The notes under the pieces: generated by a model
What the model saw: the letters and a program-made list of their open reading frames with translations, nothing else
Database searches by the model: none
What the model was told of the DNA's origin: nothing
Virus record (IMG/VR): IMGVR_UViG_2541047899_000009
Reading direction: 5' to 3' (one strand)
Length of the DNA stretch: 47,802 nucleotides
DNA from: a virus
Lineage: Duplodnaviria; Heunggongvirae; Uroviricota; Caudoviricetes
Part shown: piece after piece, positions 1 through 47,802 of the stretch
Position numbering within the stretch: position 1 is the first letter of the stretch
Layout of the letters: the number at the start of each line of letters is the position of its first letter
Program-made: the position numbers and the translations under genes

Positions 1-1284
1 TTACAGACTTCTTGAAGGTTGCGCAGCTGTTACAACACGCGGTTGATCTTCCGCGGCATCTTCCAGTGCACTTAAATCACGGTCTTTCACTTCTGGCATT
101 TTCAGCGCAGAGATTAAACCAATCACTGAATATGCCATGATCATAATGGCGATCGGATACCAGGATTCCGTCATGGTGCAGAAAATACCCGCCAGGATAG
201 GACCAAAACCGGAAGCGATAAGACCACCAATTTCTTTAGAAATGGCCATCCGGGTAAAGCGGTTTTTACAGCCGAACATTTCTGCCATGGTAATGTTTTC
301 CAGAGCAAATAATCCCAGCACCGCACAGTTATGAATCACAATCAGTGCCACCATAATGGTGCTCGGGGCATAGCTTTTATCTACGATGATAGAAAGCATT
401 GGCCATGCCAGCACAATCGCGGAGGTATTCATAATAATATACGGGATCCGGCGACCAATTTTATCGGATAACCAACCAAGGAACGGAATGGTCATAAAGC
501 CGAGAATCGAACTGATCATCAATGCATCTGTTGGAATTGCTTTGTTAAACAATAACGTCTGCACTAAATAGCCTGCAAGGAAAGTCTGAATTAAACCGGA
601 GTTACCAGCCTGACCAAAACGCAGCCCTGTTGCCAGCCAGAAGGATTTGCTCTGGAACATGCTACCAGCAGGTGCAGGTTTTGCTGTCGGTTGGTTGCTG
701 TCGTTAACCTTCTCAAAGACCGGGCTTTCTTTCAGATTCATACGCAACCAGATAGCAAAGACCATCACGACAACGCTCGCCAGGAACGGTATACGCCATC
801 CCCACGCAAGCAGTTCCTCTTTACTGAGAATGAAGAACATAAAGGCCCAGATTGCCGTTGCGCTCAAGGTTCCGCAGTTAGTCCCCATAGCCACAAATGA
901 GGAGATAATTCCGCGCTTACCTTTTGGCGCATATTCCGCCAGCATCGTACCGGCACCGGAAATTTCCGCACCTGCACCCAATCCCTGAATAATACGCAGC
1001 GTCACCAGCAAGATGGGTGCAAAAACACCAATCTGTGCATAGGTCGGTAACACACCAATTAAGGTGGTACAGATCCCCATCATGGTGATGGTAATAAAGA
1101 GTACTTTTTTACGCCCGATTCTGTCGCCCATTTTGCCGAAAATAAATGCTCCGACAATACGCGCCACATAACCTGCACCGTAGGTTCCCATTGCCAGAAT
1201 TAACGCCATTGCCGTTGATGATTCAGGAAAAAATATTTCATGAAACACTAACGCTGCGCCGAGCGAATATAACTGGAAATCCAT
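1..1284 (-). CDS. ydfJ: MFS-family inner-membrane metabolite transporter (YdfJ-like)
   Basis: 427-aa ORF with multiple hydrophobic helices and an MFS-type loop motif (GKMGDRIGRKK); stop codon at window positions 1-3. Symbol from recalled similarity to E. coli YdfJ. Confidence 0.8.
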   Translation of the reverse strand: MDFQLYSLGAALVFHEIFFPESSTAMALILAMGTYGAGYVARIVGAFIFGKMGDRIGRKKVLFITITMMGICTTLIGVLPTYAQIGVFAPILLVTLRIIQGLGAGAEISGAGTMLAEYAPKGKRGIISSFVAMGTNCGTLSATAIWAFMFFILSKEELLAWGWRIPFLASVVVMVFAIWLRMNLKESPVFEKVNDSNQPTAKPAPAGSMFQSKSFWLATGLRFGQAGNSGLIQTFLAGYLVQTLLFNKAIPTDALMISSILGFMTIPFLGWLSDKIGRRIPYIIMNTSAIVLAWPMLSIIVDKSYAPSTIMVALIVIHNCAVLGLFALENITMAEMFGCKNRFTRMAISKEIGGLIASGFGPILAGIFCTMTESWYPIAIMIMAYSVIGLISALKMPEVKDRDLSALEDAAEDQPRVVTAAQPSRSL

Positions 1285-2069
1285 AATTCACAGGTGTTTT
1301 TTCCCATCCAGTGGTTTCCTTGGCGTTTTCTAGGTTTTTTCAGATAGTTGCATTTTTTAAAAAGCATCCTAAGTTCGATCTCAGTGTCTATCTGGGGCCT
1401 ATTTCTGTCCCATATATGCCCCAAAAAAACTCCTCAACAGATAAGTAGTTTTTTCATGGAGTTACGCGTAAAATCAATAACGGCTGGAAATCATTCAATA
1501 CTCGCACTATCGAAAAATTTACCAGCCAACCGCAGCACGTTCTTGCATAAGGCGTGTCTGCGGTTTTTCAACTATTCAGATACATCACTCCCATCACATT
1601 CATTCCTCCGCATCAAAGGCATATAGGCTATATCACCTTGATATTTTTCTTCTTCAGATAAAAACTGTTATCTATGTATACTTTTAAACCCAATCCGTGT
1701 AGAGTCTCTGCATAAGATAGTTTGCAGTTGCCACTTCAGCTTGCGCCATAAACCGCCTGATTTTTGCCGCCATCTGTTAGCATTCCTGTATACCTGAAAC
1801 GACAATGTTTATCTACGAACTTTAAGAACACCCAGGATAAAAATTGTCAACTATATCATATATAACACATTACTAATTCGAGGCTATATGAACAGCATAC
1901 TGATAATCACTTCGCTCCTTATCATATTCAGCATTTTTAGTCATGCTCTAATAAAATTAGGGATTGGCATATCCAATAACCCAGACAAAACCGATGTATA
2001 AGTCAACATATCCTGAATCAGACATACAATATCGCAATGAAAATCAATAATATTTTAAGGAATATATTC

Positions 2070-2303
2070 ATGAAATCAAAAGACACCCTAAAGTGGTTCC
2101 CTGCGCAGCTTCCTGAAGTCAGAATTATCCTAGGGGATGCTGTAGTGGAAGTAGCAAAACAGGGAAGACCTATCAATACCAGAACATTGCTTGATTACAT
2201 TGAAGGAAACATAAAGAAAAAATCATGGCTGGATAACAAAGAATTATTACAAACAGCGATATCAGTTCTTAAAGACAACCAAAATTTAAATGGTAAAATG
2301 TAA
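2070..2303 (+). CDS. ydfK: YdfK/YnaE-family small prophage protein
   Basis: 77-aa product from the internal Met (MKSKDTLKWFPAQLPEV...) of ORF 2037..2303; sits next to pin as in Qin/Rac-type prophages. Confidence 0.6.
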   Translation: MKSKDTLKWFPAQLPEVRIILGDAVVEVAKQGRPINTRTLLDYIEGNIKKKSWLDNKELLQTAISVLKDNQNLNGKM

Positions 2304-2619
2304 TATAATAAACTTACTTTTTTATCATTTTTCCACTTTAACAACATTTTGCTCCACTTTTCCACGACCAAACAACTTGAAATCTGGTTAAAATAACACG
2401 CAACACTATTCTTCTTCCTTGAGTCCGCCCGGAACTCGAAAAACAAACCGAGTTAAAGCCATTTTTCACAAAATCGATTTTGGGTCTCACCAAAATTACG
2501 GGGTTGCATACGCATTCGTTTATTTTCGAACGTGTACATACAAACATGCACAAAAATAATCAAAATTATTTTCTGAGATGCATTATGATATGAACACCAA
2601 TTTCGTATAGAGTCTCACT

Positions 2620-3210
2620 ATGTCTCGAATTTTTGCTTACTGTCGGATATCAACGCTGGATCAGACCACCGAAAATCAACGCCGGGAAATCGAAAGTGCA
2701 GGTTTTAAAATCAAACCTCAGCAAATAATCGAAGAACACATTAGCGGCTCAGCAGCAACCAGTGAGCGTCCTGGTTTTAACCGGTTGCTTGCTCGCCTGA
2801 AATGTGGTGATCAATTGATTGTGACAAAACTGGATCGCCTTGGTTGTAATGCAATGGATATCAGGAAAACAGTGGAACAACTGACCGAAACAGGTATCAG
2901 AGTGCATTGCTTAGCATTGGGGGGCATTGACCTGACCAGTCCAACAGGAAAAATGATGATGCAAGTAATTTCAGCAGTCGCTGAATTTGAACGAGACCTT
3001 TTACTTGAACGCACTCATTCCGGGATAGTAAGAGCCCGGGGCGCAGGGAAACGTTTTGGTCGACCACCTGTGTTAAATGAAGAACAGAAACAGGTGGTAT
3101 TCGAACGGATTAAGTCAGGTGTAAGTATAAGTGCCATTGCCCGGGAATTCAAAACCTCGCGGCAAACCATTTTAAGAGCCAAAGCAAAACTTCAGACACC
3201 TGACATATAA
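2620..3210 (+). CDS. pinQ: Pin-type DNA invertase (serine recombinase, Gin/Hin/Cin/Pin family)
   Basis: 196 aa; N-terminal resolvase catalytic region (YCRISTLDQ with Ser nucleophile), C-terminal HTH ([19 protein letters not shown]); adjacent to tail fibre genes. Confidence 0.9.
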
Positions 3211-3437
3211 AAAATAATCTCGGTGTGAGATGCCTTACGTCTTCCAAGCCCCCTTCCTTGCCGTAAATGGAAAGATACATCTAATTATAGAATTTATATG
3301 TTTTACCCTACGGCAGTGCTAGCCATTCAATATCCTGTGCAGTTGACGTATCAACACGGTTCAGCAACACCCGATACTTCTTCAAGGCTTCCCGCAACGA
3401 GGTTTCTTCCTCCGTTGCATATACAGCTCACCTTTTT

Positions 3438-3731
3438 TCACCCACGATTAACCAACAGCCAGACCAGCAGACACGCCACCACCGGCACAGCAAAATCCAT
3501 CAGGCTTGCCACATCCCACGCACGCGGATCAAAACCGCCCCACCACGGCATATTCATACGCTTGCCATGCCCGAACATTTCAATCCAGCGATATTCTGCC
3601 TGGGTATGTTCACGCGCAATGAAGAACGTACAACCAGCTATCGCCCCGTAAGCCCAGTTTCCGGTAAAAAGACCAACCAGTACCTGCGCAGCCACAGCAC
3701 AAAGTGCATGAAGGAAAGGTGTTATATCCAT
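3438..3731 (-). CDS. hypothetical small membrane protein
   Basis: 97-aa ORF with two hydrophobic segments (LHALCAVAAQVLVGLF, FAVPVVACLLVWLLV), directly downstream of the tail fibre genes on the same strand. Confidence 0.45.
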   Translation of the reverse strand: MDITPFLHALCAVAAQVLVGLFTGNWAYGAIAGCTFFIAREHTQAEYRWIEMFGHGKRMNMPWWGGFDPRAWDVASLMDFAVPVVACLLVWLLVNRG

Positions 3732-3741
3732 TACGCCTCCT

Positions 3742-4446
3742 TTATCCGATATCGCTTCGGGAAACGGATAACAACTTTAATTCTGACTCAAGTTCATCAA
3801 CTCTTTCAGTCAGCTTCTGGATATGGTGAATCAGTGGAACAACCAGACGTTCGTACATTACACCTTCGGCAACAAGGCCATTGCTGGAAATGGTTTCCGG
3901 TGCATCATCTTCGTTGGCTGGTCGCCAGTGAACAAACTGAGGGGCAATTTCTCCAACTTCCTCGGCAATCAATCCATAGAATCCCCAGTCACGCCTGTCA
4001 TTTTCGCATTGCGACCTGTACCACACAGGGCGCATCCTGAAAATGAGATCGGCGTGCTCTGAATCTATCGTCTCTACTGAATGTTTATAGCGGATAGACG
4101 ATGTTGACCGCAGCACAGACGAAATTGCAGGGTCAGGATTAAGATAAAGATTTGCCGCCGCTGTAGTTGTGCCCAATCCCCATAAATAAAACGCTTCACG
4201 GCCAGTCAGCGGGTAAAAATCTCCGCCATAACGACCACTTTCCAGATCGTTCACTTCCACTTTGTTTTTCAGCTTATTATCAACTTCAGTTTTTGTGTAT
4301 CTGGTGCTGATATCCTGCTTTGCACTGGCCATATCAGTCTGAAGCGTTGATACTTTTCCGTTAATAGAGGAAATATCTTCCTTTGCTTTACTAACATCTC
4401 CCTTCAGCGTGGTGATGTCTCCCGGAATTACTGTTGATGTAGCCAT
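3742..4446 (-). CDS. tail-fibre-like protein with C-terminal intramolecular chaperone (peptidase S74-like) domain
   Basis: 234 aa; N-terminal coiled-coil-like segment; C-terminal region (SSIRYKHSVETIDSEHADLIF...GLIAEEVGEIAPQFV...GLVAEGVMYERLVVPLIHHIQKLTERVDELESELK) matches the autoproteolytic chaperone pattern of tail fibres and endosialidases. Confidence 0.6.
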   Translation of the reverse strand: MATSTVIPGDITTLKGDVSKAKEDISSINGKVSTLQTDMASAKQDISTRYTKTEVDNKLKNKVEVNDLESGRYGGDFYPLTGREAFYLWGLGTTTAAANLYLNPDPAISSVLRSTSSIRYKHSVETIDSEHADLIFRMRPVWYRSQCENDRRDWGFYGLIAEEVGEIAPQFVHWRPANEDDAPETISSNGLVAEGVMYERLVVPLIHHIQKLTERVDELESELKLLSVSRSDIG

Positions 4447-4455
4447 TTCTCTACC

Positions 4456-4737
4456 TCACATCCAGCCACGAAGTTGATGCTCAACAGCAACCGCGTATTC
4501 ATCGAATAATGACGATATTTGCGTATCCTTAATGATGCGCACGTTTACAAAATATCCATCTTCCTTAACACATACCGGTTCGCCATCTTCAGTCAGCTCT
4601 CCGGTTTCTTTGTACACGTTACCTATCACATCAATCAGAATATCATCCTGCATCGACTCGTCATTATAATAGCCAATACTTCCCATAAAGGCCGAAAAGT
4701 CGGCCCTGTCGGCAAATTTGAGTGTTAAATCTTTCAT
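4456..4737 (-). CDS. hypothetical protein downstream of side tail fibre
   Basis: 93-aa ORF whose start overlaps the stf stop; acidic, no recognisable motif. Confidence 0.45.
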   Translation of the reverse strand: MKDLTLKFADRADFSAFMGSIGYYNDESMQDDILIDVIGNVYKETGELTEDGEPVCVKEDGYFVNVRIIKDTQISSLFDEYAVAVEHQLRGWM

Positions 4738-7148
4738 TAGATTGACTCCCCCATCTGAGCATCAGTCAATGCCTTGTGCCAAATACGCAGATTTCGAACG
4801 TGTCCAAATAGGTGACGGTTGCCGGATGATGATTGACCACCAATATTAATGAAGCCTCCTGTATATTTGTGTTTTTTATAAGGAGAAACTACCTTAGCAC
4901 CAATATTACCGTTAACCACAACACACAATTCTCGACTTTCTGTGAATCTAAAGCCGATAATGCTTTTTCTCTCTGGTCGTTCTATAACGCTTTTATATTC
5001 TATTTTAGTGCCTTTACCATTTGTAATGATTGCGCGTGCTCCCAAAGATGTATACCCCAAATACATATAACTTTCATCTGCAATTTCAGTTGTATCTCCC
5101 GTAGTGGAAATATTAAGAATACGTGCGCTACCTTCTTTGTTTGGCGATTCATCCCAATTGGTATTAACTTCTGCTAATGAACTAATAGCGGGATTGCACC
5201 AATTTAGAGAAATGGGGACCGTTACAATATCGCTGGCGCGTGTTACAGGGGATGCGCCTGTTATAATAAACGATGAAGCGCACGCCCCACCTTCAACTTG
5301 AGGGGTCGCAATATAAATATAATCATCCGCGCCAGTGCCCACTCCTTTTGCCGGGGCATACTGAACCATTCCACCTATCATATTTTCTGTATCAAGTGCC
5401 TTAATTGTCGCCTCAAAAAAGATCCATTTGCTTGCTTCATCTTTAACAGCCCTTGCAGTAATGCGATTAGCGGCACCACCCGTCTTATCAATAGATAAAT
5501 CTGTCGTATTTAAGTAAGCGTCACCTAAGAATGTGTAGGTAGAACCATCATAGTTTTCAAATCGTAATCGGCATCTTAAATTTGGAGTGCCACTTTGCAC
5601 CCTGCATGATATGGTTACATACTTTTCTCCGCCTGTTACATCAAAACCTTTACTGCCGGAAACGGTTACTATGTTAATCGCTGAAATTTGCCCTACCATT
5701 TCTGGTTTTAATGTAAATTTTGCGTACTGGAATCCGAAATCATCTACACCTGATGCACTTAAGATCATATTTGACGACTTGTTCCATTTAGTCGGATTTG
5801 TTGAATTGATTAGCAGGTTAGTTCTTTGCCCCTCAATAAGCAGGCCATCACGTTCAAATCGTGGCTCGTCAATGGCAGCCTCTGTCAGCACACCAGATTT
5901 ATTAATGTAAGTTGCTTTCGATGCGCGTTTAAACTTTACAATCTTGTAGCCAGGCATTGTTATTTCATCGTCGCCAATAACAATTTTTTTATATGATGGC
6001 GAAAAGCCCGTAATCATATCCAGTGAATCATTAAACGGTATCCACACATCGGGCAACGGCTGCAAAACTTGTTTATACGGCTCCGCTGCCTGGCTTGCAT
6101 ACTCTCTGGCTGCGTCTTCACTTGCTTTAGCTGCTGTCTGGCTTGCTGCCGATGCTTGCGCCGAGTTCGCCGCCGCAGTCTCGCTCGCCTTTGCGTTGGT
6201 TTCACTGGTTTTTGCTGCTTTTTGACTGTTAGCTGATGCAGTGGCAGAAGCAGCCGCCGCGCTTGCAGAACTGGCTGCGGCACTCTCGCTTTGGGCCGCT
6301 GCATCCTGACTGCTTTTCGCCGCAGTTTCACTGGCTTTGGCATTCGTTTCGCTGGTCTTCGCTGCCGTCTGGCTGGACTTTGCGTTAGTTTCACTCGTCT
6401 TCGCAGCTTTCTGGCTGTTAGCCGCAGCAGTTGCTGATCCAGCTGCTGAAGTCGCAGAACCGGCTGCCGCGCTCTCGCTTTGGGCTGCTGCAACCTGGCT
6501 GTTTTTTGCCGCAGTTTCACTGGCTTTGGCATTCGTTTCGCTGGTTTTCGCTGCCGTCTGGCTGGACTTTGCGTTGGTTTCGCTCGTCTTTGCGGCTGTC
6601 TCGCTATTTTTCGCGTTGGTTTCTGATTTTTTGGCTGCTGTCGCGGAGTTTGCCGATGCAGTCTTTGAGGTCGCTGCCGCCTGTGCACTATTAGCTGCAT
6701 TCGTTTCTGAGGTTTTCGCCGCGTTCTTTGATGATGCCGCTGCAGTTTCGGATTTCTTTGCCGCCGCTGCGCTCTGAGAGGCGGCTTCGGCGTTGCGTGC
6801 CACTTCTTCCACCATTGCCTCAAAACGACGCAATGCCTCCGGCATGACATCATCTTCCGTCATGGCACCGAGAAAATCATTCAGCGTACCTGGTCTGGAG
6901 CCTTCATAGACGGTAATGGTCCCGGCATGTGAAGGCGGAAAACCTTCAACCAGCAGGGTGACGCTGTACTGGCCATACTCAACATCCATGCTGTAACGTC
7001 CGGCTTCATCCGGATTTTCAGAAGCCACCGTGTTCACCAGTACCGTGGTGCTGTTACGCTTTGCCTTCAGTTGAATAGTGCAGTTCTGTATTGGTTTTCC
7101 CGCACCATCTTTCAGCACACCTGAGATTTTTACTGCTGCCATATCCAC
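4737..7148 (-). CDS. stf: side tail fibre protein (lambda Stf-like N-terminus, Ala/Ser/Thr-rich repeat shaft, lectin/jelly-roll-like C-terminal domain)
   Basis: 803 aa; N-terminus (AVKISGVLKDGAGKPIQNCTIQLKAKRNSTTVLVNTV...YSMDVEYGQYSVTLLVEGFPPSHAGTITVYE) closely matches recalled lambda Stf; long (AAKTSETNAK)n-type repeats follow. Confidence 0.9.
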   Translation of the reverse strand: MDMAAVKISGVLKDGAGKPIQNCTIQLKAKRNSTTVLVNTVASENPDEAGRYSMDVEYGQYSVTLLVEGFPPSHAGTITVYEGSRPGTLNDFLGAMTEDDVMPEALRRFEAMVEEVARNAEAASQSAAAAKKSETAAASSKNAAKTSETNAANSAQAAATSKTASANSATAAKKSETNAKNSETAAKTSETNAKSSQTAAKTSETNAKASETAAKNSQVAAAQSESAAAGSATSAAGSATAAANSQKAAKTSETNAKSSQTAAKTSETNAKASETAAKSSQDAAAQSESAAASSASAAAASATASANSQKAAKTSETNAKASETAAANSAQASAASQTAAKASEDAAREYASQAAEPYKQVLQPLPDVWIPFNDSLDMITGFSPSYKKIVIGDDEITMPGYKIVKFKRASKATYINKSGVLTEAAIDEPRFERDGLLIEGQRTNLLINSTNPTKWNKSSNMILSASGVDDFGFQYAKFTLKPEMVGQISAINIVTVSGSKGFDVTGGEKYVTISCRVQSGTPNLRCRLRFENYDGSTYTFLGDAYLNTTDLSIDKTGGAANRITARAVKDEASKWIFFEATIKALDTENMIGGMVQYAPAKGVGTGADDYIYIATPQVEGGACASSFIITGASPVTRASDIVTVPISLNWCNPAISSLAEVNTNWDESPNKEGSARILNISTTGDTTEIADESYMYLGYTSLGARAIITNGKGTKIEYKSVIERPERKSIIGFRFTESRELCVVVNGNIGAKVVSPYKKHKYTGGFINIGGQSSSGNRHLFGHVRNLRIWHKALTDAQMGESI
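6120..6720. repeat. tandem direct repeats (about 189-bp unit, 2 full copies plus partial copies) inside stf
   Basis: Near-identical stretches beginning around 6322 and 6511 (gcagtttcactggctttggcattcgtttcgctggt...); they encode the repeated AAKTSETNAKSSQTAAKTSETNAKASETAAK blocks. Confidence 0.8.
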
Positions 7149-7153
7149 TCCAC

Positions 7154-7180
7154 AAAAAAGCCCGCCTGAACCGGCGGGCT
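7154..7180 (-). terminator. rho-independent terminator downstream of lom
   Basis: GC-rich hairpin agcccgcc-tgaacc-ggcgggct followed on the minus strand by a T6 tract. Confidence 0.6.
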
Positions 7181-7206
7181 GTCATAACACTGTGTTACCT
7201 GGCTAA

Positions 7207-7806
7207 TCAGAATTTATAACCGACACCCACGATGAAACCGTCAGTGCGCCAGTCACCACTGCCGGAGCCTTCATAAGCAATATCAATGGCCACGGATTCG
7301 GTCGGGTTAAACTGCACGCCAGCTCCCCACGCCAGAGACGTGTTGCTGTGGCGACCGTCATCACTTCCGGTCAGCACATCGTGCGTTTTCCCCTTATTGT
7401 CAGTTACGCGGAGATAATCCCCGGAAAAAGTCGACACACGGCTGTAAGCCATACCCGCCATCGCATACGCGCTGAACCATTCATTCACGCGCACAGACGG
7501 CCCCACCATCACGCTGAACCAGCGGTTACGCACGGAATCTTCATGCCAGCGGGTATTGCTGTAACGGGTAAGCTGGCGATTCTTGTCTCCTGCATAGCTG
7601 AATGACGTCACCAGCCCCAGTGTGTCCGTAAACTCATAACGGTATTTCACGTTAACCCCGTTAAGATCATCGCTGCCGGGAACGTTCGTCGAGGCATGAA
7701 GATACCCCGCGCTCAGCGTGGACTGATGTTCAGATGCCCATGCAGGCGCACCGGATACGGACAGACAGATGGCTGCGGACAAAATGGCTGCACAAACTTT
7801 ACGCAT
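7207..7806 (-). CDS. lom: Lom (Ail/Lom-family outer-membrane beta-barrel protein)
   Basis: 199 aa with signal peptide ([24 protein letters not shown]), alternating beta-strand pattern and C-terminal aromatic residue (GYKF); lies between J and stf as in lambda. Confidence 0.9.
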
Positions 7807-7830
7807 AATTACCTCTCGCTTTTCTGCAAT

Positions 7831-7854
7831 AAAAAAGGCGCCATTTCTGGCGCC
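7831..7854 (-). terminator. rho-independent terminator downstream of J
   Basis: Hairpin ggcgcc-atttct-ggcgcc followed on the minus strand by a T-tract (plus-strand aaaaaa). Confidence 0.55.
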
Positions 7855-7873
7855 CGTATATGGGTTATAAAAT

Positions 7874-10800
7874 TCAGCTGATACTGATGCCTGCGGTGGC
7901 TTTCTTCATCACCACAACCAGCAAATCGCTGATACTTGCTGTGGGATACCAGTCATTTACCAGCCATGCTGACACCGAAAACTCCAGCGTCATGTGACCG
8001 TGACCGGCAGGCATATCAATAACGCCACTGTAAATCAGCGTATTATCCAGCGCGGTACGGTTATAAATTTCAGCACCGTTTTTCCGCACTATCAGACGGC
8101 ATGAGGAGTAAATATCAGTATGCTCTCTCTCATGTTTAGCGCCGCTGAATGCCACCGCCGGAATAACAATCTGCCGGTCAAACGGCTGATCGTCATAAAC
8201 CCTGACGGTAATGGTCCCTGATGGCCACCGCTCCGGTGCACGGGAGTCCCGGGGGAAAGCTTTGCCCACTGTTTTAACGAGATCGCCTTCAATCTGGTTC
8301 GCGGACAGTTTTCCCAGAACCCGACAGTTCTCGTTAATCGTGACGTTGTTGAGCGTCCCGGAGTTCGCATTCACGTTACCGCTGATATCGGCATTTTTCG
8401 CCGTCAGCCGCCCATCCGGTGTCAGGGAAAATGCCGGAGGATTACCGCCGCTGGTAATGGTGGGGGCCGTCAGGCGTTTCAGGAACACGTCGTTCATGAA
8501 TATCTGGTTGCCCTGCGCCACAAACATCGGCGTTTCATTCCCGTTTGCCGGGTCAATAAACGCGATACGATTGGCGGCAACCAGAAACTGACTCAGTTTG
8601 CCTTCCTCTGTATCCTCCATACTGAGGCCAATACCCGCGACATAATGTTTGCCGTCTTTGGTCTGCTCAATTTTGACGCCCCACATGGCATTCCACTTAT
8701 CACTGGCGTCCTTCCACTCTTTCGAAAACTCCTCCAGTCTGCTGGCGTTATCCTCCGTCAGCTCGACTTTTTCCAGCAGCTCCTTGCCGAGATGGGATTC
8801 GGTTATCTGGCCTTTGAAAAAATCCAGGTAACCTTCCGCATCATCGCTCGCCCGACCAACAGCCTCCACGAATGCCGATTTGCCGACGGTGTTCACACTG
8901 CGGATATAAAAGTAATAATCACGACCCGGTTTGATATTGATACTGGCGGCTATCCAGTACAGCCCCGTGCCAAGGTAGCGGGCTGTGGTTTCAACCTGCC
9001 TGATATCCGCAATCCGTTTTTCCGAGAACCAGAACTCAAACTGTACCGTCGGGTCATAAACCGCAAGATGTGGCGTGGCGGTTATCTGAAAATAGCCCGG
9101 TGTCAGCTCAATCCGAGACGGCGCTGCCGGTGCGGCAATCCGGAACGATACCGATGCCGGATCGCCCTGCAGCCCCCACGCATTTACCGCCCGGACCGTC
9201 AGCATGTAACGCCCCAGCGCCAGTTGCGTGAAGCGGTATGTGGTTTCCGTCGTCCGGGCCGTGCTGACCAGCCGCTCACTGCCGTCATCCGCTGCCACGG
9301 TCAGGCGAAGCAGGAAGCTCACGCCCTTCACCACCTTCGGCGTGTCCCAGCGGGCCAGCACCTGATATTCCCCGCTGTCTGCGGTGACTTCGGCAGTCAG
9401 GTGCTGCACCGCTGGCGGCGTGACACCATTCACCGTGCCGCTCTGGTCGCCGTCAAAGTGCGCCCCGTTATCCACGATGGCCTCTTTCTCCGGTACATGC
9501 TGCACGGCAGTGATGGCATACGTGCCGTCGTCGTTCTCACGGATACTCACGCAGCGGAACAGGCGCTGGCGCAGCGTCGGCAACTTCAGCCCCCACACGC
9601 TGTATTCAGCAACGCCGTCAGGAACACGGCTCACTTTCACCTTCACGCCGTCGGTGACGGACTGGACCTCCACGCTGACCGGATTACCCTGCCCGTCAAC
9701 CAGGCTTATCAGCGTGGTGCCGGAGGATGGCAGCGTGATTTCACGGTCGAGCGTCAGCGTCCGGGTCTGGCTTTTCACCGCCAGCACGCGACCACCGATG
9801 CTGATACCGGCATAGTCATCATCGCAGATTTCAATAACATCGCCCGGCACATGGCGAAGCCCTTCTGCGCCCACGCTGAAATCCACGGTCTGCGTTTCCA
9901 GCAGTTCCGTTTTAATCAGCCACAGCCCGGCTCGGTGTGCCTGCCCCCGACTGGTACAACCAAAGGCATCCATCTTCGTGACATTACGACCGTAACGGGC
10001 AATGGCCTGCGTATCTTCAACAAGCTCTGTCGCCGTCTCCCAGCCGTTATCCGGGTCAATCCAGTTCACCTCAACGGCATTATGGCGGTCCTTCAGGGCG
10101 CTGAAGCTGTAGCGGAACGGCGCGCCATCATCCGGCATCACCACATTACTGCGGTTATAGGTCCACACCTTATCCGACGGTCGGTCCTGCACGAACGTCA
10201 GCGTCTGCCCGTTCCATACCGGCATACAGCGCATCGCCGAGCAGAAATCACTGAGCACATCCCACGCCTTGCGCTGTGTGGTCAGGTAAGCGTTACAGGT
10301 GATGCGCGGCTCCGTGCCGCCAAAGCCGTCCGGCACCGACTGGTCGCAATTCTGGCCGATGACATACAGCGCCCATTTATCCACATCCGCCGCACCAAGA
10401 CGTTTCCCCATGCCGTAGCGCGGATGGGTCAGCATATCCCACAGACACCAGGCCATGTTGTTGCTGTATGCCGGTTTTAACGTTCCGTCCCAGATACCGC
10501 TGTATTGCCGCGTCTGCGGGTTATAGTTCGACGGCACCTGCAGAATGCGCCCGCGAAGATGATAATTACGGCTCACCTGCTGGCTGCCGAACTGCTCCGA
10601 GTCCACCTGCACGCCAACCAGTGCCGTGTTCGGGTAGCACTGTTTCACATCGATGATTTCGGTGTATGACGACCAGAGCGTTTTGTTCTGCAGTTGGTCT
10701 GTGGTGCTGTCCGGCGTCATCCTGCGCATCCGGATATTGAACGGGCGCGGCGGCAGGTTACCCACCACCACCGAGGCCAGATACTGTGAGGTGGTTTTGC

Positions 10801-11269
10801 CTTTAATGGTGATGTCTTTTTCCGTCACCCAGCCACCGTTACGTTGTATCTGAACCAGCAGGCGGACTTCCGACGGATTCCTGTCCCCCTTTGAGGTGGT
10901 TTCCACCAGTGCCTGCACGCCGAAGGTAAAACGCAGTCGGTCAATGTTTGCCGACGTGATGGTCCGGGTGATCGGCGTGTCGTATTTCACTTCCGTACCC
11001 AGCACCGTCTCGGAGCCGGAGGATTCAAATCCCTCCGGCGGTGTTTGCTCCTGCTCACCGGCCCGGAACACCACCGTGACGCCGGAGATGTTGGTATTCC
11101 CCTCAATGTCCAGCACTGGCGTACTGTTCAGCAGCACGCTTTTTAATCCATCTACCGGACCTTCAACCGGCCCTTCGCTGATGGCATCGATCACACTCAG
11201 CAACTGCGTGGACTTCAGGTTGTCCTTCGCTTCGCGCGGAGTATGCCCCTTACTGCTGCCTTTACCCAT
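7874..11269 (-). CDS. J: tail tip host-specificity protein J
   Basis: N-terminus [34 protein letters not shown] matches recalled lambda J nearly residue for residue and length is about 1131 aa. The track ORF extends to 11314 but homology supports the internal Met. Confidence 0.95.
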
Positions 11270-11329
11270 TCCTAACGCTCCATAAACGACAAAACCGCCC
11301 GGAGGCGGTTTCACATAAAACGTTTTTCA

Positions 11330-11977
11330 TCAGCGACCAATCACCACAACCTGACCACCATCCCCTTCGTCTGCCGTGCTGATCTCCTGAGAGACCACCC
11401 GCGACCCCACGCGCATTTCACCGTACAGAACGGGCAGAACATTGCCCTGGGCAACCATGTTATCCAGTGAGGAGAAATAGGTGTTCTGTTTGCCGTTATC
11501 TGTACTTGCTGCCGTGGGCGTCCTGGCTTTCGGTGCCAGCATCTGCGCCACTCCGCCCAGGATCATACTGGCCCCTGCCGCATACATACCCGATACAGCC
11601 GCGGCTCCCAGCCAGCCCACAGGGTTCCACCATGCCACCGCAATCAGCGCCGCCCCCAGCACCACCTGAAACACACCGCCACTTTTAGCTCCCGCCAGAC
11701 GCGGCACGATGTGGATCACGGCACCATTTGCCAGCGGCTCATTAAGACGGGCAGACAATTCGGTTTCACCGGCATCACGCCCGGCAATGCGTACCTGGTA
11801 CCAGCCGTCGCTCAGTTTCTGACGAAACGCCGGGATCTGCATGGCCAGCGCCCGGATGGCTTCGGACCCCGTTTTCACTCGAAGGTCGATGCGGCGGCCA
11901 AATCGTTGTAAATCCCCGTAAAGGCAGATGCGTGCCATGCCCGGTGACGCCAGAGGGAGTGTGTGCGTCGCTGCCAT
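11330..11977 (-). CDS. I: tail tip assembly protein I
   Basis: 215 aa; MAATHTLPLASPGMARICLYGDLQRFGRRIDLRVKTG... and C-terminus NGKQNTYFSSLDNMVAQGNVLPVLYGEMRVGSRVVSQEISTADEGDGGQVVVIGR match recalled lambda I; overlaps K by about 103 nt as in lambda. Confidence 0.95.
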   Translation of the reverse strand: MAATHTLPLASPGMARICLYGDLQRFGRRIDLRVKTGSEAIRALAMQIPAFRQKLSDGWYQVRIAGRDAGETELSARLNEPLANGAVIHIVPRLAGAKSGGVFQVVLGAALIAVAWWNPVGWLGAAAVSGMYAAGASMILGGVAQMLAPKARTPTAASTDNGKQNTYFSSLDNMVAQGNVLPVLYGEMRVGSRVVSQEISTADEGDGGQVVVIGR

Positions 11978-12618
11978 TTGTCGGTGTACCTCTCTCGTTT
12001 GCTCAGTTGTTCAGGAATATGGTGCAGCAGCTCGCTGTCGCCGCAGTAAATGGCGGCATGATTCGGCACCGATGAACCAAAACAGCACAGCAGCACATCG
12101 CCCGGCTGCGCCGCTGACAACGGCACCTGATACAGCCCTGTGGCCTCCAGATTATCCAGATAGAGATTCTGACCGTTACGCCACCAGTCATCCTCGCGAT
12201 GAAAATCCGGCATCTCAATCCCCGCCAGATGGTAAGCATCCCGGAACAGCGTGTAACAGTCCGTCACCCCGTGCTCAAAGCGCCGCCCGGAAAGATGTGG
12301 CACACAGCGGAACTTGTGAATCGCTCCCCGGCAAACCAGCCACCACGGCAAATCACTCTGCACCTGCAGCCGCCGGTCGGTCTCACTCAGCCAGGGCATA
12401 CCACCGGGGTGGCTGTGGACCAGCGCCACAATCTCACCCTGCATCTCTGCCCGCAGCCAGTCCTCCGGCGACATCCGGAAATACTCCTCCGGCTCACCGG
12501 AGATATTCACGCAGGGAAAATATCTTTCCCCCTCCGGTGTTCTCACCACGAAGCCGCACGACTCCGCTGGCGCACATCGCCGGGCGTGCGCCAGAATCGC
12601 TGATTCTGTCTCTGTCAT
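11875..12618 (-). CDS. K: tail tip assembly protein K (MPN/JAMM + NlpC/P60-like)
   Basis: JAMM motif HSHPGGMPWLSETD (HxHx7Sx2D). ATG at 12618 lies 5 nt after the L stop; the lambda-annotated start would correspond to the internal Met near 12474. Confidence 0.85.
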   Translation of the reverse strand: MTETESAILAHARRCAPAESCGFVVRTPEGERYFPCVNISGEPEEYFRMSPEDWLRAEMQGEIVALVHSHPGGMPWLSETDRRLQVQSDLPWWLVCRGAIHKFRCVPHLSGRRFEHGVTDCYTLFRDAYHLAGIEMPDFHREDDWWRNGQNLYLDNLEATGLYQVPLSAAQPGDVLLCCFGSSVPNHAAIYCGDSELLHHIPEQLSKRERYTDKWQRRTHSLWRHRAWHASAFTGIYNDLAAASTFE

Positions 12619-12623
12619 GGGAT

Positions 12624-13322
12624 TCACTGCGAAAGTTTGTTAATGGAAAGGAAGCCGCCAAAGTTGCCGACGTTATTGCGAAACTTACAGCCACTCAGGC
12701 ATTTGCTGCATTTATCCTTCGTGATATCGGACGTCGGCTGGTCATATTCATCCGCGACCGCCGGACCGTGATAACCGCACTCATCACCGCGATAGGTCCA
12801 GGTGCAGGTATTAGCCAGCATGATGCGCCCCGGAAAAACAGCACCGTCCGTTTCCGTCGGCGTGGACAGTACAAAAGAGGCACTGACCGCGCTCAGTTCG
12901 CTGCACTGCTCGATGCGCCAGCGGCTGATCACCTCCTGCTCCGGATCGGCGTCACTGTTTCCGTTGACGAAGTTCACCGCATCCAGAAAACGGGCGTAAA
13001 CCTTACGCCTGACCACCGTTCCGCCGACCAGACTCTGCAGGTCTTCCGCCATCCCGGTGACCATTCCGTGCAGGTTAGAAACCGTCAGTGTCGGACGGGC
13101 AGCACTGCCCTTGCCGTTCAGTTCAAATCCCGTCCCCTGAATGGGGTATGCCTGATACTGCCGCCCCTGCCAGGTAACCGGCTCACCTTTTTCGTTCTGC
13201 TCATTACAGAAAAAATAACGTTCACCACCGACCTCTGTCAGATCGATTTCCCAGAGCACCACCTGGGCTGACTGAGTGAGGCGTGTCGTCTCATGATGTG
13301 TTTCCTGTGGAATATCCTGCAT
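12624..13322 (-). CDS. L: tail tip assembly protein L
   Basis: 232 aa; lambda L-like throughout, including the C-terminal cysteine cluster (CSKCLSGCKFRNNVGNFGGF). Confidence 0.95.
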   Translation of the reverse strand: MQDIPQETHHETTRLTQSAQVVLWEIDLTEVGGERYFFCNEQNEKGEPVTWQGRQYQAYPIQGTGFELNGKGSAARPTLTVSNLHGMVTGMAEDLQSLVGGTVVRRKVYARFLDAVNFVNGNSDADPEQEVISRWRIEQCSELSAVSASFVLSTPTETDGAVFPGRIMLANTCTWTYRGDECGYHGPAVADEYDQPTSDITKDKCSKCLSGCKFRNNVGNFGGFLSINKLSQ

Positions 13323-13331
13323 CAGAGCCTC

Positions 13332-13661
13332 CTATGCCACGACCTGTTCAAAATCTGCCGTTATGGTTACCCACAGCGCCCCCACGCTTGCCGACCATTT
13401 ACGACAAACCACCCTGATCGGTTTCCAGTCATAAGGTGGCGTCCACTGAAATGCACGGACGCCACCGTGCCGTTCCAGAAAGGCTTTTAAAGATGGGTGT
13501 TCACATTTACGAACACGTATCGTCACGCTGTAAGTCGACAACTGGTTATTCAGTCCCGCCGCACGACGCTGTTCATAACCATCGCCCAGCTTCACTGTCA
13601 CCACTTTCGGCTCTGATACCACATTCATATCCGGGCGCACTTTCCAGTGAAACGTCTCCAT
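13332..13661 (-). CDS. M: tail tip protein M
   Basis: 109 aa, lambda M-like (METFHWKVRPDMNVVSEPKVVTV...), sitting between H and L. Confidence 0.9.
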   Translation of the reverse strand: METFHWKVRPDMNVVSEPKVVTVKLGDGYEQRRAAGLNNQLSTYSVTIRVRKCEHPSLKAFLERHGGVRAFQWTPPYDWKPIRVVCRKWSASVGALWVTITADFEQVVA

Positions 13662-16600
13662 TACCGATATGCTCCACTTAACCGACCACCATCACGGGCC
13701 TGCTGTTGCATAAAGTCCGCTGCCGCTTTTTTCCCGAGGTCATAAACCGCCTTCAGGGCAGCCGGACCTATCTGCCCGTTCGTGCCATCGTTATTGATCT
13801 CGATGTTGTACTGCGGGGAAAACATCGCCATACCTGAACCCCCAATATCCGCCACAACCCCCAGCTTACCGTCAGCACCACGACGCAATGGCAGAATGGC
13901 TTCAGGTCCCGCTTCCCCCATCACACCCGCGCCTTTTGCAAAAGCAAAAAACGTCGGACGGTTAACCACCGTGCCACTGTAACGACTCAAATCAGCAGAC
14001 TGATAAATCCCCCCATTGGCATTCAGGGAAAGGCTGCTGAGATCAAATCCCAGTACACTGCCAATCCCTTTTATCGATTTCATCATGGTTGCCTGCGCCA
14101 GGATTTTCGCCATATCTGACAGCACAGAAGAGGTGAAGGATTTGAAATTGAGTTTGCCGGTAGTGACAAAAGTTGCCAGGCCATTTCCCATGTTGCTGAA
14201 GGCTGACGAGAACACCTGTTCTGCTGTTTCTGCCGTATTATCTGCATCCACGGTAAAATCCTGAAATGCACGCAGGACTCCGTTTTTCCAGTTACCCTGC
14301 ACAACTTCAAGCTGTTGCCAGTAACGGCGATTCTCATTCAGTTGTCGGTTCAGGCTCTCCGTCAGCGCCTGCTCGGCCTTTCTGTAGTCATCCGTGTTAT
14401 ATGTCCCTTTCTGCTCACTATCCCGCCTCAACTGCTCCAGCTGTTGCTGGTATTTCTGGCGAAGACTCAGTTGTACCTGATATCGCTGTCGCTGCTGATC
14501 ACCCATACCCACCGTGGCGATATCCAGGTCATGTTGCTGACGCTGAGCGCGCTCTTCTTCAGCCAGTTGACTGGTCAGCTGAATTGTTTTTTTCTTCAGC
14601 TCGTTGAGTGCCGTCTGTTTCTGAAGCTCCTGCTGTTTTACATCCAGCAGCGTCAGTGCCTGAATCAGTTCATCTTTACGGGCCAGCACACTCTTTTCAT
14701 CTGCCGTCAGTTTTTTCCCGTCCAGGTCGCTGATGCGCTGCTGCAGAGCCAGGAGCTGTTTATGCGCTTCTGTCATCCTTTCCGTGGCAATGCCTGCTGA
14801 CTGTCTGGCAGCAGCAATCTGTCCTTCCACCTGTGCCTGTTGCTGACTGTACTGCAGCAATAACCGGGTGGCCTCATCATTACGGGTTTCGCGTGTTTTT
14901 TTCTTACCGGATGCCAGGGCTTTCTCGTAACGTTCATTTTCACGTTGTATCGCCGCATCCCTGACAGCCTGATCGGCGTACTGCATGGCATTAATACGCG
15001 CAATTTCACGCTGATGTCGTGCAGCTTCCGTTTCATTCATCCGGTTCAGTGCAGCATTTTCAGCATTACGGCGTTTCTGTTGCTCCTGATAATTCCGCTC
15101 TGCCTGCTCTTTTGCATCCTGCAAATCCTTCTGGCGTTTTTTCTCCTGAAGATCGTTAAGACGCTGCTGATCGTATTCAACCTGAGAAGATGATGCCGTC
15201 CAGGGGAGTCTTTTCGCCCGCGACACTTTCTCCTGCAAAGTGGCAATCTGCGCATCCAGCGAATCTTCACGACCAATATTCATGGCCGCATCCCAGAACT
15301 GCTTCCACCAGTCAGACAAAGTTTGCAGCGTACTGCCCAGCGCATTGAGGTTATTATCAATATCCGCAGTACGCCGACCGGTTTCCTCTGCCAGTGCAGA
15401 CATGGCTATCCGTGCCGCATCACTGGACCGCCCCTGCTCTCCAAGGACGCGTATCTGCTCAAGCTGAGTGGCAGTAAGAAAATGCAGCTCATTGTCCAGA
15501 GACTTCGCGGCATTTACAGGATCATCCTTCAGCCGCTTAAACTGATTTATGGTATCGCTGACCGACTGGCCAACCGATCGCTCCATCTGTGCGGCAGCTC
15601 TCGCCACCATACCGATATCGTTTCCACGAAATGCACCACTCCCCACCACCTGAGCCAGCGCACCGGCTGCAGCATGTTGCGTGATACCATTCCCGGAAAT
15701 AGCACGACTGAGCGTCCACAGCTGCCCGGCAGTGACTCCGGCATAATGCCCCGTCAGCGACAGCTGGCGGTTAAATTCTTCCCCCTCCTTCTGACCGTCA
15801 TACCAGGCTTTACCCAGACCATAGACGGCCGCGGTAATACCGCCAATAACCCCGCCCAGCATCATGCCTTTCGGTGACATCAGTGTGTCTATCCATCCGG
15901 CACGGTTAGCCAGCGTTATCCCGGATCCCCTCAGCGCCCCTAAATTGCCGCGGGCCAGTTCACCTATCAGAACGCCTATCTCCTGGCGGGCCGCTGCACT
16001 TTTCAGACCCAGCGAATGCGTGGCTTTTCCTGCCCGCTCCATTTTGCGGATATACACTTCTGCAGCACTGCTTACCCCCAGCTGGGCAGCCCTGGCACGA
16101 AGCAACTCAGAAGAAGAAAGATTCTGGCGGGTTGCCTGCTCTTTAAGCTGACGGATAAACGCCACTTTCTGTCGGGTAGCCTCTGCCTCAGCCTGCGTAA
16201 GAACACGGGTTTTCGCCGTAACCTCAGAAATCAGCGCCAGATAATCCTGCTGACCAATCCCGCCACTGTTTCTGGCCTGTCGGATCTGCTGCTGAATACG
16301 CTGTAATTCCTGCAGCCCCGCACTGGCCTGTTTCACACTGTCAATCTGACGATAAAACGCAGCAGCCGCTTTATCCTGAGCCTCCGCCAGAGCGATGGCC
16401 TGCGCCTGTTCCTCGCGCATTTTCTGGCTCAGTGCCTCCATGCGCTGGCGGGTTTTCTCCACCTCGCGGGCCATGCGTTCATGAGCCTGTGCGTTCTTCT
16501 CCACCGTCTGCGCATGGACGGATGCGGCTGTTGCAGCCGAAGAAGCTGCCTGCGTTGTCTGCCGGGCGGCCTGAGTCTGACGCTCCATAAAACGCTGCAT

Positions 16601-16726
16601 ACGGGCAGAAGACCGTTCTGCATCGCTGGCTGCACCATTCAGAAGGTTTTTGATACGGGGAATTTCATTTTTAAACTCTGCCGCATCAATCCCCAAATCA
16701 ATGACCAGGTTGGCTATCTGGTCCAT
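13661..16726 (-). CDS. H: tail tape measure protein H
   Basis: About 1021 aa, coiled-coil rich; C-terminus (NIEINNDGTNGQIGPAALKAVYD...RDGG) matches the recalled lambda H C-terminus. Start taken as the ATG at 16726 preceded by GGAGG; the track ORF begins at an upstream alternative codon (16756). Confidence 0.9.
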   Translation of the reverse strand: MDQIANLVIDLGIDAAEFKNEIPRIKNLLNGAASDAERSSARMQRFMERQTQAARQTTQAASSAATAASVHAQTVEKNAQAHERMAREVEKTRQRMEALSQKMREEQAQAIALAEAQDKAAAAFYRQIDSVKQASAGLQELQRIQQQIRQARNSGGIGQQDYLALISEVTAKTRVLTQAEAEATRQKVAFIRQLKEQATRQNLSSSELLRARAAQLGVSSAAEVYIRKMERAGKATHSLGLKSAAARQEIGVLIGELARGNLGALRGSGITLANRAGWIDTLMSPKGMMLGGVIGGITAAVYGLGKAWYDGQKEGEEFNRQLSLTGHYAGVTAGQLWTLSRAISGNGITQHAAAGALAQVVGSGAFRGNDIGMVARAAAQMERSVGQSVSDTINQFKRLKDDPVNAAKSLDNELHFLTATQLEQIRVLGEQGRSSDAARIAMSALAEETGRRTADIDNNLNALGSTLQTLSDWWKQFWDAAMNIGREDSLDAQIATLQEKVSRAKRLPWTASSSQVEYDQQRLNDLQEKKRQKDLQDAKEQAERNYQEQQKRRNAENAALNRMNETEAARHQREIARINAMQYADQAVRDAAIQRENERYEKALASGKKKTRETRNDEATRLLLQYSQQQAQVEGQIAAARQSAGIATERMTEAHKQLLALQQRISDLDGKKLTADEKSVLARKDELIQALTLLDVKQQELQKQTALNELKKKTIQLTSQLAEEERAQRQQHDLDIATVGMGDQQRQRYQVQLSLRQKYQQQLEQLRRDSEQKGTYNTDDYRKAEQALTESLNRQLNENRRYWQQLEVVQGNWKNGVLRAFQDFTVDADNTAETAEQVFSSAFSNMGNGLATFVTTGKLNFKSFTSSVLSDMAKILAQATMMKSIKGIGSVLGFDLSSLSLNANGGIYQSADLSRYSGTVVNRPTFFAFAKGAGVMGEAGPEAILPLRRGADGKLGVVADIGGSGMAMFSPQYNIEINNDGTNGQIGPAALKAVYDLGKKAAADFMQQQARDGGRLSGAYR

Positions 16727-17027
16727 AACGCACACCTCCGGAAATACCTTCCCCAAGATGCATCAGTTCTTCGTCCGTTCGCTCCGGTATCCCGTTCTCT
16801 TCCGGTAAAAGGCTGAAATCAGCCACCGCAGCATCACTGCTGCCGGACACCATTCTCACGATCAATGCCTTCAGCGAGGCAAACTGCGCATCCATCCACA
16901 CATCACTGAAGCTCTGCATCCGGAAATAATCGCCCCACTCACCAAGCTCAGTGGCCGACATTTCCGACAGCATCCGCCGCCAGTCTGCCCGCCGGAACTC
17001 CCGGGCAAGCCGCATGACAAACTGCAT
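16698..17027 (-). CDS. T: T segment of tail assembly chaperone GT (made by -1 programmed frameshift from G)
   Basis: 109-aa ORF in the -1 frame relative to G, beginning just after the G stop; conserved G/GT arrangement upstream of the tape measure gene. Confidence 0.7.
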   Translation of the reverse strand: MQFVMRLAREFRRADWRRMLSEMSATELGEWGDYFRMQSFSDVWMDAQFASLKALIVRMVSGSSDAAVADFSLLPEENGIPERTDEELMHLGEGISGGVRYGPDSQPGH

Positions 17028-17035
17028 TTCCCGCG

Positions 17036-17425
17036 TCAGGACTTTTCCGGCGTCAGCGCCTCATGCTCATCATCCACGGCATTATCAATGGCCCCCATAC
17101 CGCTCAGCGACAGAACCATCTCCGCCCCCGCACCCAGGGCATCATACGACCATGTTGTAATAACGGATGCGCAAAGCGTCTCTACATCCTTAGACTGATC
17201 CGCATTCCACAGTGAGCGGGAAACCAGCCAGGCATTGATATCCATCCCCATCCGCAGAAAAGCAATCTGTCGTTCAGCCTCCGGCAGTTCTCCCTCCACG
17301 GCATCAAACTTTGCCGTTCGCTGCTGAACAAACGTCAGATATTCAATTCTCTGCAGCCCGGACAGCTCACTGAGCACCACGGACTGTTTTTCATAATTAA
17401 ACGTGTCCTGTTTCAGAAACATCAT
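17036..17425 (-). CDS. G: tail assembly chaperone G
   Basis: MFLKQDTFNYEKQSVVLSELSGLQRIEYL resembles recalled lambda G (MFLKTESFEHNGVTVTLSELSALQRIEHL); ATG at 17425 preceded by GGTGGAG. Confidence 0.85.
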   Translation of the reverse strand: MMFLKQDTFNYEKQSVVLSELSGLQRIEYLTFVQQRTAKFDAVEGELPEAERQIAFLRMGMDINAWLVSRSLWNADQSKDVETLCASVITTWSYDALGAGAEMVLSLSGMGAIDNAVDDEHEALTPEKS

Positions 17426-17437
17426 GTTCTCCACCTG

Positions 17438-17462
17438 CAAAAAAGCCCCGCATAACCGGGGC
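17438..17462 (-). terminator. rho-independent terminator downstream of V
   Basis: Hairpin gccccg-cataacc-ggggc followed on the minus strand by ttttttgcagg. Confidence 0.5.
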
Positions 17463-17482
17463 AAATGATGAGTATCGTCCTG

Positions 17483-18226
17483 TTAACCTGCTGCGCTGAC
17501 AGTCACCGCAGTCACAGCCACAAAATTCCCGTCAGCGGTCATGCCCACAATGCTGACACTGCCCTGCTTCACGCCTTTTACCGTGGCCACAAGTCCGTTC
17601 AGGGTAACCGTGGCAGTCTGTGGATCTGACGAATGCACACTGATCGCTTTGTCACTGGCTCCGTCAGGTTTTACTGTAAAGGTCAGCGTGGTGGTTGCTC
17701 CCACTTTTACACTGGCAGACGCCGGTGATACTGTCAGCCCGGTAACGCTCACGGTTTCAGTGCCTTCCTCTGCCAGATACGGACGCCCCACACCGCTGAT
17801 TTTCACAGTGCGGGTCATCACGTCTTTTGAGGCAATGGTTTTACCCAGTGAGCTCAGCCAGCCACGGAAAACATCAACAGTGCCGTTGGGATATTTGATA
17901 CGAAACGCGCAGACTTCACCGGAGTCGAACAACTGAACCAGTTTTTTCTGCCCGCTGTCACCCGGACGCCAGGCCAGCGTCGCCGAAGTATCACCAACGG
18001 ATTTCTGCCCCTGGGTTGTCGTTTTCCAGTCTGCATCTTCATCATCGAGATAAGTGTCATCTTCTGCATCAGCGGTCATTTCGCCAGGTTGCAGATCCTT
18101 CACCATCGCAAGACGCAGCCAGTCAGTGTCCGACAAAGGGTTCGCAAACGCATCGCCGTTGCCGGTATACATCCAGAACGTCGTCCCCGCACCTTTCGTC
18201 TTTGCCAGTGGATTTGGTGTGGTCAT
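17483..18226 (-). CDS. V: major tail protein V (with C-terminal Ig-like domain)
   Basis: N-terminus (KGAGTTFWMYTGNGDAFANPLSDTDW...YLDDEDADW...FPNGTVDVFRGW) matches recalled lambda V; ATG at 18226 preceded by AAGGAGG. Confidence 0.95.
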   Translation of the reverse strand: MTTPNPLAKTKGAGTTFWMYTGNGDAFANPLSDTDWLRLAMVKDLQPGEMTADAEDDTYLDDEDADWKTTTQGQKSVGDTSATLAWRPGDSGQKKLVQLFDSGEVCAFRIKYPNGTVDVFRGWLSSLGKTIASKDVMTRTVKISGVGRPYLAEEGTETVSVTGLTVSPASASVKVGATTTLTFTVKPDGASDKAISVHSSDPQTATVTLNGLVATVKGVKQGSVSIVGMTADGNFVAVTAVTVSAAG

Positions 18227-18236
18227 TACCACCTCC

Positions 18237-18638
18237 TTAATTCGTGTACGTGATCTGGTACGTGATTTCCGCCATCGCCCAGGTGGCCATCTCATTATCA
18301 CGTTGATAGTTAAAACCGAGTGGGTTCAGGGTGTCGATGAGTCCGGAAAGTGCCGGTACATCATTCAGGGCCGGGAAAATGGTGCTCTCCATCCACATAT
18401 CCAGCTCTGAATCCGGTGCCTGTGCCCGGATGAAGACGGCAATATGCAGAACAGCCTGCCAGTCATCTTCATCCGTCATTTTTCCGGTGTACTGAGCATC
18501 ACTCAGCCACACCGCCACGGCAGGCAGTTCCTGCGCATCAATAAATGCCGGAAGCCCGTCAAAAAACGTGGCGCTGTCTCCACACTGTTCCCGAAGGCGT
18601 GCCAGTACGACCTGGCGGATTTGTGTATGTCGGTTCAT
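18237..18638 (-). CDS. U: tail terminator protein U
   Basis: Lambda U-like (ATFFDG, PAVAVWLSDAQYTG, PDSELDMWMES); the ATG overlaps the Z stop (ATGA). Confidence 0.85.
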   Translation of the reverse strand: MNRHTQIRQVVLARLREQCGDSATFFDGLPAFIDAQELPAVAVWLSDAQYTGKMTDEDDWQAVLHIAVFIRAQAPDSELDMWMESTIFPALNDVPALSGLIDTLNPLGFNYQRDNEMATWAMAEITYQITYTN

Positions 18639-19225
18639 CGGGTCAGCCATAACCTCAGTTGTTGTTTCAGTGCATACCCCAGCTGTTTCGGCATTTCCGC
18701 AGCAATGATGTGGTCGCGGGCATCTTCAAATGCCTGTGTCAGCGGTCCGGACAGCGGGATTTTCACTACCTCCACAGGAAGACGATTTTTTCTTGGCCTG
18801 CCCTGATGGTCATGCCCTGTTGCAAAACGCGCTTCAGGAAGACGCCTCAGAACATGCCAGCGGCCATTCGCCAGTTGCTGAACAAATGCCCCCCGGAAAA
18901 AGTATTTTCCCACTCTCAGTCCTTCACCAGCACGCCGCCGTGTTGTGTTCAGTTTGATGGCGGGCAGATTGCCCCGGTTAACGCGGATCCTGGCCGTCAT
19001 TTTTCCTGACGGACTGGCTTTAAACACCCGGACACGCTGACGTACCAGTTTCAGGGGGATCCCTTTCACCTGGTTATCTCCCGCAACGGTATTCCCGGCA
19101 ACCTGCCGGGTGGCAACCGAGACCGCTTTCTGTGCCACACGGTTTATCGCCCATGCGCTGGCCTGTGGCACCATACGGGTATCAAGGCTGTTCAGATTGC
19201 GGATGGCATTCTCAAGCCCCTTCAT
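18635..19225 (-). CDS. Z: tail completion protein Z
   Basis: 196 aa in the lambda Z position between the head-completion gene and U; basic, Z-like. Confidence 0.75.
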   Translation of the reverse strand: MKGLENAIRNLNSLDTRMVPQASAWAINRVAQKAVSVATRQVAGNTVAGDNQVKGIPLKLVRQRVRVFKASPSGKMTARIRVNRGNLPAIKLNTTRRRAGEGLRVGKYFFRGAFVQQLANGRWHVLRRLPEARFATGHDHQGRPRKNRLPVEVVKIPLSGPLTQAFEDARDHIIAAEMPKQLGYALKQQLRLWLTR

Positions 19226-19236
19226 CCCACACCTCT

Positions 19237-19512
19237 TTACTCAATAAAGATCATTGGCTTACCGTTAAAGCGTTCATGCCGTGTGACCGTCCATTGTTGT
19301 CCGTCATAAACAACGCGATCCCCGCGCCGTGGGCGGTATCCCGAAGAAAACACCACCAGAGAGACCGCAGGTCCGGACAGAGCATTCAGCTCTGCCAGTG
19401 TTTCTCCCGGGATCACAGTCATATCGACATCATTAATCGAGGCTGTCTTTCCCATCTTTCTGACCGTGATCGCATCCATACGCGCTGCCAGCCGGGAAAA
19501 GGGATCAGACAT
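19237..19512 (-). CDS. head-tail connector / head completion protein (FII-like position)
   Basis: 91-aa ORF between the head genes and Z; assignment is by position and size only. Confidence 0.5.
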   Translation of the reverse strand: MSDPFSRLAARMDAITVRKMGKTASINDVDMTVIPGETLAELNALSGPAVSLVVFSSGYRPRRGDRVVYDGQQWTVTRHERFNGKPMIFIE

Positions 19513-19828
19513 TGAGTTTTACCGGCACTTCTTCTACACTGGTTCCGGCATCTGCCCAGACAACCCCGACCAGCGGATCAGAGCCGCTGTTAGTCAGCTG
19601 AACTTTTCCGGACTTCAGATAAACCTTCTTACCCGTTTTCATGTCATCCGTTTTCAGCTTAGGCAGCATAAACACACCTTCGGTCATGCCGTCGCCTGTT
19701 TCACCCTGTGGAATATCGGTCAGCGCCACCGCAAAAACATCACCCACCTGCACCAGCTCTCCGCTGCTGATGGCTGCACTGGCAACAATCGCCACCGTTT
19801 TTCCTTCTTCTACAAAATTCTTTGCCAT
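19505..19828 (-). CDS. DUF2190-like head-associated protein (possible decoration/stabilisation protein)
   Basis: 108 aa from the internal ATG (MAKNFVEEGKT...) preceded by GGAGA; immediately downstream of the capsid gene. Confidence 0.55.
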   Translation of the reverse strand: MAKNFVEEGKTVAIVASAAISSGELVQVGDVFAVALTDIPQGETGDGMTEGVFMLPKLKTDDMKTGKKVYLKSGKVQLTNSGSDPLVGVVWADAGTSVEEVPVKLNV

Positions 19829-19871
19829 AACTGTCTCCGCACAGCCCCGTTCAGGGGCTGATTTCAGGTAC

Positions 19872-19890
19872 AAAAAAAGCCCTTACGGGC
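19872..19890 (-). terminator. hairpin terminator downstream of the major capsid gene
   Basis: gcccttacgggc hairpin followed on the minus strand by T7 (plus-strand aaaaaaa). Confidence 0.55.
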
Positions 19891-19914
19891 CATCAGAGTT
19901 GTTGTCTGCGACGT

Positions 19915-21873
19915 TTACGCCGTACATTTCACCAGACCGCGGTGATCAACTGGCGCGACACCGGCGTCAATACGCACTTTCGTTGTCACGCCATCCACAC
20001 TGAAGCCCTCCATCTGATCAATATATGGCGTATCCACACCGTTGAGATAAGCCACTTCAATCGTATCGGAGCCTTTTGACGCAGCCAGGTAGAAGGTGGT
20101 CTGGCTGTTATCATCAAGACGAGGCTCTGCAATAACGGTCGCAAAATCTTTCACCGGGTTAATAATACCGGCGTTAATGTCAGCCCCCTTGACACTTGAG
20201 GAGCGAATGACCTGGTTAGCAACAGACTCCATCGCCGTCGGTACCAGTACGAACGCAGGACGAATATTCAGATGACGCTCCCCCTCTTTCTGAACGCGCA
20301 TCAACTGGCGGGCTTTATCCAGCGATGCCACGTCCATTGCAGCGCTCTCCAGTACGTTTGCATGTTTCGCTTTATCGAACAGACTTACATTATCTGTGGA
20401 GATTTTCGGGTTAGACGTCAGAATGGCATAAACCAGATCGGCAATAGTGGATTTCGCCGCACGGCCCAGTTTCATCGGGACATCGGTCAGCATATTCAGA
20501 TCATCATTGATAATGGCCTGACGGGTGATACTGAACAGCTCGCCATAGGTCGCCAGTGCAATAGTGGCCTGTTTATCTCCGGTGGTGACGTATTTATATT
20601 CCGCCCCTTCACGCACCTGACGCAGAGCACTGAAGCCCCCCATACCCACACGATGGGCAATTTTAAAATCAGACAACTGACCTTTCCGCGTCCATTGTTC
20701 ATAGGTTTCAGGAGCATCTTCCCAGCCCTGCAGAATGGCTTTGTTCGCAACATCCAGCAGAATATTACCGAAGTCAGACGTACTGTGGGTGAACGCCGCA
20801 CCGACCATCTGCATCGGGTTATAACCGGAAACCCCAATACCCCGTTCAGTCAGTGACATACGGGCATATTCACGCAGGGTCATCCCGTTGTAGACATTAT
20901 CACGTTCGGTTTTTTCAAATCCGGCACGCGCCATCAGCGCCTGGCGGATCCCGTCCCCCACAAAATTACCGTTACCAGCATAAATATGAGCCGGTGTATT
21001 TTTATTGGATGGCGTGGACTCGCGCCCCATCTCGTTCAACAGCTTTTCGCGGGCCTGCTCCAGCGAACACTCAGGATCGGCAAGACACTGAGCCTGCAGC
21101 GTCTGATAACGCCCGCCAAACATGGCAAACAGATCATTAATACCGTTTACACGCGCTTTTTGCTCTGCCAGTACCTGCGCACGGATACTGTTTTCATCCA
21201 CCACGGGTGCTGCTGCCTGCACTGGCGTCCGGGAGGCTGCAGGTTCATCATCCTGTACGCGTGGAGCACTGTTGCGTGGCGGAGTAATCATGTTTCGAAT
21301 GGATTCCGGCATCTTTTTAAATTCCTCTGTACGTTTTGACTGAATACATGCCATTGCCTTAACGGCTGGCGTCACCTGATCAGCAAATCCATGTGCCAGA
21401 CATTCGGCACCGGACATCCAGGTCTCATCCGCCAGCATGGCAGCAATTTCATCGGTGGTTTTCCCGGTTTTCTGTGCATAAGCGGGTAACAGAACCGCCT
21501 CAACCTTATCGAGCAGGTCGGCATAGGTGCGCATGTCCTCCGCATCACCGCCCGTAAAGCCAAATGGTTTATGAATCATCATGAAGGTGTTTTCCGGCAT
21601 AATGACCGGGTTTCCCACCATCGCAATGACCGACGCCATTGACGCCGCCACACCGTCGACATAAACGGTAATGGACGCACCATGTGTTTTCAGCGCATTA
21701 AAAATGGCGATGCCTTCAAAGACATCGCCACCCGGTGAATTGATATGGAGATTAATGTGGGTGATATCGCCCAGTGCATTCAGATCACTGATAAACTGCT
21801 TCGCTGTAACACCCCAGAAACCAATCTCGTCATAAATATAAATATCCGCGTCACTCTGGTGACCAGCCTGCAT
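19915..21873 (-). CDS. head maturation protease (ClpP/S49-like) fused to major capsid protein
   Basis: About 652 aa; N-terminal serine-protease motifs (INSPGGDVFEGIAIFNALK, DGVAASMASVIAMVG), a linker, then a long C-terminal capsid-like domain. Start taken at MQAGHQSD just after the portal stop. Confidence 0.8.
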   Translation of the reverse strand: MQAGHQSDADIYIYDEIGFWGVTAKQFISDLNALGDITHINLHINSPGGDVFEGIAIFNALKTHGASITVYVDGVAASMASVIAMVGNPVIMPENTFMMIHKPFGFTGGDAEDMRTYADLLDKVEAVLLPAYAQKTGKTTDEIAAMLADETWMSGAECLAHGFADQVTPAVKAMACIQSKRTEEFKKMPESIRNMITPPRNSAPRVQDDEPAASRTPVQAAAPVVDENSIRAQVLAEQKARVNGINDLFAMFGGRYQTLQAQCLADPECSLEQAREKLLNEMGRESTPSNKNTPAHIYAGNGNFVGDGIRQALMARAGFEKTERDNVYNGMTLREYARMSLTERGIGVSGYNPMQMVGAAFTHSTSDFGNILLDVANKAILQGWEDAPETYEQWTRKGQLSDFKIAHRVGMGGFSALRQVREGAEYKYVTTGDKQATIALATYGELFSITRQAIINDDLNMLTDVPMKLGRAAKSTIADLVYAILTSNPKISTDNVSLFDKAKHANVLESAAMDVASLDKARQLMRVQKEGERHLNIRPAFVLVPTAMESVANQVIRSSSVKGADINAGIINPVKDFATVIAEPRLDDNSQTTFYLAASKGSDTIEVAYLNGVDTPYIDQMEGFSVDGVTTKVRIDAGVAPVDHRGLVKCTA

Positions 21874-21886
21874 CCTGAACCAGGAA

Positions 21887-23395
21887 TTATTCTTCGGACT
21901 GGTCGTCGGTGTGCTGCGGCTCCTGTCGTTTCGTTGCGGCACTGCTGCCTCCTTTATCACTGGCCGGATCGGTATCAAATACCAGATCCAGCTTGCGGTT
22001 TTCATCAATTTCTGCCTTGCGCCGACGTTTGACATCATCCGGATTACGACCACCTGCACGTACCCAGTCTGATTCTGTCGCCGCTCCACCACGAATCTGA
22101 ATTTTCCAGGCCTCAGCCTCCTTAACAGGGTCAATCCACGGCATCACCGGTCCGGAATACACCGCGGTATACAGTGAAGAACGGTCAAGATCGCGGGGTA
22201 GCCTGATAACACCGGATGCCACAGCCTGTTTCAGCCAGGCACGATACATCGGGCGGGTGACGGCACCAATAAACCAGTCCTGCAGGATCAGGTAGCCATC
22301 AGTGGATTCAACCAGCTCCTGACGCTGGGCGCTGTAAGTGCCGTTATAGTTGCGCGCTGTACTGGAAAAACTCAGACGACTGCCCGCCGCCACGGCACGC
22401 AACTGACCATTACGAAAAGTTTCAAGGTTAGGATTGGGGCGATCCGACTTCACCATTCCGATTTCTTCGCCGGGTTTCAGATCGTCGTAAATAATGCCTG
22501 GCTGAATGGTAAGCTCGCGTTCATTCTCCTTGCTGTCATTACCATCCGTTTCATAGCTCTGTCCGTCGCCTTTGCGGATGTACATCCCCAGAGCAGCAGC
22601 GATCCTTGCTGCAGTCAGCTCAGAATCTTCATATTCTTTCAGGGCACTGAGGCGGATCAGCACACCGGACAATAAAGACGTCCCGCGCATCTGGTGCAGA
22701 CGGCGAACAAATTTAAGATGCAGCATTCGCTCTGCATCCACTTCTTTGGTTTCCATCTGCCGTCCGGATACAGGACGACTTTTATACACCAGATATTTTT
22801 CGGGACGCCCCCAGTCATCAACAAACACGCCCTGATTCAGCCTGTTGCTCTCATCACTGGTCATGGGAATAAAGTCCGGCTCGAGCGCCTCCAGCCAGAA
22901 ATGAACACCGGCAGAAGGCGTCAGGCTGTTTATGCGCCCGGAAACCATCTGGGCAAACACCTCACCATCGCGCAGCCAGGTACGCAGCATCAGACGTTCC
23001 AGCATCGGACGGGTAAACTGCCCGGTGACCTCCGGACTGACAGACCATTCACTCCATCGGGTACGTATCTCCGCTGCCAGATCACGGGCAATGGCCCCAT
23101 TGCGTAATACCGGATGTGGCTCGACAATAATCCCGTTTTTCCCCACCACCCGTTCTTCCAGCTTGTCAAATACACCAATGACCAGATCGTGGTTGTTATC
23201 AAGGTAACGAGCCTGCTCACGTAACGACACGGCCCCGTACTGGCTTAACTGGTCGGCAGTTCGGTTCTCCCGTCGGGCTTTGTGTGTCCGCGTCGTTTTT
23301 ACGGCCTCATAAGCCTGGATCACCGCACGGGAACGCAGCCTTGCCGCTTTCCATCCTGGTGAAAAAACGCCAATCACATCATCAAGAATTGCCAT
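21887..23395 (-). CDS. portal protein (lambda B-like)
   Basis: About 502 aa, acidic C-terminus; its ATG overlaps the W stop; sits between the terminase/W and protease-capsid genes. Confidence 0.85.
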   Translation of the reverse strand: MAILDDVIGVFSPGWKAARLRSRAVIQAYEAVKTTRTHKARRENRTADQLSQYGAVSLREQARYLDNNHDLVIGVFDKLEERVVGKNGIIVEPHPVLRNGAIARDLAAEIRTRWSEWSVSPEVTGQFTRPMLERLMLRTWLRDGEVFAQMVSGRINSLTPSAGVHFWLEALEPDFIPMTSDESNRLNQGVFVDDWGRPEKYLVYKSRPVSGRQMETKEVDAERMLHLKFVRRLHQMRGTSLLSGVLIRLSALKEYEDSELTAARIAAALGMYIRKGDGQSYETDGNDSKENERELTIQPGIIYDDLKPGEEIGMVKSDRPNPNLETFRNGQLRAVAAGSRLSFSSTARNYNGTYSAQRQELVESTDGYLILQDWFIGAVTRPMYRAWLKQAVASGVIRLPRDLDRSSLYTAVYSGPVMPWIDPVKEAEAWKIQIRGGAATESDWVRAGGRNPDDVKRRRKAEIDENRKLDLVFDTDPASDKGGSSAATKRQEPQHTDDQSEE

Positions 23396-23607
23396 CAGAA
23401 CCTCGCCAGCCGGTACCCGGGATGCCCCCGTCGTCGTGTAATCAGAGCCGCAAGGCGGCGCTCCCACTCCTGCCGCCCCTGCCGGATCTCAGATAAGTTT
23501 TCCATGGTCATCTGCTGACCATTAAAAGTGACGGATTTTCCGTCCAGCACCGCCATTTCAGCTTCCGTATAACGCTGAATCATGGCTTCAATATCATTCT
23601 GATTCAT
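23395..23607 (-). CDS. W: head-tail joining protein W
   Basis: About 70 aa; lambda W-like C-terminus (RRRGHPGYRLARF versus recalled lambda RRRGPAGFYV); GGAGG 6 nt upstream of the ATG at 23607. Confidence 0.8.
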   Translation of the reverse strand: MNQNDIEAMIQRYTEAEMAVLDGKSVTFNGQQMTMENLSEIRQGRQEWERRLAALITRRRGHPGYRLARF

Positions 23608-25706
23608 AACCATCCTCCGGAAGTCAGCCAGGGGTTAACATCGTCAGTTACTGTTTTCTTCCGTTTTTGTTTTTTAACAGGCGTGGGTACCGGTTCCGGT
23701 GAGGGTGACGGTTCGGTACTGTCCGGGACACACTCCAGCCAGGTTTCCCGGCTCGCCCACTCCGGTGCATCCGGCCAGCGGATCTTTTCGTATCCATGCA
23801 GAATGACCAGAGCCTCGGCATACACCATCAGGTCAAAAGCTTCGTTGGCACCGCGACCCGGCTTACTCCATTTCCCGTCACTGCTCCGCTCTTCATACGT
23901 CAGTTCGTCGTAAAACCAGCTCCCCAGCCAGTCAGGGAAATGCACATAGCCGGGACCTAGCGAGTCACGCCATAACGCGTTATTCACCCGGTCTTTCAGG
24001 GCATCCGTCTGAAGAAGCCAGAGCGGCACATCACCTGCGGCCTGCGCCCGTCGGCCCGTTCGTCCGGTGTTATCAGGGAATGTACGGGTGATCAGTTTTG
24101 CTCGCCGGATGCTGTCGCCCTTAAACAGGTAAATACGTTTACCAAGGCCATCACGACGGCAACGACGCCAGAATTTATAGGCATTATCAGTGACCCCGTC
24201 TTCACCGCCGGAGTCCACCGCCATTGCCATCAGTCGCATTTGTTGAGAAGGGTCGGAGGCCAGCGGCCAGCTTTTATGAAAAACATCCGTCAGCAGGACA
24301 TCCCAGTCTTCCGGATAGCTGGCCGGATCAATTCGCTGGCTCTCCCCGTCGCTGTCACCGCGCAATGACTGCGTGATGTTGTAACGATCAATAATCCAGC
24401 GTTCGCCACGGCTGCCATAGCCCGTTACCTGAACCACAAAACGGCGATGACGTCCCGCCTGCACATCCACTGTCGCCACAAGGAAATTAACGCCATCCGG
24501 CACACTGCGGGAAGGAACTGGCTCTGCCCGCTGCTCAAGCAATTCACTTTTTCGTTGCTCCATGCTGGCGCGGGGAAGATAAGGTAATCCCCAGTCGGTA
24601 TTGATAACCGTCTTGAGTGTCTCTTCACTTCCGGTTGTCTCGTATTCCTGTTCTGCAGTAAGCAGTTTGTAAACGAGTTGCGAGAGTGTCTGATAAGCAG
24701 CTGCCGGACCCTCCATCCAGAATGACGCAATACGTGAACGCCGGGGATCACCATAACGACTGCCATCTGCATTGATGGATTCACCATCCCGTAACCAGAC
24801 CCCACGTCCGTTCAGCTCGCGTTTTTGTTCAGGCAAAATCCGTCCTGAACAGGAAGGACACTGAATATAAGCCGCCTCACTTGCCAGCACAGGATCGGCA
24901 ATATCACGGAAACCAGCAACCACATCGCCGCAGGGCTGAAAATACTCACCACAGTGTGGACAGGGCCAGTACCAGCGACGGCGATCGCCACGGTTATAGA
25001 GCGACAGGATCCCCGTGGTTGGTGGAGCCTCATGCGGTGAAGTCCGTCGCCATTTCACATCCTTCACATCCCTGCCGGGGGAACTCTCCACCAGCGTCAT
25101 ACCACTGGACATAAATGTGGTGGTACGTTTTGAGGCAAGAGAGAAGGCATCCCCCTCACCATCAATATCTTCCGGAAAACGGTCATAATCCGTCAGCGCC
25201 ACGCATTTATAATCTGATGAAGACATGATATTGACTGACGGCCAGCCGATTTTCAGGTAGTTGCCAGCAAGGAATGTTCTGTCATAAACGTTGTTGTCAT
25301 TTTTGTTCGGACTCAGGCGACTGACCACTTCCGGGCTGACGCGAAACGTTCTGGCGAGTCGTTTTTTGGAGTGTTCGCGGGCTTTTTCCTCCGTCATCTG
25401 AATGATCAGCATATCAGCAGGATCGCAAATCACGTTGTAAATCACCCAGCCGTCAATCAGGCCGATAGTCTTGCCGGTTCGTGCCGGGCCAACAAATATC
25501 ACTGCGTCGTATTCACGCGAGGCCAGGCAGTTCATAGGCTCAATAACATACGGTGCCACCAGCGGATCCCATGGGACTGAGTTCCCTGCCCCCATGGGCA
25601 CCCGCATATACTGAGCAACGGCATCAGCAACCCGCATTCGTCTCGGTGCGCGAAGGATATAACCTGAATCGGTTCGTGCTGCCTTTGCGGTTTCCTGATT
25701 CAGCAT
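23604..25706 (-). CDS. terminase large subunit (lambda gpA family)
   Basis: 700 aa; Walker A-like VGPARTGKT, nuclease/zinc region (CPHCGEYFQPCG...CPSCSG); follows the small subunit gene with overlapping stop/start. Confidence 0.9.
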   Translation of the reverse strand: MLNQETAKAARTDSGYILRAPRRMRVADAVAQYMRVPMGAGNSVPWDPLVAPYVIEPMNCLASREYDAVIFVGPARTGKTIGLIDGWVIYNVICDPADMLIIQMTEEKAREHSKKRLARTFRVSPEVVSRLSPNKNDNNVYDRTFLAGNYLKIGWPSVNIMSSSDYKCVALTDYDRFPEDIDGEGDAFSLASKRTTTFMSSGMTLVESSPGRDVKDVKWRRTSPHEAPPTTGILSLYNRGDRRRWYWPCPHCGEYFQPCGDVVAGFRDIADPVLASEAAYIQCPSCSGRILPEQKRELNGRGVWLRDGESINADGSRYGDPRRSRIASFWMEGPAAAYQTLSQLVYKLLTAEQEYETTGSEETLKTVINTDWGLPYLPRASMEQRKSELLEQRAEPVPSRSVPDGVNFLVATVDVQAGRHRRFVVQVTGYGSRGERWIIDRYNITQSLRGDSDGESQRIDPASYPEDWDVLLTDVFHKSWPLASDPSQQMRLMAMAVDSGGEDGVTDNAYKFWRRCRRDGLGKRIYLFKGDSIRRAKLITRTFPDNTGRTGRRAQAAGDVPLWLLQTDALKDRVNNALWRDSLGPGYVHFPDWLGSWFYDELTYEERSSDGKWSKPGRGANEAFDLMVYAEALVILHGYEKIRWPDAPEWASRETWLECVPDSTEPSPSPEPVPTPVKKQKRKKTVTDDVNPWLTSGGWL

Positions 25707-26200
25707 TACTCCTCCTGCTGTAATTCCTCCTCATCATCCGCACCTGCTTCAGTCACCCGCAGGGCTACCTGATCGCGCAGATCATCAATAATGGACTGAA
25801 CACGGCTCACAGCGGCAGGCTGCAGACCGCAGTCACGTTCAAGAATATCCGGTAATGTCTCCAGCACCTGCACGACCGCTTTTGCCCAGATGGCAAACTC
25901 CCGTCTGACATCACTGGCCGGAATGAGTTGTGCCGTTTCCTGTTCGAACTTAAGACGCTCACGTTCAGACTGATACCAGGCTTTGCGCTCATGTGCGTCC
26001 ATTTCGCCTTCTGCAACCGGCGGTGGTAATGCCAGAAATGCCGACACAATATCAACCACCCGATAAAGCTTGAGGTTGCTTTCATGCCCCCCTGCAACGG
26101 GTAGATTTTGCAGCCTTGCCGCAGCAGTCTGGCGATGTACACCTGACAGTGCCGCCAATTGACTGATATTCAGCGTCAGATTTTTTAACTCTCGATCCAT
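25706..26200 (-). CDS. terminase small subunit (Nu1-like, HTH DNA-binding)
   Basis: 164 aa with N-terminal HTH (LNISQLAALSGVHRQTAAARL) and acidic C-terminus; directly upstream of the large terminase gene. Confidence 0.8.
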   Translation of the reverse strand: MDRELKNLTLNISQLAALSGVHRQTAAARLQNLPVAGGHESNLKLYRVVDIVSAFLALPPPVAEGEMDAHERKAWYQSERERLKFEQETAQLIPASDVRREFAIWAKAVVQVLETLPDILERDCGLQPAAVSRVQSIIDDLRDQVALRVTEAGADDEEELQQEE

Positions 26201-26339
26201 ACCCGCTCCAGAATGTTTTAAACATGCATCTTGCGAACGACTTTAGGCAAACGGTGTTAGTGATGAACAAAAAACAATCAAAATCGACACCACAAAAATA
26301 AAAATACTGTAATATCAATCTATTACAGTAGTGGTGATG

Positions 26340-26450
26340 ACGGATGAAATTTCAAAAACTAGCCTTTTTCCGCGACGCTCCCGCCCCGTGGCAGGGGCCC
26401 CCACCGGGAGGACCCGACAGCCTGACAGCCTGACAGCCGTGATGAGCATC
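26340..26450. other. candidate cos region (cosN/cosB)
   Basis: GC-rich segment (cgcgacgctcccgccccgtggcaggggcccccaccgggagg) and three tandem gacagcct octamers located 150-250 bp upstream of the small terminase start, as in lambda. Confidence 0.35.
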
Positions 26451-26762
26451 TGATACAGCGCTTTACATAATGGCATAGGAATAATTCAGAAGGACATCAC
26501 AGCATGCCCACACAAATTAGTGTGAGTGTCCTGTTTCTTCCTACGCACAGGACTGACGAGCATGAGGGGAAAATATGCGAACCATAAATGCCTCATCTTC
26601 AGCAATGCAACCGGCATCCGAACAGGACGATATTGTAAATTCACCTAATTACGAGGACATTGCAGTAGTTGAATTGCAGCTCTGTATTAGCCTGACAGTG
26701 ACAGAATGCGATATTGACTCTGTCACAGGTGAAATAGTTTGAATGATTAGCAGTTATGGTGC

Positions 26763-26969
26763 TCAGTCAACCACCAGGGAATAATCCTTCGAATTCTTAT
26801 CGTGCTTCACCAACGCTGCCTCAATTGCCCTGAATGCTTCCAGAGACACCTGATGTTCTATACATGCAATTACAACATCCGGGTAACTCATAGAAATGGT
26901 GCTATTAAGCATATTTTTTACACGAATCAGATCCAACGAGAGTTCATCAGCAGATTGTTCTTTATTCAT
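26763..26969 (-). CDS. hypothetical moron protein
   Basis: 68-aa ORF in the moron region between the terminase and lysis modules; no motif recognised. Confidence 0.4.
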
Positions 26970-27254
26970 TTTGTCGCTCCATGCGTTTGCTCGTCATCTA
27001 GCGGTTAAAATATTACTTCAAATCTTACTGCATAAAAGAGGAAAAGTATGAAAGTTTGAGTACATCGACCTTACATACATCTGTCGGTTGCATATCCCTC
27101 CTGGATGCCAGCAAGGCTCAATTTTGTTACGCAATCAACACTATTCATCAAAAACAGGCTTAATATTTGACATAAATCATCAACAAAACACAAAGAGGTC
27201 AGACCAGATTAAAACAATAAACACGATAATGCTAACTACGCGCCATCGTATCAC

Positions 27255-27680
27255 ATGGAAGGTTTACCAATGGCTCAGGCTGCCATTTTTAAAGAAATAT
27301 TCGATCAAGTGCGTAAAGATTTAAACTGTAAATTATTTTATTCTGAGCTAAAACGTCACAATGTCTCACTTTATATTTACTATTTAGCCACAGATAATAT
27401 TCACATTGTGTTAGAAAACGACAACATAGTGTTAGTAAAAGGACTCAAAAAGGTTGTAAATGTTAAATTCTCCAGAAACAAACATCTTATAGAGACCTCC
27501 TATAATAAGCTGAAATCAAAAGAAATCACATTTCAACAATACAGGGAAAATCTTGCTAAAGCAGGAGTTTTCCGATGGGTTACAAATATCCAGGAACACC
27601 AAAGATATTACTATGCCTTTGATAACTCATTACTATTTACTGAAAGCATCCAGAAAACTACACAGATCTTACCACGCTAA
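27255..27680 (+). CDS. ydfO: YdfO-like (DUF1398) prophage protein
   Basis: 141-aa ORF starting at an ATG; recalled as YdfO-like and sits near gnsB/cspI as in Qin. Confidence 0.6.
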
Positions 27681-27831
27681 ACCATAACGTCCGGCTTCTC
27701 TCACTCCTGAGCCGGACTGCATTGGTTTAATAAAAACCATCAACAATTGTGATTTAGATATTCGGAACCATTCAAATATAACAAAACCCCGTAAAAACGA
27801 GGTTTATGGATAAATTTTATTATTGAATACA

Positions 27832-28005
27832 TCAGATTAAATTAATCTTGACATCATAGCTTTCAAGACCCGTCATTTTTTCCCGTGCGGTAAACTGAAT
27901 ACTGGTAACTTCTTTCCCGGTCTTTTTCTTAAGTTCAATAATTTTTTTTGTTATATATTCAGAAATATCTGCTTCTGCTTTTGTTTTTAAGTTTTCAATA
28001 TTCAT
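27832..28005 (-). CDS. gnsB: GnsB-like small protein (Gns family)
   Basis: 57-aa ORF absent from the track (below cutoff): MNIENLKTKAEADISEYITKKIIELKKKTGKEVTSIQFTAREKMTGLESYDVKINLI; AAGAGGA RBS upstream. Confidence 0.65.
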   Translation of the reverse strand: MNIENLKTKAEADISEYITKKIIELKKKTGKEVTSIQFTAREKMTGLESYDVKINLI

Positions 28006-28176
28006 CATTTCCTCTTTTAGTCTGTTATGACTTTCCAGTTACACAGTAAGTCGATTATATGGTGCAAACGTGTAAAAGATAAGATGAAACATCGCAATAA
28101 TCAACATACGATAGTCTAAATTTTACACAAACAGACAAAGAGAATTTTCCTGAATTATCAATACAATAGCATCAAA

Positions 28177-28407
28177 TCAACTCAAGAGCCTTATTGCTGC
28201 TTCCAGAATTTCTTCTGAAGTAACATGTCGATCCGCGGCTACATAAATGACTTTATGATCTCCGGTCAGAGATGGAAACCCTGCGGCCATTACAGTAAGG
28301 TGTGTTTTTTCGCCATTTGGATATTCACGCATGATGGTGTTAACTCCAGTCATCGCTGGCACTACCACTGCTGGTTCAGAGTTAAAAAAAACTATGATTT
28401 TTTTCAT
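28177..28407 (-). CDS. hypothetical small protein
   Basis: About 76 aa from the internal Met (MKKIIVFFNSEPAVVV...); no motif recognised. Confidence 0.4.
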   Translation of the reverse strand: MKKIIVFFNSEPAVVVPAMTGVNTIMREYPNGEKTHLTVMAAGFPSLTGDHKVIYVAADRHVTSEEILEAAIRLLS

Positions 28408-28678
28408 GATGTTACCGTAGTATGTGAGTATCCATCGAATAGATACCAAGCAAAAAAGCTCCCGAAGGAGCCTTCATTTTCACTTTTTTAAATCCAACGA
28501 CAGACGGCTGGCATTTAAGTATTGTGAAATATTATCAAATGTAATCATCATTGATTTACAAAAGATACATTTTGCCCCGAAAGGATTCATGTCAGAAACA
28601 TCAAAAGATGATGTTCTATACTGGGAACCATGACAACACGGGCATCTAAAGTGAATATGGTTTGTAATATTGTCTACC

Positions 28679-28891
28679 TCAAAGCGCCACTACATGAACA
28701 GCGGCAGGACCTTTAGGTCCGTTCTCAATACCAAATTCAACTTCCTGATTCTCAGTTAATGTTTTGAAATCGTTGCTCTGAATTGCTGAGAAATGGACAA
28801 ACACATCTTTGCTGCCATCTTTCGGCGTGATGAAACCAAAACCTTTTTCAGGGTTAAACCATTTCACTAAACCAGTCATTTTGTTAGACAT
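28679..28891 (-). CDS. cspI: cold-shock protein (CspA family)
   Basis: 70 aa; RNP1/RNP2 motifs (KGFGFI, VFVHF); C-terminus ...PAAVHVVAL matches recalled CspI. Confidence 0.85.
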
Positions 28892-29253
28892 AATTATTAC
28901 CTTTTGAAGAAATTAGCCCTTGGGCAGAATGGTCCGAAAAAAAATATCAGAGAGAAAAACCAACAAGGAAATCTCAAGAGGTACAAATAATAAAATTATA
29001 ACAATGACTGCTTCAGATAAATTTGTAACAAACCAGAACACCATTAACGCATGATTAACCACCCATAGCAAGGATTACTTTTGTAAAGAAAAACACAGCA
29101 ATGAAAGAATAGCTTTATTTATTAATAAAACGTGTCATTCTGATTAAGACCTTTTATCTTACCCTTAAGATTTCAGGAATTTTGGCTCATGGAAGAGTCC
29201 TTTTTATTTAAATTTTACATTCCGCGATGTAAATGTTCCGATTTAATATTACC

Positions 29254-30277
<1,024 letters not shown>

Positions 30278-30281
<4 letters not shown>

Positions 30282-30565
30282 ATATATTTATGATGAGGAC
30301 GCTCGTGCTTATTGGCAGGATTTTCAATCTTAAAGGAGTACTGATGCTGCAGATAAGACTCAACTTTTTCTGACAATTTTTCTGCTACTTCCAGGAAGAC
30401 TTGCCGGACGCTCCTTCTGGCTGCTGCCTCATAAAACTCCAGCGCAGCTCCTTCAACACGGTCCATGGCGACATCCAGGTCAAAAATTTCACCGTCAAAG
30501 CGTTCTTTGTCCTGTAAGGCTACAGTTACCGTAACTTTATTCTCAAAATTACGGACTCCTTTCAC
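30278..30565 (-). CDS. ydfR: YdfR-like (DUF1327) protein
   Basis: 95-aa ORF between holin and endolysin, as recalled for Qin ydfR. Confidence 0.55.
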
Positions 30566-30593
30566 AACCAGTTCATAGTCTTGAGTCGTTGGA

Positions 30594-30809
30594 TTACTCT
30601 CCTCTCGCAGCCTTACGCCTGTCTTCTTTAATCTTGAAATAAAGATTTGTCAGATACGTCAGCAGGCCAAAAACCAGGCTACCCAGCACACCGATTGCAG
30701 CCCACTGTGACGGAGTTACTTTATCGAGTAACTGCAATGCCCAGAAACCAGCATTACCCGCCGATGTGCCATAGGCAACACCTGTTGTTAACTTATCCAT
30801 TGATTTCAT
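30594..30809 (-). CDS. essQ: class II holin / pinholin with dual start (S21-like)
   Basis: [71 protein letters not shown]; two TM domains and the M-K-S-M dual-start motif of phage 21 S. Confidence 0.85.
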
Positions 30810-31028
30810 ATCCTCACCCCGATGTACACGGATGGTGCAATATGTTTGAAAAGATCGGAGTCTACGGGGTAGTTTTGACAGCACACGCTGTTCTCAACGG
30901 CGCTAAAGAAACATACACATTAAAAATGTGAGTAATTATTTTGAAAGAAAGTCATATATAAAATAATAATACGAGAAATGTTTTCATATTTAGTGTACTG
31001 TATACGGCCATTTATACAGGAAAAGCCT

Positions 31029-31199
31029 ATGTCAGAACGTAAAGACTCAAAATCACGCCGTAATTATCTCGTTAAATGTTCCTGCCCAAACTGCACCCAA
31101 GAGTCAGAACACAGTTTTTCAAGAGTACAAAAAGGTGCCCTTTTGATCTGCCCTCATTGCAACAAAGTATTCCAGACAAATCTTAAAGCTGTAGCCTGA
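31029..31199 (+). CDS. small zinc-ribbon protein (hypothetical)
   Basis: About 56 aa from the internal Met (MSERKDSKS...); paired cysteines CSCPNC...CPHC. Confidence 0.4.
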   Translation: MSERKDSKSRRNYLVKCSCPNCTQESEHSFSRVQKGALLICPHCNKVFQTNLKAVA

Positions 31200-31252
31200 T
31201 TGATTTTATTAGTAACAAGTATTTTTTATATTTTAATAATATATTTAAAGCA

Positions 31253-31283
31253 GATAATAAAAAACCCGCCTGAGCGGGTTTGA
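31253..31283 (-). terminator. rho-independent terminator of cspB
   Basis: Hairpin aaacccgc-ctga-gcgggttt followed on the minus strand by ttttttatt. Confidence 0.6.
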
Positions 31284-31562
31284 GATTGTGGTGCTTTTTG
31301 TGGGAGTCATCCACTTACGCACTTTGTTTTGCCATGCCAGCAGTTAGCTTCTGCTGTAAAACTATTCATGCAGCAAACCTGCACTTCACCACAATGGTTA
31401 GCATACTTTTCCTGATTAAGATTTTGCCAAATATGCTGGCCATTGTTTCATGTATTGGACCTCCTTAAATTTTATTAAAGAAATCCAATATTCACTACTC
31501 TGTCCGTATCTCTACTCAGGCATCAGCCTTCTTCGTTATCGTATACAGACGAGCGATGAATT

Positions 31563-31778
31563 TTAATCAGTAATGATGACATTTGCTGCTGCAGGACCTT
31601 TAGCACCACTCTCTATAGAGAAGGTAACCTTTTGACCTTCAAATAAGGTTCGATAATTATCATTCTGAATCGCAGAAAAATGCACAAACACATCTTTACT
31701 ACCATCAACAGGAGAAATAAAGCCGAAACCTTTATCAGCGTTAAACCATTTTACTAAACCAGTCATTTTATTTGACAT
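31563..31778 (-). CDS. cspB: cold-shock protein (CspA family)
   Basis: 71 aa: [67 protein letters not shown]...; recalled CspB. Confidence 0.85.
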
Positions 31779-32078
31779 TCTACATTCCTTAACTTGAGCC
31801 TTTCGGCATAAATGGTTTGCATAACAGAAACGACTTCGTACTTAATTGGAGAGACTCAAAGAAGGAATAAGTGAATAACACCTGAAATGAGAACTGCTTT
31901 AGTAAACTACTTCGTATATCGTCTGTTCTTCAAACCGACGCAATCATTAACGCATAGTTGAACATATGAAGCAATGTTTATTTTAGACATCCAGCCATCT
32001 TCAACCCCATCAAAAAACTATAGCTTTCTTCAGGAACGTGTGTATAGTGCGCCAAGTTATCAGTATTAAGGAATTTTT

Positions 32079-32291
32079 TTGTCCCGTAAAATGACAGGAA
32101 TTGTCAAAACCTTTGACGGCAAAAGCGGCAAGGGTCTTATCACCCCATCCGATGGTCGTATCGATGTCCAGCTTCATGTTTCAGCGCTCAATCTCCGCGA
32201 TGCAGAAGAAATTACCACCGGATTACGCGTGGAATTTTGCCGGATAAATGGTCTGCGTGGCCCTTCAGCTGCCAATGTTTACCTTTCATGA
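32079..32291 (+). CDS. cspF: cold-shock-protein-like (CspF/CspH type, divergent RNP motifs)
   Basis: 70 aa: [26 protein letters not shown]...[16 protein letters not shown]; divergently transcribed from cspB. Confidence 0.8.
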
Positions 32292-32587
32292 GCTATATTA
32301 AAGCTTTAATTTCAGGCCCCATCGGATCACACATGGAGAGTTTTTATGAATAACCCCGTCTGTCTTGATGACTGGTTGATTGGCTTTAAAAGCTTATGCT
32401 GTACTTTGGCCGTAATAGCTCTGCTAATAATATAATAAGCAGACTCATTGTGTTTAGGGACATTGTACTGGAAGAAAACATTTTAAACATCAGGCAAATA
32501 ACCAAGTCACCAGCTAAATAATAAGTTAACAGACATGAGTCCCGGGATGAGATTCAACATTACCATTGCCCCATTTAAAGCACAAAA

Positions 32588-32615
32588 CCCGCTCATCAGC
32601 GGGTTTTCTACTTTT
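32588..32615 (+). terminator. hairpin terminator after cspF (possibly bidirectional; candidate tR' on the minus strand)
   Basis: aaacccgctcatcagcgggttt followed by tctactttttc on the plus strand; the same hairpin on the minus strand is followed by tgtgcttt. Confidence 0.55.
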
Positions 32616-32645
32616 TCTTAACGTCGGGTATACAAAGCCCATCAT

Positions 32646-32681
32646 TGAAAAAATTTTATCCATATTTTTTGAAAAATGCAA
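32646..32681 (-). promoter_or_regulatory. candidate sigma70 late promoter (PR'-like) downstream of Q
   Basis: On the minus strand: TTGCAT, 17-nt spacer, TAAAAT, located about 35-65 bp downstream of the Q stop. Confidence 0.4.
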
Positions 32682-32712
32682 ACATCATGTCGCCATCTTC
32701 AGCAAAAATCAT

Positions 32713-33465
32713 TTATCTCGTCACCTTCCTCAATTGCGCTTCCGCGTATGCTTCTTCCTGCCAGCACTTTGTTACCAGTTTACCAATGACGTCCGCATAC
32801 CCCTTATACCACTGATAATCGGTCAGGTCTGGTACCAGCTTCTGGACATGACGTCGTGCCAGCGTGGTCGGTAAACGACTAAACCGGTTTCCATTACAAC
32901 GCCCACAAATCTTATATACCGGTACGCCATGAAACCGGGTTCTTTTTTCATCCAGAACAATCCCTTTACCCTTACACCCTCTGCACGCTGTGCTGACTTC
33001 GCCCTTACCATGGCAATGCTGACATAGTTCCTTCACCCATTCTTCCTTGATTACAGATTCCCCGCGTCTGTAGTGTTTCACCACTTCGCGCAATACATTA
33101 TAAAATCCCGTACCTGAACAATGCTCACAGCGAGCCTTACTTGCCGCAGACCTGGAGTAATCAGCAAAGGCAAAATTCACGAGGTAAGGAATAATCTGTA
33201 ACCGGATTTCTTCACTCAATTTGTTCAATGTCGGGTTATCCAGTGCCATCGCGTAATTTAGCAGGCCTTCAATCGCAAACTGAGCGTCCTGAACACCAAC
33301 TTTTGCCAGAAATAAGGCCAACCCAAGTGGTGCTTTCGACTGCACCATCCCCTGCGCTGCCATTACATCCGTAATTGTTAAACAACCGGTGCCTGTCGCT
33401 GGAGCGTCATCGCTCAATTTTGGAGATTTTGGGGAGTAATATTTTGGTAAGGCTTCAAGGTTCAT
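32713..33465 (-). CDS. quuQ: late-gene antitermination protein Q (phage 21/82 Q family)
   Basis: 250 aa from MNLEALPKYY; zinc-binding cysteine clusters (CEHCSGTG, CQHCHGKG, CRGCKGKG, CGRCNGN). Confidence 0.85.
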   Translation of the reverse strand: MNLEALPKYYSPKSPKLSDDAPATGTGCLTITDVMAAQGMVQSKAPLGLALFLAKVGVQDAQFAIEGLLNYAMALDNPTLNKLSEEIRLQIIPYLVNFAFADYSRSAASKARCEHCSGTGFYNVLREVVKHYRRGESVIKEEWVKELCQHCHGKGEVSTACRGCKGKGIVLDEKRTRFHGVPVYKICGRCNGNRFSRLPTTLARRHVQKLVPDLTDYQWYKGYADVIGKLVTKCWQEEAYAEAQLRKVTR

Positions 33466-33478
33466 GCTCGTTCTCCAC

Positions 33479-34567
33479 TTACGCCAGTACGCCAATTGCC
33501 AGCGCGCGATCGATAAAACGAAATATCAGCTCCAGTTGGGAGCCATACTTCTCTTCAAATGCCACTGTATCCGTATGCAGCTCGTTGTGATGCTTTCTGC
33601 ACAAAGGCAACACAAAGAGATCATGTGCTTTTGTTCCCATTCCGCCCTGCCCGTGACCAATCAGATGATGCGGATCGTCGGCTGGCATACCGCAGCAAGC
33701 ACACGGCTGTGTCTTAACCCAACGTGTGTATTTCTCCTTAACCCAGCGGCGACGTTTAGGCAGCTTCATGAAAGATTCCGGAGACTCTGGATCAACGGTG
33801 ATGCTTACCACCGTCTTTTCCTGTGGTAGTTTTTGTTGCTGGTGGGCGTAAGGCAACGGTGCAAGATTTTTTGTGCGTTGTTTCAATATGCTGGTGGCGG
33901 TCTGCTCTCCCGGTACGATGTCGCTTTCGCGGTACACCGAGCAGATTTTTTCCGCTGGTAATCCCAGCGAACGACGCGATACAGCCTCAGGTAGTGCATC
34001 CACCACCTGATTGCAGACCGCCCACCAAGATAATTCAGCCAAAGATAATTCCCGCTCCTGCGTACCGCTTATTGCGTGACGGATGACGTCAATCACCCAT
34101 GCTGTCAGATTTTGTTGAGCAAGCAGCTCCAGTGATTCCGATGTCTGGTCACGCAGTTGGTTGTCGCAGTGCCAACACAACACCATTGCGCCGGTACCAT
34201 AACGGTGAATGACTGTTTCAGTGTGATGGTAATCGCCATTAGGCCACTGGCAGGATGTAACATGACGTAATAGCCAGTCAGACAATGAGCCAACGCCGCC
34301 AGCAGCACGAATCACCCGTTCGTTACTAAAAAACGGCAGCAATGTTTTGTCTTCCGCCAGCGGCTGGCCAACGGCAGGAACGACTCCGGATGGCAGATTA
34401 CGCATGCTTTTTGGTTCCGGTTCCACCAGCACTCGAGGATTATGAAATATCTGTATGGATTCACGGCCCGGCTTAAGGACCACCAGCCCAAGCTCAGGCA
34501 CCAGAACAGGTCTAAGTAATACCCGCACGTTACCTCCAGATCCGTTGCTGGAAAGTGCGGGACGCAC
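33479..34567 (-). CDS. ydfU: YdfU-like (DUF968) protein with HNH-like zinc finger
   Basis: 362-aa ORF; C-terminal CACCGMPADDPHHL...LCRKHHNELH motif; directly upstream of Q. Confidence 0.7.
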   Translation of the reverse strand: MRPALSSNGSGGNVRVLLRPVLVPELGLVVLKPGRESIQIFHNPRVLVEPEPKSMRNLPSGVVPAVGQPLAEDKTLLPFFSNERVIRAAGGVGSLSDWLLRHVTSCQWPNGDYHHTETVIHRYGTGAMVLCWHCDNQLRDQTSESLELLAQQNLTAWVIDVIRHAISGTQERELSLAELSWWAVCNQVVDALPEAVSRRSLGLPAEKICSVYRESDIVPGEQTATSILKQRTKNLAPLPYAHQQQKLPQEKTVVSITVDPESPESFMKLPKRRRWVKEKYTRWVKTQPCACCGMPADDPHHLIGHGQGGMGTKAHDLFVLPLCRKHHNELHTDTVAFEEKYGSQLELIFRFIDRALAIGVLA

Positions 34568-34808
34568 GTGGTGGGCGTTCGGAGTAAGGCAATCTGACTG
34601 AGATTATCCAGTGACGGTAGTCGAGACTAAGGGCTTTCTTAACCTCGTATCCGCGCCTGCGGTAACACTGAATTATCCATTCAGCCTGCTCTTCAGTGCA
34701 TGGTGGATGCTGGAACCAGTCCGATTTGAATGCATGAAAACGCCGTCCGCACCTGCTGGCAAAGACGGCAGAATCATCAGAATTGTGTAATTTGGTATCG
34801 TGCGCCAT
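34530..34808 (-). CDS. rem: Rem-like small protein
   Basis: Internal Met MAHDTKLHNSDDSAVFASRCGRRFH... within ORF 34530..34919; position between hokD and ydfU as recalled for Qin; start uncertain. Confidence 0.5.
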   Translation of the reverse strand: MAHDTKLHNSDDSAVFASRCGRRFHAFKSDWFQHPPCTEEQAEWIIQCYRRRGYEVKKALSLDYRHWIISVRLPYSERPPRASRTFQQRIWR

Positions 34809-35169
34809 CGGTTGTCTCTGCTGGCGCAGCAGGTGCCAGTTGTTCAGGCTGGCGTATAAAGTATAAATAAACTGGTTCCAGTGTAAAGCCCCTACATTAA
34901 TGGAATAAAAGTCAAACAACAGATTGTTGGGATAAACACAACGCTTATTATTAAAAGCGATTAGATAAATTAAATTTTAATGTTATGCAATTTTACCAGA
35001 TCACCATAACATCTCGTTTGAAACCACCAAAACAACAACCATATCAATATTGATTATGTTAAAGTGAGTAAATATGGAAAACAACAAATCTGCACATTAC
35101 GCTCCTTTTTTATCTGTGATACTTTTTGTTTTATGCTGTGTGTGGGCATTATTTTTATAAAAATATTTA

Positions 35170-35198
35170 CAGATAAAATAAACCCGCCGAAGCGGGTT
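35170..35198 (-). terminator. rho-independent terminator of hokD mRNA
   Basis: Hairpin aacccgc-ttcg-gcgggtt followed on the minus strand by tattttat. Confidence 0.6.
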
Positions 35199-35266
35199 AA
35201 GTGCGGGTGCATTGAGGATGCCTGACACATCAGAGGTGGCGAGGGATTTCTCCCTCGCCTGGTCTC

Positions 35267-35422
35267 TTACTCCTCAGGTTCGTAAGCTGTGAAGACAGCG
35301 ACCTCCGTCTGGCCGGTTCGGATTCGTACCTCGCAGAGGTCTTTCCTCGTTACCAGTGCCGTCACTATGACGGTTAAACAGATGACGATCAGGGCGATTA
35401 ACATCGCCTTTTGCTGCTTCAT
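35267..35422 (-). CDS. hokD: Hok-family type I toxin
   Basis: 51 aa: MKQQKAMLIALIVICLTVIVTALVTRKDLCEVRIRTGQTEVAVFTAYEPEE; single TM helix, canonical Hok. The upstream in-frame extension and leader are consistent with mok/sok elements. Confidence 0.9.
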   Translation of the reverse strand: MKQQKAMLIALIVICLTVIVTALVTRKDLCEVRIRTGQTEVAVFTAYEPEE

Positions 35423-35699
35423 AGCCTGCTTCTCCTTGCCTTTCGGCACGTAAGAGGCTAACCTACATGTGTCTAGCATGAAATTGGCCTCAGATTAATG
35501 TTAAGCGTCTTGCAGGACGCGTAATGTTAACTGGGGCTTTTCTCTATCTGCCTTTGGTGTTCATGCCTGAGACAGATAGCCTCAAGCACCCGCAGCCATT
35601 CTACTTAACTCCCGTCACCTCGCCAATATGAAATCAATCAGAAAGGCGAACCATAAGAGCAATAGCAAGACAATAAGGCCCGCATGGTCGTACAAAGAC

Positions 35700-38498
35700 T
35701 CAGGCACCGTGACATTTTTTGTACTTTATTCCCGAGCCACAGGGGCATTGTTCATTCCGGCCGACCGCACCAAAAACTTCAGTTAATTTAGTCTTTGCTG
35801 CTTTATGGGCAAGCTGTACGATGTAATTTGATTGATTTTGGATTTCTTGACGCTGTACACCTGTGAGGCCTTCGATATAGGGAGCAAGGCGCTGCATTTC
35901 GACATCAGCTGCTTTATGCTGACCCGATAGTGCCAATATGACTGCGTACTGGCTTCGAACCTGAATCAGTCGATGTACTAGACCTGCCTCATTGACAACC
36001 GGCAGGACATGTTGCTCCATGACTTCCTTGGCACCGTCGTAATCCTTTATGGCAACAAACTCATCCGCCAGATCTTGGCCCACCCTGACCATGGATTCCG
36101 GGGCCATGGCCAGATTGTAGAACTTCATCGAATGAATACGCAGTAATGGTGACAGTTTTCCCTGCGCATCACGAATTCTGGCCAGCAACTCCAGAGCATC
36201 AGCCATATGTTTAAAGTGTTCCTGCATATTTTCGGAATGATTAATAGTTTTCCATAATGCGTCGGCGTTTTTTCCTATGACATCAGCAGGTGTGATACCA
36301 AATAAAGAATAGTACCCTTGTATAACATTACAGCTTAATGTTTCAGCATCCTTGAGTTTTTTTAATCTCCAGAGTGCAATGGCATGGTTGTAGTCAAAGA
36401 TGCGTTTATGTTCTTCATCTGGGAGTTGGGGGCGGACTTCCTGTGCCAGCTTTTGAACTTCTCGTGCATCATTGCTTTCTGCCGAAAATAACATTCGTTT
36501 CATTGCATAGGCCATCTCTTCTTGATAGCCGAACTTGTGCTCCGCAAGTAAAGCTCCCATGATGTTTAACCTCTGAGCAATGTGGTCGGATATTCCGTCT
36601 TTAAGCTCAACGAAAACAAGGCCATCCAATGCCCAGAATTTATGAACAGGTCCCAATAAGTCCGATGTTGCAGCACGCTCCAAGCTTGCAAGAATGTCGA
36701 CCGTCACGCCCATCTCATAAAACATTTCTTGGCCTGAGAGTTCGATCAACGTCGTGACATCATTAAGCTTAATATAAAGTTGAGTCAACAACGATAACCG
36801 TTTTGTATTGCGGGTATTATGAAGACTTTCAACTAAAAGGTCTTTCAGCGCTAGTAGCGCTTTGTTCGATATACCCTGATCCATCAGTTCCAGATGTTGC
36901 AGTCCTAGCCCCCTGACAGCATCATGTACCTTCAGGGTCTGGTTTCCATAAATTTCAATAGTGCCAGTAGCGCGCATTTTCCTAATTAAAGAAGCCGCAC
37001 TGCTTGGTGAAATGTTCAGCGAATTGATTAGGAGCGTAGAAATCTCTTCGCGACTCAGCCCTACGTCAGAGAGACTGAACAATGCCAGCGCGCTCTGAAG
37101 TAGTGATTCAAATCCCTGAAATACACGTGACAGAATAATTTCTTGGGCGGTTTCCGCAGTATGGGTTTGTTGCTGGAGTTCAGCACACAGAGCATCGACA
37201 CTACGCTCATAGTCAGAAACGGCGATTTTTGCGGCGCTCTCTACATACAGGGGAAGACCACCAGTGTAAGCCCGTAGCTGCTCGTATCCCATAGCGGTGG
37301 CAAATCCTCCGATATCGTTTACAACGACAGCTACCGTATCGAGATTCCATCCCTGCAGGCCCTCGCGCTGTAGCCCCGTCATGACCTCCAGTTCGCGAAC
37401 GTTTTCGTGAGGCTGGCACAACAGCACAAAACGAATATGTGTAGTTGCATTCAGAACATCCCGTAGATTTTCCGCAGGTACACGATGGGCGTTATCCAGA
37501 ACCAGCACCAAGGTGGTACCCTGCTCTTTCAGGTAGGTATCAAAACTCCTAAGAGCCTCAAAACCACTGGCTCCGGGGAGCAAAATCCTGCGCAAACCGT
37601 CTTGGTCACGGGCTGTAAATCTAGCAGCCATCTCCCGCACCAGCGTACTGGCCAGAGCTGGACCGGGAAGATCACCGGTGTCGTAATAAGCACAAAGTGC
37701 AGTGGAGTGTAATGCGGCCTGTGCGGCCCACGCTGTCTTGCCTGCACCTGAGAGTCCACAAAGGATACGGATCCGCTCACCAGATGTGAGAGAAGGTTCT
37801 TCGTTTTGTGGGCGGTACAGTGCTGGTGGTGCAGGAAAGTCCTGTAGCTGAACGATCAACTGTTCAAATAGTTCAGTAAGTTCCTCCGTGAAAAACGTAT
37901 GTTGTCCATTGGTATCGCCTCCGGTGGCGGCAAGCTGAACCAACCCTGCTAACTTCCAAATCAAGGATTCTGGGGACAATAGTGAAAATTTCAGCTTTTC
38001 TGCTTCTGCGATACACCATGTGGCCGCATCAGCCAGAGTACTCCATGCGGGCGGAAGTGCCGGGTGACGTCCAGCTGTCGACCGGGGCCAGACAATAAGA
38101 ACATCAGAAGGAAGCTTTTTATCGTCAATCATCTTCTGAAGCAGCGGTCCAGGCGCCTGGTTTACAATAATCACAAAAGAAGCCACCCCTTCGCGGTTTG
38201 CCGAAGTATGCTCATTTCTGAGCTTTACAAATCGCTCCAGAGCCCCCGACACATCGTTGGGCATAATAGGCTTTGAACGGGTTTTAACCTGAATGTAGAG
38301 ACGTTCCTGTTTGGATTTCAGCTCAATATCCTCATCAAGCTCGACAGTTACTGAGTCCATAGCAGCCCTCTGCGCCAAAAGTAAGCAGCCTACAGCGTAA
38401 AGATGCTGGTAAAGGAACCCCCGGTGTACCGCTTCGATACGCACCAACTGCACAGGATCCAGTACGTCCAGATGTTGTTTGTTTTCACTTCCCCACAT
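35700..38498 (-). CDS. STAND-like P-loop NTPase with N-terminal nuclease-like domain, helical repeat region and C-terminal SEC-C zinc motif; candidate Avs/NLR-like antiphage defence protein
   Basis: 932 aa. Walker A GLSGAGKT (about aa 248-255), Walker B LVLVLD (about aa 330-335), possible PD-(D/E)xK-like residues in the N-terminal 80 aa (VELDEDIELK...YIQVK), about 550 aa of predicted helical repeats, terminal CPCGSGIKYKKCHG. Single large gene flanked by AT-rich spacers immediately upstream of hokD. Confidence 0.6.
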   Translation of the reverse strand: MWGSENKQHLDVLDPVQLVRIEAVHRGFLYQHLYAVGCLLLAQRAAMDSVTVELDEDIELKSKQERLYIQVKTRSKPIMPNDVSGALERFVKLRNEHTSANREGVASFVIIVNQAPGPLLQKMIDDKKLPSDVLIVWPRSTAGRHPALPPAWSTLADAATWCIAEAEKLKFSLLSPESLIWKLAGLVQLAATGGDTNGQHTFFTEELTELFEQLIVQLQDFPAPPALYRPQNEEPSLTSGERIRILCGLSGAGKTAWAAQAALHSTALCAYYDTGDLPGPALASTLVREMAARFTARDQDGLRRILLPGASGFEALRSFDTYLKEQGTTLVLVLDNAHRVPAENLRDVLNATTHIRFVLLCQPHENVRELEVMTGLQREGLQGWNLDTVAVVVNDIGGFATAMGYEQLRAYTGGLPLYVESAAKIAVSDYERSVDALCAELQQQTHTAETAQEIILSRVFQGFESLLQSALALFSLSDVGLSREEISTLLINSLNISPSSAASLIRKMRATGTIEIYGNQTLKVHDAVRGLGLQHLELMDQGISNKALLALKDLLVESLHNTRNTKRLSLLTQLYIKLNDVTTLIELSGQEMFYEMGVTVDILASLERAATSDLLGPVHKFWALDGLVFVELKDGISDHIAQRLNIMGALLAEHKFGYQEEMAYAMKRMLFSAESNDAREVQKLAQEVRPQLPDEEHKRIFDYNHAIALWRLKKLKDAETLSCNVIQGYYSLFGITPADVIGKNADALWKTINHSENMQEHFKHMADALELLARIRDAQGKLSPLLRIHSMKFYNLAMAPESMVRVGQDLADEFVAIKDYDGAKEVMEQHVLPVVNEAGLVHRLIQVRSQYAVILALSGQHKAADVEMQRLAPYIEGLTGVQRQEIQNQSNYIVQLAHKAAKTKLTEVFGAVGRNEQCPCGSGIKYKKCHGA

Positions 38499-38732
38499 AA
38501 CCTATTCCTTGAGCTATTTGTTTGACGGACTCACATTAGTACTTCAATGTAATCAATTGAACTTGAATTATAATTAAAAGAGGCAAAGAAAAGTCATTTG
38601 GCCTATTCTCCGTTGATTAATACAAACTAACGATACCAACGTTCACCTGACTCAAAGCTGACAACCAGACTAGGTCTGGGCCTGTGCCATCGAAGTGTCA
38701 ATTAATATCTGAACTAATGCTCTTTAATTTCG

Positions 38733-39149
38733 TCACTTCAATAAATACCGAACATTTCCCTGATAAAATTCCAGTATGCGCTGCATAACTTCGCTCTGAC
38801 GACACTCGCGACAAATTATATTCTGTCGTCTGTTGTAACGGCGTATTTCGCCATCTAGCAATGAATAAATCAGGTCAGGGTCGCTCTTCTTTTTCACTGC
38901 CGCTCTCGACATTTTTTTGCGGGCTTTTCCCCAGTCCTTACTGGCCTGCTCCGAAGGAAATATTCCATGTCCTGAACCATATACTGCGCCACTAACTACC
39001 AGCTCTTTCGCCAGAACTTCTATCAGGTGTCTCGTCGCCCCGGTTTCATTTTCCAGTTGTTTACGCGTTTTTCGCCCATCTCTGCATACCAGTTCCACAA
39101 TGCGCGCCTTCACTTCTTCCCGCAGTTCGGGAGTAAAAACTTTTGCCAC
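38733..39149 (-). CDS. hypothetical basic protein (possible winged-helix DNA-binding), downstream of the replication initiator
   Basis: 138-aa ORF 37 bp after the replication gene; Lys/Arg-rich with C-terminal CRECRQ; no ATPase motifs. Confidence 0.45.
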   Translation of the reverse strand: MAKVFTPELREEVKARIVELVCRDGRKTRKQLENETGATRHLIEVLAKELVVSGAVYGSGHGIFPSEQASKDWGKARKKMSRAAVKKKSDPDLIYSLLDGEIRRYNRRQNIICRECRQSEVMQRILEFYQGNVRYLLK

Positions 39150-39186
39150 AAGCCCTCCTGAAAATTACCCCATGACCTGAAATCTG

Positions 39187-40263
39187 TTACCCTCTGAATC
39201 CCGGCGGAATTTCGGTGTCCGGTTCAGAAATATGATTAACACAACGCTGGTTGTTCGTGCCGCTTACCGGGAGCAACCAGGGGTTTTCAAAATTCCGGTC
39301 CGGTCCAAAAAACGTCGTCGCTCGCTGAACAAATTCCGTTCCCGTTTTCCCGGTAGCAGCCAGGTATCTTGTGTAACGCCTCACACCATCCAGCATGGCC
39401 TCTGGTGGCACCCCCTCGCGTAATCTGGCCTTCCAGGCACTGAAAGCGGATTTCTTCGGGTTTGCCCCGGCTCGTAACGGGTATTCCCGCCAGACCTGCT
39501 CGAACGCATCCGGATAATCCACTCGTCCCACAGGCTGCCCGGTGTTTTCCGGGACTACCCGATCGGCTTCCCGCTGAATGGCGGAATCGGCTTCAGGCTG
39601 CTGCAGTTGGTGTGATTGCTCCGGCCCTGCGGTCATCGCCTGCTGCACAGCGCCCGAATCGGCTTTCAGCGCATACGCTGAATCGGCTTCCGGTGTCGTG
39701 CCTGCGGGCTGGCCAGGAGTGACGGTCTGAACATCCCCTACATGGTTCGTGGCGTTTTTTACGCCAGGGACCATAGTGTTTTGATCTTCTTTATCTGTAT
39801 CTCTATCTGTATCTTTATCTGTCGTGACTCGTCGTGACATGTGCGTGACATTTCGTGACGCGCCGTGACAATCGCCATTTTGTTCCCGCTTTCTTTCCCT
39901 CTCACGCTGCGCCCTCTTGCGCTCTGCCGGAGATTTTGCGGTTTGCGAAATATTGCCGTTGTCCTCTTTAAGCACCTGGCGTTTCTCCCATCCAGTGATT
40001 AAATCACCATCAAGTACCCGCCCCTGCATCGTCTGCAAAATTGAATCAATTACCTCTTCTGTCACGTCGAGCGCACTTGCCAAATCTTCTGTCGTGACAT
40101 CAATGTGACCTCGCGTGACATTTCGTGACGCGCTCACCAGGAGGTGGATATACACTGCCATCACTGTTGCAATTGGCTGCCCTGACACCCTGGCAATTGT
40201 TCGCCACTTAGGGTCATTTGGCATGTCATGCCATAATCTGAGCCAAGCGTTAGCCATACTCAC
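39187..40263 (-). CDS. phage replication initiation protein (O-like, with internal iteron-bearing region)
   Basis: 358 aa; N-terminal DNA-binding-like region, low-complexity acidic/basic linker (KDTDRDTDKED), conserved C-terminal region (YPLRAGANPKKSAFSAWKARLREGV); the gene contains clustered direct repeats (see iteron feature). Confidence 0.65.
   Translation of the reverse strand: MSMANAWLRLWHDMPNDPKWRTIARVSGQPIATVMAVYIHLLVSASRNVTRGHIDVTTEDLASALDVTEEVIDSILQTMQGRVLDGDLITGWEKRQVLKEDNGNISQTAKSPAERKRAQRERERKREQNGDCHGASRNVTHMSRRVTTDKDTDRDTDKEDQNTMVPGVKNATNHVGDVQTVTPGQPAGTTPEADSAYALKADSGAVQQAMTAGPEQSHQLQQPEADSAIQREADRVVPENTGQPVGRVDYPDAFEQVWREYPLRAGANPKKSAFSAWKARLREGVPPEAMLDGVRRYTRYLAATGKTGTEFVQRATTFFGPDRNFENPWLLPVSGTNNQRCVNHISEPDTEIPPGFRG
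39790..40135. repeat. iteron-like direct repeats / putative replication origin inside the replication gene
   Basis: gcgtgacatttcgtgacgcgc occurs near 39843 and again near 40113; additional cgtgac copies (tcgtgactcgtcgtgacat, tctgtcgtgacatcaatgtgacc) and tctgtatct repeats in an adjacent AT-richer stretch. Confidence 0.55.
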
Positions 40264-40328
40264 CTCCTCTGATACCGAATCTTTTTACTCACGAATTGCC
40301 GGAAGCGATTCGATATGGCTATTGTCAG

Positions 40329-40754
40329 TCAATGTACTGCCACAGCATTTCCTGCCGGGCCACCACGGTTCATCTGATTGAAACCGGCGATTGCCACTGC
40401 GACAAAATCATCAGCGTCTCTCACCAGTCGCTCCCGCGTCTCCACCAGCTCCCGAAAATAAGTTGAACTGTGGCTGCGCATTCTGGCCACCAGCAAAGGT
40501 GGCATTGCCTTTTCGATCGCTGGTAACAACGCCTGAATTTTTTCAACTGCATCAGGGGTGTCTTTCTCTATCCAGCGGAAAATTTTCTGGGTATTGCGAG
40601 CCAGGGCTTCCGGATGGCTGTCGTCATACAGTTCCGGGAACGTCATACCCAGTTCGAAATACGCTTTGGTAATCTTCGCAGTCGGTACTTTTTCGCCGTC
40701 CGGATGCGCCCAGGCATTCATCGCCATGCGGATGTGTTCATGCTTGATTTTCAT
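40329..40754 (-). CDS. CII-like regulator (YdaT family)
   Basis: About 141 aa from MKIKHEHIRMAMNAWAHPDGEK...; position immediately after the Cro-like gene in the rightward early operon. Confidence 0.55.
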   Translation of the reverse strand: MKIKHEHIRMAMNAWAHPDGEKVPTAKITKAYFELGMTFPELYDDSHPEALARNTQKIFRWIEKDTPDAVEKIQALLPAIEKAMPPLLVARMRSHSSTYFRELVETRERLVRDADDFVAVAIAGFNQMNRGGPAGNAVAVH

Positions 40755-40980
40755 GAATCCCCCCTTGGTTAGAAGGCGGATTATGATCAGAATCGGGAAT
40801 GACAACCGTCGGTATGTGTAACTCATATTTGAGCGCCCCGGCAGTGACTGCCTGAATTAGCAACGCCCATTTCCACGGAACGTCTTCCCCCCACATGCTG
40901 ACTGTGGTTTTTGACGTTCCTAGAGCGGCGGCTGTTTTAACAACTCCGCCAAAATAGCCTAATACTTCTGATTTTTTCAT
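40738..40980 (-). CDS. Cro-like HTH repressor (YdaS family)
   Basis: About 80 aa from MKKSEVLGYFGGVVKTAAALGTSKTTVSMWGE (HTH); divergent from the CI-like gene. Confidence 0.65.
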   Translation of the reverse strand: MKKSEVLGYFGGVVKTAAALGTSKTTVSMWGEDVPWKWALLIQAVTAGALKYELHIPTVVIPDSDHNPPSNQGGIHENQA

Positions 40981-41071
40981 GAGTCGCTCCATAAAACTGA
41001 ACGCCAAAAGTTTAATAATCAAAACCAAAGAAAGTCAAGAAACAAAACCATCTGTGTTTTAAAATCAAAAC
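40981..41071. promoter_or_regulatory. divergent immunity promoter/operator region (OR analogue)
   Basis: 91-bp AT-rich intergenic region between divergent Cro-like and CI-like genes with partial palindromes (aaaactgaacgccaaaagttt, aaaaccatctgtgtttt). Confidence 0.5.
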
Positions 41072-41710
41072 ATGAACAAGCAAACAATATCTGAACGCAT
41101 AACCCAACGTATGCATGCGCTAAACTTGAAAGGCAAAGACCTTGTCAATGCCACTGGCGCATCAAAAGGCTCCGTAAGTCAATGGATGAACGGTGGAGGA
41201 GCGCCGTCCTCGCGTTACATAAGTTCACTGGCAAAGATATTGAAAGTAAACGAAAATTGGCTTCTTAATGGAGGAGAGTTAAATACAGGTGATTCGCTTG
41301 ATCTATCTTTACCGCCGATAAAAACGGTTCCGCTACTATCACTTCAGCAGGCAGCAAGCTGGAGTGATTATATGAAAAATTCCTCAATAACCTCTTGTGT
41401 GCAGCTTGTCGGAGAAATCCCGGCCAATACCTTTGCTGTTGTTCTAGAGAGTGACAGTATGTCGACATCTGGTGGTGGAGTTTCCATCCCAAATGGTTCA
41501 ACAGTTTTTGTTGATCCCGATCGAATCGTACAACCAGGAAATATTGTCCTTGCCTTACCCAAAGGGACCACAACGCCTGTCATTCGCAAACTGGAGATAG
41601 AAGGGCCGGATATTCTTTTAGTCCCCACGAATCCTCGCTACCCTTCAATTATGCTGGATGATCTATCTTGCATATTGGGAGTATGCTTTAAAATTCAACA
41701 AGATATTTAA
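41072..41710 (+). CDS. CI-like prophage repressor (HTH-XRE N-terminal domain + S24 LexA-like autopeptidase domain)
   Basis: 212 aa; HTH (GKDLVNATGASKGSVSQWMNG), S24 domain with Ser in VVLESDSMS and Lys in VIRKLEIEG. Confidence 0.85.
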   Translation: MNKQTISERITQRMHALNLKGKDLVNATGASKGSVSQWMNGGGAPSSRYISSLAKILKVNENWLLNGGELNTGDSLDLSLPPIKTVPLLSLQQAASWSDYMKNSSITSCVQLVGEIPANTFAVVLESDSMSTSGGGVSIPNGSTVFVDPDRIVQPGNIVLALPKGTTTPVIRKLEIEGPDILLVPTNPRYPSIMLDDLSCILGVCFKIQQDI

Positions 41711-42002
41711 CCAACCTCATCTATTTGATTAACTGTATGCCATCGTAGTGATGGCGTAACAGCTGCCTGCTTAAAATGTTTTGATAAAAAAACATTGACC
41801 TTAAATGTTCATTTTTCTAAACTTCATTCATTCCCTCACCCCGCCCCACAGAATGCAGGGCAATACTTCGAGTTACCAGGCAGTGGTCAGGGGTTAAGTA
41901 GCCAGCCCGAGGCGTAAGAACATGACGGCAGGGTTCAACTTTAATAACTATGCAGCAGGTTTTTGTTCCGCTACCCCGGCGTTAAGGGGAAATGAGGTCA
42001 GC

Positions 42003-42158
42003 ATGGATACTATCGATCTTGGCAACAGCGAATCTCTGGTATGTGGCGTGTTCCCCAACCAGGACGGCACGTTCACCGCGATGACGTATACCAAAAGCAA
42101 AACGTTTAAAACCGAAAATGGTGCCCGTCGCTGGCTGGAAAGAAACTCAGGTGAGTGA
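42003..42158 (+). CDS. ydfA: YdfA-like small protein
   Basis: 51 aa from the internal Met (MDTIDLGNSESLVCGVFPNQDGTFTAMTYTK...); first gene of the dicB-type operon. Confidence 0.6.
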   Translation: MDTIDLGNSESLVCGVFPNQDGTFTAMTYTKSKTFKTENGARRWLERNSGE

Positions 42159-42159
42159 T

Positions 42160-42735
42160 ATGGATTTCGACACAATCATGGAAAAGGCTTACGAAGAATA
42201 CTTCGAAGGCCTTGCCGAAGGCGAAGAAGCTCTCAGCTTCAGTGAGTTTAAACAGGCACTCAGAATAAGAATGTGCTCTCACAATGACGCGGAGCACAAA
42301 TATGAGAAGCAAAATCAGACCGCAGAAAATTTTGTTCTGGAACCCGGAGAAACGCTTTTCAAAATTCCCGTTACGTGCCCCATTTGCGGTTTTACATCAG
42401 AAGAACTTGACGACTCCTGTAACAATCAGGAAACAACCAAGTATGTCGAAGATGATACTGAGTGCGCACGAAGAACGATTATATCCACGAGTCCAAACTC
42501 CAGGATCAATAAATCTCACTTTGAGAGGGTGATTAATCCACTCCCCCAAACCAATAAAAAAGATGCCGGAGGACAAAAAACCCAATGGAACAACGGGATA
42601 TCTGTCAAAAAAAGACGTTCCATTAAAGACAAACAACGCAGCGCCAACAACTGTAAGCGCTTTATACCAGTAATCAATTTTCATGTTCTTAAGCGGATTT
42701 ATTGGTGGTTGCGACATTGCTTAATGAATCCTTAA
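42160..42735 (+). CDS. hypothetical protein (YdfB/YdfC region), zinc-ribbon-like
   Basis: About 191 aa from MDFDTIMEKAYEEYFEGL; CPICGF...C motif; basic C-terminus. Confidence 0.5.
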   Translation: MDFDTIMEKAYEEYFEGLAEGEEALSFSEFKQALRIRMCSHNDAEHKYEKQNQTAENFVLEPGETLFKIPVTCPICGFTSEELDDSCNNQETTKYVEDDTECARRTIISTSPNSRINKSHFERVINPLPQTNKKDAGGQKTQWNNGISVKKRRSIKDKQRSANNCKRFIPVINFHVLKRIYWWLRHCLMNP

Positions 42736-42994
42736 AACTGTGGTGATTTTAAGGATACCACCTCGCCTGACGTGGTTAAAAGCAGGCACACAACACGAAA
42801 GCGCACGGCGAAGTTCGTCTCACTGTACGGTGTCGTTAAATTTAATTCGACCGTGCGCTTCCGGTTGTGGCAACCCGCAAAATGGCGCGGCGGTAAGTAT
42901 GGCGGGGTTATTCCTTCCCCGTTGAGGACACCGAGTTGTCAGGTTGACCATACGCTTAAGTGACAACCCCGCTGCAACGCCCTCTGTTATCAAT

Positions 42995-43052
42995 TTTCTG
43001 GTGACGTTTGGCGGTATCAGTTTTACTCCGTGACTGCTCTGCCGCCGTTTTT
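42995..43052 (+). ncRNA. dicF: DicF small regulatory RNA (ftsZ-targeting)
   Basis: tttctggtgacgtttggcggtatcagttttactccgtgactgctctgccgccgttttt matches the recalled DicF sequence, including the 3' stem-loop and U-tract; located upstream of dicB. Confidence 0.85.
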
Positions 43053-43221
43053 AAAGTGAATTTTGTGATGCGGTGAATGCGGCTAAGCGCACGCGGAACA
43101 GTTAAAACCAAAAACAGTGTTATGGGTGGATTCTCTGTATCCGACGTTAATTGTTAACTGGTTAACGTCACCTGGAGGCACCAGGCACTGCATCACAAAA
43201 TTCATTGTTGAGGACGCGATA

Positions 43222-43410
43222 ATGAAAACGTTATTACCAAACGTTAATACGTCTGAAGGTTGTTTTGAAATTGGTGTCACTATCAGTAACCCTGTATTTA
43301 CTGAAGATGCCATTAACAAGAGAAAACAAGAACGGGAGCTATTAAATAAAATATGCATTGTTTCAATGCTGGCTCGTTTACGTCTGATGCCAAAAGGATG
43401 TGCACAATGA
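43222..43410 (+). CDS. dicB: cell division inhibitor DicB
   Basis: 62 aa: MKTLLPNVNTSEGCFEIGVTISNPVFTEDAINKRKQERELLNKICIVSMLARLRLMPKGCAQ (internal start of ORF 43117..43410). Confidence 0.9.
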   Translation: MKTLLPNVNTSEGCFEIGVTISNPVFTEDAINKRKQERELLNKICIVSMLARLRLMPKGCAQ

Positions 43411-43598
43411 ATTCAGCATTTGCGCTTGTTCTGACAGTTTTTCTTGTTTCCGGAGAGCCAGTTGATATTGCAGTCAGTGTTCACAGGACAATGCAGGAGT
43501 GTATGACTGCAGCAACCGAACAGAAAATTCCCGGTAACTGTTACCCGGTCGATAAAGTTATTCACCAGGATAATATCGAAATCCCGGCAGGTCTTTAA
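43407..43598 (+). CDS. ydfD: YdfD small membrane/lysis protein
   Basis: 63 aa from MNSAFALVLTVFLVSGEPVD...; start overlaps the dicB stop. Confidence 0.75.
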   Translation: MNSAFALVLTVFLVSGEPVDIAVSVHRTMQECMTAATEQKIPGNCYPVDKVIHQDNIEIPAGL

Positions 43599-43691
43599 AA
43601 CAGTTCCGTAATAAATATCCGGTTTCATTCTTATATGCCAGCAATGGCAGGGATTTGTTCATCCTTAAATCTGTCATGAGGTTAAAACAAA

Positions 43692-46163
43692 ATGAGTAAA
43701 GTCTTTATTTGCGCCGCTATTCCTGACGAACTGGCAACAAGGGAAGAAGGCGCTGTGGCTGTAGCCACAGCCATTGAAGCTGGCGACGAACGCCGTGCTC
43801 GAGCAAAATTTCACTGGCAGTTCCTGGAACATTATCCGGCTGCTCAGGACTGCGCTTATAAATTTATTGTCTGCGAGGATAAACCTGGCATACCCCGCCC
43901 TGCCCTCGATTCATGGGATGCTGAATATATGCAGGAAAACCGCTGGGATGAGGAGTCTGCTTCTTTTGTCCCGGTTGAGACTGAATCCGATCCGATGAAC
44001 GTCACTTTTGACAAGCTGGCCCCTGAAGTACAGAACGCTGTCATGGTTAAGTTCGACACATGTGAAAACATCACCGTTGATATGGTTATTAGCGCACAGG
44101 AATTGTTGCAGGAAGACATGGCAACATTCGACGGACATATCGTTGAAGCGTTGATGAAAATGCCAGAAGTTAACGCCATGTATCCGGAGCTTAAGTTGCA
44201 CGCCATTGGGTGGGTTAAGCATAAATGTATTCCTGGTGCTAAATGGCCCGAAATTCAGGCAGAGATGCGCATCTGGAAAAAACGTCGCGAAGGTGAACGC
44301 AAGGAAACCGGAAAATACACGTCTGTTGTTGATCTCGCCCGCGCCAGAGCCAATCAACAGTACACTGAAAATTCAACAGGAAAAATCAGCCCGGTCATTG
44401 CTGCCATTCATCGCGAATACAAGCAGACATGGAAAACACTGGATGACGAACTGGCCTACGCTCTCTGGCCTGGTGATGTGGATGCCGGAAACATTGACGG
44501 CAGCATCCATCGCTGGGCAAAAAAAGAAGTTATCGACAACGACCGCGAAGACTGGAAGCGTATCTCGGCATCAATGCGCAAACAGCCTGATGCCCTTCGC
44601 TACGACCGCCAGACTATTTTTGGCCTTGTCCGTGAGCGTCCGATCGACATTCACAAAGATCCCATAGCACTGAACAAATATATCTGCGAATACCTGACGA
44701 CAAAGGGCGTGTTTGAGAATGAAGAAACAGACCTGGGCACTGTTGATGTTCTCCAGTCATCAGAAACACAAACTGATGCAGTGGAAACTGAGGTATCTGA
44801 TATCCCAAAAAATGAAACCGCGCCGGAAGCTGAACCATCTGTAGAGCGTGAGGGGCCGTTCTATTTCCTCTTCGCAGATAAGGACGGAGAAAAATACGGT
44901 CGCGCAAACAAACTTTCTGGTCTGGATAAGGCACTGGCTGCTGGCGCCACTGAAATCACAAAAGAAGAATATTTTGCCCGAAAAAATGGCACATACACGG
45001 GCTTACCGCAAAATGTAGATACCGCTGAAGATTCAGAACAACCAGAGCCGATAAAAGTTACCGCTGACGAAGTAAACAAAATTATGCAGGCAGCCAATAT
45101 CAGCCAGCCTGACGCCGATAAGTTGCTTGCTGCATCACGTGGTGAATTTGTTGAAGGGATTAGTGACCCGAATGATCCGAAATGGGTTAAGGGGATCCAG
45201 ACCCGCGATTCTGTGAACCAGAACCAGCATGAATCGGAACGGAACTACCAAAAAGCGGAACAAAACAGCACAAATGCGTTACAAAACGAGCCAGAAACGA
45301 AACAGCCTGAACCAGTGGCGCAACAGGAAGTGGAAAAAGTCTGCACCGCCTGCGGTCAGACCGGCGGCGGCAACTGCCCTGATTGTGGCGCGGTGATGGG
45401 CGACGCAACATACCAAGAAACATTCGATGAAGAGTATCAGGTTGAAGTTCAGGAAGATGATCCGGAGGAAATGGAAGGCGCTGAACATCCACACAAGGAG
45501 AACACTGGCGGCAATCAGCATCACAATAGCGATAATGAAACTGGCGAGACGGCAGATCACTCAATTAAGGTGAACGGTCATCACGAAATCACATCCACCA
45601 GCAGGACGTGTGACCATCTAATGATCGACCTTGAAACCATGGGAAAAAATCCTGATGCCCCGATCATCTCAATAGGTGCAATATTTTTCGATCCGCAAAC
45701 CGGAGATATGGGACCGGAATTTAGTAAGACTATCGATCTGGAAACTGCTGGCGGAGTCATTGATCGGGACACCATTAAATGGTGGCTTAAGCAATCACGC
45801 GAAGCGCAATCTGCCATTATGACCGATGAAATCCCGTTAGATGATGCACTGTTACAATTACGGGAATTTATCGACGAAAACTCCGGTGAATTTTTTGTTC
45901 AGGTTTGGGGAAATGGAGCCAACTTCGACAACACGATTTTGCGCCGTTCATACGAACGGCAGGGGATCCCCTGCCCGTGGCGTTACTACAACGATCGCGA
46001 TGTACGCACAATCGTTGAGCTGGGGAAAGCCATAGACTTCGATGCCAGAACGGCTATTCCATTCGAAGGTGAGCGCCATAATGCACTTGATGACGCCCGT
46101 TACCAGGCAAAATACGTTTCAGTTATCTGGCAAAAACTGATCCCGAGTCAGGCTGATTCTTAA
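43692..46163 (+). CDS. large prophage protein with C-terminal DEDDh (DnaQ-like) 3'-5' exonuclease domain and internal zinc ribbon (YdfE-like)
   Basis: 823 aa; C-terminal exonuclease motifs (HLMIDLETMG, GNGANFDNTIL, HNALDDARYQAKY); CTACGQTGGGNCPDCG zinc ribbon; acidic low-complexity linkers. Confidence 0.75.
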   Translation: MSKVFICAAIPDELATREEGAVAVATAIEAGDERRARAKFHWQFLEHYPAAQDCAYKFIVCEDKPGIPRPALDSWDAEYMQENRWDEESASFVPVETESDPMNVTFDKLAPEVQNAVMVKFDTCENITVDMVISAQELLQEDMATFDGHIVEALMKMPEVNAMYPELKLHAIGWVKHKCIPGAKWPEIQAEMRIWKKRREGERKETGKYTSVVDLARARANQQYTENSTGKISPVIAAIHREYKQTWKTLDDELAYALWPGDVDAGNIDGSIHRWAKKEVIDNDREDWKRISASMRKQPDALRYDRQTIFGLVRERPIDIHKDPIALNKYICEYLTTKGVFENEETDLGTVDVLQSSETQTDAVETEVSDIPKNETAPEAEPSVEREGPFYFLFADKDGEKYGRANKLSGLDKALAAGATEITKEEYFARKNGTYTGLPQNVDTAEDSEQPEPIKVTADEVNKIMQAANISQPDADKLLAASRGEFVEGISDPNDPKWVKGIQTRDSVNQNQHESERNYQKAEQNSTNALQNEPETKQPEPVAQQEVEKVCTACGQTGGGNCPDCGAVMGDATYQETFDEEYQVEVQEDDPEEMEGAEHPHKENTGGNQHHNSDNETGETADHSIKVNGHHEITSTSRTCDHLMIDLETMGKNPDAPIISIGAIFFDPQTGDMGPEFSKTIDLETAGGVIDRDTIKWWLKQSREAQSAIMTDEIPLDDALLQLREFIDENSGEFFVQVWGNGANFDNTILRRSYERQGIPCPWRYYNDRDVRTIVELGKAIDFDARTAIPFEGERHNALDDARYQAKYVSVIWQKLIPSQADS

Positions 46164-46235
46164 TGTTCAACTGTCGCCGGTTGTGACTGGTATTCTGCAA
46201 CCGGCGCTCGTCTGATGTAAGAGATAAAGAAATCG

Positions 46236-46487
46236 ATGAGCGAAGTAATCATGATTGTCTCTCCCGGCAAATGGGTATCCGAAGAGCAGTTAATTGCGCT
46301 GAAAGGAATAAAAAAAGGTACGTTAAAAAAGGCCCGGGAAAAATCGTTTATGGAAGGAAGGGAATATAAGCATGTCGCTCATGACGGTATGCCATGGGAT
46401 AACAGTCCATGCTTTTACAACCTGGAAGAAATTGATCGCTGGATTGAGCGCCAGGCATCAGCGAGACCAAGACGTCATCTTACTTGA
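46236..46487 (+). CDS. xis: excisionase-like protein
   Basis: 83-aa ORF immediately upstream of the integrase on the same strand; small basic protein. Confidence 0.6.
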   Translation: MSEVIMIVSPGKWVSEEQLIALKGIKKGTLKKAREKSFMEGREYKHVAHDGMPWDNSPCFYNLEEIDRWIERQASARPRRHLT

Positions 46488-46506
46488 CTAAAAGCCACAC
46501 TAACTA

Positions 46507-47802
46507 ATGAGAGAAGTTGAAATGAAATATCCGACAGGCGTGGAAAACCATGGAGGGAAATTACGTATCTGGTTTGTTTATAAAGGCGTAAGAGTCAGGG
46601 AAAATCTGGGGGTTCCTGACACAGCAAAAAACAGGCGCGTTGCAGGTGAACTACGCTCCTCTGTTTGTTACGCAATAAAAACTGGTGTTTTCGACTATGC
46701 AAAACAGTTTCCCTCCTCACGCAATCTGGAAAAATTTGGTGAGGCCCGACAAGATTTAACCATAAAAGAACTGGCTGAAAAATTTCTGGCACTGAAAGAA
46801 ACTGAAGTCGCCAAAACATCACTCAACACATACCGTGCCGTCATCAAAAATATCCTGAGCATAATCGGTGAAAAAAATCTTGCCTCATCGATTAATAAAG
46901 AAAAATTACTGGAGGTTCGTAAAGAGCTACTGACTGGATACCAGATCCCCAAAAGTAACTATATTGTTACACAACCAGGGAGATCGGCTGTAACTGTAAA
47001 TAATTACATGACAAATCTTAACGCCGTGTTCCAGTTTGGTGTTGATAACGGTTACCTGCCAGATAATCCGTTTAAGGGGATCTCGCCATTAAAGGAATCA
47101 AGAACCATTCCGGATCCTCTTTCGCGGGAGGAATTTATCCGTCTTATCGATGCGTGCAGAAATCAGCAAGCAAAAAATTTATGGTGTGTTTCTGTTTATA
47201 CTGGCGTTCGCCCTGGTGAGCTGTGTGCACTTGGATGGGAGGACATAGATCTGAAAAATGGAACAATGATGATCAGGAGAAATTTAGCAAAAGACCGTTT
47301 CACGGTACCAAAAACACAGGCGGGAACCAATCGGGTCATTCATCTTATTAAGCCAGCAATCGACGCTCTCCGGAGTCAGATGACATTAACGAGACTGAGC
47401 AAAGAGCATATCATTGATGTTCACCTCAGAGAGTATGGCAGAACAGAAAAACAAAAATGCACCTTTGTTTTTCAACCTGAAGTGTCAGCGAGAGTAAAAA
47501 ATTATGGTGACCATTTTACCGTTGACTCAATAAGGCAGATGTGGGACGCAGCGATAAAACGTGCCGGACTCCGCCATCGAAAATCATATCAGTCGAGACA
47601 TACTTATGCCTGCTGGTCGCTGACAGCTGGTGCTAACCCGGCATTTATAGCAAACCAGATGGGCCATGCAGATGCGCAAATGGTATTTCAGGTATACGGA
47701 AAATGGATGTCTGAAAACAATAATGCACAGGTAGCTTTGTTAAATACACAGTTAAGCGAGTTTGCCCCAACCATGCCCCATAACGAAGCAATGAAAAATT
47801 AA
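46507..47802 (+). CDS. int: tyrosine-type site-specific integrase
   Basis: 431-aa ORF (probable start at MKYPTG, about 46522); conserved catalytic residues in the C-terminal domain (RPGELCAL..., HxxR in SRHTYACWS, Tyr in VYGKW); ends at the window edge. Confidence 0.9.
   Translation: MREVEMKYPTGVENHGGKLRIWFVYKGVRVRENLGVPDTAKNRRVAGELRSSVCYAIKTGVFDYAKQFPSSRNLEKFGEARQDLTIKELAEKFLALKETEVAKTSLNTYRAVIKNILSIIGEKNLASSINKEKLLEVRKELLTGYQIPKSNYIVTQPGRSAVTVNNYMTNLNAVFQFGVDNGYLPDNPFKGISPLKESRTIPDPLSREEFIRLIDACRNQQAKNLWCVSVYTGVRPGELCALGWEDIDLKNGTMMIRRNLAKDRFTVPKTQAGTNRVIHLIKPAIDALRSQMTLTRLSKEHIIDVHLREYGRTEKQKCTFVFQPEVSARVKNYGDHFTVDSIRQMWDAAIKRAGLRHRKSYQSRHTYACWSLTAGANPAFIANQMGHADAQMVFQVYGKWMSENNNAQVALLNTQLSEFAPTMPHNEAMKN

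Follow-up and report, generated by a model that had tools for sequence, protein, structure and literature searches.

A gene annotated as a phage DNA invertase and placed beside tail-fibre genes raises the question of where the invertible fibre cassette of such an enzyme is to be found. In the sequence analysed here, a stretch of 47,802 nucleotides from a tailed phage of the Caudoviricetes (hereafter the window), the initial annotation had described pin as lying next to the side tail fibre gene stf without an inverted alternative fibre cassette, and this description was confirmed, as stf and pin are convergent and every open reading frame between them is found on the strand of stf. It had also proposed that pin was orphaned or that its flip sites were unusually placed. 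The evidence gathered below leads to a different answer: rather than an invertase of the Hin/Gin/Cin/Pin type, pin is very probably a tnpR gene that a small Tn3-family transposon left stranded. Since pin would be the leftover of a Tn3-type transposon resolvase, the missing cassette is expected; no invertible fibre cassette exists at this locus, and none ever belonged to pin.

The features of the region are collected in Table 1. The pin product, which carries the Resolvase and HTH_7 domains, represents the PinQ/PinR allele that lambdoid prophages of the Rac and Qin types carry at their ends. On its 5′ side, ydfK and, further upstream, ynfT form a prophage-end block that is a constant companion of pin, and the truncated ydfJ′ marks the Qin attachment site. 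On its 3′ side, the tfa stub marks the place where a different fibre module came in, whose 234-aa protein aligns with positions 1147–1384 of phrog_3299 (1385 positions). The fibre genes now found beside pin, all in one direction, would represent a module that took the place of the original stf/tfa end, of which the tfa stub remains. No RNA family was detected by an Rfam scan of positions 1–8000, and a promoter/terminator scan returned no terminator in 2250–3450 and only weak consensus matches for promoters.

Table 1. Features of the pin locus and of the adjoining fibre module, in window positions.
Feature	Position	Strand	Description
ydfJ′	1–1284	−	Host MFS transporter gene cut short by the prophage; missing N-terminus according to PGAP; layout alike in K-12
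ydfK	2070–2303	+	Cold-shock protein gene
aaaccgag motif	2445–2452	+	Within a 6-bp inverted repeat, AACTCG N10 CGAGTT; no recombination half-site
res subsite I remnant, presumed crossover site	2507–2532	+	Right half TTTCGAACG (2524–2532) kept; left half (2507–2515) unrecognisable
res subsite II remnant	2547–2578	+	TGCACAAAA N14 TTTCTGAGA; invariant CG/CG cores of both half-sites gone
Likely pin −10, then res subsite III	2584–2609	+	TATGAT; subsite III at 2591–2609, TGAACACCAATTTCGTATA, largely conserved
pin (pinQ/pinR allele)	2620–3210	+	196-aa small serine recombinase, very probably derived from Tn3-family tnpR
Codon 76, TGT (Cys)	2845–2847	+	Position of catalytic Arg71 of Tn3/γδ resolvase; CGT (Arg) in transposon copies
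Right terminal inverted repeat, decayed	3219–3253	−	Reads GGGGGCTTGGAAGACGTAAGGCATCTCACACCGAG on the − strand; transposon homology stops at its tip
tfa C-terminal stub, 111 bp	3308–3418	−	PGAP pseudogene; homology to lambda tfa over 3322–3419
97-aa ORF	3438–3731	−	phrog_1443; hydrophobic sequence; part of the swapped-in fibre module
234-aa tail-fibre-tip-like protein	3742–4446	−	Peptidase_S74 intramolecular chaperone domain
93-aa ORF	4456–4737	−	phrog_1361
stf, side tail fibre, 803 aa	4737–7148	−	Full length compared with phrog_1419

Crossover sites of the invertase type were sought throughout the window. The 26-bp hix/gix/pix consensus (TTNTCNNAAACCNNGGTTTNNGANAA, with 18 specified positions) had no match with three or fewer mismatches anywhere in the 47.8 kb; the best 26-mer agreed at 13 of the 18 positions, the mean best score of shuffled sequence being 13.1, and half-sites occurred at chance frequency (15 observed versus 14 expected). 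The two pix sequences of e14, used as queries, likewise returned nothing beyond chance in the window, and the repeat finder recovered pixL and pixR of e14 as a positive control. The inverted repeats found in 1300–8000 were short and of low identity, the longest being 25 nt at 72% complementarity, and those of the window were not above chance. Paired sites with the spacing of transposon site I (N8) or site II (N14) were also absent from the window. Thus, the inverted-repeat search that the initial annotation had proposed for the surroundings of pin found no gix/hix/pix-type pair, even when it was extended to the whole window. The aaaccgag motif, which had been put forward as a half-site, is indeed present about 170 bp 5′ of pin, but its 26-mer context agrees with the consensus at only 7 of the 18 positions.

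The comparison of the pin product with other recombinases placed it away from the phage invertases. It is identical to PinR of K-12 (100%) and nearly so to PinQ (99%), but shares only 39% identity with PinE, against 78% between PinE and Gin; identities to phage invertases, those of P1, D6 and HK225 among them, are 36–39%. Its nearest relatives, at 78–84% identity, are TnpR resolvases encoded by intact Tn3-family transposons of 3.8 kb, in which tnpR diverges from the transposase gene inside the terminal repeats. PHROGs labels the product “DNA invertase”, and no NCBIfam model reached its cut-off with it. The Hin/Gin/Cin/PinE systems, which act on hix/gix/cix/pix sites in a Fis-dependent manner, resemble pin in the small serine recombinase fold class with a C-terminal helix-turn-helix and in being phage-borne near tail-fibre genes. 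However, the pin locus has neither paired inverted 26-bp crossover sites flanking a segment next to the gene nor an invertible segment with opposed alternative fibre C-termini and assembly genes, and it is the 3′ end of pin, not the 5′ end, that faces the fibre genes. Din invertases also require a Fis-bound recombinational enhancer in cis, usually within the 5′ portion of the invertase coding sequence.

The transposon-borne homologs of pin, found in E. coli plasmids, Hafnia, Shewanella, Pectobacterium and Klebsiella, are separated by 160 bp from the divergently oriented gene of a 994-aa Tn3-family transposase, which scores 1193 bits against NF033527 (cut-off 500). The transposon, of 3.8 kb and IR-tnpA-res-tnpR-IR architecture, occurs on enterobacterial plasmids and chromosomes; its intact copies carry the same 38-bp terminal repeat (GGGGTCCGCTTGGAAAACGGAAAATATCCCACGCTAAG) at the left and right ends, and perfect 5-bp target duplications were identified in two of them (TAATA in L009 and TTTAA in L019). 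A further copy, L008, is a res-tnpR-IR module without transposase on a colicin/microcin plasmid. Like the prophage copy, this module kept the resolvase gene, the upstream sites and the right terminal repeat after tnpA loss, but only L008 has the catalytic arginine and a res whose subsite I is near-complete and whose subsites II and III are intact.

The homology with this transposon is not restricted to the coding sequence. The window DNA is about 82% identical to it from 2524, where the BLAST alignment starts, to about 3253, including the promoter, subsite III and the terminal repeat, and the gene length and the spacing between stop codon and repeat are equal as well. The homology ends at the repeat tip, the same point where the transposon copies part from one another. 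From this comparison, the segment appears to be the right part of a Tn3-family transposon, comprising half of subsite I, a decayed subsite II, the promoter with subsite III, tnpR and the right repeat. What survives is a remnant rather than a transposon: unlike the intact elements, the window has no trace of tnpA (best tblastn E-value of 0.5) and no second, left terminal repeat, and the single repeat left shares only about 70% identity with its intact counterpart. The res subsites were set by the alignment of seven transposon copies, in which three conserved subsites 5′ of tnpR can be named I to III by analogy with Tn3/γδ; across these copies, subsite I is conserved as TGACCGAAA N8 TTTCGKACA and subsite II reads TGTCCGAAA N14 TTTCGKAYA. 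In the res-homologous stretch of the window (2507–2609), the left half is missing from subsite I and the cores from both half-sites of subsite II, the right half of subsite I and subsite III being the only conserved parts that are kept. In the same alignment, TATGAT corresponds to TATAAT of the transposons and is likely the −10 hexamer of pin, and 2584–2609 may serve as both promoter and operator, judging from autoregulation in the Tn3 family.

The opposite direction of transfer, in which transposons would have captured a phage gene, was considered and rejected: the prophage copy has the transposon-specific terminal repeat and res, and the transposon copies are diverse and spread over several genera, whereas the alleles found in prophages make up a narrow, derived group that has gathered extra substitutions. 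An “empty site” revealing the insertion point and target duplication was sought in pin-less phages, but lambda and others share only tfa coding sequence from about 3302–3322 on, leaving the 3254–3307 junction unplaced, and a pin-less junction in O157:H7 proved to be a degraded prophage stub beside ssrA. The fragment would occupy a non-essential stretch that separates the tail-fibre genes from the attachment site, so that the closeness of pin to stf and tfa would be an accident of insertion.

The catalytic set of these recombinases, in Tn3 numbering, comprises Y6, R8, S10, D36, R68 and R71. The pin product retains Y7, R9, S11, E39 and R73, the position of D36 being occupied by glutamate in the transposon copies too, but the set is incomplete, as Cys76 aligns with R71 of γδ resolvase and with the equivalent arginine of Gin. 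This cysteine was present in every prophage allele seen; among the 120 closest cluster representatives, 114 have arginine and the cysteine is confined to prophage alleles. The R71A and R71K substitutions abolish recombination by Tn3 resolvase and make cleavage about 1000-fold slower (PMC2794168). The cysteine at this position should strongly reduce strand cleavage by the pin product. On the other hand, two prophage allele families, 15% apart in protein sequence, both keep an intact reading frame and Cys76, and dN/dS between them is 0.38, significantly below neutral (p = 0.001); this speaks for a function that has been retained rather than for an inert relic. In the prophage lineage, non-synonymous change has been about 3.7-fold faster than in the sister transposon lineage (0.059 versus 0.016, from three-point branch lengths on dN).

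From these features, the present-day working of pin can be outlined as follows. Tn3-family resolvases repress their own expression and, by analogy, the PinQ/PinR protein probably binds the promoter-proximal subsite III and represses its own gene. Recombination in cis would have nothing to act on, because a single decayed res is left and the partner site is absent. Any recombination would have to take place in trans at sites located elsewhere, as has been reported for the e14 P segment in K-12.

Such an activity in trans was reported in 2025, when overproduced PinQ was found to invert the e14 P segment, raising the inverted fraction from about 30% to 88%, and deletion of pinQ was found to sensitise cells to T2 (PMC12529663). 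On foreign sites, then, the Cys76 protein may still be able to catalyse recombination. A tentative and rather unlikely interpretation is that PinQ/PinR is a domesticated transposon resolvase, which lambdoid phages have retained under purifying selection since the loss of its own res, the transposase and a catalytic arginine, and which no longer acts as a recombinase in cis; it could be a DNA-binding regulator, or a partner or modulator biasing Pin-type invertases located elsewhere in the cell. If true, such a role would account for both the anti-T2 effect and the 88% skew of the P segment.

It was also considered that PinQ/PinR could be an active invertase acting in trans on pix sites of another prophage, such as the e14 P segment, with the resulting chimeric fibre protein blocking T2. 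In agreement with this, T2 survivors overproducing PinQ carried a 1797-bp P inversion, the inversion measured by qPCR was 88% with PinQ, 49% with PinE and 30% in the wild type, and the PinQ effect was gone in stfP, stfE and e14 deletion strains (PMC12529663); by eye, the transposon site I half-site TGTCCGAAACC also resembles the pix half-sites TCTCCCAAACC and TCTCGAAAACC. However, the P segment was locked in pinE and pinE pinQ mutants despite the presence of pinR, and of pinQ in the single mutant (PMC12529663), and a reversible invertase would be expected to reach an equilibrium of about 50% rather than 88%. The replacement of the catalytic arginine and the lack of a pix-like site in the window also weigh against it, and so does the distribution of the presumed substrate: a complete e14 P segment was found in 284 of 5426 genomes, compared with about 2750 with pin, and in KE55, the best-matching strain, where positions 1300–7200 of the window are matched at 100% identity, e14 is absent from the usual icd site and iraM directly adjoins an intact icd. 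Taken together, these observations make an active trans-acting invertase improbable.

Another possibility is that the sites for flipping or resolution do exist in an unusual form, serving a nearby inversion or deletion (of ynfT-ydfK or the promoter region), phage dimer resolution via res, or recombination between Rac and Qin. The survival of subsite III and half of subsite I, the purifying selection on pin and the plausible dimer-resolution role of the plasmid module L008 could be cited in its favour. Nevertheless, it is very unlikely, and unusually placed flip sites are not supported, since neither inverted repeats beyond chance nor paired transposon-type sites were found, subsite II, which Tn3-type resolvases need for synapsis, lacks both cores, and a published BLAST survey recorded inversions in e14 only and not in Rac or Qin (PMC12529663). 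The population data point in the same direction. About 2,700 of 5,426 complete E. coli genomes have ynfT-ydfK-pin-tfa in collinear order, and the free phage HannyBb shows the same order; of the 2875 genomes with a ydfK-pin junction, 2754 have it collinear, the 2.1-kb module is collinear in 2684 genomes, and an alternative orientation of the pin junctions was not seen in any of the approximately 2,700 genomes.

Finally, that pin is a true Pin/Gin/Cin-family invertase whose invertible fibre segment was lost by deletion, as its name, its stf and tfa-stub neighbours and the PHROGs label might suggest, is highly improbable and already contradicted by its divergence from PinE, by its 83% identity to transposon resolvases, by flanks made of transposon res and terminal-repeat remnants, and by the position of ydfK at its 5′ end and of the fibre genes at its 3′ end, the segment of true systems such as e14 lying at the 5′ end of the invertase gene. 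What holds of the orphaned pin proposed initially is that no recombination substrate adjoins the gene; the premise that it is an invertase owed a fibre cassette does not.

The arrangement itself is known and ordinary, pin without a cassette being a textbook feature of K-12, and it is the account of its origin as a stranded tnpR that is modestly new. The convergent stf-tfa/pin order without a cassette is standard in Rac and Qin of K-12 and in thousands of genomes. The K-12 loci pinR (b1374, Rac) and pinQ (b1545, Qin) have the same neighbours (ynfT/ynaM, ydfK/ynaE, pin, and then convergent tfa and stf), and the chromosomal site in ydfJ is shared with Qin. In contrast to these loci, the stf C-terminus and tfa were replaced in the window by the module of 803, 93, 234 and 97 aa with the 111-bp tfa stub, the prophage being otherwise full length. 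In an incomplete literature search, no paper linking pinQ/pinR to a transposon was found, and priority is not claimed. The pinQ/pinR name and its annotation (“DNA invertase from lambdoid prophage Rac”) are misleading, and automated annotation passes this label to plasmid resolvases. The tnpR origin and Cys76 also bear directly on the 2025 report of P-segment inversion by PinQ as a phage defence, since a stranded Tn3-family tnpR with cysteine at the catalytic arginine position predicts that the effect of PinQ on the e14 P segment would depend on PinE or on the residual activity of a crippled enzyme.

The pin gene of this prophage encodes a protein with 100% identity to PinR, the K-12 Rac copy, and 99% identity to PinQ, the Qin copy. 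The initial annotation had described pin as convergent with stf, with all intervening ORFs on the stf strand, and this layout was confirmed (see the table). However, while PinE, the true invertase of e14, shares 78% identity with Gin, the window protein shares only 39% with PinE, and 36-39% with phage invertases. Additionally, the invertible segment of e14 abuts the pinE 5' end, whereas here ydfK is found on the 5' side of pin and the fibre genes lie past its 3' end. The assignment of pin to the Pin/Gin/Cin-type invertases was therefore rejected. The suggestion of an orphan pin was right in effect, but for a reason other than the one first proposed. Although the prophage occupies the Qin site (ydfJ), the recombinase encoded there is identical to K-12 PinR (R3 and V159) and not to PinQ (Q3 and A159); judging from these sequences, the PinQ and PinR names do not follow the two loci across strains.

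The initial annotation had named a total lack of recombination sites as one outcome that would refute its reading, and for canonical invertase crossover sites consensus and half-site searches found just such a lack in the window. The 26-bp hix/gix/pix consensus gave zero matches anywhere in the window with as many as three mismatches allowed, the best 26-mer fitted 13 of the 18 specified positions, which equals the mean best score of shuffled sequence, and half-sites occurred at the chance rate. The motif aaaccgag, previously noticed as a possible half-site, is indeed present at 2445-2452, but its 26-mer fits only 7 of the 18 positions. Between 1300 and 8000, only short and poor inverted repeats were detected (the longest with 25 nt at 72%), while the same repeat finder, as a positive control, recovered the e14 pix pair in K-12 at once.

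A search of a large protein collection retrieved thousands of relatives of the window Pin. Those with 78-84% identity occur on plasmids and chromosomes of Escherichia, Salmonella, Klebsiella, Hafnia, Providencia, Pectobacterium and Shewanella, in a uniform context, with a divergent 994-aa transposase (DUF4158 and DDE_Tnp_Tn3; 1193 bits against the NCBIfam Tn3 transposase model) exactly 160 bp upstream. The minimal element (IR, tnpA, res, tnpR, IR) measures 3,815 bp, its 38-bp terminal repeats are identical at both ends (GGGGTCCGCTTGGAAAACGGAAAATATCCCACGCTAAG), and two copies are flanked by perfect 5-bp target duplications, TAATA at locus L009 and TTTAA at the Shewanella locus L019. Considering the divergent Tn3 transposase, the terminal repeats and the target duplications, the related proteins are resolvases encoded by a Tn3-family transposon that is active.

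The window resembles this transposon at the DNA level (~82%) from 2524 to ~3253. The right limit of the similarity is the terminal-repeat tip, the same point at which the transposon copies diverge from one another, and a remnant of the repeat with ~70% identity to the intact one is found at 3219-3253. In an alignment of the stretch between tnpA and tnpR from seven transposon copies, three conserved blocks were recognized: TGACCGAAA N8 TTTCGKACA, TGTCCGAAA N14 TTTCGKAYA, and a third just before tnpR, with TATAAT between the second and the third. By comparison with Tn3 and gamma-delta, these blocks would correspond to res subsites I, II and III. Window sequence in the place of the left half of subsite I, and all sequence farther left, bears no relation to the transposon, and a similarity search found no tnpA trace anywhere in the window. 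On sequence grounds, window ~2524-3253 is a fragment of a Tn3-family transposon.

Genes of the pin region and remnants of the transposon res in the window
Feature	Position	Strand	Remarks
ydfJ (host gene)	truncated at 1284		window begins inside ydfJ; lambdoid prophage entered at Qin attachment site
ynfT			first in prophage gene order, before ydfK
ydfK	2070-2303	+	
Subsite I remnant, right half	2524-2532		kept
Subsite II remnant	2547-2578		invariant CG lost in both halves
TATGAT	2584-2589		kept; TATAAT in transposon copies
Subsite III	2591-2609		nearly intact
pin	2620-3210	+	
tfa stub (tail-fibre assembly gene)	3308-3418	-	C-terminal, 111 bp
ORFs of 97, 234 and 93 aa	between tfa stub and stf	-	234-aa ORF at 3742-4446
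stf (side tail fibre)	4737-7148	-	803 aa; then lom and J

Alignments to Gin and gamma-delta resolvase revealed that the KLDRLGR motif reads KLDRLGC in the window Pin, with Cys76 (TGT, 2845-2847) falling at the Arg71 position and the remaining key residues present. Arg occupies this position in all transposon relatives examined and in 114 of the 120 closest cluster representatives, while Cys was found in five, all of them prophage alleles. It was demonstrated that the R71A and R71K substitutions in Tn3 resolvase abolish recombination and slow single-strand cleavage ~1000-fold, with binding retained (PMC2794168).

Another family of prophage alleles occupies this ydfJ site as well (loci L016 and L027). 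It has 85% protein identity, is present in roughly a hundred complete genomes, and shares Cys76, the decay of res and the remnant of the terminal repeat with the window. Between the two prophage families, dS was 0.21 and dN/dS 0.38, below the neutral expectation (binomial p = 0.001). Between transposon lineages, synonymous sites were saturated and dN amounted to only 0.08. According to three-point branch lengths calculated from dN, non-synonymous change in the prophage lineage is ~3.7 times that in the sister transposon lineage (0.059 vs 0.016). Therefore, constraint is relaxed but not gone, the prophage Pin probably still does something, and Cys76 is an old change that has been kept. L027 (strain 64.1) differs from the window at 12 positions within 1285-2544 (~1%) and by ~10% from 2545 on. 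This jump in divergence between the allele families (2457-2545) falls where the DNA derived from the transposon begins on its left side, within the res subsite I region, and such a mosaic boundary at the old crossover site could be due to chance or be the trace of past site-specific exchange.

Over 1300-7200, the window has 100% identity to E. coli KE55; near-unchanged copies of this region are found in 112 complete genomes. The same layout, without the cassette, is seen in K-12 Rac (stfR, tfaR, convergent pinR, ynaE, ynaM) and Qin (ynfT, ydfK, pinQ, convergent tfaQ, stfQ), and in the free phage HannyBb int and the attachment region are followed by ynfT, ydfK, pin and the fibre genes. Among 5426 complete E. 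coli genomes, 2684 show the 2.1-kb ynfT-ydfK-pin-tfa block in collinear form, and the ydfK-pin junction is collinear in 2754 of the 2875 having any part of it, the others being mostly transposon copies on plasmids. No genome was seen with a segment in the opposite orientation, and a published BLAST survey found inversions in e14 only, none in Rac or Qin (PMC12529663). Thus, pin without a fibre cassette is the normal arrangement for this gene, which is already known and is very common in E. coli prophages.

No inverse-orientation duplicates were found in the fibre module. As the tfa stub shows, the module took the place of the original stf end and tfa through a recombination event within tfa. 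PGAP flags stf as a pseudogene without a C-terminus, but it matches the phage tail protein family phrog_1419 end to end (4-803 vs 1-793 of 793); the gene is probably complete, ending in a C-terminal domain of another type. The 234-aa ORF carries a Peptidase_S74 chaperone domain and matches positions 1147-1384 of the 1385-position phrog_3299; it resembles no more than the C-terminal end of a long fibre, yet is free-standing after stf and the 93-aa ORF, and could be either a fibre-tip protein in its own right or a gene that has been truncated. HannyBb has a 343-aa gene in its place (L018 5575-6606). Both the 93-aa and the 97-aa ORF fall into phage families whose function is unknown.

For the prophage pin, the partner site and the transposase are absent, res is decayed and the catalytic Arg is replaced. 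The protein would be incapable of a cis reaction in this prophage. Tn3-family resolvases repress themselves through binding near their own promoter and, by analogy, Pin probably binds subsite III by its own promoter and represses itself, while its adjacency to fibre genes would reflect a past transposon landing between tfa and the attachment site, where the DNA is dispensable. Three points represent useful corrections to the description of pinQ/pinR and were not found in the searchable literature: its origin from a transposon, the decay of res and the replacement of Arg by Cys. These corrections do not make pin a new kind of system.

An activity in trans has also been proposed. According to Kirigo et al., overproduction of PinQ causes the 1797-bp P segment of e14 to invert, which gives rise to a chimeric StfE2 that prevents T2 from adsorbing (PMC12529663). 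Binding of PinQ to pix is plausible, since the transposon half-site TGTCCGAAACC resembles the pix half-sites TCTCCCAAACC when compared by eye. However, four points call for caution: the P segment is locked in pinE mutants despite the presence of pinR and pinQ, the 88% inverted is not expected from a freely reversible switch, Cys76 is unfavourable for catalysis, and the study is silent on resolvase ancestry and catalytic residues (PMC12529663). That PinQ is itself an active invertase in trans is considered improbable. Whatever holds for K-12, inversion of P cannot be what pin does in general, as the complete P segment is present in 284 of 5426 genomes vs about 2750 for pin. In KE55, iraM directly adjoins intact icd, so that e14 is missing from its customary position; other Pin-type segments may exist elsewhere in that genome.

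Some minor observations concern neighbouring and related sequences. The stf centre (6000-6850) encodes long Ala/Ser/Thr-rich, KTSETNAK-like repeats, which yield several long spurious ORFs in other frames and on the other strand (e.g., 279 aa at 6014-6853 and 146 aa at 6337-6777). Shewanella baltica CP002811 harbors two 3.8-kb transposon copies (L019 and L020) whose terminal repeats are identical to those of E. coli plasmid copies, which points to recent spread across orders. A colicin/microcin plasmid contig (L008 5900-6637) carries the res-tnpR-IR module of this transposon without transposase. Its subsites are almost intact, the catalytic residue is Arg, and it adjoins a MazE/PemK toxin-antitoxin pair; this module may be a plasmid dimer-resolution system. 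Finally, in the genome match H225 (NZ_AP045783.1 2411431-2411939), the ydfK-to-res match stops at window 2548, inside the subsite II remnant, and a second place matching this region exists elsewhere in the record; the break may correspond to an insertion or rearrangement there.

Follow-up and report, generated by a model that had tools for sequence, protein, structure and literature searches.

What is a protein that appears to consist of little more than an autocleaving fibre chaperone doing among the tail genes of a prophage: is it a relic of a longer fibre, a store of exchangeable fibre ends, a folding factor for a neighbouring protein, or a fibre in its own right? The question is raised by a 234-aa open reading frame in a 47,802-nt stretch of DNA catalogued as a tailed-phage genome (IMG/VR record IMGVR_UViG_2541047899_000009; the whole stretch is called the window below). 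We consider it probable that this ORF encodes a functional, very short trimeric fibre, here termed the mini-fibre, and that it stands third in a portable side or lateral fibre module of three genes. For this mini-fibre we infer trimerisation, autocleavage, presence in the virion, a docking site and receptor binding from the results described below.

The S74 chaperone and the sequence ahead of it

The ORF opens with an ATG preceded by a GAGG Shine-Dalgarno sequence and fills exactly the interval given in Table 1. Against Pfam, aa 116-172 score 27.2 bits for Peptidase_S74 (PF13884), above the curated cut-off of 22 bits, and the match covers profile positions 1-57 of 58. Ser116 and Lys121 fall on profile positions 1 and 6; neither varies in alignments of 13 and of 36 homologues, and they align with the A-D-L-R-A-K site (Ala-x4-Lys) of the crystallised ICA domain of MyRF (7dc3). 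In addition, PHROG 3299, a fibre family of ~1385 positions, aligns through its C-terminal positions 1147-1384 with aa 1-227 (E 2e-140), and the C-terminus of DT57C LtfA (8hqz_d) matches the chaperone in sequence. An AlphaFold2 monomer model built on 36 sequences is confident over aa 120-232 (pLDDT 73-94 across aa 120-230, with a C-terminal helix at 198-232) and contains one long helix at aa 10-47 (pLDDT about 80-89); confidence is low at aa 61-114 (pLDDT below 50), and a monomer cannot model the knob that is described below. In Foldseek, the PDB entries that match this model best are 7dc3 (MyRF ICA domain, E 1e-5) and two phage chaperones, 3gud (probability 0.97) and 3gw6. The K1F endosialidase (3gw6), GA-1 gp12 (3gud) and the MyRF ICA domain share with the mini-fibre the fold, a Ser-x4-Lys start and a C-terminal helix, at Foldseek identities of 11-26%. 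Chaperones of the 3gw6 and 3gud type follow long spikes or fibres, and that of MyRF follows a transcription factor; in the present sequence the chaperone is placed at the C-terminus after a fibre-like heptad stalk and knob.

The first-pass annotation of this ORF had read its C-terminal half as an S74-type domain from the letters alone and had named a profile search as the check. The assignment is sound, because the Pfam score, the invariant Ser/Lys pair and the fold matches all point to it, and the C-terminal half is thus, as judged by profile and model, a Peptidase_S74 intramolecular chaperone. A very short mature product had also been expected, and the calculation agrees: the predicted cut at Thr115|Ser116 would give a chain of 115 aa and 12.4 kDa, along with a 13.8-kDa chaperone fragment. 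The description of the preceding region as about 100 aa of coiled-coil-like sequence holds for about 50 aa (the heptad coiled coil at aa 10-51), whereas the remaining residues, about 60 aa at positions 52-115, are non-helical.

The register of the predicted stalk is clean, with I/V/I/V/M/I at one heptad position and L/A/I/L/A at the other. In homologues, Met1 and the VDNKLK motif lie 33, 40, 47, 54 or 75 aa apart, so that all differences are multiples of 7. Because its length is quantised in heptads, the stalk behaves as a coiled-coil shaft that is obliged to keep register; it also has a weak match to the coiled coil of the P22 tail-needle protein gp26 (4lin). Slippage at tandem repeats was considered as the source of the change in heptad number and was rejected, since no tandem DNA repeats were detected in the mini-fibre gene. 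Beyond the stalk, the length from the YTKTEVDNKL motif to Ser116 is fixed among homologues at 61 or 65 aa, and the knob that lies in this interval would remain on the mature fibre after cleavage. At ~55 aa per chain, the knob is small for a receptor-binding domain.

The first 20 residues behave differently from the rest of the protein. We collected 80 viral loci or contigs through the 93-aa gene that precedes the mini-fibre gene, and the downstream gene was recovered in 77 of them. All 77 downstream genes start with the motif MA[TI]STVIP.DI.., which is kept in T1-like phages too. The bodies that follow are of two kinds, giving proteins of ~234 aa in about 28 loci and ~346 aa in about 45 (partial genes included), both of which end in S74. 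When the DNA of the window is compared with that of HannyBb, which carries a 343-aa allele, homology spans the 93-aa gene, ends at position 4387 after codon 20, and resumes at position 3732 just beyond the stop codon. The HannyBb-type allele matches S74 at 52.8 bits and has about 200 unrelated residues before its cleavage serine; a PDB sequence search with a 346-type allele matched only the chaperone part of S16 gp37 (6f45). The alignments indicate that the stretch from codon 21 to the stop is exchanged as a block between the 234-aa and 346-aa alleles, in an allelic replacement of an expressed gene.

Prophage setting and partner proteins

A locus in E. coli strain Ecol_316 that is 99.9% identical has as neighbours ydfJ (interrupted by the insertion), ynfT, ydfK and pinQ. 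The features of the prophage that bear on the mini-fibre gene are collected in Table 1. In the RefSeq annotation of the 99.9% identical locus, the tfa stub is worded as a "tail fiber assembly protein, incomplete, missing N-terminus".

Table 1. Tail fibre region of the prophage, with positions numbered along the window.
Feature	Position	Strand	Basis or remark
E. coli chromosome with lambdoid prophage	window		Qin position
J	7874-11314	-	
lom	7207-7806	-	
Large side tail fibre (annotated as a "prophage tail fiber N-terminal domain" protein), 803 aa	4737-7148	-	
Constant junction of large fibre, aa 344-443	5820-6119	-	Column conservation; candidate mini-fibre docking site
Variable distal domain of large fibre, aa 444-763	4860-5819	-	Conservation 0.46-0.77
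Acidic protein, 93 aa	4456-4737	-	Between large fibre gene and mini-fibre gene
Mini-fibre gene, 234 aa, 26.2-kDa precursor	3742-4446	-	ORF, Pfam S74, PHROG 3299, dN/dS 0.17
Codons 1-20 (MATSTVIPGDITTLKGDVSK), constant N-terminal segment, proposed docking peptide	4387-4446	-	Conservation; homology break at 4387
Predicted coiled-coil stalk, aa 10-51, six heptads D-[IVM]-x-x-[LAI]-x-x	4294-4419	-	a/d register, AlphaFold2 helix, length steps
YTKTEVDNKL shaft motif and distal knob (~55 aa), aa 52-115	4102-4293	-	Homology to single-chain Stf tips
Codons 116-121 (S-S-I-R-Y-K)	4084-4101	-	Ser116 (4099-4101) and Lys121 (4084-4086), the predicted catalytic pair; cut predicted at Thr115|Ser116
S74 intramolecular chaperone, aa 116-234	3745-4101	-	PF13884; folds 7dc3, 3gud, 3gw6; 8hqz_d sequence match
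ORF of 97 aa with hydrophobic segments at both ends	3438-3731	-	
tfa (tail fibre assembly) remnant	3308-3418	-	RefSeq annotation of 99.9% identical locus; context, outside module
pinQ, Pin-family DNA invertase	2620-3210	+	Resolvase and HTH_7 domains; pinQ annotation; context, outside module

The three module genes are tightly packed: the large fibre gene and the 93-aa gene overlap, stop on start, and the Shine-Dalgarno sequence of the mini-fibre gene overlaps the stop of the 93-aa gene in turn. Neither consensus sigma-70 promoter-like sites nor intrinsic-terminator-like sites were found on the coding (minus) strand between the three genes, and the mini-fibre gene is translationally coupled within the operon. 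In the window, the 93-aa and 234-aa ORFs lie in one frame, separated by TGA plus 9 nt, and they share a frame in swan01, L085 and L086 as well. A read-through fusion of the two ORFs was nevertheless rejected as a conserved mechanism, because in KarlJaspers the true ATG of the mini-fibre gene is out of frame. Inverted repeats between positions 1300 and 7900 are only 14-22 nt long and imperfect, with 73-88% complementarity, and none brackets the mini-fibre gene sensibly. We therefore rejected an invertase-switched cassette of the Mu G segment, P1 C segment or e14 type, given that no convincing flanking crossover repeats were found in this interval and that the gene starts from a codon of its own and has a separate N-terminus. 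Both the invertase gene and the tfa stub give the impression of having been left behind by an earlier Stf-Tfa arrangement.

The large fibre carries a phage_tail_N domain at aa 5-134, matches PHROG 1419 over its full length, and has no S74 domain. Its N-terminus matches a tail-fibre chain in PDB entry 9e7m (E 8e-49), and the NCBIfam GTA_spike_fiber domain falls at aa 437-638, within the variable part. Across 52 distinct sequences, conservation is 0.92-0.99 at aa 304-443, falls sharply to 0.65 at aa 444, and is fairly high again in the final 40 residues. Within this profile, it is aa 344-443 that the lambdoid version shares most closely with the T1-like one, and the conservation pattern makes this junction (aa ~344-443) the obvious candidate for receiving the mini-fibre N-terminus. 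The KarlJaspers homologue of the large fibre has weak matches to Laminin_G_3 and CBM_4_9, below the Pfam cut-offs, and the lectin-like variable distal domain is probably glycan-binding. Both mini-fibre alleles are paired with diverse large-fibre distal domains, so that the two parts vary independently; this is the pattern expected of a fibre with two binding specificities. The phage_tail_N anchor that is present in the large fibre of the window is absent in KarlJaspers. The anchor is thus family-specific, and the shared unit therefore comprises three parts of the large fibre (its shaft, junction and distal domain) together with the 93-aa protein and the mini-fibre, grafted onto different anchors.

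The 93-aa protein has a pI of 4.2, belongs to PHROG 1361, and is possibly an adaptor or assembly factor. Its AlphaFold2 model reaches a pLDDT of 86, yet fold searches with it returned no informative match.

Distribution, selection and relatives

The region is common in E. coli: window positions 3300-4800 (1.5 kb) are covered to at least 80% in about 720 of 5426 complete genomes, or roughly one in eight. The mini-fibre protein is 92-97% identical in the plaque-forming lambdoid phages PhiR49_1, IdasGreatGrand and PhiR55_1, and homologues with 57-62% identity over more than 90% of the length are present in more than 40 Drexlerviridae. In the phage collection, no T5-like phage matched the 234-aa protein by tblastn at E <= 1e-5. 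Compared with the IdasGreatGrand orthologue, the mini-fibre gene has a dN/dS of 0.17 overall, with values of 0.23 for aa 1-65, 0.12 for aa 66-115 and 0.18 for aa 116-234. Compared with T1-like KarlJaspers, dS is saturated and dN is 0.29.

In KarlJaspers (Bas06), the gene order, under the BASEL names, is a 651-aa "lateral tail fiber protein", a hypothetical protein of 92 aa and a "putative lateral tail fiber chaperone" of 225 aa. Their identities to the products of the window are 41% for the large fibre (aa 265-803), 52% for the 93-aa protein and about 60% for the mini-fibre. The same order of the trio is found in IdasGreatGrand, HannyBb, the Drexlerviridae (KarlJaspers, swan01) and two metagenomic contigs, one of them unclassified and about 61 kb long. 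In every locus examined, the mini-fibre gene is adjacent to and co-oriented with the main fibre genes and is always the third of the trio; there was no case among these loci in which it stood apart from the C-terminal part of the large fibre and the 93-aa gene. Judging by sequence comparison, the trio is passed between temperate coliphages of the lambdoid kind and virulent ones of the T1-like kind. The mini-fibre gene itself is most likely intact and under selection, one part of the three-gene side tail fibre of the prophage. The single virion proteome located for a phage with a homologue, that of swan01, is shallow: the five abundant proteins listed in it include neither fibre gene product.

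An exhaustive sequence search of 1.84 billion representatives returned 3583 matches at E <= 1e-3. The best 150 of these are mostly proteins of 300-1300 aa that are matched at their C-termini from query residue ~45-93 on, and the closest among the matches listed are lambdoid Stf proteins that share the phage_tail_N start of the 803-aa fibre of the window. Two of these single-chain Stf proteins, P0228 (735 aa) and P0230 (958 aa), resemble that fibre in their phage_tail_N anchor and Ala-rich shaft, while over their last ~180 aa they share 57-61% identity with aa ~45-234 of the mini-fibre. The knob corresponds to the ~60 residues that lie directly ahead of the cleavage site in P0228, P0230 and other long fibres. 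P0230 has the same C-terminal end as the mini-fibre, ...ELESELKLLSTSRSDIG (ELESELKLLS.SRSDIG pattern). The comparison with full-length fibres that had been suggested at the outset thus shows both kinds of protein finishing in the same knob and chaperone. In these two fibres, the knob and chaperone are the covalent end of the chain, whereas here they belong to a polypeptide of their own, which has a dedicated adaptor at its N-terminus and a coiled coil, and a different domain closes the large fibre of the window. The dedicated N-terminus of the mini-fibre was not found in the long fibres compared. From the homology of knob and chaperone it follows that the mini-fibre carries the distal tip that ends Stf covalently in sister prophages.

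Branched fibres made of two proteins provide precedents for such an arrangement. In the T5-like phages DT57C and DT571/2, LtfA and LtfB form a branched, L-shaped tail fibre (PMC4728585; PMC10713586); in DT57C, LtfB docks on LtfA via its N-terminal ~45 aa, and both proteins have S74 (PMC4728585). Like the mini-fibre, LtfB is encoded by a separate gene beside the main fibre gene and combines a short conserved N-terminus proposed for docking with an exchangeable body and its own C-terminal S74 autocleaving chaperone, the cleavage being a prediction in the present case. LtfB is several hundred residues long, whereas the predicted mature chain of the mini-fibre has only 115 aa. The two systems also differ in that LtfA ends in S74 and the 803-aa fibre of the window has none, and in the extra 93-aa gene that lies between the two fibre genes here. 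Among the BASEL phages, distal T-shaped fibres dock on proximal fibres, with Gp24 of IrisVonRoten on Gp22/23 and Gp10 of AnnaHegner on Gp9 (PMC11990801). In these two-protein fibres, a lectin-like (galectin-like) domain may form the end of the proximal protein; the distal one carries a T5-like binding domain and an intramolecular chaperone (PMC11990801). The BASEL distal proteins are large, with two receptor-binding domains each, while the mini-fibre is small, and, the S74 domain aside, the two are likened by description. More generally, the lateral fibres of small siphoviruses are built of one or several polypeptides that are conserved at the far N-terminus only (PMC8594841). The literature on lambdoid and T1-like phages offered such general statements and precedents, and no description of this mini-fibre was found in it. 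The mini-fibre is most likely an under-described but ordinary part of the host-recognition apparatus, that is, a minimal secondary lateral-fibre subunit that bears its own chaperone.

Competing readings and a proposed assembly

The first-pass annotation had called the protein stand-alone and had left open whether it is a remnant, an exchange cassette for fibre C-termini, or a minimal fibre-like appendage. The fixed trio contradicts the first of these descriptions, as the protein is instead one subunit of a three-gene fibre module. That the gene might be the decaying 3' fragment of a longer Stf, or an unexpressed store of fibre C-termini used in recombination or inversion, is an idea suggested by its mosaic surroundings, with a tfa remnant and a Pin invertase adjoining, and by the long Stf proteins that end in the same knob and chaperone. 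It seems extremely unlikely to us, and a remnant is rejected because of the purifying selection (dN/dS 0.17), the expression signals (its own ATG and Shine-Dalgarno sequence, and operon coupling) and the conservation of the gene in virulent phages, which keep it in compact genomes; plaque-forming phages of two families retain it, its N-terminus was not found in the long fibres compared, and no inverted repeats between positions 1300 and 7900 mark an invertible segment. An exchange cassette describes the locus correctly in so far as the block from codon 21 to the stop is swapped, but what is swapped is an expressed gene and not a silent store of C-termini. The evidence favours the minimal fibre-like appendage.

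The place and the mode of action of the protein can also be read in other ways. It might be absent from the virion, with its S74 domain folding the upstream 803-aa fibre and then being discarded; the large fibre lacks both an S74 domain and an intact tfa gene behind it, the three genes always occur together, and BASEL labels the KarlJaspers homologue a chaperone. S74 chaperones fold intertwined beta-structure, as described in work on endoNF and T5 pb1, whereas the large fibre ends in a globular, lectin-like domain. A chaperone acting solely on another chain also fits poorly with the quantised stalk, whose heptad register is kept across length variants, with the invariant cleavage pair that follows fibre parts of the protein's own, with a knob that is the same as the single-chain Stf tip, and with the large pre-cleavage domain of the 346-aa allele, which places about 200 different residues on the same N-terminus, as would be expected of a receptor-binding part. 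We regard this reading as improbable. We would rate as very unlikely an action of the S74 domain in trans, or in cis and in trans together, in which the protein would be a detachable factor templating trimerisation of the 803-aa fibre through the constant N-terminus and the 93-aa protein; if action in trans were true, this would be the first S74 chaperone that works on a separate polypeptide. A genuine short fibre might, on the other hand, dock elsewhere, for example with the 93-aa protein as its sole partner, or on the J-like tail tip that lambdoid and T1-like siphoviruses have in common (annotations; BASEL text). A constant N-terminus proves a constant partner, not which partner it is. This is unlikely, though it deserves some weight: in the loci examined, the gene never parts from the C-terminal part of the large fibre and the 93-aa gene, and the large fibre swaps its virion anchor between families yet keeps a nearly invariant 100-aa junction, as a branch point would.

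For the mini-fibre docked on the large fibre, which we prefer, we propose the following assembly, because it agrees with the sequence and model results and with the published biology of S74 domains. Three mini-fibre chains would associate through their S74 domains, which would act in cis to register and fold the knob (~60 aa) and the heptad coiled coil. Ser116 and Lys121 would then cut at Thr115|Ser116 and release the 13.8-kDa chaperone fragment, so that the mature product would be a stalk-plus-knob of 3 x 12.4 kDa (a ~37-kDa trimer). The first ~20 residues would plug the mini-fibre into the module, most likely onto the junction of the 803-aa fibre at aa ~344-443, perhaps directly and perhaps with the aid of the acidic 93-aa protein. 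The side fibre would then bear two independently exchangeable host-binding parts, namely the lectin-like end of the large fibre and the body of the mini-fibre.

Side and lateral tail fibres determine which O-antigen or surface types a siphovirus can approach, and the module, as proposed, would be a compact route to a second swappable binding part, in which a 20-residue plug is combined with a heptad stalk of adjustable length, a very small knob and a chaperone that removes itself. Should the docking model hold, host-range engineering would have a natural plug-in interface in this plug and the large fibre's constant junction, and the predicted 115-residue mature chain would make a handy small model of chaperone-assisted fibre folding. 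The labels presently in use ("hypothetical protein", "tail fiber domain-containing protein", "putative lateral tail fiber chaperone") miss this role in the module. Short proteins (183-242 aa) that end in a ...TT.SAAN...RSTSS.RYK... chaperone module also occur in unrelated metagenomic lineages, and small S74 proteins are therefore a recurring class.

The shaft and distal domain of the large fibre

Within the sequence coding for the Ala/Ser/Thr-rich shaft of the 803-aa large side tail fibre, a unit of 189 nt is repeated in tandem (2.3 copies, 83% matches); this repeat is likely a route to varying the length of the shaft. Further along the protein, over residues 344-763 (window 4860-6119), a comparison of 52 distinct homologues revealed a sharp change at residue 444, where conservation drops from near-invariant (0.92-0.99) to variable (0.46-0.77). 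This switch marks a recombination boundary of the distal domain. In addition, the strong terminator-like hairpin found upstream of the large fibre gene raises a question about the way in which transcription of the fibre module takes place.

Features surrounding the S74 mini-fibre gene
Feature	Window position	Strand	Description
pinQ and adjoining tail fibre assembly gene (tfa) stub	2620-3418		Pin-family invertase; stub of 111 nt
97-aa protein	3438-3731	-	PHROG 1443; hydrophobic segment at each end; directly 3' of mini-fibre gene
93-aa protein	4456-4737	-	PHROG 1361; acidic, pI 4.2; always between both fibre genes
Tandem repeat	6171-6605		Within shaft of 803-aa fibre
Terminator-like hairpin	7159-7180	-	Strong; 8 pairs (7 G-C), then T-run; between lom and large fibre gene

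Small genes flanking the mini-fibre

Counterparts of the 93-aa protein are nearly always 91-93 aa long, and the protein itself gave a confident AF2 model whose fold matches were uncharacterised phage proteins only. Its reading frame is shared with that of the 234-aa mini-fibre (window 3742-4737, minus strand), the gap between the two consisting only of a TGA and 9 nt. The same shared frame is present in the T1-like phage swan01 and at two further compared loci (L085 and L086), and is not present in KarlJaspers, another T1-like phage. Rather than reflecting read-through, the common frame is probably a chance result of coupling spacing. On the other side of the mini-fibre gene, the 97-aa gene is also found in many lambda-like phages without an S74 gene and is missing from the T1-like version of the module; therefore, it is a unit separate from the fibre module.

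Remnants and damage at the prophage locus

No invertible segment was detected beside pinQ in an inverted-repeat search of window 1300-7900. Together, pinQ and the tfa stub look like what remains of an earlier Stf-Tfa-invertase arrangement, which was displaced by the three-gene module. The prophage cuts off the 5' end of the ydfJ transporter gene (window 1-1284, minus strand), and the RefSeq annotation of the matching locus lists ydfJ as a pseudogene. In E. coli strain Ecol_316 (NZ_CP018957.1, locus L001, 13445-15696), lom is interrupted by ISEc10, an IS21-family element, in a locus otherwise 99.9% identical to the window, where the large fibre gene carries a pseudogene annotation. Prophages with an already damaged fibre module therefore also retain the mini-fibre gene in some cases.

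Follow-up and report, generated by a model that had tools for sequence, protein, structure and literature searches.

How do ribosomes pass from the tail assembly gene G into the overlapping frame of T in a lambda-like prophage whose G/T junction lacks the lambda slip site? In lambda, the two genes are reportedly joined by a -1 programmed frameshift on G_GGA_AAG, and T is made only as the fusion protein GT. The window analyzed here, a 47,802-nt stretch of viral DNA (Caudoviricetes; IMG/VR record IMGVR_UViG_2541047899_000009), belongs to an mEp460-like prophage and carries these tail genes in the order V-G-T-H, every one of them on the minus strand. The features around the junction are as follows.

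17483..18226, minus strand: major tail tube gene, lambda V-like (Phage_TTP_12, E=5e-67; C-terminal Big_2, E=2e-12)
17445..17462, minus strand: terminator-like GC hairpin followed by a T-run (TTTTTT), found by pattern scan between V and G
17036..17425, minus strand: gene G, tail assembly chaperone, 129 aa (Pfam Phage_TAC_2, PF06894, E=5.9e-40)
17061..17063, minus strand: TGA that closes the -1 frame, bounding the productive-shift window on its upstream side
17042..17048, minus strand: putative slip heptamer G_GAA_AAG, by homology to the lambda and N15 slip sites
16698..17042, minus strand: -1-frame T segment of 114 aa plus stop (Pfam Phage_tail_T, PF06223, E=5.1e-15)
13661..16726, minus strand: tape measure gene H (Pfam TMP_2, TMP_4, and Tape_meas_lam_C)

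The V-like gene lies directly upstream of G and is called "major tail protein" in the mEp460 and Ecol_316 annotations. In the mEp460, HK225, and N15 records, the matching position between V and G carries an annotated rho-independent terminator or stem-loop, and in the window the hairpin may be a partial terminator that cuts G/GT/H expression relative to the tube protein. Farther upstream of the tail genes, a 739-aa open reading frame (19915-22134, minus strand) resembles a ClpP-type prohead protease fused to a major capsid protein, and the small open reading frame after it (19505-19873) may encode a head decoration protein. On the other side of the junction, H overlaps the 3′ end of T behind a strong Shine-Dalgarno (SD) sequence, GGAGG; the start of H was placed from the mEp460 annotation and the SD energy, -10.8 kcal/mol.

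G runs from an ATG at 17425 to a TGA at 17038-17036 on the minus strand, and the 129-aa protein, counted from this first ATG (PGAP uses the second, at 17422), is the zero-frame product. The 3′ end of the gene reads ACG CCG GAA AAG TCC TGA. The reading frame of T is -1 relative to G, overlaps G by 22 nt, is open only from 17060, and closes at a TGA at 16700-16698 (minus strand). Because the TGA at 17063-17061 shuts the -1 frame upstream of 17060, a productive shift is confined to these 22 nt. A first-pass annotation made from the letters alone had quoted the last codons of G as CCG GAA AAG TCC TGA, had placed T in the -1 frame at the end of G, and had reported the lambda slip site to be missing. 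The same letters are indeed found on the minus strand, the T frame opens where described and matches Phage_tail_T, and GGGAAAG does not occur on the minus strand anywhere across 16690-17470. A slip site farther upstream in G, which the annotation had named as an observation that would speak against its reading, was searched for along the whole gene, and none leads into T. There is no canonical in-frame X_XXY_YYZ heptamer anywhere in G, and GGAAAAG itself fails this pattern, its first three positions being G, G, and A. Nine in-frame Z_ZZN tetramers are present in the gene; only one of them, A_AAG at 17045-17042, keeps the -1 frame open into T, and in each of the other eight a -1-frame stop is reached before T.

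This tetramer is the second half of a heptamer whose register, read 17048→17042, places GAA (Glu) in the P site and AAG (Lys) in the A site. The lambda junction has the same design: homologous G (Phage_TAC_2) and T (Phage_tail_T) genes in V-G-T-H order, the same -1 frame relationship, a slip at the same aligned codons with AAG for the A-site lysine, and a T portion that begins at the same residue. The zero frame of lambda reads TCT GCG GGA AAG TGT, and slipping on G_GGA_AAG yields PVSAGK followed by VFDGELSFALKLAREMGRPDW. In the window, CCG GAA AAG leads to a predicted junction of ALTPEK followed by VLTREMQFVMRLAREFRRADW. The two junctions pair without a gap (TPEK/VLTREMQF…LAREF in the window and SAGK/VFDGELSF…LAREM in lambda, the slash marking the shift), and this residue-for-residue alignment identifies GGAAAAG (17048→17042) as the positional homologue of lambda GGGAAAG, from which it differs by a single G-to-A change at heptamer position 3. 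However, there are differences. First, the P-site codon is GAA (Glu) in the window, not GGA (Gly) as in lambda, and therefore the window heptamer is not of the X_XXY_YYZ type. Second, the zero-frame tail past the slip site is 1 codon long in the window compared to 5 in lambda. Third, the window is without the candidate downstream RNA structure of the lambda/N15 group (see below). Finally, the window G protein is about 30-34% identical to lambda G.

The same heptamer is already annotated in phage N15. A misc_feature at 10027-10033 of the RefSeq record NC_001901, labeled "slippery sequence for -1 translational frameshift," consists of GGAAAAG, and its register is ACT GCG GAA AAG CCC. The HK225 record in turn cites the N15 "downstream half of translational frameshift product." This means that curators had already recognized a noncanonical heptamer for the G/GT family. 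N15 (genes 14/15), HK225, mEp237, and mEp043 share an identical G_GAA_AAG with the window at the corresponding codons, and the conserved T sequence comes next in them as well. N15 differs from the window in that it falls in the second deep branch of the family, where the zero-frame tail has 5 codons, in that the codon before the heptamer is GCG rather than CCG, and in that it has no upstream SD-like motif, unlike the window. By heptamer, register, and homology of its codons to the annotated N15 site, the window site belongs to this N15-type class, and it is the probable site of an ordinary lambda-like G/GT frameshift in an mEp460-like Escherichia coli prophage, of a kind already known. The suggestion of the first-pass annotation that a non-lambda slippery sequence ("GAAAAG or similar") is used was thus well placed, G_GAA_AAG standing at the lambda-homologous codons and the N15 record marking the same heptamer. 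Its other option, a different mechanism, is unneeded, and no evidence points there.

Conservation of the junction was analyzed in a comparative set of 274 loci from viral and genome contigs (window included), 12 named phages, and 8 distant metagenomic loci. The genome-contig scan gave only 13 loci; the viral contigs, the named phages, and the representative library described below supplied the diversity. When the 274 loci and 12 named phages were anchored on the Lys codon, [G/A]_[G/A]NA_AAR was present at the homologous position in 286 of 286 junctions. Among 17 clade representatives (<88% identical), the heptamer contained 1.67 bits/position compared to 0.57 in the upstream 28 nt. The presence of the motif in all junctions and the higher information content of the heptamer argue that the slip feature is not there by chance. 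From the first residue after the Lys, the -1-frame translation is gapless in 17 of the 17 representatives ([VAI][LF]xxE[LMI]xF..LAREFxRxDWRxML), whereas the G linker immediately before the slip site varies in both length and sequence. The check that the first-pass annotation had proposed, an alignment with the GT junctions of related phages, therefore extends without gaps to lambda and 15 other divergent clades. The slip-site forms were distributed as follows.

G_GAA_AAG: the window clade and three more E. coli/Salmonella clades, to 55-58% G identity, including Fels-1; N15, HK225, mEp237, mEp043, and Flotzy; Enterobacter Ravinvirus; Superficieibacter; Symbiopectobacterium; six very distant metagenomic representatives
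G_GGA_AAG: lambda, 434, some Stx2a phages, Serratia, and another Symbiopectobacterium prophage
A_AAA_AAG (dnaX-type): one Stx2d phage (Stx2d_112808, locus L276)
G_GCA_AAA_TAG, A_GCA_AAG, and A_GTA_AAG: rare outliers at the homologous position

The loci with slip-site variants are L094, L190-L193 (Ewingella and metagenome contigs), L276, L292, and L293. Across the family, the sole invariant core is NNA_AAR. G_GAA_AAG was found in at least 19 divergent lineages, and the codon before it always ends in G (CCG, GCG, CTG, or TTG). A search of the library of representatives clustered at 50% identity gave 78 clusters, 51 of them with full-length representatives, in which the residues at the slip position were as follows.

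Glu-Lys: 38 of 51 full-length representatives
Gly-Lys (lambda type): 4 of 51
Ala-Lys: 3 of 51
Other residue pairs: 6 of 51

All of the distant Glu-Lys representatives checked at the nucleotide level (6 out of 6) had G_GAA_AAG. GGAAAAG is the commonest form of the slip site in the G family, and the textbook heptamer of lambda is the minority state. The novelty of the window site implied by the first-pass annotation does not stand, this being the state of the family's majority.

We conclude that the junction very probably works by a lambda-type G/GT programmed -1 ribosomal frameshift in a lambdoid prophage of the mEp460/cdtI type, most likely through a standard dual-tRNA -1 slip at G_GAA_AAG. 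Most ribosomes would stop at the TGA of G, giving the 129-aa chaperone, and a small fraction would slip back one base on the heptamer (17048→17042, minus strand). The A-site tRNA-Lys would move off AAG onto AAA, a cognate and favorable re-pairing, and the P-site tRNA-Glu would shift from GAA to GGA, where the three codon positions would form G:C, G·U, and A:U pairs in that order. Reading would resume from G17042 as GTC CTG ACG, and the predicted GT fusion is 242 aa long, consisting of G residues 1-128 and T. The T domain of GT would, on the lambda model, bring the tail tube protein to the complex of tape measure and G.

Published measurements bear on how efficient such a slip might be. Among tetramers in E. 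coli, A_AAG shifts most readily (PMC4066793), and the A-site change AAG→AAA is favorable (PMC6787027). Two results speak against a high rate: in a reconstituted system, Peng et al. used AUG GAA AAG as a "less slippery" control that gave "mainly the 0-frame product" (PMC6924986), and bare tetramers shift little above background in vivo (PMC4066793). The 2019 in vitro study of Peng et al. was the only match in an open-access full-text search, which found no paper treating GGAAAAG as a phage slip site. A low slip rate may nevertheless suffice because lambda requires only about one GT per 30 G (G:GT of ∼30:1; PMC5009743). The E. coli dnaX site (A_AAA_AAG) is a useful comparison. The A-site slip of tRNA-Lys from AAG to AAA would be the same, and an SD-like GAGG lies in the window at the dnaX spacing, 10 nt upstream. 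However, dnaX has a downstream hairpin and the window has none, the SD-like motif of the window is weak and not significant, and P-site re-pairing would be imperfect; the efficiency expected in the window is at most a few percent rather than 50-80%.

The alternative that fares best leaves the -1 shift and the GT product unchanged and differs in the tRNAs involved. It is that tRNA-Lys alone slips on A_AAG, whether it sits in the A site or waits in the P site for the next codon, and that tRNA-Glu does nothing specific. We consider this unlikely, though several features of the family suit it. NNA_AAR is the only strictly invariant core, and the outliers A_GCA_AAG, A_GTA_AAG, and G_GCA_AAA_TAG have P-site codons that are unable to re-pair. 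In addition, a stop directly follows the Lys codon in several lineages (G ending in E-K or A-K), as would suit a P-site slip during slow termination. In the window, on the other hand, the next codon is UCC, neither a stop nor evidently slow, and tetramers without a stimulator remain near background in vivo (0.147% compared to 0.112%; PMC4066793). The codon before G_GAA_AAG, moreover, ends in G in every lineage, across four codon families. This conserves heptamer position 1, which matters only where the P-site tRNA re-pairs, and it therefore supports P-site involvement. The modest cost of the imperfect pairing supports it as well, since in the dnaX system the -1-frame penalty for one A·U→G·U mismatch is only ∼5 kJ/mol and substantial shifting remains (PMC6787027). 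The dual-tRNA slip is thus the preferred reading.

Independent initiation of T, at the ATG at 17027 (MQFVMRLAREF…), would make a frameshift unneeded. This ATG, five codons past the slip site, is the T start used by PGAP and in the mEp460 record, and several records call a 109-aa T coding sequence there. We rejected such a start as very improbable, mainly on conservation. An ATG is found at this position in only 2 of the 17 clade representatives and a GTG in one more, and in 6 of the 17 the first start codon of any kind comes 23 codons in, within the conserved LAREFxRxDWRxM core. Protein-level conservation also covers the -1-frame stretch from the slip site to the ATG ([VAI][LF]xxE[LMI]xF), where no indels occur. 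The SD sequence is weak, -4.3 kcal/mol compared to -6.4 for G and -10.8 for H, and lies 1-2 nt from the ATG, and in lambda, T is known to be made only as GT. Gapless -1-frame conservation, an ATG that is not conserved, and a poor SD sequence together argue that T is an extension of G rather than a gene with its own start. Transcriptional slippage, in which loss of one A from the short A4 run at the junction would give the same frame, has next to no chance of being the cause, as in bacteria it usually takes runs of some 7 or more A or T (reviewed in PMC5009743) and the homologous lambda run, where the shift is established as ribosomal, has 3 A compared to 4 in the window.

Candidate stimulators of the proposed shift were looked for on both sides of the heptamer. 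Structure downstream of the heptamer in the window was not significant compared to shuffled sequences (z=-1.09 for 90 nt and +0.92 for 52 nt), no conserved downstream structure was seen in the window's clade (the consensus of 10 sequences reached -3 kcal/mol), and there was no Rfam match at the junction. The window therefore has no stimulated -1 frameshift cassette of the kind defined by a stable, conserved structure 5-9 nt downstream. There is a candidate on the upstream side, inside the 6-17 nt range where such cassettes carry an SD-like sequence.

17059..17062, minus strand: SD-like GAGG, exactly 10 nt 5′ of the heptamer, candidate weak stimulator

The GAGG duplex with the anti-SD sequence has an energy of -5.6 kcal/mol and ranks only in the top 24% of background windows from its own gene. 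At the equivalent position, Salmonella relatives carry GGAGG or GGAGAGG with energies of -7.4 to -9.5 kcal/mol (top 0-3%), and the lambda/N15 group has no SD-like motif there. These observations are suggestive of an upstream SD-like stimulator in the short-tail branch, whose lineages are not independent; because GAGG is not significant in the window itself, we put the stimulator forward as a hypothesis only.

The lambda/N15 branch has a candidate of a different kind. A candidate conserved RNA structure begins 8 nt past the heptamer (lambda locus L004, about 511-582) and combines an 8-bp outer stem with a 14-bp inner hairpin, with a consensus energy of -32 kcal/mol. It was seen in columns 15-85 of alignment A3, which contains the lambda, N15-like, Stx, and mEp043 loci; 95.5% of the cells are paired and two pairs are compensatory, among only 7 rather similar sequences. 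This candidate structure is not present in the window's branch.

The junction is widespread in E. coli. The G/T region of the window is 99.8% identical to that of phage mEp460_ev081, 97.7-99.8% identical to those of mEp460, cdtI, Tritos, Ayreon, and other sequenced lambdoid E. coli phages, and 100% identical to that of a prophage of E. coli Ecol_316. At ≥95% identity, the module was found in 1,840 of 5,426 complete E. coli genomes. Every record checked for the window's clade, from PGAP and from phage entries (e.g., loci L286 and L001-L003), gives G and T as two genes with slippage unmarked, the annotated T starting at the ATG five codons past the junction or farther downstream. The missing ribosomal-slippage join for T is probably a systematic annotation gap, and a literature search found no paper on a frameshift in the mEp460-like clade. 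This matters in practice, as the module is found in about one-third of complete E. coli genomes and its likely product is the 242-aa GT fusion. Motif finders restricted to X_XXY_YYZ, such as the screen in PMC4066793, overlook the GGAAAAG site. Two database proteins containing both the G and the T Pfam domains (P0028 and P0041) were considered as slip-site evidence and set aside as uninformative. They are internal deletion fusions in which G residues ∼96-108 are joined straight to the T frame, and they may be real deletion variants or assembly artifacts.

A neighbor-joining tree of GT proteins (midpoint root, limited sampling) showed two deep branches, one with a zero-frame tail of 0-1 codon, which includes the window, and one with a tail of 5 codons, which includes lambda and N15. 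GGAAAAG and GGGAAAG are each found in both branches. This means that the state has switched at least twice and that the two heptamers are interchangeable in evolution. GGAAAAG, the wider-spread state, may be the ancestral one. It is a mild curiosity that the predicted slip heptamer served as a "less slippery" control in vitro. For the biology of frameshifting, the site is a reminder that selection has maintained, in many lineages, a heptamer whose P-site pairing would include a G·U at the second position, and it reveals no new mechanism. A bolder reading, which we offer tentatively and hold to be somewhat doubtful, is that this nearly nonslippery control heptamer, G_GAA_AAG, is the majority and possibly the ancestral slip site of the lambda G/GT family and that G_GGA_AAG of lambda is a derived minority form. 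If this is true, either tail assembly in these phages would need far less GT than in lambda or the site would need unrecognized stimulators. The candidates for the latter would be the GAGG or GGAGG 10 nt upstream in the short-tail branch, which includes the window, and, in the N15/lambda branch, the RNA structure that begins 8 nt past the heptamer. The G/GT family would then be a natural series in which P-site mismatch is traded off against stimulators.

Follow-up and report, generated by a model that had tools for sequence, protein, structure and literature searches.

A late promoter, pause element and terminator downstream of Q in a Qin-type lambdoid prophage, a probable counterpart of lambda PR'-qut-tR'

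The window, that is, the whole stretch of 47,802 nucleotides in IMG/VR record IMGVR_UViG_2541047899_000009, is a Qin-type lambdoid prophage with its insertion site between ydfJ and rspB. The 421-nt intergenic segment between cspF and Q matches E. coli AR_0077 at 100% identity and K-12 at 99.8%, and is found in 1,629 of 5,426 complete E. coli genomes. In AR_0077, whose corresponding region is near-identical, RefSeq annotates on the minus strand, in order, dicC, early genes, hokD, rem, ydfU and Q (ydfT/quuQ), and further along the late genes, holin, ydfR, endolysin, spanin, cspI, terminase, portal, capsid and tail; between Q and the holin lie cspF with a small ORF (plus strand), cspB, and ynfU (plus strand). 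The head and tail genes are annotated in this region of AR_0077, unlike in K-12. Holin, endolysin and spanin all lie on the minus strand of the window, at 30809 and below, and the essQ-type holin, the first lysis gene of the late operon, is 1.8 kb downstream of the promoter described here (PR'); the terminase, portal, capsid and tail genes, from the AR_0077 annotation, are likewise on the minus strand, downstream of the terminator (tR'). The small ORF between cspF and the tR' hairpin is ynfS, a gene of 29 amino acids whose translation in K-12 has been validated (VanOrsdel 2018).

Several other features occur around this region. A palindrome, TCTGCT...AGCAGA, spans the ynfS stop codon. Leaders of the cspA thermoregulator type precede cspB (31547-31939, minus strand) and cspI (28652-29037, minus strand) according to Rfam, so that the csp cargo in the late operon comes with cold-shock-type leaders of its own, and a sok antitoxin RNA (35417-35591, minus strand; Rfam) adjoins hokD. 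Between cspB and ynfU there is a strong hairpin, AAACCCGCTCAGGCGGGTTT, symmetric on both strands (31262-31281), which is plausibly a bidirectional terminator for the convergent cspB and ynfU that a Q-modified polymerase would have to cross. Very strong minus-strand Term-seq 3' ends in K-12 correspond to window positions 31448 and 31450, where there is no hairpin, and may be processing sites. Also adjoining hokD, in the slot held by relBE/ydfV/flxA in K-12 and by a different gene with an FRG domain in AR_0077, is a 932-aa ORF (35700-38498, minus strand) with an N-terminal Cap4-like/LmuA-like nuclease, matches to AAA_22/AAA_16 ATPases and, at its C-terminus, a SEC-C motif; it is a candidate for an anti-phage defence gene of the STAND type.

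The Q protein is a member of the Q-lambda family: it matches Pfam PF03589 (E = 3e-54), with an additional DnaJ_CXXCXGXG match, aligns with lambda Q over its full length (BLASTP, 33% identity, E = 3e-40), with N- and C-terminal segments conserved between the two, and matches PDB 7UBM (E = 7e-36); PF03589 is assigned to the Q-lambda family (PMC9388147). Relative to lambda Q, it carries a 48-aa insertion in the zinc-ribbon 'arm', which thereby has twice as many CXXC motifs, four in all and of the DnaJ type (CXXCXGXG), and is probably a two-zinc arm. As the arm of lambda Q contacts positions 11-13 of the Q-binding element as well as sigma region 4 (PMC9388147), the loading geometry of the Q protein encoded in the window may differ.

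The Q stop codon occupies 32715-32713 on the minus strand, and 31 nt further on begins the -35 hexamer of a TTGCAT-17-TAAAAT promoter motif (32681-32653), placed as originally predicted (Table 1). Its description as near-consensus is overstated: the -10 hexamer matches TATAAT at 5/6 positions, and the -35 hexamer matches TTGACA at only 3/6. The hexamers by themselves are no better than chance: promoter-like sites were not in excess over shuffled sequences (10 found against 7.5 +/- 3.1 expected), a second promoter scan was likewise without excess (18 found against 23 +/- 4.9), and the hexamer pattern with one mismatch allowed was matched in 33 of 100 shuffles. It is because of homology, conservation and published transcript mapping, not because of the hexamers, that the element can be taken as real. 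An antisense 102-aa ORF over the promoter (32566-32874, plus strand) was rejected as a gene, being truncated in SfV and one other sequence, with an unconserved N-terminus.

Table 1. Features of the Q-proximal late region on window coordinates, with mean pairwise identity of segments in a nine-sequence alignment; Q third-codon positions serve as the neutral reference.
Feature	Position	Strand	Mean pairwise identity	Remarks
Q antiterminator gene (quuQ/ydfT type, 250 aa)	32713..33465	-		Pfam PF03589; RefSeq 'antitermination protein'
Q third-codon positions (neutral reference)			0.88	
PR' -35 hexamer TTGCAT	32676..32681	-	1.00	aligns with lambda TTGACT; invariant in 9 diverged relatives
17-nt spacer TTTTCAAAAAATATGGA, putative Q-binding element (by position)	32659..32675	-	0.95	between -35 and -10
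PR' -10 hexamer TAAAAT	32653..32658	-	0.93	TAAGAT in most phage relatives
-10 to +1 segment			0.77	least conserved part of promoter
Transcription start, +1 A	32646	-		ungapped lambda pR' alignment; dRNA-seq start quoted in Sun 2021
sigma70-dependent pause element, AATGAT then GGG (AATGATGGG)	32638..32646	-	0.975 (+1 to +9)	lambda, K-12, most relatives: AACGATGGG
Promoter-proximal pause positions	32629..32633	-		K-12 RNA 3' ends 13, 16 and 17 nt downstream of start
+27 to hairpin (+27 to +39)			0.65	least conserved part of transcript
tR' hairpin AAAACCCGCT-GATG-AGCGGGTTTT	32584..32607	-		10 bp, GATG loop, +40 to +63
Tail GTGCTTTA after hairpin	32576..32583	-		mapped RNA 3' end = C32580 (+67)
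After T-tract			0.39	vs 0.80-1.00 within module
Convergent cargo genes cspF (32079-32291) and ynfS (32346-32435)	32079..32435	+		crossed antisense by late transcript
Holin gene (essQ type)	30594..30809	-		Pfam Phage_holin_2_1; RefSeq annotation

Homology to lambda pR' extends across the promoter and into the transcript. When the two are anchored on their -35 hexamers, an ungapped alignment gives 31 identities in 44 positions from -35 to +9, with a spacer (17 nt) and a gap between the -10 hexamer and +1 (6 nt) of the same length in both, and with a window spacer partly similar in sequence to that of lambda, where the Q-binding element lies between the -35 and -10 hexamers. The motif AAYGATGGG sits at +1 to +9 in both the window and lambda, where the -10-like sequence at +1 is the sigma70-dependent pause element of qut. 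Lambda also has a TTGACT just upstream of its pause element, at which sigma region 4 is repositioned; this TTGACT-like element is without counterpart in the window (TTTTTT/TTTTTC), which has TTTTTC on the minus strand between the -10 hexamer and the pause element. The RNA 5' end (32620-32646, minus strand) can form a stem, AACG...CGUU, enclosing the pause-element RNA, and lambda has a counterpart, AACGA...UCGUU. A conserved 5' stem-loop was nonetheless rejected as a candidate, the pairing being kept across 17 variants only by one-sided (G-U) changes, with weak folding z-scores of -0.75 to -2.4, and +0.6 in one relative.

The sole difference between the window and K-12 in the 421-nt cspF-Q intergenic region, position 32644, falls inside the pause element at +3 of the transcript, and is T in the window (AATGAT) and C in K-12 and lambda (AACGAT). 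The C-to-T change lifts the match of the pause element to TATAAT from 3/6 to 4/6 and creates an AUG at +2. The T allele is rare, being found in 2 of 78 IMG/VR loci and in the 27 of 1,391 E. coli records that match a 61-nt query at >=99% identity (a single mismatch gives 98.4%). Pauses 16-20 nt from the start are classed as dependent on a downstream -10-like region, and strengthening that region strengthens the pause (Sun 2021); since the T allele is closer to TATAAT, the pause in the window would be expected to be kept or increased.

The start at window position 32646, equivalent to 1642422 in NC_000913.3, was predicted from the lambda alignment before the transcript tables were seen. Between NC_000913.2 and NC_000913.3 we take the offset to be 1,976 (IS1 776 + 1 + IS5 1,199), which places a start at 1640446 of the older version on window position 32646; the same conversion logic applied to the DLP12 prophage puts a TATGCT -10 hexamer exactly 6 nt upstream of the start 576452, which supports the conversion. 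A dRNA-seq start at 1640446 (minus strand, NC_000913.2) is indeed quoted in Sun 2021 from Thomason 2015, and is the nearest to RNET-seq pauses at 1640429 and 1640430 (minus strand, NC_000913.2; Supplementary Data 1 of that study), 17 and 16 nt away, which rank 12th and 24th by score in the sheet for sigma70 pull-down from greAB-deleted cells, also in NC_000913.2 coordinates; a further pause, at 1640433, is given in Supplementary Data 2. Downstream, Term-seq places a 3' end at NC_000913.3 1642356 (minus strand; class 'orphan'), appearing three times in a file that covers three growth conditions (Adams 2021, Supplementary file 1). The 61-nt sequence printed there is that of the window minus strand from 32630 to 32570, and the RNA 3' end therefore corresponds to C32580, eight nt past the G+C part of the stem. 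This 3' end could in part come from read-through of the Q mRNA rather than from PR'. One extra minus-strand 3' end in K-12 maps to a position equal to window 32412, which indicates some transcription past tR' without induction. All these transcript-mapping data are from K-12, with C rather than T at +3, and not from the window's own strain.

Two outcomes had been named as counting against the original prediction, the lack of a transcript start at this position and a late promoter mapping directly upstream of the holin; the K-12 dRNA-seq start falls at the predicted +1, and homology to DLP12 reveals no lambdoid PR' copy in the latter position. A second, holin-proximal late promoter was accordingly rejected, the PR' region of DLP12 having no homologue upstream of essQ and only the holin gene itself aligning. 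The supplementary start-site tables of Cappable-seq and SMRT-Cappable-seq have no entry for the PR' locus, the literature found on quuQ, ydfT, and cspF with Hfq contains no description of the PR' promoter or of a 67-nt RNA, and we found no paper describing the site as the Qin late promoter.

The same module accompanies Q in many phages. In BLAST searches against phage genomes, many matches start from position 293 of the query (window 32584, the base of the hairpin) and run into Q; they include SfV, mEp460, Ayreon, vB_EcoM-689R6, vB_EcoM-720R4 and Stx2c phages, as well as the Salmonella phages 118970_sal3 and SKA5. In SfV, mEp460, Ayreon, Tritos and Salmonella phages the homology spans Q, the promoter and the hairpin T-tract, and then ends. 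The -35 hexamer, the spacer, the -10 hexamer and positions +1 to +9 are all more conserved than the third-codon positions of Q (Table 1). Of the 80 IMG/VR loci whose Q is at least 95% identical, 78 have the full motif, as is the count for the -35 hexamer (78/80), and the cargo downstream of the module in IMG/VR loci belongs to several unrelated families. SfV, mEp460, Ayreon, Tritos and 2H10 share the Q subfamily (Q 90-97% identical to that of the window), with an identical -35 hexamer, a nearly identical spacer and pause element, and an equivalent hairpin, which the SfV and Ayreon records annotate as a rho-independent terminator; those records have no annotation of a promoter or qut site. Most of these phages differ from the window in having TAAGAT at -10, AACGAT at +1 and 6-7 T in a longer T-tract. 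After the hairpin, a DNA methylase and small ORFs take the place of the csp genes. In the Stx2c phages, the 2.5 kb downstream of the Q module contain a lipoprotein-like ORF and a methylase, not stx.

The strong hairpin that had been proposed about 40 nt beyond the promoter begins at +40 counted from the predicted start, with 45 nt between it and the -10 hexamer, and is followed on the minus strand by GTGCTTTAAAT. Together, the start at 32646 and the 3' end at 32580 mapped in K-12 define a 67-nt RNA, which folds at -24.4 kcal/mol (z = -4.8; none of 200 shuffles folds as well). Across 17 variants, 93% of cells retain the pairing of the hairpin, with three pairs changing on both sides, i.e., in a compensatory manner, in the Salmonella lineage. 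A search of 28000-36000 against Rfam at E <= 1 gave no match overlapping 32560-32712, and a coding role for the 67-nt RNA was rejected, since sequences diverge completely after the hairpin and no ORF is therefore conserved. In K-12 the promoter fires in uninduced cells, with termination at +67.

The hairpin might instead act mainly as a bidirectional terminator that ends the convergent plus-strand transcript of cspF and ynfS, the minus-strand promoter being incidental. Read on the plus strand, the stem runs into TTTTCTACTTTTTC and also folds well (-15.1 kcal/mol, z = -5.6; none of 200 shuffles as well), both strands have four U immediately behind the stem, the hairpin being nearly symmetric, and in Qin-type variants the Q strand has an A-rich run ahead of the stem, which provides a plus-strand U-tract that relatives of the SfV type are without. 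Against this, the hairpin lies 292 nt past the cspF stop and 148 nt past the ynfS stop, with ynfS in between, and Term-seq in three conditions gives no plus-strand 3' end in K-12 1641800-1642499, 700 nt spanning cspF, ynfS and the hairpin; of the two strands of the hairpin, only the minus strand has a listed 3' end, a weak test inasmuch as plus-strand expression may be low. Moreover, the hairpin is conserved together with Q in phages lacking cspF or ynfS (SfV, Ayreon, mEp460), and the minus-strand promoter is demonstrably active in K-12, which makes plus-strand termination at most an added function. We therefore regard this explanation of the locus as unlikely. The part of the original prediction that made the hairpin the cspF terminator is unsupported; use in both directions is possible from its symmetry, in which case the adjacent plus-strand gene would be ynfS, not cspF.

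Promoter and terminator could also form a free-standing sRNA gene, the 67-nt RNA acting in trans, like StxS of Shiga-toxin phages, as the function under selection in the lysogen. Uninduced K-12 makes the RNA under three growth conditions, from a promoter with very high polymerase occupancy, and there is a precedent in StxS, an Hfq-binding regulator of rpoS and stx1 that originates from a PR'-tR' interval (PMC7547250). An A-rich (ARN-like) stretch, AAGAAAAAGUAGAAAA, precedes the terminator hairpin, and the two could serve as a chaperone-binding platform. The RNA nevertheless matches no Rfam family, its least conserved part is +27 to +39 (0.65), which argues against a conserved seed, and a literature search found no Hfq-binding or target data for it; nor does an sRNA compete with a role in antitermination, which explains all the conserved parts. 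A free-standing sRNA gene is an improbable account of the locus, and it is likewise improbable that the constitutive PR'-tR' RNA, from a Qin-type prophage carried by about a quarter of complete E. coli genomes, with K-12 among them, would be a functional trans-acting sRNA analogous to StxS and not only a by-product. Finally, that the hairpin is a plain terminator of the early/middle operon containing Q, with the promoter-like hexamers a chance match, is hardly credible despite a hexamer pattern not rarer than chance and a hairpin placed, at 106 nt from the Q stop, where an operon terminator would normally be, because the chance match is contradicted by the K-12 dRNA-seq start and top-ranked sigma70-dependent pause mapping to PR', while the spacer and AAYGATGGG, besides matching lambda pR', are more conserved than synonymous sites.

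A Q-dependent cassette consists of a Q gene, PR', a sigma-dependent pause element, a terminator and late genes (PMC9388147), and its parts occur in the same order in the window: a Q of the Q-lambda family, a sigma70 PR' just downstream that is active in K-12, a sigma-dependent pause element with its pause, tR' before the late genes, and lysis and morphogenesis genes on the same strand. The motifs, the homology to lambda pR' and the gene order in the window, the conservation of the module with Q, and the start, sigma70-dependent pause and 3' end in K-12 strongly suggest that this Qin-type lambdoid prophage has its late-gene regulatory cassette at 32576-32681 (minus strand), homologous to lambda PR'-qut-tR' (with a probability of roughly 0.86), and the PR'-like late promoter, qut layout and tR'-like terminator originally predicted after Q are well supported.

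In the mechanism that we propose, sigma70 RNA polymerase would start constitutively at A32646, and sigma70 region 2 would re-bind AATGAT (+1 to +6) on the non-template strand and cause a pause about 16-17 nt downstream. Without Q, the polymerase would escape, terminate at the hairpin (+40 to +63) and release the 67-nt RNA ending at C32580. Upon prophage induction, Q would be made, would presumably bind its putative site in the promoter spacer and load on the paused complex, and the polymerase would become terminator-resistant. The modified polymerase would then read through tR', cspF and ynfS (both antisense), cspB and its terminator, and ynfU (antisense), into holin, endolysin and spanin and then the head and tail genes, passing further minus-strand terminator-like hairpins at 31281-31262, 27805-27784, 19891-19878 and 17462-17445. 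The gene order agrees with the earlier proposal that late transcription must cross the csp genes: on the way from PR' to the holin start at 30809 lie cspF (crossed antisense) and cspB (sense), along with ynfS and ynfU (both antisense). Both Q binding to the spacer and Q-dependent read-through of tR' are predictions from sequence.

The likeness to lambda PR'-qut-tR' includes a Q gene directly upstream on the same strand, an intrinsic terminator followed by lysis and morphogenesis genes, and a promoter-proximal pause, 16-17 nt from the start in K-12 Qin and at +16/+17 in lambda. In contrast, the window terminator at +40 to +67 yields a 67-nt RNA and not the longer 6S RNA of lambda (about 194 nt), the spacer, presumed to be the Q-binding element, differs in sequence, and 1.8 kb of cargo, with three genes on the opposite strand, separates tR' from the holin. 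The Shiga-toxin phages provide another parallel in StxS, a short constitutive RNA made in the lysogen from an antiterminated late promoter (74 nt, compared with 67 nt; PMC7547250), the likeness of the Qin RNA to it being one of origin and size.

The late promoter upstream of essD in the K-12 prophage DLP12 likewise combines a top-ranked sigma70-dependent pause with a hairpin terminator and then a holin. It is not homologous to the Qin element, pauses closer to the start (11-15 nt), and lies directly upstream of the holin, without cargo between. This promoter, at about 577214-577289 of NC_000913.3, has a TATGCT -10 hexamer, a start at 577229 and the hairpin AAACCCGCCGTCGAGCGGGTTTTT, and its pause scores rank 2nd and 4th among the sigma70-dependent ones tabulated in Sun 2021; the element looks like the PR'-tR' of DLP12.

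The type of element described here is a textbook one, and its terminator is already annotated in phage records; the textbook picture is unchanged, and the differences from lambda make it a variant, not a new kind of system. With the cassette, the switch for the late genes in the widespread Qin family of prophages has a precise, annotated location. The cassette also explains two K-12 observations, a Term-seq 3' end classed as 'orphan' and a sigma70-dependent pause score among the highest in that genome, neither of which was linked to a prophage Q cassette in Adams 2021 or Sun 2021, the latter making no mention of prophages. It can be compared mechanistically with lambda as a naturally occurring variant of that system, with a shorter leader, no site for sigma region 4 and a Q with an enlarged zinc arm, and it places cargo genes, some of them antisense, inside an antiterminated late operon.

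Follow-up and report, generated by a model that had tools for sequence, protein, structure and literature searches.

Gene content of the DUF977-hok interval

In the DNA analysed here, a stretch of 47,802 nucleotides from the IMG/VR virus record IMGVR_UViG_2541047899_000009 (the whole of which is referred to as the window), a single large gene of the STAND type lies between a hok/sok locus and a DUF977 gene that adjoins the phage replication module (Table 1). The hokD protein is identical to the HokD (WP_000813254.1) of other annotated E. coli genomes, was present in exactly this form on 451 of the contigs examined, and is contained in an in-frame 70-codon ORF that reaches up to position 35479. 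The block 35180-35436, which comprises hokD and its terminator, has 98.4% identity to the hokD of K-12. The leader was matched by the sok/hok-leader model over its entire length (model positions 1-157) with 118.3 bits, relative to a gathering score of 59. The window therefore has the Hok ORF, leader/sok region and terminator-like hairpin of a hok/sok type I toxin-antitoxin system. The HOK_GEF match, the hairpin with its T-run and the full-length leader match bear out an earlier sequence-only reading of this DNA, according to which hokD, its terminator and its leader are intact.

Table 1. Features of the cargo slot and its flanks, in window coordinates
Feature	Position	Strand	Details
hok terminator-like hairpin, then T-run	35181-35198	-	inside the 35180-35436 block
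hokD CDS	35267-35422	-	51 aa plus stop; Pfam HOK_GEF, E=3e-23
Intact hok mRNA leader / sok region	35417-35591	-	Rfam RF01794
Promoter-like site for hok mRNA	35598-35626	-	TTGGCG-17-TAGAAT; sequence scan
Remnant of the slot's conserved left flank	35611-35676		66 bp; comparison with related loci
Cargo cassette, single gene	35677-38652	-	2,976 bp
STAND gene	35700-38498	-	932 aa; Cap4-like nuclease, STAND ATPase, TPR-like helical repeats, SEC-C zinc motif (predicted)
Cargo-specific AT-rich upstream region	38499-38652	-	154 bp, 33.8% GC
Conserved tail downstream of DUF977	38653-38732	-	80 bp
DUF977 gene (LygF in phage records), right-hand slot anchor	38733-39149	-	PF06163, 4.7e-27
Phage replisome-organizer gene, replication module	39187-40263	-	annotation in related records; weak DnaT-like C-terminus

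Comparison with loci that carry other cargo revealed that homology ends at 35676 and restarts at 38653, which locates the breakpoints of identity that the sequence-only reading had proposed to look for. That reading was also accurate in placing the STAND gene (35700-38498) and then an AT-rich spacer (38499-38732, 234 bp) directly upstream of the hokD leader. The spacer ends at the DUF977 stop codon and is AT-rich as described (36.8% GC versus 48.9% for the whole window), but only its 38499-38652 portion is specific to the cargo, the rest being the conserved DUF977 tail. A perfect TATAAT is present in the cargo-specific portion (38567-38572), a strict consensus promoter scan of 38499-38652 found no promoter, and this portion presumably carries the cargo gene's own promoter. 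When the sequence ahead of the STAND gene was compared with homologues from other genera, homology proved confined to the coding sequence. GC content, suggested earlier as a marker of cargo, gave no contrast when it was checked, with 47.7% in the slot versus 48.3% and 51.5% in the flanks.

Cargo and boundaries of the slot in related prophages

The suggestion that the conserved flanks could be used to mine cargo variants proved fruitful, as the catalogue of what lies between the replication module and hok yielded about 50 gene architectures among 70 related DUF977-hok loci, with a DUF977-to-hokD interval of 1,089 to 5,261 bp. Cargo of these loci includes AbiH, the PADLOC candidates PDC-S33, PDC-S15 and PDC-S39, Hp1/Hp2, an SMEK_N protein, a PD-Lambda-2_C component and Kiwa KwaA/KwaB. 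A PADLOC, AbiH or STAND-type system was identified in at least 16 of the 70 loci, and several more have large operons without a named function, some of them on the strand opposite to hokD. Other occupants are small nin/ea-type genes, a NUDIX plus HAD combination and an unannotated 259-aa protein; small-gene occupants include DUF4406, Ead/Ea22, DUF7167 and a 118-aa protein. The slot is not exclusively for defence, since many of its occupants are ordinary small nin/ea-type or metabolic-looking genes, and the frequencies of its cargo are rough because the IMG/VR sample consists of 80 loci out of more than 576.

The flanks are conserved across loci, at 92-98% identity on the hok/sok side and 72-92% on the DUF977 side, and are shared by thousands of E. 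coli genomes and by viable phages such as Evi, Tritos and mEp460, which have other cargo between them. As in known hotspots, conserved phage genes stand on both sides and many unrelated gene sets are found at one position. The DUF977-hok interval is a genuine variable cargo site, and many of its occupants are of defence type.

Boundaries of nine of the cargos coincide, at ~125 nt after DUF977 and ~495 nt before hokD. The full conserved left flank was found in 1,617 of 5,426 E. coli genomes (about 30%), and the hok-side boundary recurred in a spread sample from those 1,617 genomes. Several distinct hok-side breakpoints exist among related loci, the commonest of which (about 35610) falls within the hok promoter-like site. 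A 24-nt hairpin (GTCCGCT-N10-AGCGGAC) is present at one or both slot boundaries in related loci. It was searched for and not found in the window, where homology of the conserved tail stops at the point at which relatives have this hairpin. The STAND cassette also departs from the common boundaries on its left, as its breakpoint at 35676 lacks ~240 bp of the conserved flank. We had considered that four cargos used the window's own breakpoints, and this was rejected for the hok side because 35676 is specific to the STAND cassette and the other loci share the further 240 bp among themselves. No recombinase gene adjoins the slot in the window or in the related loci, and the slot does not have the make-up of an integron-like cassette. 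The unrelated, mostly anti-phage, genes are probably swapped through recombination between the conserved flanks of lambdoid phages that encounter each other in one cell.

The STAND gene itself is rare, having been found in 16 of 5,426 complete E. coli genomes (0.3%), always in the DUF977-hok slot and with at least 99.4% identity, and it was absent from 50,697 phage records. Its occurrence in so few genomes identifies it as variable cargo and not a core gene of the prophage family. The exact DUF977 allele of the window is paired with the STAND gene in all ten distinct prophage contexts, and the spacing of DUF977, cargo and hok genes (8652; 11671 or 11728) recurs in eight of the ten; of the other two, L008 differs by a 1-bp shift, and in L013 the copy is fragmented and shifted. 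An identical STAND-DUF977 block sits in prophages that differ in their integrases, repressors and Q genes.

Predicted architecture of the STAND protein

Pfam domains were identified in the STAND protein at residues 25-77 (Cap4_nuclease, 27.1 bits versus a cutoff of 26.2), 239-364 (AAA_22, E=2.4e-8) and 914-931 (SEC-C), and its N-terminus matches that of LmuA at 5.7e-7 (PADLOC). Across 20 homologues, down to 49% identity, the nuclease motif D55/D57...Q70-x-K72, the GxGKT at 251-255 and D335 (Walker A and Walker B, respectively) and the zinc motif CxC...CH at 918-930 are all invariant. In the AlphaFold2 model (mean pLDDT 79), residues 540-910 consist of helical repeats throughout, for which many fold matches to TPR were obtained. 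The best Foldseek matches of the model were to the STAND-TPR protein 6mfv (3e-14) and then to Avs3 (8dgc, 9e-14), with a match to Cap4 (6wan) at 2e-3. The central NTPase, N-terminal nuclease effector and C-terminal TPR-like repeat domain by which Avs proteins are recognised are thus all predicted in this protein.

No Avs model matched at E<=0.01 in PADLOC 2.0 (AVAST I-V), and a PDB sequence search gave no match to solved Avs chains. A search for a named family in PADLOC, NCBIfam and PDB sequences returned only the SEC-C tail and weak N-terminal nuclease matches, and a literature look-up of the accession WP_021564393 with regard to Avs7-24 membership found no mention of it. Homologues of other genera adjoin Gabija in Vibrio, Enterobacter and Yersinia and AbiH in Pseudomonas, and homologues also occur alongside a type I restriction-modification system and an integrase.

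Based on its domains and model, the protein is predicted to have an Avs-like design in which a Cap4-type nuclease is followed by a STAND ATPase, TPR-like repeats and a zinc tail of SecA type. The occupant of the slot in the window is a single-gene Avs-like STAND putative immune sensor with its own AT-rich upstream region. By analogy with its relatives, the C-terminal TPR-like domain likely binds a phage protein, upon which the STAND ATPase would drive oligomerisation and the Cap4-type PD-(D/E)xK nuclease would be switched on to cut DNA, aborting the infection. Such a design is shared with Avs3 and Avs7 (PDB 8DGC; PMC12803255), which likewise combine a Cap4 nuclease, a STAND NTPase and TPR in a single gene, here as predicted from sequence and model, and also shared are the conserved catalytic motif of Cap4 type and the Walker motifs. 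Unlike Avs3, whose chain has 2,028 residues, the STAND protein has only 932, and unlike both Avs3 and Avs7 it carries a C-terminal SecA-type zinc motif. It has no detectable sequence relation to PADLOC Avs models (AVAST I-V) or solved Avs chains.

The relBE block of K-12 and competing explanations

The sequence-only reading had described a relB-relE-hokD unit in the Qin prophage of K-12, and the annotated order there (rem-hokD-relE-relB-ydfV-flxA) agrees with that description. In relBE prophages that keep the replication module, however, hokD is separated by 3.3 kb from a complete upstream copy of the hok leader, and the insertion that lies between this copy and the hokD start codon is 3,274 bp long and consists of relBE-ydfV-flxA together with an ISNCY transposase. 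The element is flanked by a 15-bp target duplication (direct repeat GGAGAAGCAGGCTAT, the hokD ribosome-binding site), has terminal inverted repeats of 28 nt that match at 21 of 28 positions, and encodes a transposase scoring 466 bits versus a cutoff of 250 (ISEsa1 family in RefSeq annotation). An integrase-mediated origin of the block, to which the old name intK for ydfW had pointed, was dropped in favour of ISNCY transposition because of the inverted repeats and the transposase match. We propose that the hokD ribosome-binding site was the target of an ISNCY-family element that carried relBE, ydfV and flxA as passengers, and that transposition of the element into this site split the hok leader from hokD. 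Integration of relBE into hokD has been noted before (PMC6379469). K-12 keeps only 14 nt of hok leader (35423-35436) upstream of the hokD ATG. A deletion has in addition removed the replication genes, the slot and the leader copy from K-12, which also lacks DUF977, and for this reason it is not a clean comparison.

These junctions bear directly on the view that a single fixed site just ahead of an intact hokD can hold either relBE or the STAND gene as its cassette. Both do lie between the replication module and hokD, and there are relBE-type prophages (L014, L017 and L023) in which the YdaT, replisome-organizer and DUF977 genes are intact. The relBE block is nevertheless on the hokD side of a complete leader copy and bears the inverted repeats, 15-bp duplication and ISNCY transposase of an insertion sequence. 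Moreover, the real slot in those relBE prophages holds small nin-type genes, the same as in loci of the L018 and L022 type. The window has no relB or relE immediately upstream of hokD as in K-12, and no homology to K-12 relBE was found in its 30000-43000 region, where homology to K-12 is limited to 35180-35436, with none shared between 35437 and 41964. The same-site model is contradicted by the junction sequences, and we consider it highly improbable. Thus, of the proposal that one cargo had been replaced by another in modular fashion at a fixed hotspot, the variable slot between DUF977 and hok, with its ~50 architectures, was upheld; the idea that the STAND gene occupies the relBE position was not, as relBE is not an occupant and alignment places it inside the IS, on the hokD side of the leader copy. 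We judge it likely, with good confidence, that Qin-like lambdoid prophages have a recombinational cargo site, of which 35677-38652 is one occupant, and that K-12 relBE represents a separate ISNCY insertion event.

Possibly, the variability of the slot is no more than ordinary mosaicism of the lambdoid nin/ea region, without specialisation for defence, and the STAND gene is one more moron. The many small occupants without assigned function, the several hok-side breakpoints and the prior recognition of accessory genes after lambdoid replication genes (PMC13043305) are consistent with this explanation. We regard it as unlikely given the proportion of loci with a PADLOC, AbiH or STAND-type system, the additional large operons and the existence of a large class of loci with sharply coincident, hairpin-marked boundaries. 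The chance that the 932-aa protein is a STAND-type regulator or a prophage housekeeping ATPase instead of an immune sensor appears to us smaller still: it would fit the lack of a match to curated Avs models in PADLOC 2.0 and a SEC-C tail best known from SecA, but the N-terminus is a conserved PD-(D/E)xK nuclease, no DNA-binding output domain was found in the protein, so few E. coli genomes have the gene, and its homologues are in defence islands of five other genera. A bolder extension of the cargo-site reading, which we offer tentatively and rate as rather doubtful, is that the slot may be an undescribed hairpin-bounded defence-cassette site whose paired hairpins mark or promote exchange, that the 932-aa protein may be the founding member of a new family of Avs type, marked by a SecA-like zinc tail, and that other occupants (a DUF5677 protein, a 484-aa protein, a 465-aa AbiH partner, a 234/142/365-aa operon and a 184/310-aa pair) may be new defence systems.

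Prophage defence hotspots are already known as a kind, and the DUF977-hok slot adds another. It resembles the hotspots of P2 prophages and P4 satellites (Rousset et al. 2022, PMC9122126; Vassallo et al. 2022, PMC9519451) in that core phage genes enclose a short interval where many different anti-phage systems, both known ones and candidates, have been found, each prophage usually having one or two of these unrelated systems. It differs from them in belonging to a Qin-like lambdoid family with DUF977/LygF and hok/sok as anchors, in having several nested breakpoints and not one, and in that part of its cargo is not defence-like. The zone of accessory genes after the replication genes of lambdoid phages has been used to nominate a defence gene, e.g., HepS in Gifsy-1 (PMC13043305). 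The DUF977-hok slot occupies a similar place on the map, following the replication genes and preceding the late regulator, but that zone was described generally, whereas the slot has precise boundaries, a catalogue and population frequencies in one E. coli prophage lineage. Our literature searches found no paper that joins hokD, prophage, defence and hotspot, although an earlier description is possible, and for DUF977 found a single paper, on an unrelated matter. A 2025 work by Brenes and Laub probably covers prophage defence in E. coli.

Prophage hotspots are a productive source of new anti-phage systems, and the prophage lineage that carries this one is very common in E. coli. Its anchors, the near-invariant hokD with its leader and, at the opposite end, DUF977, are easy to search for, and it yields known systems beside uncharacterised candidates, among them the widespread protein that is predicted to combine Cap4, STAND and TPR parts with a terminal zinc motif of SecA type. 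The junctions also clarify the origin of the much-studied relBEF operon of K-12 Qin, which has the same hokD coding sequence and terminator with relBE fused upstream via the ISNCY insertion: relBE would have reached Qin as an ISNCY passenger, and K-12 hokD is without its sok/mok control region because the element struck the hokD ribosome-binding site.

The DUF977-hok slot as a variable cargo site

Our comparisons demonstrate that the interval between the DUF977 gene and the hok/sok locus (the slot) is real as a variable cargo site in prophages related to the window, itself a lambdoid, Qin-like E. coli prophage. Ten distinct contexts came from a look-up of the exact HokD protein, and the sample was enlarged by 80 IMG/VR loci with identical HokD; 70 loci carry both anchors, the DUF977 gene on the replication side and hokD. 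Across these 70 loci the distance from DUF977 to hokD ranged from 1,089 to 5,261 bp and about 50 different gene architectures were found, a result which supports and extends the proposal of the sequence-only reading that variable cargo lies between the replication module and hokD, and which bears out its suggestion that the conserved flanks could be used for mining. Occupant families were assigned by Pfam or PADLOC (defence-system model) matches and are listed in the table; several large slot proteins had no family match, and small nin/ea-type genes fill the slot instead in many loci. DUF5677 is a candidate defence gene, since a protein of this family occurs both in the slot of one prophage and in an Enterobacter defence island. 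In that island, which has a STAND homologue, the DUF5677 protein lies between a TIR/SEFIR gene and Gabija (L108, L110 2391-3452). Some occupants look metabolic, not defensive, including a NUDIX hydrolase paired with a HAD phosphatase (L063) and a 259-aa cysteine-rich protein with CxxC motifs (L030, L038, L074, L088, L071 and L081), for which the PADLOC and NCBIfam scans gave no family match.

From early to late, the minus strand of the window carries cro, a YdaT-family gene, a replisome-organizer gene, the DUF977 gene, a spacer, the 932-aa STAND gene, the hok/sok locus, a 92-aa ORF, ydfU and the Q antiterminator. The earlier description of hokD, its terminator and its leader as intact, with the STAND gene and a spacer upstream, was correct, as both the coordinates and the Rfam match agree with it. 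The queried 5.8 kb (34500-40300) is 100% identical to two complete genomes, NZ_AP022087 and NZ_CP102244, the former having 99.97% identity to the window across 11.5 kb. The prophage seems to be largely complete and Qin-like, not a K-12-style remnant; signs of completeness (28652-29037, 31547-31939, 42996-43047, 46507-47802) include two cspA-type thermoregulator leaders, DicF RNA, a long ydfE-type gene and an integrase-sized ORF reaching the window end. The large late-gene ORFs (1 to 25706) are also there as a full set.

Features of the window, the compared loci, the slot occupants and the STAND protein
Feature	Location	Strand	Match or remark
Replisome-organizer gene	39187-40263	-	
DUF977 gene	38733-39149	-	
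Spacer, DUF977 gene to STAND gene		-	234 bp
STAND gene	35700-38498	-	932 aa
Promoter-like site of hok locus	35598-35626		
sok/hok leader	35417-35591		Rfam model full length, 118 bits, threshold 59
hokD	35267-35422	-	51-aa product same as K-12 protein
Terminator-like hairpin of hok locus	35181-35198		
relBE unit	L017 3714-6987; also L014, L023, L059		3,274 bp
relBE-unit right end in K-12	L002 about 7290-7317		
24-nt hairpin, two copies	L063 7031-7054 and 8497-8520; L085 6023-6046 and 8512-8535		
24-nt hairpin, other listed copies	L024 8512-8535; L019 4418-4441		
Occupant: RelA/SpoT protein			PDC-S33, 1e-118
Occupant: FRG-domain protein			PDC-S15, 7e-99
Occupant: PDC-S39			3e-102
Occupants: Hp1, Hp2			PADLOC models
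Occupant: SMEK_N protein and methyltransferase			
Occupant: PD-Lambda-2_C			1e-41
Occupant: Kiwa KwaA / KwaB			1e-101 / 1.5e-159
Occupant: AbiH			
Occupant: DUF5677 protein, 345 aa	L039		Pfam match; PADLOC scan negative
Occupant: NUDIX and HAD pair	L063		Pfam
Cap4-type PD-(D/E)xK motif	D55, D57, Q70, K72		invariant or nearly so, 20 homologues
Walker A	G251, G253, K254, T255		invariant or nearly so, 20 homologues
Walker B	D335		invariant or nearly so, 20 homologues
SecA-type zinc motif	C918, C920, C929, H930		invariant or nearly so, 20 homologues

Defence-gene hotspots are well established in P2 and P4 prophages (PMC9122126, PMC9519451), where, as proposed for the slot, defence genes lie inside prophages, and in lambdoid prophages the zone past the replication genes is a recognised location for accessory genes (PMC13043305). 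The literature searched contained no paper tying hokD to a defence hotspot (Brenes and Laub 2025 being outside its coverage) and a single paper mentioning DUF977, unrelated to the slot. The value of the slot is as a well-anchored mining site with several occupants of no known family.

Slot boundaries and the STAND cassette

Nine different cargos share coincident boundaries, about 125 nt past the DUF977 stop codon on the right and about 495 nt ahead of the hokD ATG on the left. A 24-nt hairpin, GTCCGCT-N10-AGCGGAC, occurs at both boundaries; five loci have the two copies and a further ten have a single one. The conserved 240-bp left flank is present in 1,617 of 5,426 complete E. coli genomes, and the match to it started within a few bases of one point in 35 of 40 rows from a spread sample of the genome matches. 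The STAND cassette shows a variant form of the pattern: its right breakpoint (38653) is the hairpin position, and at its left breakpoint (35676) about 240 bp of the conserved flank are deleted. The hairpin was sought in the window and none is left. Correspondingly placed breaks are seen against the NZ_CP019903 locus (AbiH and a 463-aa gene, opposite strand), where window homology runs up to 35676 and then again from 38653. Other loci break near 35610 or 35603, within the hok promoter. The most fitting description of the site is a recombination-prone interval in which one boundary pair dominates; it is not a single att-like site. In L071 and L081 the hairpin is GTCTGCT...AGCAGAC, with both arms altered and pairing maintained; a similar hairpin also lies within the relBE insertion, close to flxA.

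The STAND gene is rare, mobile cargo. Exactly 16 of the 5,426 complete genomes have it, with all copies at least 99.4% identical and all in the slot. None of 50,697 phage records covers most of the queried region, and thus no phage record has the STAND cassette; the isolated phages Evi, Tritos and mEp460 have the same flanks and different cargo. In every one of the ten distinct contexts with the window's exact DUF977 allele, the next gene is the STAND gene, and those prophages vary in integrase, repressor and Q type. The gene and the adjoining replication genes therefore move as a block via mosaic prophages, which rules out the STAND gene being a core gene of the prophage family. Two damaged copies were observed, one with an ISEc52 insertion (NZ_OZ546984.1 361511-365562) and one broken up into three ORFs, which are 322, 337 and 175 aa long (L013 8652-11447).

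The relBE unit and the K-12 Qin prophage

In K-12 Qin the order is ydfU, rem, hokD, relE, relB, ydfV, flxA, ydfW, ydfX, dicC, dicA. The window has 98.5% identity to K-12 up to 34825, past which homology resumes only at 35180-35436 (terminator, hokD and 14 nt 5' of its ATG). Since the alignment shows no homology from 35437 until ydfA at 41965, the hok leader, DUF977 and the replication genes are missing from K-12, which is a poor reference for slot comparison. The AT-rich stretch just downstream of hokD that has no K-12 homology (34826-35179; about 34-35% GC; longest ORF at most 58 aa) forms another small variable point, across hokD from the slot; K-12 has rem at that place.

The sequence-only reading had the STAND gene occupying the position of relBE through replacement of one cargo by another. 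Four prophages (L014, L017, L023 and L059) in which relBE coexists with an intact replication module are informative here, as each carries, 3.3 kb upstream of hokD, a hok leader copy (window 35610-35421, 96.8% identity). The 3,274 bp between that copy and hokD contain an ISNCY-family transposase (NF033594 at 466 bits, cutoff 250; ISEsa1 family in the RefSeq annotation), followed by ydfW, flxA, ydfV, relB and relE. Its ends have imperfect 28-nt terminal inverted repeats (21 of 28 positions matching) and a 15-bp direct duplication, GGAGAAGCAGGCTAT, which corresponds to the hokD Shine-Dalgarno through the AT of the ATG; K-12 retains just the right-hand inverted repeat and duplication copy. Because of the transposase, inverted repeats and duplication, the relBE-ydfV-flxA unit looks like an insertion sequence with relBE as a passenger, placed in the hok translation-initiation region. 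These transposition marks, together with small-gene cargo of the L018/L022 kind still present in the slot of the four prophages, led us to reject arrival of relBE by cassette replacement in the slot. Equivalence of STAND and relBE at one position is therefore unsupported, the relBE unit having apparently transposed between the hok leader copy and hokD. A relE-hokD junction probe was covered in 1,164 of the 5,426 genomes and an intact leader-hokD junction probe in 4,027, a count that may include other hok loci. PMC6379469 (citing Ramisetty and Santhosh 2016) already describes an ancestral 70-codon hokD ORF into which relBE integrated; the insertion-sequence ends and target duplication were not found described in the literature searched, and their analysis offers a cleaner account of the origin of the relBEF operon.

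The STAND protein

The STAND protein has 934 homologues at E below 1e-5, none with a functional name, from Enterobacterales, Vibrio, Shewanella, Aeromonas, Pseudomonas and beyond, and most matches among those listed have 932 aa. Motif conservation was judged over 20 homologues with identity down to 49%. In the AlphaFold2 model (mean pLDDT 79) an alpha/beta domain at the N-terminus and a P-loop domain are accompanied by winged-helix and helical parts, and helical repeats make up about 370 residues. Its top Foldseek matches in the PDB were the STAND-TPR protein 6mfv (3e-14) and terminase-bound Avs3 (8dgc, 9e-14), with Cap4 (6wan) at 2e-3. There was no sequence match to the solved Avs chains, nor any match to the PADLOC Avs models. 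Homologues adjoin Gabija in Vibrio cholerae, Enterobacter hormaechei and Yersinia enterocolitica, and AbiH in Pseudomonas, and a 92%-identical relative adjoins an integrase and a type I restriction-modification system. The conserved motifs, fold matches and defence contexts support a putative Avs-like single-protein sensor and nuclease, whose mechanism we infer from Avs3 and Avs7 (PMC12803255); the value of the protein is as an uncharacterised Avs-like family.

A Gabija-like pair (OLD-type ATPase and UvrD helicase) directly adjoins the STAND homologue in Vibrio, Enterobacter and Yersinia (L104 3754-10799; L108 and L110 3512-9799; L111 3511-9799); in the latter two genera the pair and the STAND gene are encoded on opposite strands. 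The recurrent linkage might go beyond residence in a common island. The zinc tail lies at the extreme C-terminus (residues 914-932; window 35703-35759), its CxC...CH nearly invariant. SEC-C motifs recur in defence proteins: the tail also matches those of the PADLOC E1-E2, E2 and PDC-S12 models, and a SEC-C motif is reported in the lactococcal antiphage system Rugutis (PMC11381338).

Follow-up and report, generated by a model that had tools for sequence, protein, structure and literature searches.

Several described loci of the hok/mok/sok family can serve as references for the locus analysed here. The paradigm of the family is hok/mok/sok (parB) of plasmid R1, in which cleavage of the duplex by RNase III and trimming of hok mRNA at its 3' end were demonstrated (PMC9841398). 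A prophage-borne relative, hokW/mokW/sokW (GenBank AF125520), was found in Stx2 phages 933W and Sp5, in which HokW was toxic and could be neutralised by sokW, and the locus aided lysis after induction (Takada et al. 2021, PMC8621323). This system was partially RNase III-dependent, and after prophage induction sokW RNA disappeared and HokW appeared in a RecA-dependent manner (PMC8621323). HokW, which is nearly identical to the Hok protein of the present locus, shared 44% identity with R1 Hok (PMC8621323). In K-12, hokD (relF) is carried by the cryptic prophage Qin and is co-transcribed with relBE (Gotfredsen and Gerdes 1998, cited second-hand).

The window, i.e. the whole stretch of 47,802 nucleotides that was analysed, is a complete Qin-like lambdoid prophage of E. 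coli. RefSeq annotated a 51-aa CDS named hokD at the locus and nothing else. The region 35423..35699 upstream of it, judged by its sequence, is an intact and ordinary hok/mok/sok type I toxin-antitoxin control region. A complete, self-contained cassette of the hokD/hokW type very probably extends over about 35180..35676 (Table 1) in the early-right (Cro-to-Q) gene block of the prophage, with the edge of the conserved hok module at 35676. The Rfam model RF01794 (sok) matched over its full length at 35417..35591 on the minus strand (118.3 bits, cut-off 59, E = 1.9e-26), and beside it no other credible match was found in 35000..35900. With this score and the 93.5% identity to hokW/mokW/sokW of 933W, the hok-like character of the region lies far beyond chance. 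The hok/sok-type leader proposed in the original prediction was thus borne out by the Rfam match and by homology to annotated loci.

The family name (sok antitoxin) and the strand of the match could be taken to mean that 35417..35591 on the minus strand encoded the Sok RNA itself and that the plus strand had no gene of its own, but such a reading is extremely improbable. The match has the sense orientation of the hok mRNA. The model starts at 35591, at the 5' end of the hok mRNA (GGGUGCUUGAGG, homologous to GGCGCUUGAGG of an R1-like plasmid locus), passes over the mok start and the hok AAGGAG, and ends at the hok AUG, so it models the sense leader. Annotated sokW and sokC lie opposite to the hok strand and are about 60-70 nt long.

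Table 1. Features placed at the hokD locus of the window (mRNA positions: nt i = window position 35592 - i)
Feature	Window position	Strand	mRNA position (nt)	Sequence or basis
hok promoter	35598..35626	-		-35 TTGGCG (35626..35621), 17-nt spacer, -10 TAGAAT (35603..35598)
Full-length hok mRNA, ~415 nt	35176..35591	-		Rfam model start and intrinsic terminator
tac (translational activator element)	35580..35591	-	1-12	Pairings in predicted folds
Metastable 5' hairpin of nascent transcript	35563..35589	-	3-13/19-29	Consensus fold of five leaders
ucb / anti-SD	35533..35539	-	53-59	AAGCCCC; pairings in predicted folds
mok Shine-Dalgarno (SD)	35488..35491	-	101-104	GAGG; read from sequence, 8 nt ahead of mok AUG
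Sok target hairpin of shortened mRNA	35454..35491	-		Forms in fold of mRNA 1-360
mok, 70 codons	35267..35479	-		ORF list; in frame with hok, common stop codon
hok Shine-Dalgarno	35432..35437	-	155-160	AAGGAG; read from sequence, invariant in five-way alignments
hok (HokD) toxin gene, 51 aa	35267..35422	-		Pfam PF01848 HOK_GEF
GC-rich hairpin directly past hok stop codon	35238..35259	-	333-354	Present in all predicted folds
fbi (fold-back inhibitory element)	35205..35217	-	375-387	CCUCAAUGCACCC; unconstrained fold
Intrinsic terminator of hok mRNA	35181..35198	-		AACCCGCTTCGGCGGGTT then TATTTTAT; terminator scan
sok promoter	35436..35464	+		-35 TTGCCT (35436-35441), 17-nt spacer, -10 TAACCT (35459-35464)
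Predicted Sok antisense RNA, ~71 nt	35471..~35541	+		Coordinates transferred from annotated sokW and sokC

The Hok protein of the window matched its Pfam family with E = 3e-23 (81.6 bits, cut-off 22) and was identical to K-12 HokD. An in-frame upstream extension of hokD had been pointed out in the original prediction and is real, since the ORF list contained a 70-aa ORF made of MLDTCRLASYVPKGKEKQA followed by the 51-aa Hok, whose ATG is at 35422. It is mok itself and not something extra to mok, for it aligned with the mokW (MLNTCRLASYVPKGKEKQA...) and mokC annotations, each likewise extending hok in frame by 19 codons. The mok of an R1-like plasmid locus used for comparison was also in frame with its hok. 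The mok SD is the same GAGG motif as in R1 (PMC9841398). The leader length of about 280 nt given in the original prediction agrees with the interval 35423..35699 (277 nt), but the transcribed leader would be only ~169 nt long (35591..35423), the other 108 nt consisting of the hok promoter and non-transcribed spacer.

The hok promoter was the sole sigma-70-like site from the promoter scan on the minus strand, and its TAGAAT aligned with TATGAT of the R1-like locus. In IMG/VR loci TAGAAT was kept together with TTGGCG, TTTGCG, TTGGCT or TTGGCA 17 nt upstream, despite unrelated sequence farther upstream. The transcript would start at G35591, taken as +1, and its 3' end was set by the intrinsic terminator. 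The GC-rich hairpin past the hok stop codon, homologous in position to the GGCGGGC...GCCCGCC hairpin of the R1-like locus, is likely the 3'-terminal protective stem of the processed mRNA, a role suggested by the R1 description (PMC9841398).

The sok promoter was placed by homology and by published mutagenesis primers. It was absent from the output of the strict promoter scan because its -10 matches TATAAT at only three of six positions. Together with the first two transcribed bases it was base-for-base identical to that of sokW, and it aligned with TTGCGC-17-TATCCT of the R1-like locus. Primers YO-421 and YO-422 changed TAACCTA into GAGCCGG in the promoter-less sokW construct of Takada et al. 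(2021); the -10 of sokW mutated there is the same TAACCT, and antitoxin activity was lost (PMC8621323). The Sok RNA, placed from the coordinates of sokW (58664..58734 in 933W) and sokC (16952..17010 in K-12), was predicted to have a single-stranded 5' tail GUCUAGCAUGAAAU, then a long terminator hairpin (~35486..35538) that ends in a run of U, with a fold of -30.3 kcal/mol and an architecture as in SokW and SokC. It was complementary to nt 51-121 of the hok mRNA, a stretch that takes in ucb as well as the SD and AUG of mok.

In the unconstrained minimum-energy fold of the full-length mRNA, tac and fbi (nt 375-387) formed 12 pairs with one bulge, and nt 55-59 of ucb paired with the mok SD. In the 3'-shortened fold, tac paired instead with nt 53-59 of ucb, and SD nt 101-105 paired with dcb nt 134-138 (35458..35454) in the target hairpin, leaving the loop CUAGACA at nt 116-122 (35476..35470). 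This tac/ucb and SD/dcb arrangement was obtained with the mRNA shortened to 360, 365 or 374 nt, and a different 5' fold with 370 nt, which leaves the switch well though unevenly supported, minimum-energy folds of ~400-nt RNAs being fallible. The R1-like plasmid control, folded alike, gave the same 5'-3' pairing at full length and the same switch after shortening. The predicted folds of the full-length and the 3'-shortened mRNA reproduce the switch of plasmid R1 and agree with the R1 model as given in PMC9841398.

A consensus fold of five leaders (window, 933W, Rac-type, hokC and R1-like) retained the metastable hairpin and the ucb/SD helix, with three compensatory pairs. All 11 pairs of the metastable hairpin were kept, one of them through a compensatory change, and its R1 counterpart has been described (PMC9841398). 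An equivalent target hairpin was predicted in all 20 sequence variants examined (-9.6 to -16.9 kcal/mol). The mok frame, the sok promoter and the fold-back elements, which the original prediction had expected and left unplaced, could all be placed at positions homologous to annotated loci: fold-back appears as tac/fbi in the full-length fold and as tac/ucb after shortening, and the expected antisense RNA as a predicted plus-strand gene whose promoter is identical to that of sokW. The outcomes named in the original prediction as refuting it, the lack of a conserved sok promoter or antisense structure or a leader too disrupted to fold, did not occur.

By homology with plasmid R1 and hokW-sokW, and with the support of the predicted folds, a mechanism can be proposed. 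The weak promoter at 35626..35598 would yield the ~415-nt hok mRNA, the 5' end of which would be held by the local hairpin during synthesis. In the finished mRNA the 5' tac would pair with the 3' fbi and ucb would mask the mok ribosome-binding site, so that neither translation of mok and hok nor binding of Sok would occur. Slow 3' trimming to the GC-rich hairpin would remove fbi, then tac would capture ucb, and the mok SD and AUG would enter a hairpin with an exposed loop. If Sok, transcribed from TTGCCT-17-TAACCT on the opposite strand, is present, its free 5' tail would contact this loop and the duplex would be destroyed. When the short-lived Sok is lost, mok would be translated and the hok start opened, giving the 51-aa membrane toxin. 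The role most likely lies in killing or lysis once transcription from the prophage copy ceases or is altered, for example on prophage loss, induction or infection; this is the least certain step. HokW gives such help with lysis after induction.

Intact anatomy does not ensure activity. The cassette might be silent, with no natural release of toxin, and be carried along with the prophage like chromosomal hokA, hokB and hokC; of the five hok genes in K-12, four are reported to be inactive, and K-12 tolerates hokD without the entire control region. Silence is nevertheless unlikely here. Over 67 distinct homologous mRNAs, all encoding identical HokD, the diversity was 0.000 in tac, 0.009 in ucb, 0.006 in SD and 0.02 in fbi, and such near-invariance of the switch elements amid variable neighbouring bases argues for ongoing selection on them. 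In addition, the majority of the 18 leader variants had an open mok frame (one variant, with eight sequences, had mok shifted to a 19-codon frame, and a script found no mok start in two), the promoter was kept in unrelated upstream contexts, and the near-identical hokW-sokW is functional and influences phage release (PMC8621323).

A different pattern was observed in the 22-nt segment of the Sok 5' tail and target loop (35465..35486), where the diversity was 0.31 against 0.014 at hok third-codon positions. The segment of first contact between Sok and target was thus more than 20 times as variable as the third-codon positions of loci with an identical toxin. It existed in 18 sequence variants, every one keeping a hairpin. 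One tentative explanation is diversifying selection on this segment, by which each prophage copy would answer only to its own antitoxin; if true, co-resident or superinfecting lambdoid phages with the same toxin would be regulated, or would exclude each other, independently. Chimeras in which the 5' half of a variant was joined to the 3' half of a different one folded at -12.6 kcal/mol versus -13.6 for native hairpins, a weak effect in non-independent data (p ~0.008), and the inner stem alone gave -3.3 versus -3.8 kcal/mol (p ~0.04). Within single genomes just two pairs could be compared, one with differing and one with identical variants. Column-by-column counting of pairs in the target hairpin was abandoned, since the register of the inner stem differs between variants and MAFFT displaces the SD region of two of them.

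The gene upstream of the module encodes a 932-aa STAND-like protein. Against Pfam it gave AAA_22 (E = 2.4e-8, passing the cut-off), AAA_16 (E = 3.6e-4, failing it), an N-terminal Cap4-nuclease-like domain (E = 5.7e-6) and a SEC-C motif at the C-terminus. Only domain-level matches were obtained from PADLOC, NCBIfam and PDB sequences. Between the DUF977 gene of the prophage and the hok module lies an exchangeable cargo slot, whose gene content differs by strain and includes an AbiH-family abortive-infection gene, a relBE toxin-antitoxin pair and the nuclease/NTPase-domain protein.

The original prediction put the stop codon of the STAND-like gene at the 5' edge of the leader, which did not hold: the stop codon (35700-35702, minus strand) precedes the hok mRNA start by 108 nt and the edge of the conserved module by 24 nt. 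Neither the terminator scan nor folding gave a terminator-like hairpin between this gene and hok, the 108 nt folding no better than shuffled sequence (z = 0.21), so part of the hok transcription could originate upstream, and read-through from the STAND-like gene is possible. It could even be supposed that hok is mainly the distal gene of an upstream unit, either with the STAND-like gene in the lysogen or with the early-right operon after induction, as in relB-relE-hokD of K-12, and that read-through collides head-on with the sok promoter and favours the toxin. The genes from cro to Q all share one strand with the STAND-like gene and hok, the co-transcription of K-12 hokD with relBE offers a precedent, and the behaviour of sokW (its RNA gone and HokW present after induction, RecA-dependently; PMC8621323) would fit.

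This supposition is rather improbable. The hok gene has its own promoter, which is conserved whatever lies upstream, including divergent neighbours (the AbiH gene in strain 503025 and a 449-aa gene in mEp460), and the strict scan gave no sigma-70-like promoter upstream of the STAND-like gene. Read-through transcripts would still carry tac and fbi and should therefore still be locked. Moreover, hokW of 933W adjoins the tail-fibre region instead of the Cro-to-Q block and is on the strand opposite to the neighbouring tail-fibre gene, so the induction effect there is not explicable by co-directional read-through.

The module is present in about half of complete E. coli genomes, which is already known: at least 80% of a 571-nt query was contained in 2,700 of 5,426. 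Among the sampled phage-derived loci encoding identical HokD, the full leader was found in 77 of 80, making the intact form the commoner one there. The current understanding of hok/sok is unchanged by this locus, and the main practical value is for annotation, as base-level positions can now be given for mok, Sok RNA and the switch elements of the mRNA.

Among the known systems, hokW/mokW/sokW was very close, its 93.5% nucleotide identity extending over 417 nt. The sok promoter, tac, ucb and SD were identical, the same 70-codon in-frame mok was present, and Sok had the same length and fold. Mok differed from MokW at one residue in the 19-residue extension, five of the first 15 Sok bases differed in the 5' tail/target loop (GUCUAGCAUGAAAUU in the window, GUUCAGCAUGGAUUG in sokW), and the Hok C-terminus read FTAYEPEE in the window and FVDYESEK in HokW. 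Upstream of 35611 the window was unrelated to the 933W locus. The locus of phage mEp460 shared 97.4% identity with the window.

K-12 Qin occupies the same chromosomal site (ydfJ) with the same flanking ydfU and ydfT as the prophage of the window. Over 35180..35436, a stretch comprising the CDS, 3' hairpin, fbi and terminator, its hokD shared 98.4% nucleotide identity with the window, and the homology ended at 35436, directly upstream of the hok SD. In K-12 relB-relE stood in place of the hok promoter, tac, ucb, mok start, Sok target, Sok RNA and most of the sok promoter, with one base only of the sok -35 left. K-12 hokD, something of an oddity in textbooks, is thus the 3' part of the cassette (CDS and 3' UTR), with relBE replacing everything upstream of the hok SD, whereas the window holds the unbroken form, in which hokD retains the hok-family control region lost in K-12.

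The hokC (gef)/mokC/sokC locus of K-12 had the same element order, with tac and ucb identical to those of the window and annotated SokC beginning at the homologous G, but its overall sequence similarity was clearly lower. Its Sok hairpin was shorter since ~18 nt were absent, and with IS186 located ~20 bp downstream of hokC, similarity to the 3' UTR of the window, fbi included, was lost past the stop codon. The R1 leader could be aligned with the window in blocks only. The placement of the promoter was the same in both, and R1 counterparts exist for tac/fbi, ucb/SD, the tac/ucb switch, the SD/dcb hairpin, the sok promoter position and the 3' protective hairpin. The R1 locus is a plasmid-stability system, whereas the copy in the window is prophage-borne.

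The region between the 932-aa gene and hokD on the minus strand resembled a hok leader beyond chance, and with hokD it very probably makes up a complete hok/mok/sok cassette, which is an ordinary and already known kind of locus. The whole of Rfam model RF01794 ("sok") was aligned to 35417..35591 (-) with 118.3 bits (cut-off 59, E = 1.9e-26), and a permissive Rfam rescan of 35000..35900 gave no other credible match. The locus was 93.5% identical over 417 nt to that of Stx2 phage 933W, in which hokW, mokW and sokW are all annotated, and 97.4% identical to that of phage mEp460. The original prediction of a hok/sok-type leader upstream of hokD was thus confirmed as an observation and supported in its interpretation, with corrected coordinates. 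The RF01794 alignment started at GGGUGCUUGAGG, crossed the mok start and the hok AAGGAG, and stopped at the hok AUG; since it spans the mRNA from its 5' end to the hok AUG, the model describes the hok mRNA leader in sense orientation and not the antisense RNA of its name. An annotation based on this model would assign "sok" to the wrong strand and overstate its length by about 100 nt. In RefSeq, the hokD CDS alone is annotated at the locus.

Features of the cassette and its surroundings. mRNA nt i corresponds to window position 35592 - i; diversity was taken over 67 distinct mRNAs, all with identical HokD, a choice by identical protein that depresses CDS diversity
Feature	Window position	Strand	mRNA nt	Diversity	Remarks
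hokD	35267..35422	minus			51-aa CDS
mok	35267..35479	minus			70-aa ORF: 19-codon in-frame extension MLDTCRLASYVPKGKEKQA + hok (ORF list)
mok SD			101-104	0.006	GAGG
mok AUG	35479..35477	minus	113-115		
hok promoter	35626..35598	minus			TTGGCG-17-TAGAAT; only sigma-70-like site on minus strand
tac			1-12	0.000	
ucb			55-59	0.009	GCCCC
Variable segment	35486..35465		106-127	0.31	mok start, target loop, Sok 5' tail (plus strand)
hok third-codon positions				0.014	CDS diversity depressed by sampling
GC-rich hairpin			333-354		directly 3' of hok stop codon
fbi	35217..35205		375-387	0.02	
Intrinsic terminator of hok mRNA	35198..35181	minus			after GC-rich hairpin
sok promoter	35436-41, 35459-64	plus			TTGCCT, 17-nt spacer, TAACCT
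Sok RNA	G35471 to ~35541	plus			transferred from annotated sokW (933W) and sokC (K-12)
932-aa upstream gene	35700..38498	minus			stop codon 35700-35702 (ORF list)
cspA-type thermoregulator leader	28652..29037	minus			112.8 bits; in cspI region
cspA-type thermoregulator leader	31547..31939	minus			158.8 bits; upstream of cspB
DicF sRNA match	42996..43047	plus			72.5 bits

From the position of the hok promoter, the +1 of the mRNA was placed at G35591; the Rfam match also begins at this base, which is homologous to GGCGCUUGAGG in an R1-like plasmid-borne hok locus used for comparison. Among 80 phage-derived loci with identical HokD, TAGAAT was kept with TTGGCG, TTTGCG, TTGGCT or TTGGCA 17 nt upstream, and the promoter was retained even beside unrelated sequence further upstream. 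With this start, 169 nt of leader precede the hok AUG, so the length of about 280 nt claimed before was not upheld, but the in-frame extension of hokD claimed with it was found. The mok frame enters hok in phase and shares its stop codon, a build also seen in annotated mokW, mokC and the R1-like mok; thus the extension is mok itself, which had been suggested as a probable element. Mok residues 2-5 varied freely among the 67 mRNAs. In one variant (v3, eight distinct IMG/VR sequences), the target loop has lost 2 nt, which puts mok out of frame and leaves a 19-codon upstream ORF (MRHIEISLLRTERSRRSRL) with its stop close to the hok start, so the in-frame Mok-Hok fusion is incidental and not essential to the design.

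Alignment to characterised loci (coordinates of sokW, sokC, mokW and mokC) placed mok, the sok promoter and Sok, and the antisense element, previously only called probable, could be assigned to the plus strand. Window and sokW were identical base for base between the -35 and the second transcribed base, both included. In a sokW construct losing antitoxin activity, TAACCTA was changed to GAGCCGG with primers YO-421 and YO-422 (Takada et al. 2021, PMC8621323), and exactly this TAACCTA is present in the window, where it contains the sok -10 (TAACCT). In the predicted Sok fold, a 5' tail of about 14 nt is single-stranded and is followed by a long terminator hairpin, then a U run, the same architecture as SokW and SokC. 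Sok is complementary to hok mRNA nt 51-121, including the mok AUG, mok SD and ucb.

In the unconstrained fold of the full-length mRNA (418 nt), tac paired with fbi, and ucb with the mok SD. When the mRNA was shortened to nt 360, 365 or 374, the partner of tac became AAGCCCC (nt 53-59) and the SD paired with dcb (nt 134-138), giving a hairpin whose loop CUAGACA (nt 116-122) is complementary to the six bases at the 5' end of Sok. With the mRNA cut back to nt 370 the 5' arrangement was different, so the prediction was not uniform. The R1-like locus, as positive control, showed the same full-length and shortened architectures, and both agree with the R1 model (Le Rhun et al. 2022, PMC9841398). Thus the leader is predicted to fold like hok mRNAs, with a switch from tac/fbi to tac/ucb as in the control. 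When five leaders (window, 933W, Rac-type, hokC and R1-like) were folded to a consensus, both the 5' metastable hairpin (nt 3-13 paired to nt 19-29) and the helix of ucb and SD were retained, with compensatory changes upholding three pairs. The GC-rich hairpin lies where the protective 3' stem of the processed R1 mRNA does.

Diversity was concentrated in the variable segment, where 18 variants were found and the hairpin was predicted to form in all of them. When chimeras were used to test whether the two halves of the hairpin are co-adapted, the effect was weak. Sok/target specificity could be diversifying among prophage copies, which is an idea and not a result.

Beside the anatomy, homology and predicted folds found here, an R1-type hok/mok/sok mechanism is proposed for the cassette, in which the ends of the transcripts, their processing, the short life of Sok and the toxicity of Hok would be as in hokW-sokW and R1. 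Its biological role is less certain. HokW aids lysis and phage release after induction (Takada et al. 2021, PMC8621323). Chromosomal hok loci tested earlier, by contrast, are reported to have mediated no post-segregational killing.

The cassette lies in a Qin-like lambdoid prophage inserted at E. coli ydfJ, with complete gene content in the order integrase, repressor, cro, replication genes, then Q, lysis, head and tail genes; excisionase, terminase and capsid genes were also present. In structure, the window appears to be a complete relative of Qin, the cryptic prophage of K-12, with the ydfJ site common to both. The DicF match and two cspA-type leaders are usual for Qin-type prophages, and no RNA features were contained in the RefSeq feature table retrieved for the stretch. 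The 571 bases queried (35150..35720) were 100% identical to three RefSeq chromosomes, and at least 80% of this query was present in 2,700 of 5,426 complete E. coli genomes.

The conserved hok module ended at 35676, and homology to other prophages returned at ~38633-38653, near a DUF977 gene. Judged by sequence comparison, the intervening ~3 kb (35677..~38640) is an exchangeable cargo slot, holding the 932-aa gene alone in the window, an AbiH-family gene and a 463-aa gene on the opposite strand in strain 503025, a 449-aa gene in mEp460, and relBE and more in K-12. In the 932-aa protein, the N-terminus was Cap4-nuclease-like, a P-loop NTPase region matched AAA_22 (and AAA_16, though below the cut-off), and a SEC-C motif was present at the C-terminus. 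Searches of PADLOC, NCBIfam and PDB gave no match over its full length; "STAND-like" is a plausible description. Between its stop and the hok +1, no terminator-like hairpin was found and the RNA folded no better than shuffled sequence. Read-through into hok is thus possible, starting in the 932-aa gene or, once the prophage is induced, in the early-right operon, as all genes from cro to Q lie on this strand; it would meet the sok promoter head-on. Conservation of the module's own promoter in many contexts argues that read-through is not required.

K-12 hokD matched the window across 35180..35436 only (98.4% identity), covering the CDS, 3' hairpin, fbi and terminator, with the homology breakpoint exactly at 35436/35437. 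Codon 47 of hok (35282..35284, minus) is TAC with a G after it, a Tyr codon in a TACG context identical in K-12 hokD; for K-12, Bar-Yaacov et al. 2017 (PMC5630033) reported TadA A-to-I editing that turns the Tyr at alignment position 46 into Cys. The full leader was kept in 77 of 80 IMG/VR loci with identical HokD, and the K-12 breakpoint occurred in the other three. Upstream of the hok SD in K-12, relE and relB replace the whole leader and sok, and relBE and hokD are co-transcribed. Thus K-12 hokD, which retains only the part from CDS to terminator, is a beheaded form of the whole cassette found in the window.

Follow-up and report, generated by a model that had tools for sequence, protein, structure and literature searches.

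A prophage-borne Cap4-STAND-TPR protein with a SEC-C tail is a candidate Avs-type antiphage sensor of E. coli

The window analyzed here is the 47,802-nucleotide sequence of IMG/VR virus record IMGVR_UViG_2541047899_000009 (Caudoviricetes). A first-pass annotation, made from the letters alone, had described a single gene for a 932-amino acid product in this stretch, and exactly one such frame is present (Table 1). Its product is WP_021564393.1, labeled in the database as "SEC-C metal-binding domain-containing protein", and the motifs quoted in that annotation (VELDEDIELK...YIQVK, GLSGAGKT, LVLVLD, and CPCGSGIKYKKCHG) were all located in the translation. The identical protein is encoded in 16 of 5426 complete E. 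coli genomes, and dN/dS values of 0.12–0.18 against close alleles show that the gene is under purifying selection.

The replication genes of a lambdoid prophage lie on one side of the gene and its Q antiterminator on the other. Homology with related prophages stops at position 35610 and picks up again at about 38660, and in other prophages the same slot between DUF977 and hok/sok is filled by 3.3–4.1 kb of unrelated genes. The resulting cassette of about 3 kb contains the 932-amino acid ORF alone, with no SMC or helicase partner. Comparison with related prophages therefore agrees with the proposal that a lone large gene is carried as cargo, and we describe it as a single-gene cargo cassette of a Qin-like lambdoid prophage in E. 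coli. The gene does adjoin hokD, as had been stated, and the spacers described as AT-rich are moderately so, with a GC content of 0.38–0.42 compared to 0.44–0.55 within the gene. The TATAAT read by hand upstream of the ORF has a poor −35 element, and the promoter stays a candidate because a consensus scan of the upstream region returned no canonical sigma-70 site.

Table 1. Features of the cassette and its surroundings (positions in the window; residues of the 932-amino acid protein).
Feature	Residues	Position	Strand	Remarks
hokD		35267-35422		Directly downstream of the 932-aa ORF
sok RNA match		35417-35591		Beside hokD
Lineage-specific cassette, ORF and short flanks		35611..38659	none	Variable slot, DUF977 to hok/sok
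Complete ORF, 932 aa		35700..38498	minus	ATG start; sole 932-aa ORF at these coordinates
Upstream intergenic region, candidate promoter		38499..38732	minus	AAGGA ribosome-binding site; perfect TATAAT at 38572-38567
Cap4-type PD-(D/E)xK nuclease effector domain	1-215	37854..38498	minus	
Predicted catalytic motif E53-x-D55-E-D57 ... Q70-x-K72	53-72	38283..38342	minus	D55, D57, Q70, K72 invariant; E53 nearly so
Conserved inter-domain segment LFEQLIVQLQDFPxPPxxYRPQxxEP	205-240	37779..37886	minus	Between nuclease and NTPase
STAND NOD module	241-540	36879..37778	minus	
NBD	241-385			
Walker A GLSGAGKT	248-255	37734..37757	minus	G248, G251, G253, K254, T255 invariant
Walker B LVLVLDN	330-336	37491..37511	minus	D335, N336, R339 invariant
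Helical domain	386-447			GxP motif
Winged-helix domain	448-540			H525-D526
TPR-like alpha-solenoid	541-908	35775..36878	minus	Presumed ligand sensor
Linker and SEC-C zinc knuckle	909-932	35703..35774	minus	Predicted ligands C918, C920, C929, H930

The protein was searched against Pfam profiles and the scores were compared with the family cut-offs. The N-terminal region, for which a PD-(D/E)xK-type motif had been suggested within VELDEDIELK...YIQVK (residues 52–72), matched Cap4_nuclease only marginally (27.1 bits; cut-off, 26.2) and in part, over model positions 7–63 of 200; the homologue P0239 matched the same profile over positions 5–183 of 200 with 32.8 bits. In an alignment of 25 sequences down to 35% identity, Asp55, Asp57, Gln70, and Lys72 are invariant and Glu53 is nearly so, and further invariant residues of the N-terminal region are His25, Gly27, Tyr30, Gln31, His32, Tyr68, and Arg74. 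The domain has the PD-(D/E)xK fold, its acidic residues are conserved, and it carries an (E/Q)xK motif; the profile match and the invariance of the predicted catalytic residues support the original assignment. The set of nuclease residues proposed at first (D55/E59/K61/K72) was correct for Asp55 and Lys72, but Glu59 is invariant among closer homologues only and Lys61 is not conserved; the conserved set is Asp55, Asp57, Gln70, and Lys72. The best sequence match of the domain is LmuA (PADLOC, 5.7e-7). Its closest fold match is SeAvs3 and not LmuA, with LmuA and HamA among the top fold matches.

The nuclease type is shared with the Cap4, LmuA, and HamA family (PF14130, DUF4297), but the controllers differ: Cap4 is governed by a SAVED domain and a cyclic oligonucleotide, LmuA by its SMC partner LmuB, and HamA by the helicase HamB, whereas the protein studied here has a fused STAND NTPase. 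The two modules are joined by residues 205–240, which include the most conserved 30-residue stretch of the protein (identity 0.76) yet are modeled with a pLDDT of just 46–72. We consider this segment a candidate regulatory or oligomerization element, the regulatory role being suggested by analogy with SeAvs7, in which residues 199–215 are described as a regulatory loop (Lee et al., 2026; PMC13581612).

The central P-loop NTPase proposed from GLSGAGKT and LVLVLD (residues 330–335) was recovered as AAA_22, with 34.8 bits against a cut-off of 27; a weak AAA_16 match was also obtained and no NACHT domain was found by Pfam. The P-loop NBD is followed by a helical domain carrying the GxP motif (Gly414 and Pro416 conserved) and then by a winged-helix domain in which His525 and Asp526 are conserved, the succession that defines STAND proteins. 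An invariant Asn occupies the second position of Walker B, giving hhhhDN instead of DD or DE, so ATP hydrolysis may, to judge from this motif, be weak or absent. The NOD is closest to those of MalT and PH0952, which are MalT-like STAND NTPases with a TPR/SUPR sensor, and in this it is unlike SeAvs3 and SeAvs7. The remainder of the protein had been read as about 550 residues of TPR-like repeats. A TPR solenoid is indeed present, but the helical and winged-helix domains of the STAND module take up about the first 155 residues of the stretch, and the TPR-like solenoid itself spans about 370 residues. This presumed ligand sensor is short compared to those of characterized Avs proteins, and it is as conserved as would be expected of a specific binding module.

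The C-terminal zinc knuckle proved genuine by both profile and structure-database matches. SEC-C was matched within residues 914–931 (CPCGSGIKYKKCHG at 918–931) with 38.8 bits (8e-10; cut-off, 20.4 bits), and the profile covers a CxC-x8-C[HC] knuckle with predicted metal ligands. The tail aligns over 20 residues with the SecA C-terminal peptides 1sx0 and 1ozb (E 3e-5), to which it is nearly identical, and YchJ (9l6b) is also matched. A Lys-rich CxCx8CH zinc/iron knuckle with GRN in front of it is common to the SEC-C of SecA (PF02810), YecA, YchJ, and this protein; as in SecA, the knuckle ends the polypeptide and follows a linker of low model confidence. Its carrier here is an immune-type STAND nuclease and not a translocase or chaperone. 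With a pLDDT of 35–56, the tail has no confident docking position in the model and is probably flexible.

When the full-length AF2 model (pLDDT 80.8) was searched with Foldseek, a check called for by the first-pass annotation, 6mfv, which is a STAND-TPR protein, and SeAvs3 (8dgc) were the best matches, and plant NLR resistosomes came next. The three-part layout of Avs proteins, with an N-terminal effector, a STAND NTPase, and a C-terminal repeat sensor, is present as had been proposed; all three domains deduced from the letters were upheld by Pfam and the structural deductions held when tested. Among 35 diverse homologues, SEC-C was matched in 33, AAA_22 in all 35, and Cap4_nuclease in 32, and this recurrence shows that the three Pfam matches are not due to chance. 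Neither effector swapping nor extra domains were found in longer homologues; the architecture is fixed.

The protein was next compared with named families. PADLOC v2.0.0 gave no whole-protein match, including to AVAST I–V, bNACHT, and PD-lambda-4/Avs8; at E≤1 only an LmuA-type N-terminal fragment and SEC-C tail fragments were returned. Searches of NCBIfam and PHROGs likewise gave domain fragments only. No solved Avs or whole-protein structure in the PDB was matched by phmmer or profile, the matches being confined to SEC-C peptides, and the relationship to Avs is therefore one of fold and architecture, not of sequence family. SeAvs3 (PDB 8DGC) and SeAvs7 have no detectable sequence or profile similarity to the protein, which at 932 residues is about half the size of the 2028-residue SeAvs3 chain and differs from both in its short sensor (about 370 residues) and DN Walker B motif. 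It also carries the SEC-C knuckle, and neither SEC-C nor zinc is mentioned in the main text of Lee et al. (2026; PMC13581612). A full-text literature search returned no paper that links SEC-C to STAND, Avs, NLR, Cap4, or prophages and none that links accession WP_021564393, and the architecture is not mentioned in the DefensePredictor and domain-centric NAR papers. "Type II Gabija" was considered and is unrelated to the family. We do not regard the protein as a new kind of system, as Avs3 and Avs7, which are already characterized, have the same Cap4-STAND-TPR architecture, and the family may be one of Avs10–24 (Lee et al., 2026; PMC13581612).

Homologues were collected in 286 clusters at E≤1e-30, with the length of about 930 residues and the architecture retained down to 29% identity. 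The family is patchy, occurring in 210 of 185,579 species from several phyla. Phage carriage as a general rule was rejected, as most homologues are chromosomal or reside on ICE or transposon islands: family members are encoded at 11 IMG/VR loci, of which 10 have the same E. coli allele, and the INPHARED phages contain two distant uncultured fragments. SEC-C or a CGC variant of it was found at 60 of 80 species loci with near-invariant metal ligands. About one quarter of the members have no tail and keep everything else, which indicates that the tail is dispensable for core function; in the tail-less clade a convergent 151-amino acid gene is constantly found alongside. When the four neighbors on either side were clustered for 80 loci, no conserved operon partner was found for the SEC-C-bearing family.

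The neighborhoods of the homologues support the defense role that had been proposed for the gene. Homologues adjoin Lamassu LmuACB and Gabija GajAB, and the adjacent Lamassu is a complete and separate LmuA-LmuC-LmuB set. In Vibrio cholerae, the neighbors within an ICE-like island are PIN_12, AbiH, and an OLD-UvrD pair, and those in Enterobacter and Yersinia are Gabija, TIR-SEFIR, and a Lamassu-like set. A Pseudomonas homologue lies beside AbiH in a transposon-like element, much of this neighborhood being metal-resistance cargo and not defense genes. PADLOC analysis of 110 immediate neighbors from 36 non-redundant loci identified LmuB four times, AbiH and AriA three times each, and GajA, MkoC, and Old twice each, all as raw counts; PARIS-like AriA and Mokosh genes are thus among the defense neighbors. 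The family is associated with defense islands and mobile elements. One allele is disrupted by an IS element, and IS inactivation is often seen in costly defense genes.

Taken together, we consider it probable that the gene encodes a single-protein, Avs-type (NLR-like) antiviral STAND sensor-nuclease. Avs3, Avs4, and Avs7 form tetramers on activation. In an uninfected cell the protein would be a nucleotide-bound, autoinhibited monomer, its nucleotide gripped between the NBD and His525-Asp526 of the winged-helix domain and its nuclease held away from those of other copies. On infection, the TPR solenoid would bind a conserved phage protein, which would open the NOD and allow ATP to bind and the sensor to oligomerize. 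The Cap4-type PD-(D/E)xK domains would then join as a sequence-nonspecific dsDNA endonuclease, and destruction of phage and host DNA would result in abortive infection. The SEC-C knuckle would be an accessory, which may serve as an anchor to nucleic acid or a host factor or may regulate activity. We infer the phage-protein trigger, oligomerization, DNA degradation, and abortive infection from Avs3 and Avs7; SeAvs3 and SeAvs7 are Cap4-STAND-TPR proteins in which a phage protein induces a tetramer with an active nuclease (Lee et al., 2026; PMC13581612).

An unlikely variant of this mechanism gives the SEC-C tail a central part, in which it would recruit SecB or the ribosome or bind DNA or anionic lipid, and sensing or activation would need a host component in the way that SeAvs7 needs EF-Tu (Lee et al., 2026; PMC13581612), a precedent for host-factor use by Avs. 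The near identity of the tail to the SecA zinc peptide argues for such a role, as the SecA MBD is known to bind SecB and ribosomes (bioRxiv 10.1101/613315). Its retention at 60 of the 80 loci, its probable flexibility in the model, and the extra gene that always accompanies the tail-less clade point the same way, as does the recurrence of SEC-C tails in the defense-linked PADLOC models E2, E1-E2, and PDC-S12 and in the lactococcal defense protein Rugutis (PMC11381338). However, about one quarter of the family dispenses with the tail, and the 151-amino acid gene may be hitch-hiking in one clade. SEC-C motifs also have other roles, such as the zinc fingers of YchJ, a ROS-responsive DNA-binding regulator (PMC13377102). 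Similarly doubtful is a compact Avs lineage in which the knuckle couples the sensor to SecB or the ribosome, or supplies DNA or metal as a second input, with the 151-amino acid gene supplying the missing function in trans in the tail-less clade. If true, SecB/ribosome coupling could allow newly made phage proteins to be sampled, and in either form pattern recognition by this receptor would depend on a host factor and respond to a phage trigger not known before.

It is improbable that the protein is a defense or anti-MGE nuclease cued by nucleic-acid structure or cellular state, as for Lamassu and Gabija, with a TPR domain that serves only in autoinhibition or oligomerization. The LmuA and HamA matches of the nuclease domain and the homologues directly beside Lamassu or Gabija are in line with such a cue, and Avs22–24 have no phage-protein trigger identified in Lee et al. 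(2026; PMC13581612). Against it, LmuA is encoded with the SMC-like ATPase LmuB, with or without LmuC, whereas the cassette is one ORF with neither an SMC nor a helicase partner, and the nuclease fold is closest to SeAvs3. Moreover, the STAND-TPR proteins studied so far use their repeat domain for protein or small-molecule ligands, and the TPR conservation is at the level of a specific binding module. We consider it very improbable that the gene acts selfishly, as an addiction or toxin module, or serves the prophage life cycle, for example in replication or recombination within a nin-like region. The location between the replication genes and Q, beside a hok/sok post-segregational killing locus, and the carriage of a potentially toxic nuclease, as predicted from sequence, would suit these roles, but related prophages lack the gene and fill the slot with unrelated ones, most homologues are not in phages, a single allele accounting for nearly all of the IMG/VR loci, and no conserved antitoxin-like partner accompanies the gene. 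A MalT-like STAND transcription activator, the competing identity named in the first-pass annotation, is barely credible. MalT senses maltotriose and has a LuxR-type DNA-binding output, whereas the N-terminus here is a nuclease domain with invariant predicted catalytic residues and the C-terminus a SEC-C knuckle; a MalT-type regulator is excluded because searches of the protein and its 35 homologues returned no LuxR/GerE or other HTH domain.

Because PADLOC v2 misses the family and pipelines label it by its SEC-C motif only, defense inventories built with PADLOC v2 will overlook it. The DUF977-hok/sok slot of Qin-like prophages is a cargo hotspot worth mining. The conserved SEC-C tail bears on how common it is for NLR-like sensors of bacteria to make use of host factors, which to our knowledge has so far been shown only for SeAvs7 with EF-Tu. 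If the Avs-type reading is confirmed experimentally, a compact and easily cloned prophage-borne receptor of 932 residues would join the E. coli defense repertoire, and identification of its trigger would widen the map of phage proteins that are monitored by bacteria.

The STAND gene is a single open reading frame, and every motif quoted in the first-pass annotation was located in its 932-aa translation. That annotation had described a PD-(D/E)xK-like N-terminus, a central P-loop NTPase with Walker A and B motifs, helical repeats and a C-terminal SEC-C zinc knuckle, and all four parts were recovered. Pfam placed SEC-C well above its cut-off and detected it in 33 of 35 homologues (49–81% identity); AAA_22 recurred in all 35 and Cap4_nuclease, although marginal and partial in the query itself, in 32. 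A weak match to AAA_16 was also obtained. An AlphaFold2 model built from a 35-sequence alignment (mean pLDDT 80.8, pTM 0.61) resolved the repeat region as an all-helical solenoid. The nuclease domain of the model matched the folds of Lamassu LmuA (12.2), Acinetobacter baumannii Cap4 (12.0), Hachiman HamA (11.3) and Enterobacter cloacae Cap4 (11.1), followed by restriction endonucleases, Can2, NucS and Shedu. Because of these matches, the effector is predicted to be a Cap4-type PD-(D/E)xK nuclease, the effector class of Avs3 and Avs7, whose module order is likewise shared.

Coordinates of the STAND gene, its protein segments and associated loci (residue numbers refer to the 932-aa product)
Feature	Position	Strand	Basis or remark
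STAND gene, 932 aa, ATG start	35700..38498	-	ORF listing of window
Putative nuclease motif VELDEDIELK...YIQVK	residues 52-72		translation
Walker A GLSGAGKT	residues 248-255		translation
Walker B LVLVLDN (LVLVLD = 330-335)	37491-37511, residues 330-336		invariant Asn in second position
CPCGSGIKYKKCHG	residues 918-931		translation
Cap4_nuclease	residues 25-77		Pfam 5.7e-6, 27.1 bits vs 26.2; marginal, partial
AAA_22	residues 239-364		Pfam 2.4e-8
SEC-C	residues 914-931		Pfam 8e-10, 38.8 bits vs gathering cut-off 20.4
Alpha/beta nuclease domain	residues 1-215		AlphaFold2 model
LFEQLIVQLQDFPAPPALYRPQNEEP, between nuclease and NTPase	37779-37886, residues 205-240		pLDDT 46-72
NBD	residues 241-385		AlphaFold2 model
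Helical domain	residues 386-447		AlphaFold2 model
Winged-helix domain	residues 448-540		AlphaFold2 model
All-helical solenoid	residues 541-908		AlphaFold2 model
Tail ending in zinc knuckle	residues 909-932		AlphaFold2 model, pLDDT 35-56
hokD toxin gene, intact	35267-35422		immediately downstream of STAND gene
sok antitoxin RNA match	35417-35591		Rfam RF01794, 118 bits; downstream of STAND gene
Equivalents of variable slot in related prophages	L082:1789-5928; L083:2357-5686		match window 35611-38659
~151-aa gene after tail-less homologues	L042, L044-L046, L050, L052, L054-L056, L061, L063, L070, L074-L076		genomic loci
~151-aa gene, example	L042:12734-13189	-

Conservation was judged over sequences down to 35% identity. 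The invariant residues of the nuclease domain (H25, G27, Y30, Q31, H32, D55, D57, Y68, Q70, K72 and R74) spell the signature GxxYQH ... DxD ... QxK, and G248, G251, G253, K254 and T255 of Walker A, D335, N336 and R339 around Walker B, and G414 and P416 of the STAND GxP motif are also invariant. An equally invariant winged-helix group (K523, H525, D526, R529) is reminiscent of the His that contacts nucleotide in Apaf-1, NLRs and SeAvs7. Whereas STAND NTPases usually carry a second acidic residue in Walker B (DD/DE), this family has hhhhDN, a sequence that may allow ATP binding with weak or no hydrolysis. The sensor is 55–58% identical across the alignment versus 61–69% for the other domains, and is thus constrained, not hypervariable. 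The most conserved 30-residue window of the protein (identity ~0.76) falls in residues 205–235, a poorly modelled stretch with the consensus LFEQLIVQLQDFPxPPxxYRPQxxEP; by analogy with the regulatory loop described at 199–215 of SeAvs7 (PMC13581612), the segment spanning 205–240 may be a loop that controls the nuclease or an oligomer interface. Values of dN/dS against alleles of 93–99.5% identity were 0.12–0.18, which shows that purifying selection acts on the gene.

The window is a Qin-like lambdoid prophage in which integrase, exonuclease, dicB/DicF, cI/cro-like, replication and DUF977 genes precede the STAND gene, and hokD/sok, DUF968 (ydfU), a Q-like antiterminator, csp, lysis, terminase, head and tail genes follow it. 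The dicB region contains a DicF antisense sRNA (42996-43047, 72.5 bits), and two cspA-type 5'UTR thermoregulator elements (28652-29037 and 31547-31939) lie upstream of prophage cold-shock genes. Homology with two related Qin-like prophages ends at 35610, just past sok, and restarts at ~38660 before DUF977; their equivalent slots hold 3.3–4.1 kb of unrelated genes, four hypothetical genes and a 'tRNA-OTHER' in one, and HNH, ead/Ea22-like and DUF4406 genes in the other. Given these breaks at both flanks and the unrelated genes found there, the STAND gene is a cassette of its own, one gene long, in a slot whose cargo varies, in agreement with its earlier description as lone cargo directly upstream of hokD. 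In E. coli K-12 Qin, relBE precedes hokD instead. The 234-bp upstream spacer carries a ribosome-binding site and TATAAT at 38572-38567; a promoter scan of it found no consensus promoter. Of 5426 complete E. coli genomes, just 16 carry the identical gene, annotated 'SEC-C metal-binding domain-containing protein' and in every case on the chromosome. In one genome (NZ_OZ546984.1 361511-365562) a ~1.25 kb IS3-family ISEc52 insertion splits the gene into fragments annotated 'SEC-C...' and 'dsDNA nuclease domain-containing protein', a naturally inactivated allele; IMG/VR locus L106:8001-12049 is probably also IS-interrupted, judging solely by its 4,049-bp match length.

A search of 5.8 billion proteins returned 934 matches, the best 120 of which were nearly all 927–944 aa and came from Enterobacterales, Vibrio, Shewanella, Aeromonas, Pseudomonas and others. 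Exhaustive searching of 1.84 billion representatives gave 734 matches (286 with E<=1e-30), with full-length alignments down to 29% identity, and longer homologues showed no extra or swapped domains, so the architecture is fixed. Among GTDB contigs (one genome per species), relatives are encoded in 210 of 185,579 species, spanning Gamma-, Beta- and Alphaproteobacteria, Desulfobacterota, Sporomusa and one cyanobacterial MAG: a patchy, horizontally transferred distribution. Ten of the 11 IMG/VR loci are this E. coli prophage allele, and prophage carriage is therefore exceptional for the family.

Neighbour clustering found no conserved partner gene across the SEC-C-bearing family. Some homologues adjoin complete Lamassu sets (LmuA 3e-71, LmuC, LmuB 8e-132) or Gabija pairs (GajA 1e-240, GajB 1e-191); a Vibrio cholerae ICE-like island adds PIN_12, AbiH, an OLD-TOPRIM/UvrD pair and an AAA_13 gene, and Enterobacter hormaechei and Yersinia loci add Gabija, TIR-SEFIR, DUF5677 and a Lamassu-like trio. 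PADLOC assigned LmuB (4), AbiH (3), AriA-type (3), and GajA, Old, MkoC, PDC-S50 and PDC-S51 (2 each) among 110 immediate (+/-2) neighbours at 36 non-redundant species loci; taken as raw counts, these are what is commonly seen around a gene of a defence island. In Pseudomonas, AbiH lies immediately downstream of the homologue in a chromate/metal-resistance transposon-like element, and at L084-L091 (homologue P0098) both are surrounded by transposases and by chromate, sulfate, copper and other metal-resistance genes; there, defence genes travel together with resistance cargo. Upstream of the ~73%-identical orthologues from Enterobacter, Rahnella and Yersinia (L002, L017, L093, L095-L097) lies, in every case, the same divergent, head-to-head Gabija pair (GajA 578 aa, GajB 472 aa; truncated in L094), as if the two systems had been transferred together as a block.

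The last 20 residues are near-identical to the SecA metal-binding domain, which binds SecB and ribosomes (bioRxiv 10.1101/613315); in YchJ, a DNA-binding regulator that responds to ROS, SEC-C-type knuckles are zinc fingers (PMC13377102). PADLOC models E2, E1-E2 and PDC-S12 likewise have SEC-C tails, as does Rugutis, a lactococcal defence protein (PMC11381338). Among 80 species loci, 52 encode CxC...CH, eight betaproteobacterial ones (L021-L023, L025-L027, L040, L080) the variant CPCGSGKKFKKCGC, and ~20 no knuckle; the canonical ending is ...KKCHG, whereas CPCGSGKKFKKCGC is followed by a few extra residues. Sixteen tail-less proteins terminate in ...NPPPPQWxMP, and 15 of them are directly followed by a convergent ~151-aa gene without a Pfam or PADLOC match, which starts 15–20 bp past the stop codon; none clustered at the sixteenth locus, L051. 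This gene may be a trans-acting tail replacement or just a hitch-hiker within one clade. The SEC-C tail is dispensable for the core fold yet clearly selected.

The identified domains, the conserved catalytic residues, the selection on the gene and its genomic context form the observed basis for reading the product as an Avs-type single-protein sensor-nuclease, which we consider probable. Its working is likened by analogy to that of Avs3 and Avs7, and the proposed trigger, oligomerisation and DNA degradation are carried over from SeAvs3 and SeAvs7 (PMC13581612): an autoinhibited resting monomer would capture a conserved phage protein through its TPR sensor, exchange nucleotide at the NOD and then oligomerise, after which clustered Cap4 domains would cut dsDNA and infection would be aborted. 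A host-factor-coupled Avs in which the SEC-C knuckle is central is compatible with this scheme and, as a separate account, rather unlikely. We regard a trigger that is not a protein, of the Lamassu or Gabija kind, as improbable, and an addiction or phage-life-cycle function as more improbable still. A MalT-like regulator is excluded, since Pfam found no DNA-binding HTH family in any of the 35 homologues.

By PADLOC the product does not belong, on sequence, to AVAST I-V, PD-lambda-4/Avs8 or bNACHT, and no solved Avs structure matches it by sequence or profile. Lee et al. (2026; PMC13581612) report no fewer than 90 clusters of STAND sensors associated with defence and assign the names Avs7-24. 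Because their seed set explicitly took in Cap4-fused STANDs, the family may already be catalogued there, or even tested as an E. coli representative; the main text, which gives no accessions for Avs11-24, mentions neither SEC-C nor zinc. Our literature searches found no paper linking SEC-C with a STAND or Avs protein and none naming WP_021564393. The product is thus an uncharacterised Avs-like protein whose compact size, DN Walker B and SEC-C tail are minor twists. Overall, the first-pass observation holds, and its interpretation is supported. To find a Cap4-STAND-TPR gene among prophage cargo would not surprise a specialist; the gene is a good, cheap-to-test defence candidate, and the DUF977-hok/sok slot may be a hotspot of cargo in which further defence genes could be sought.
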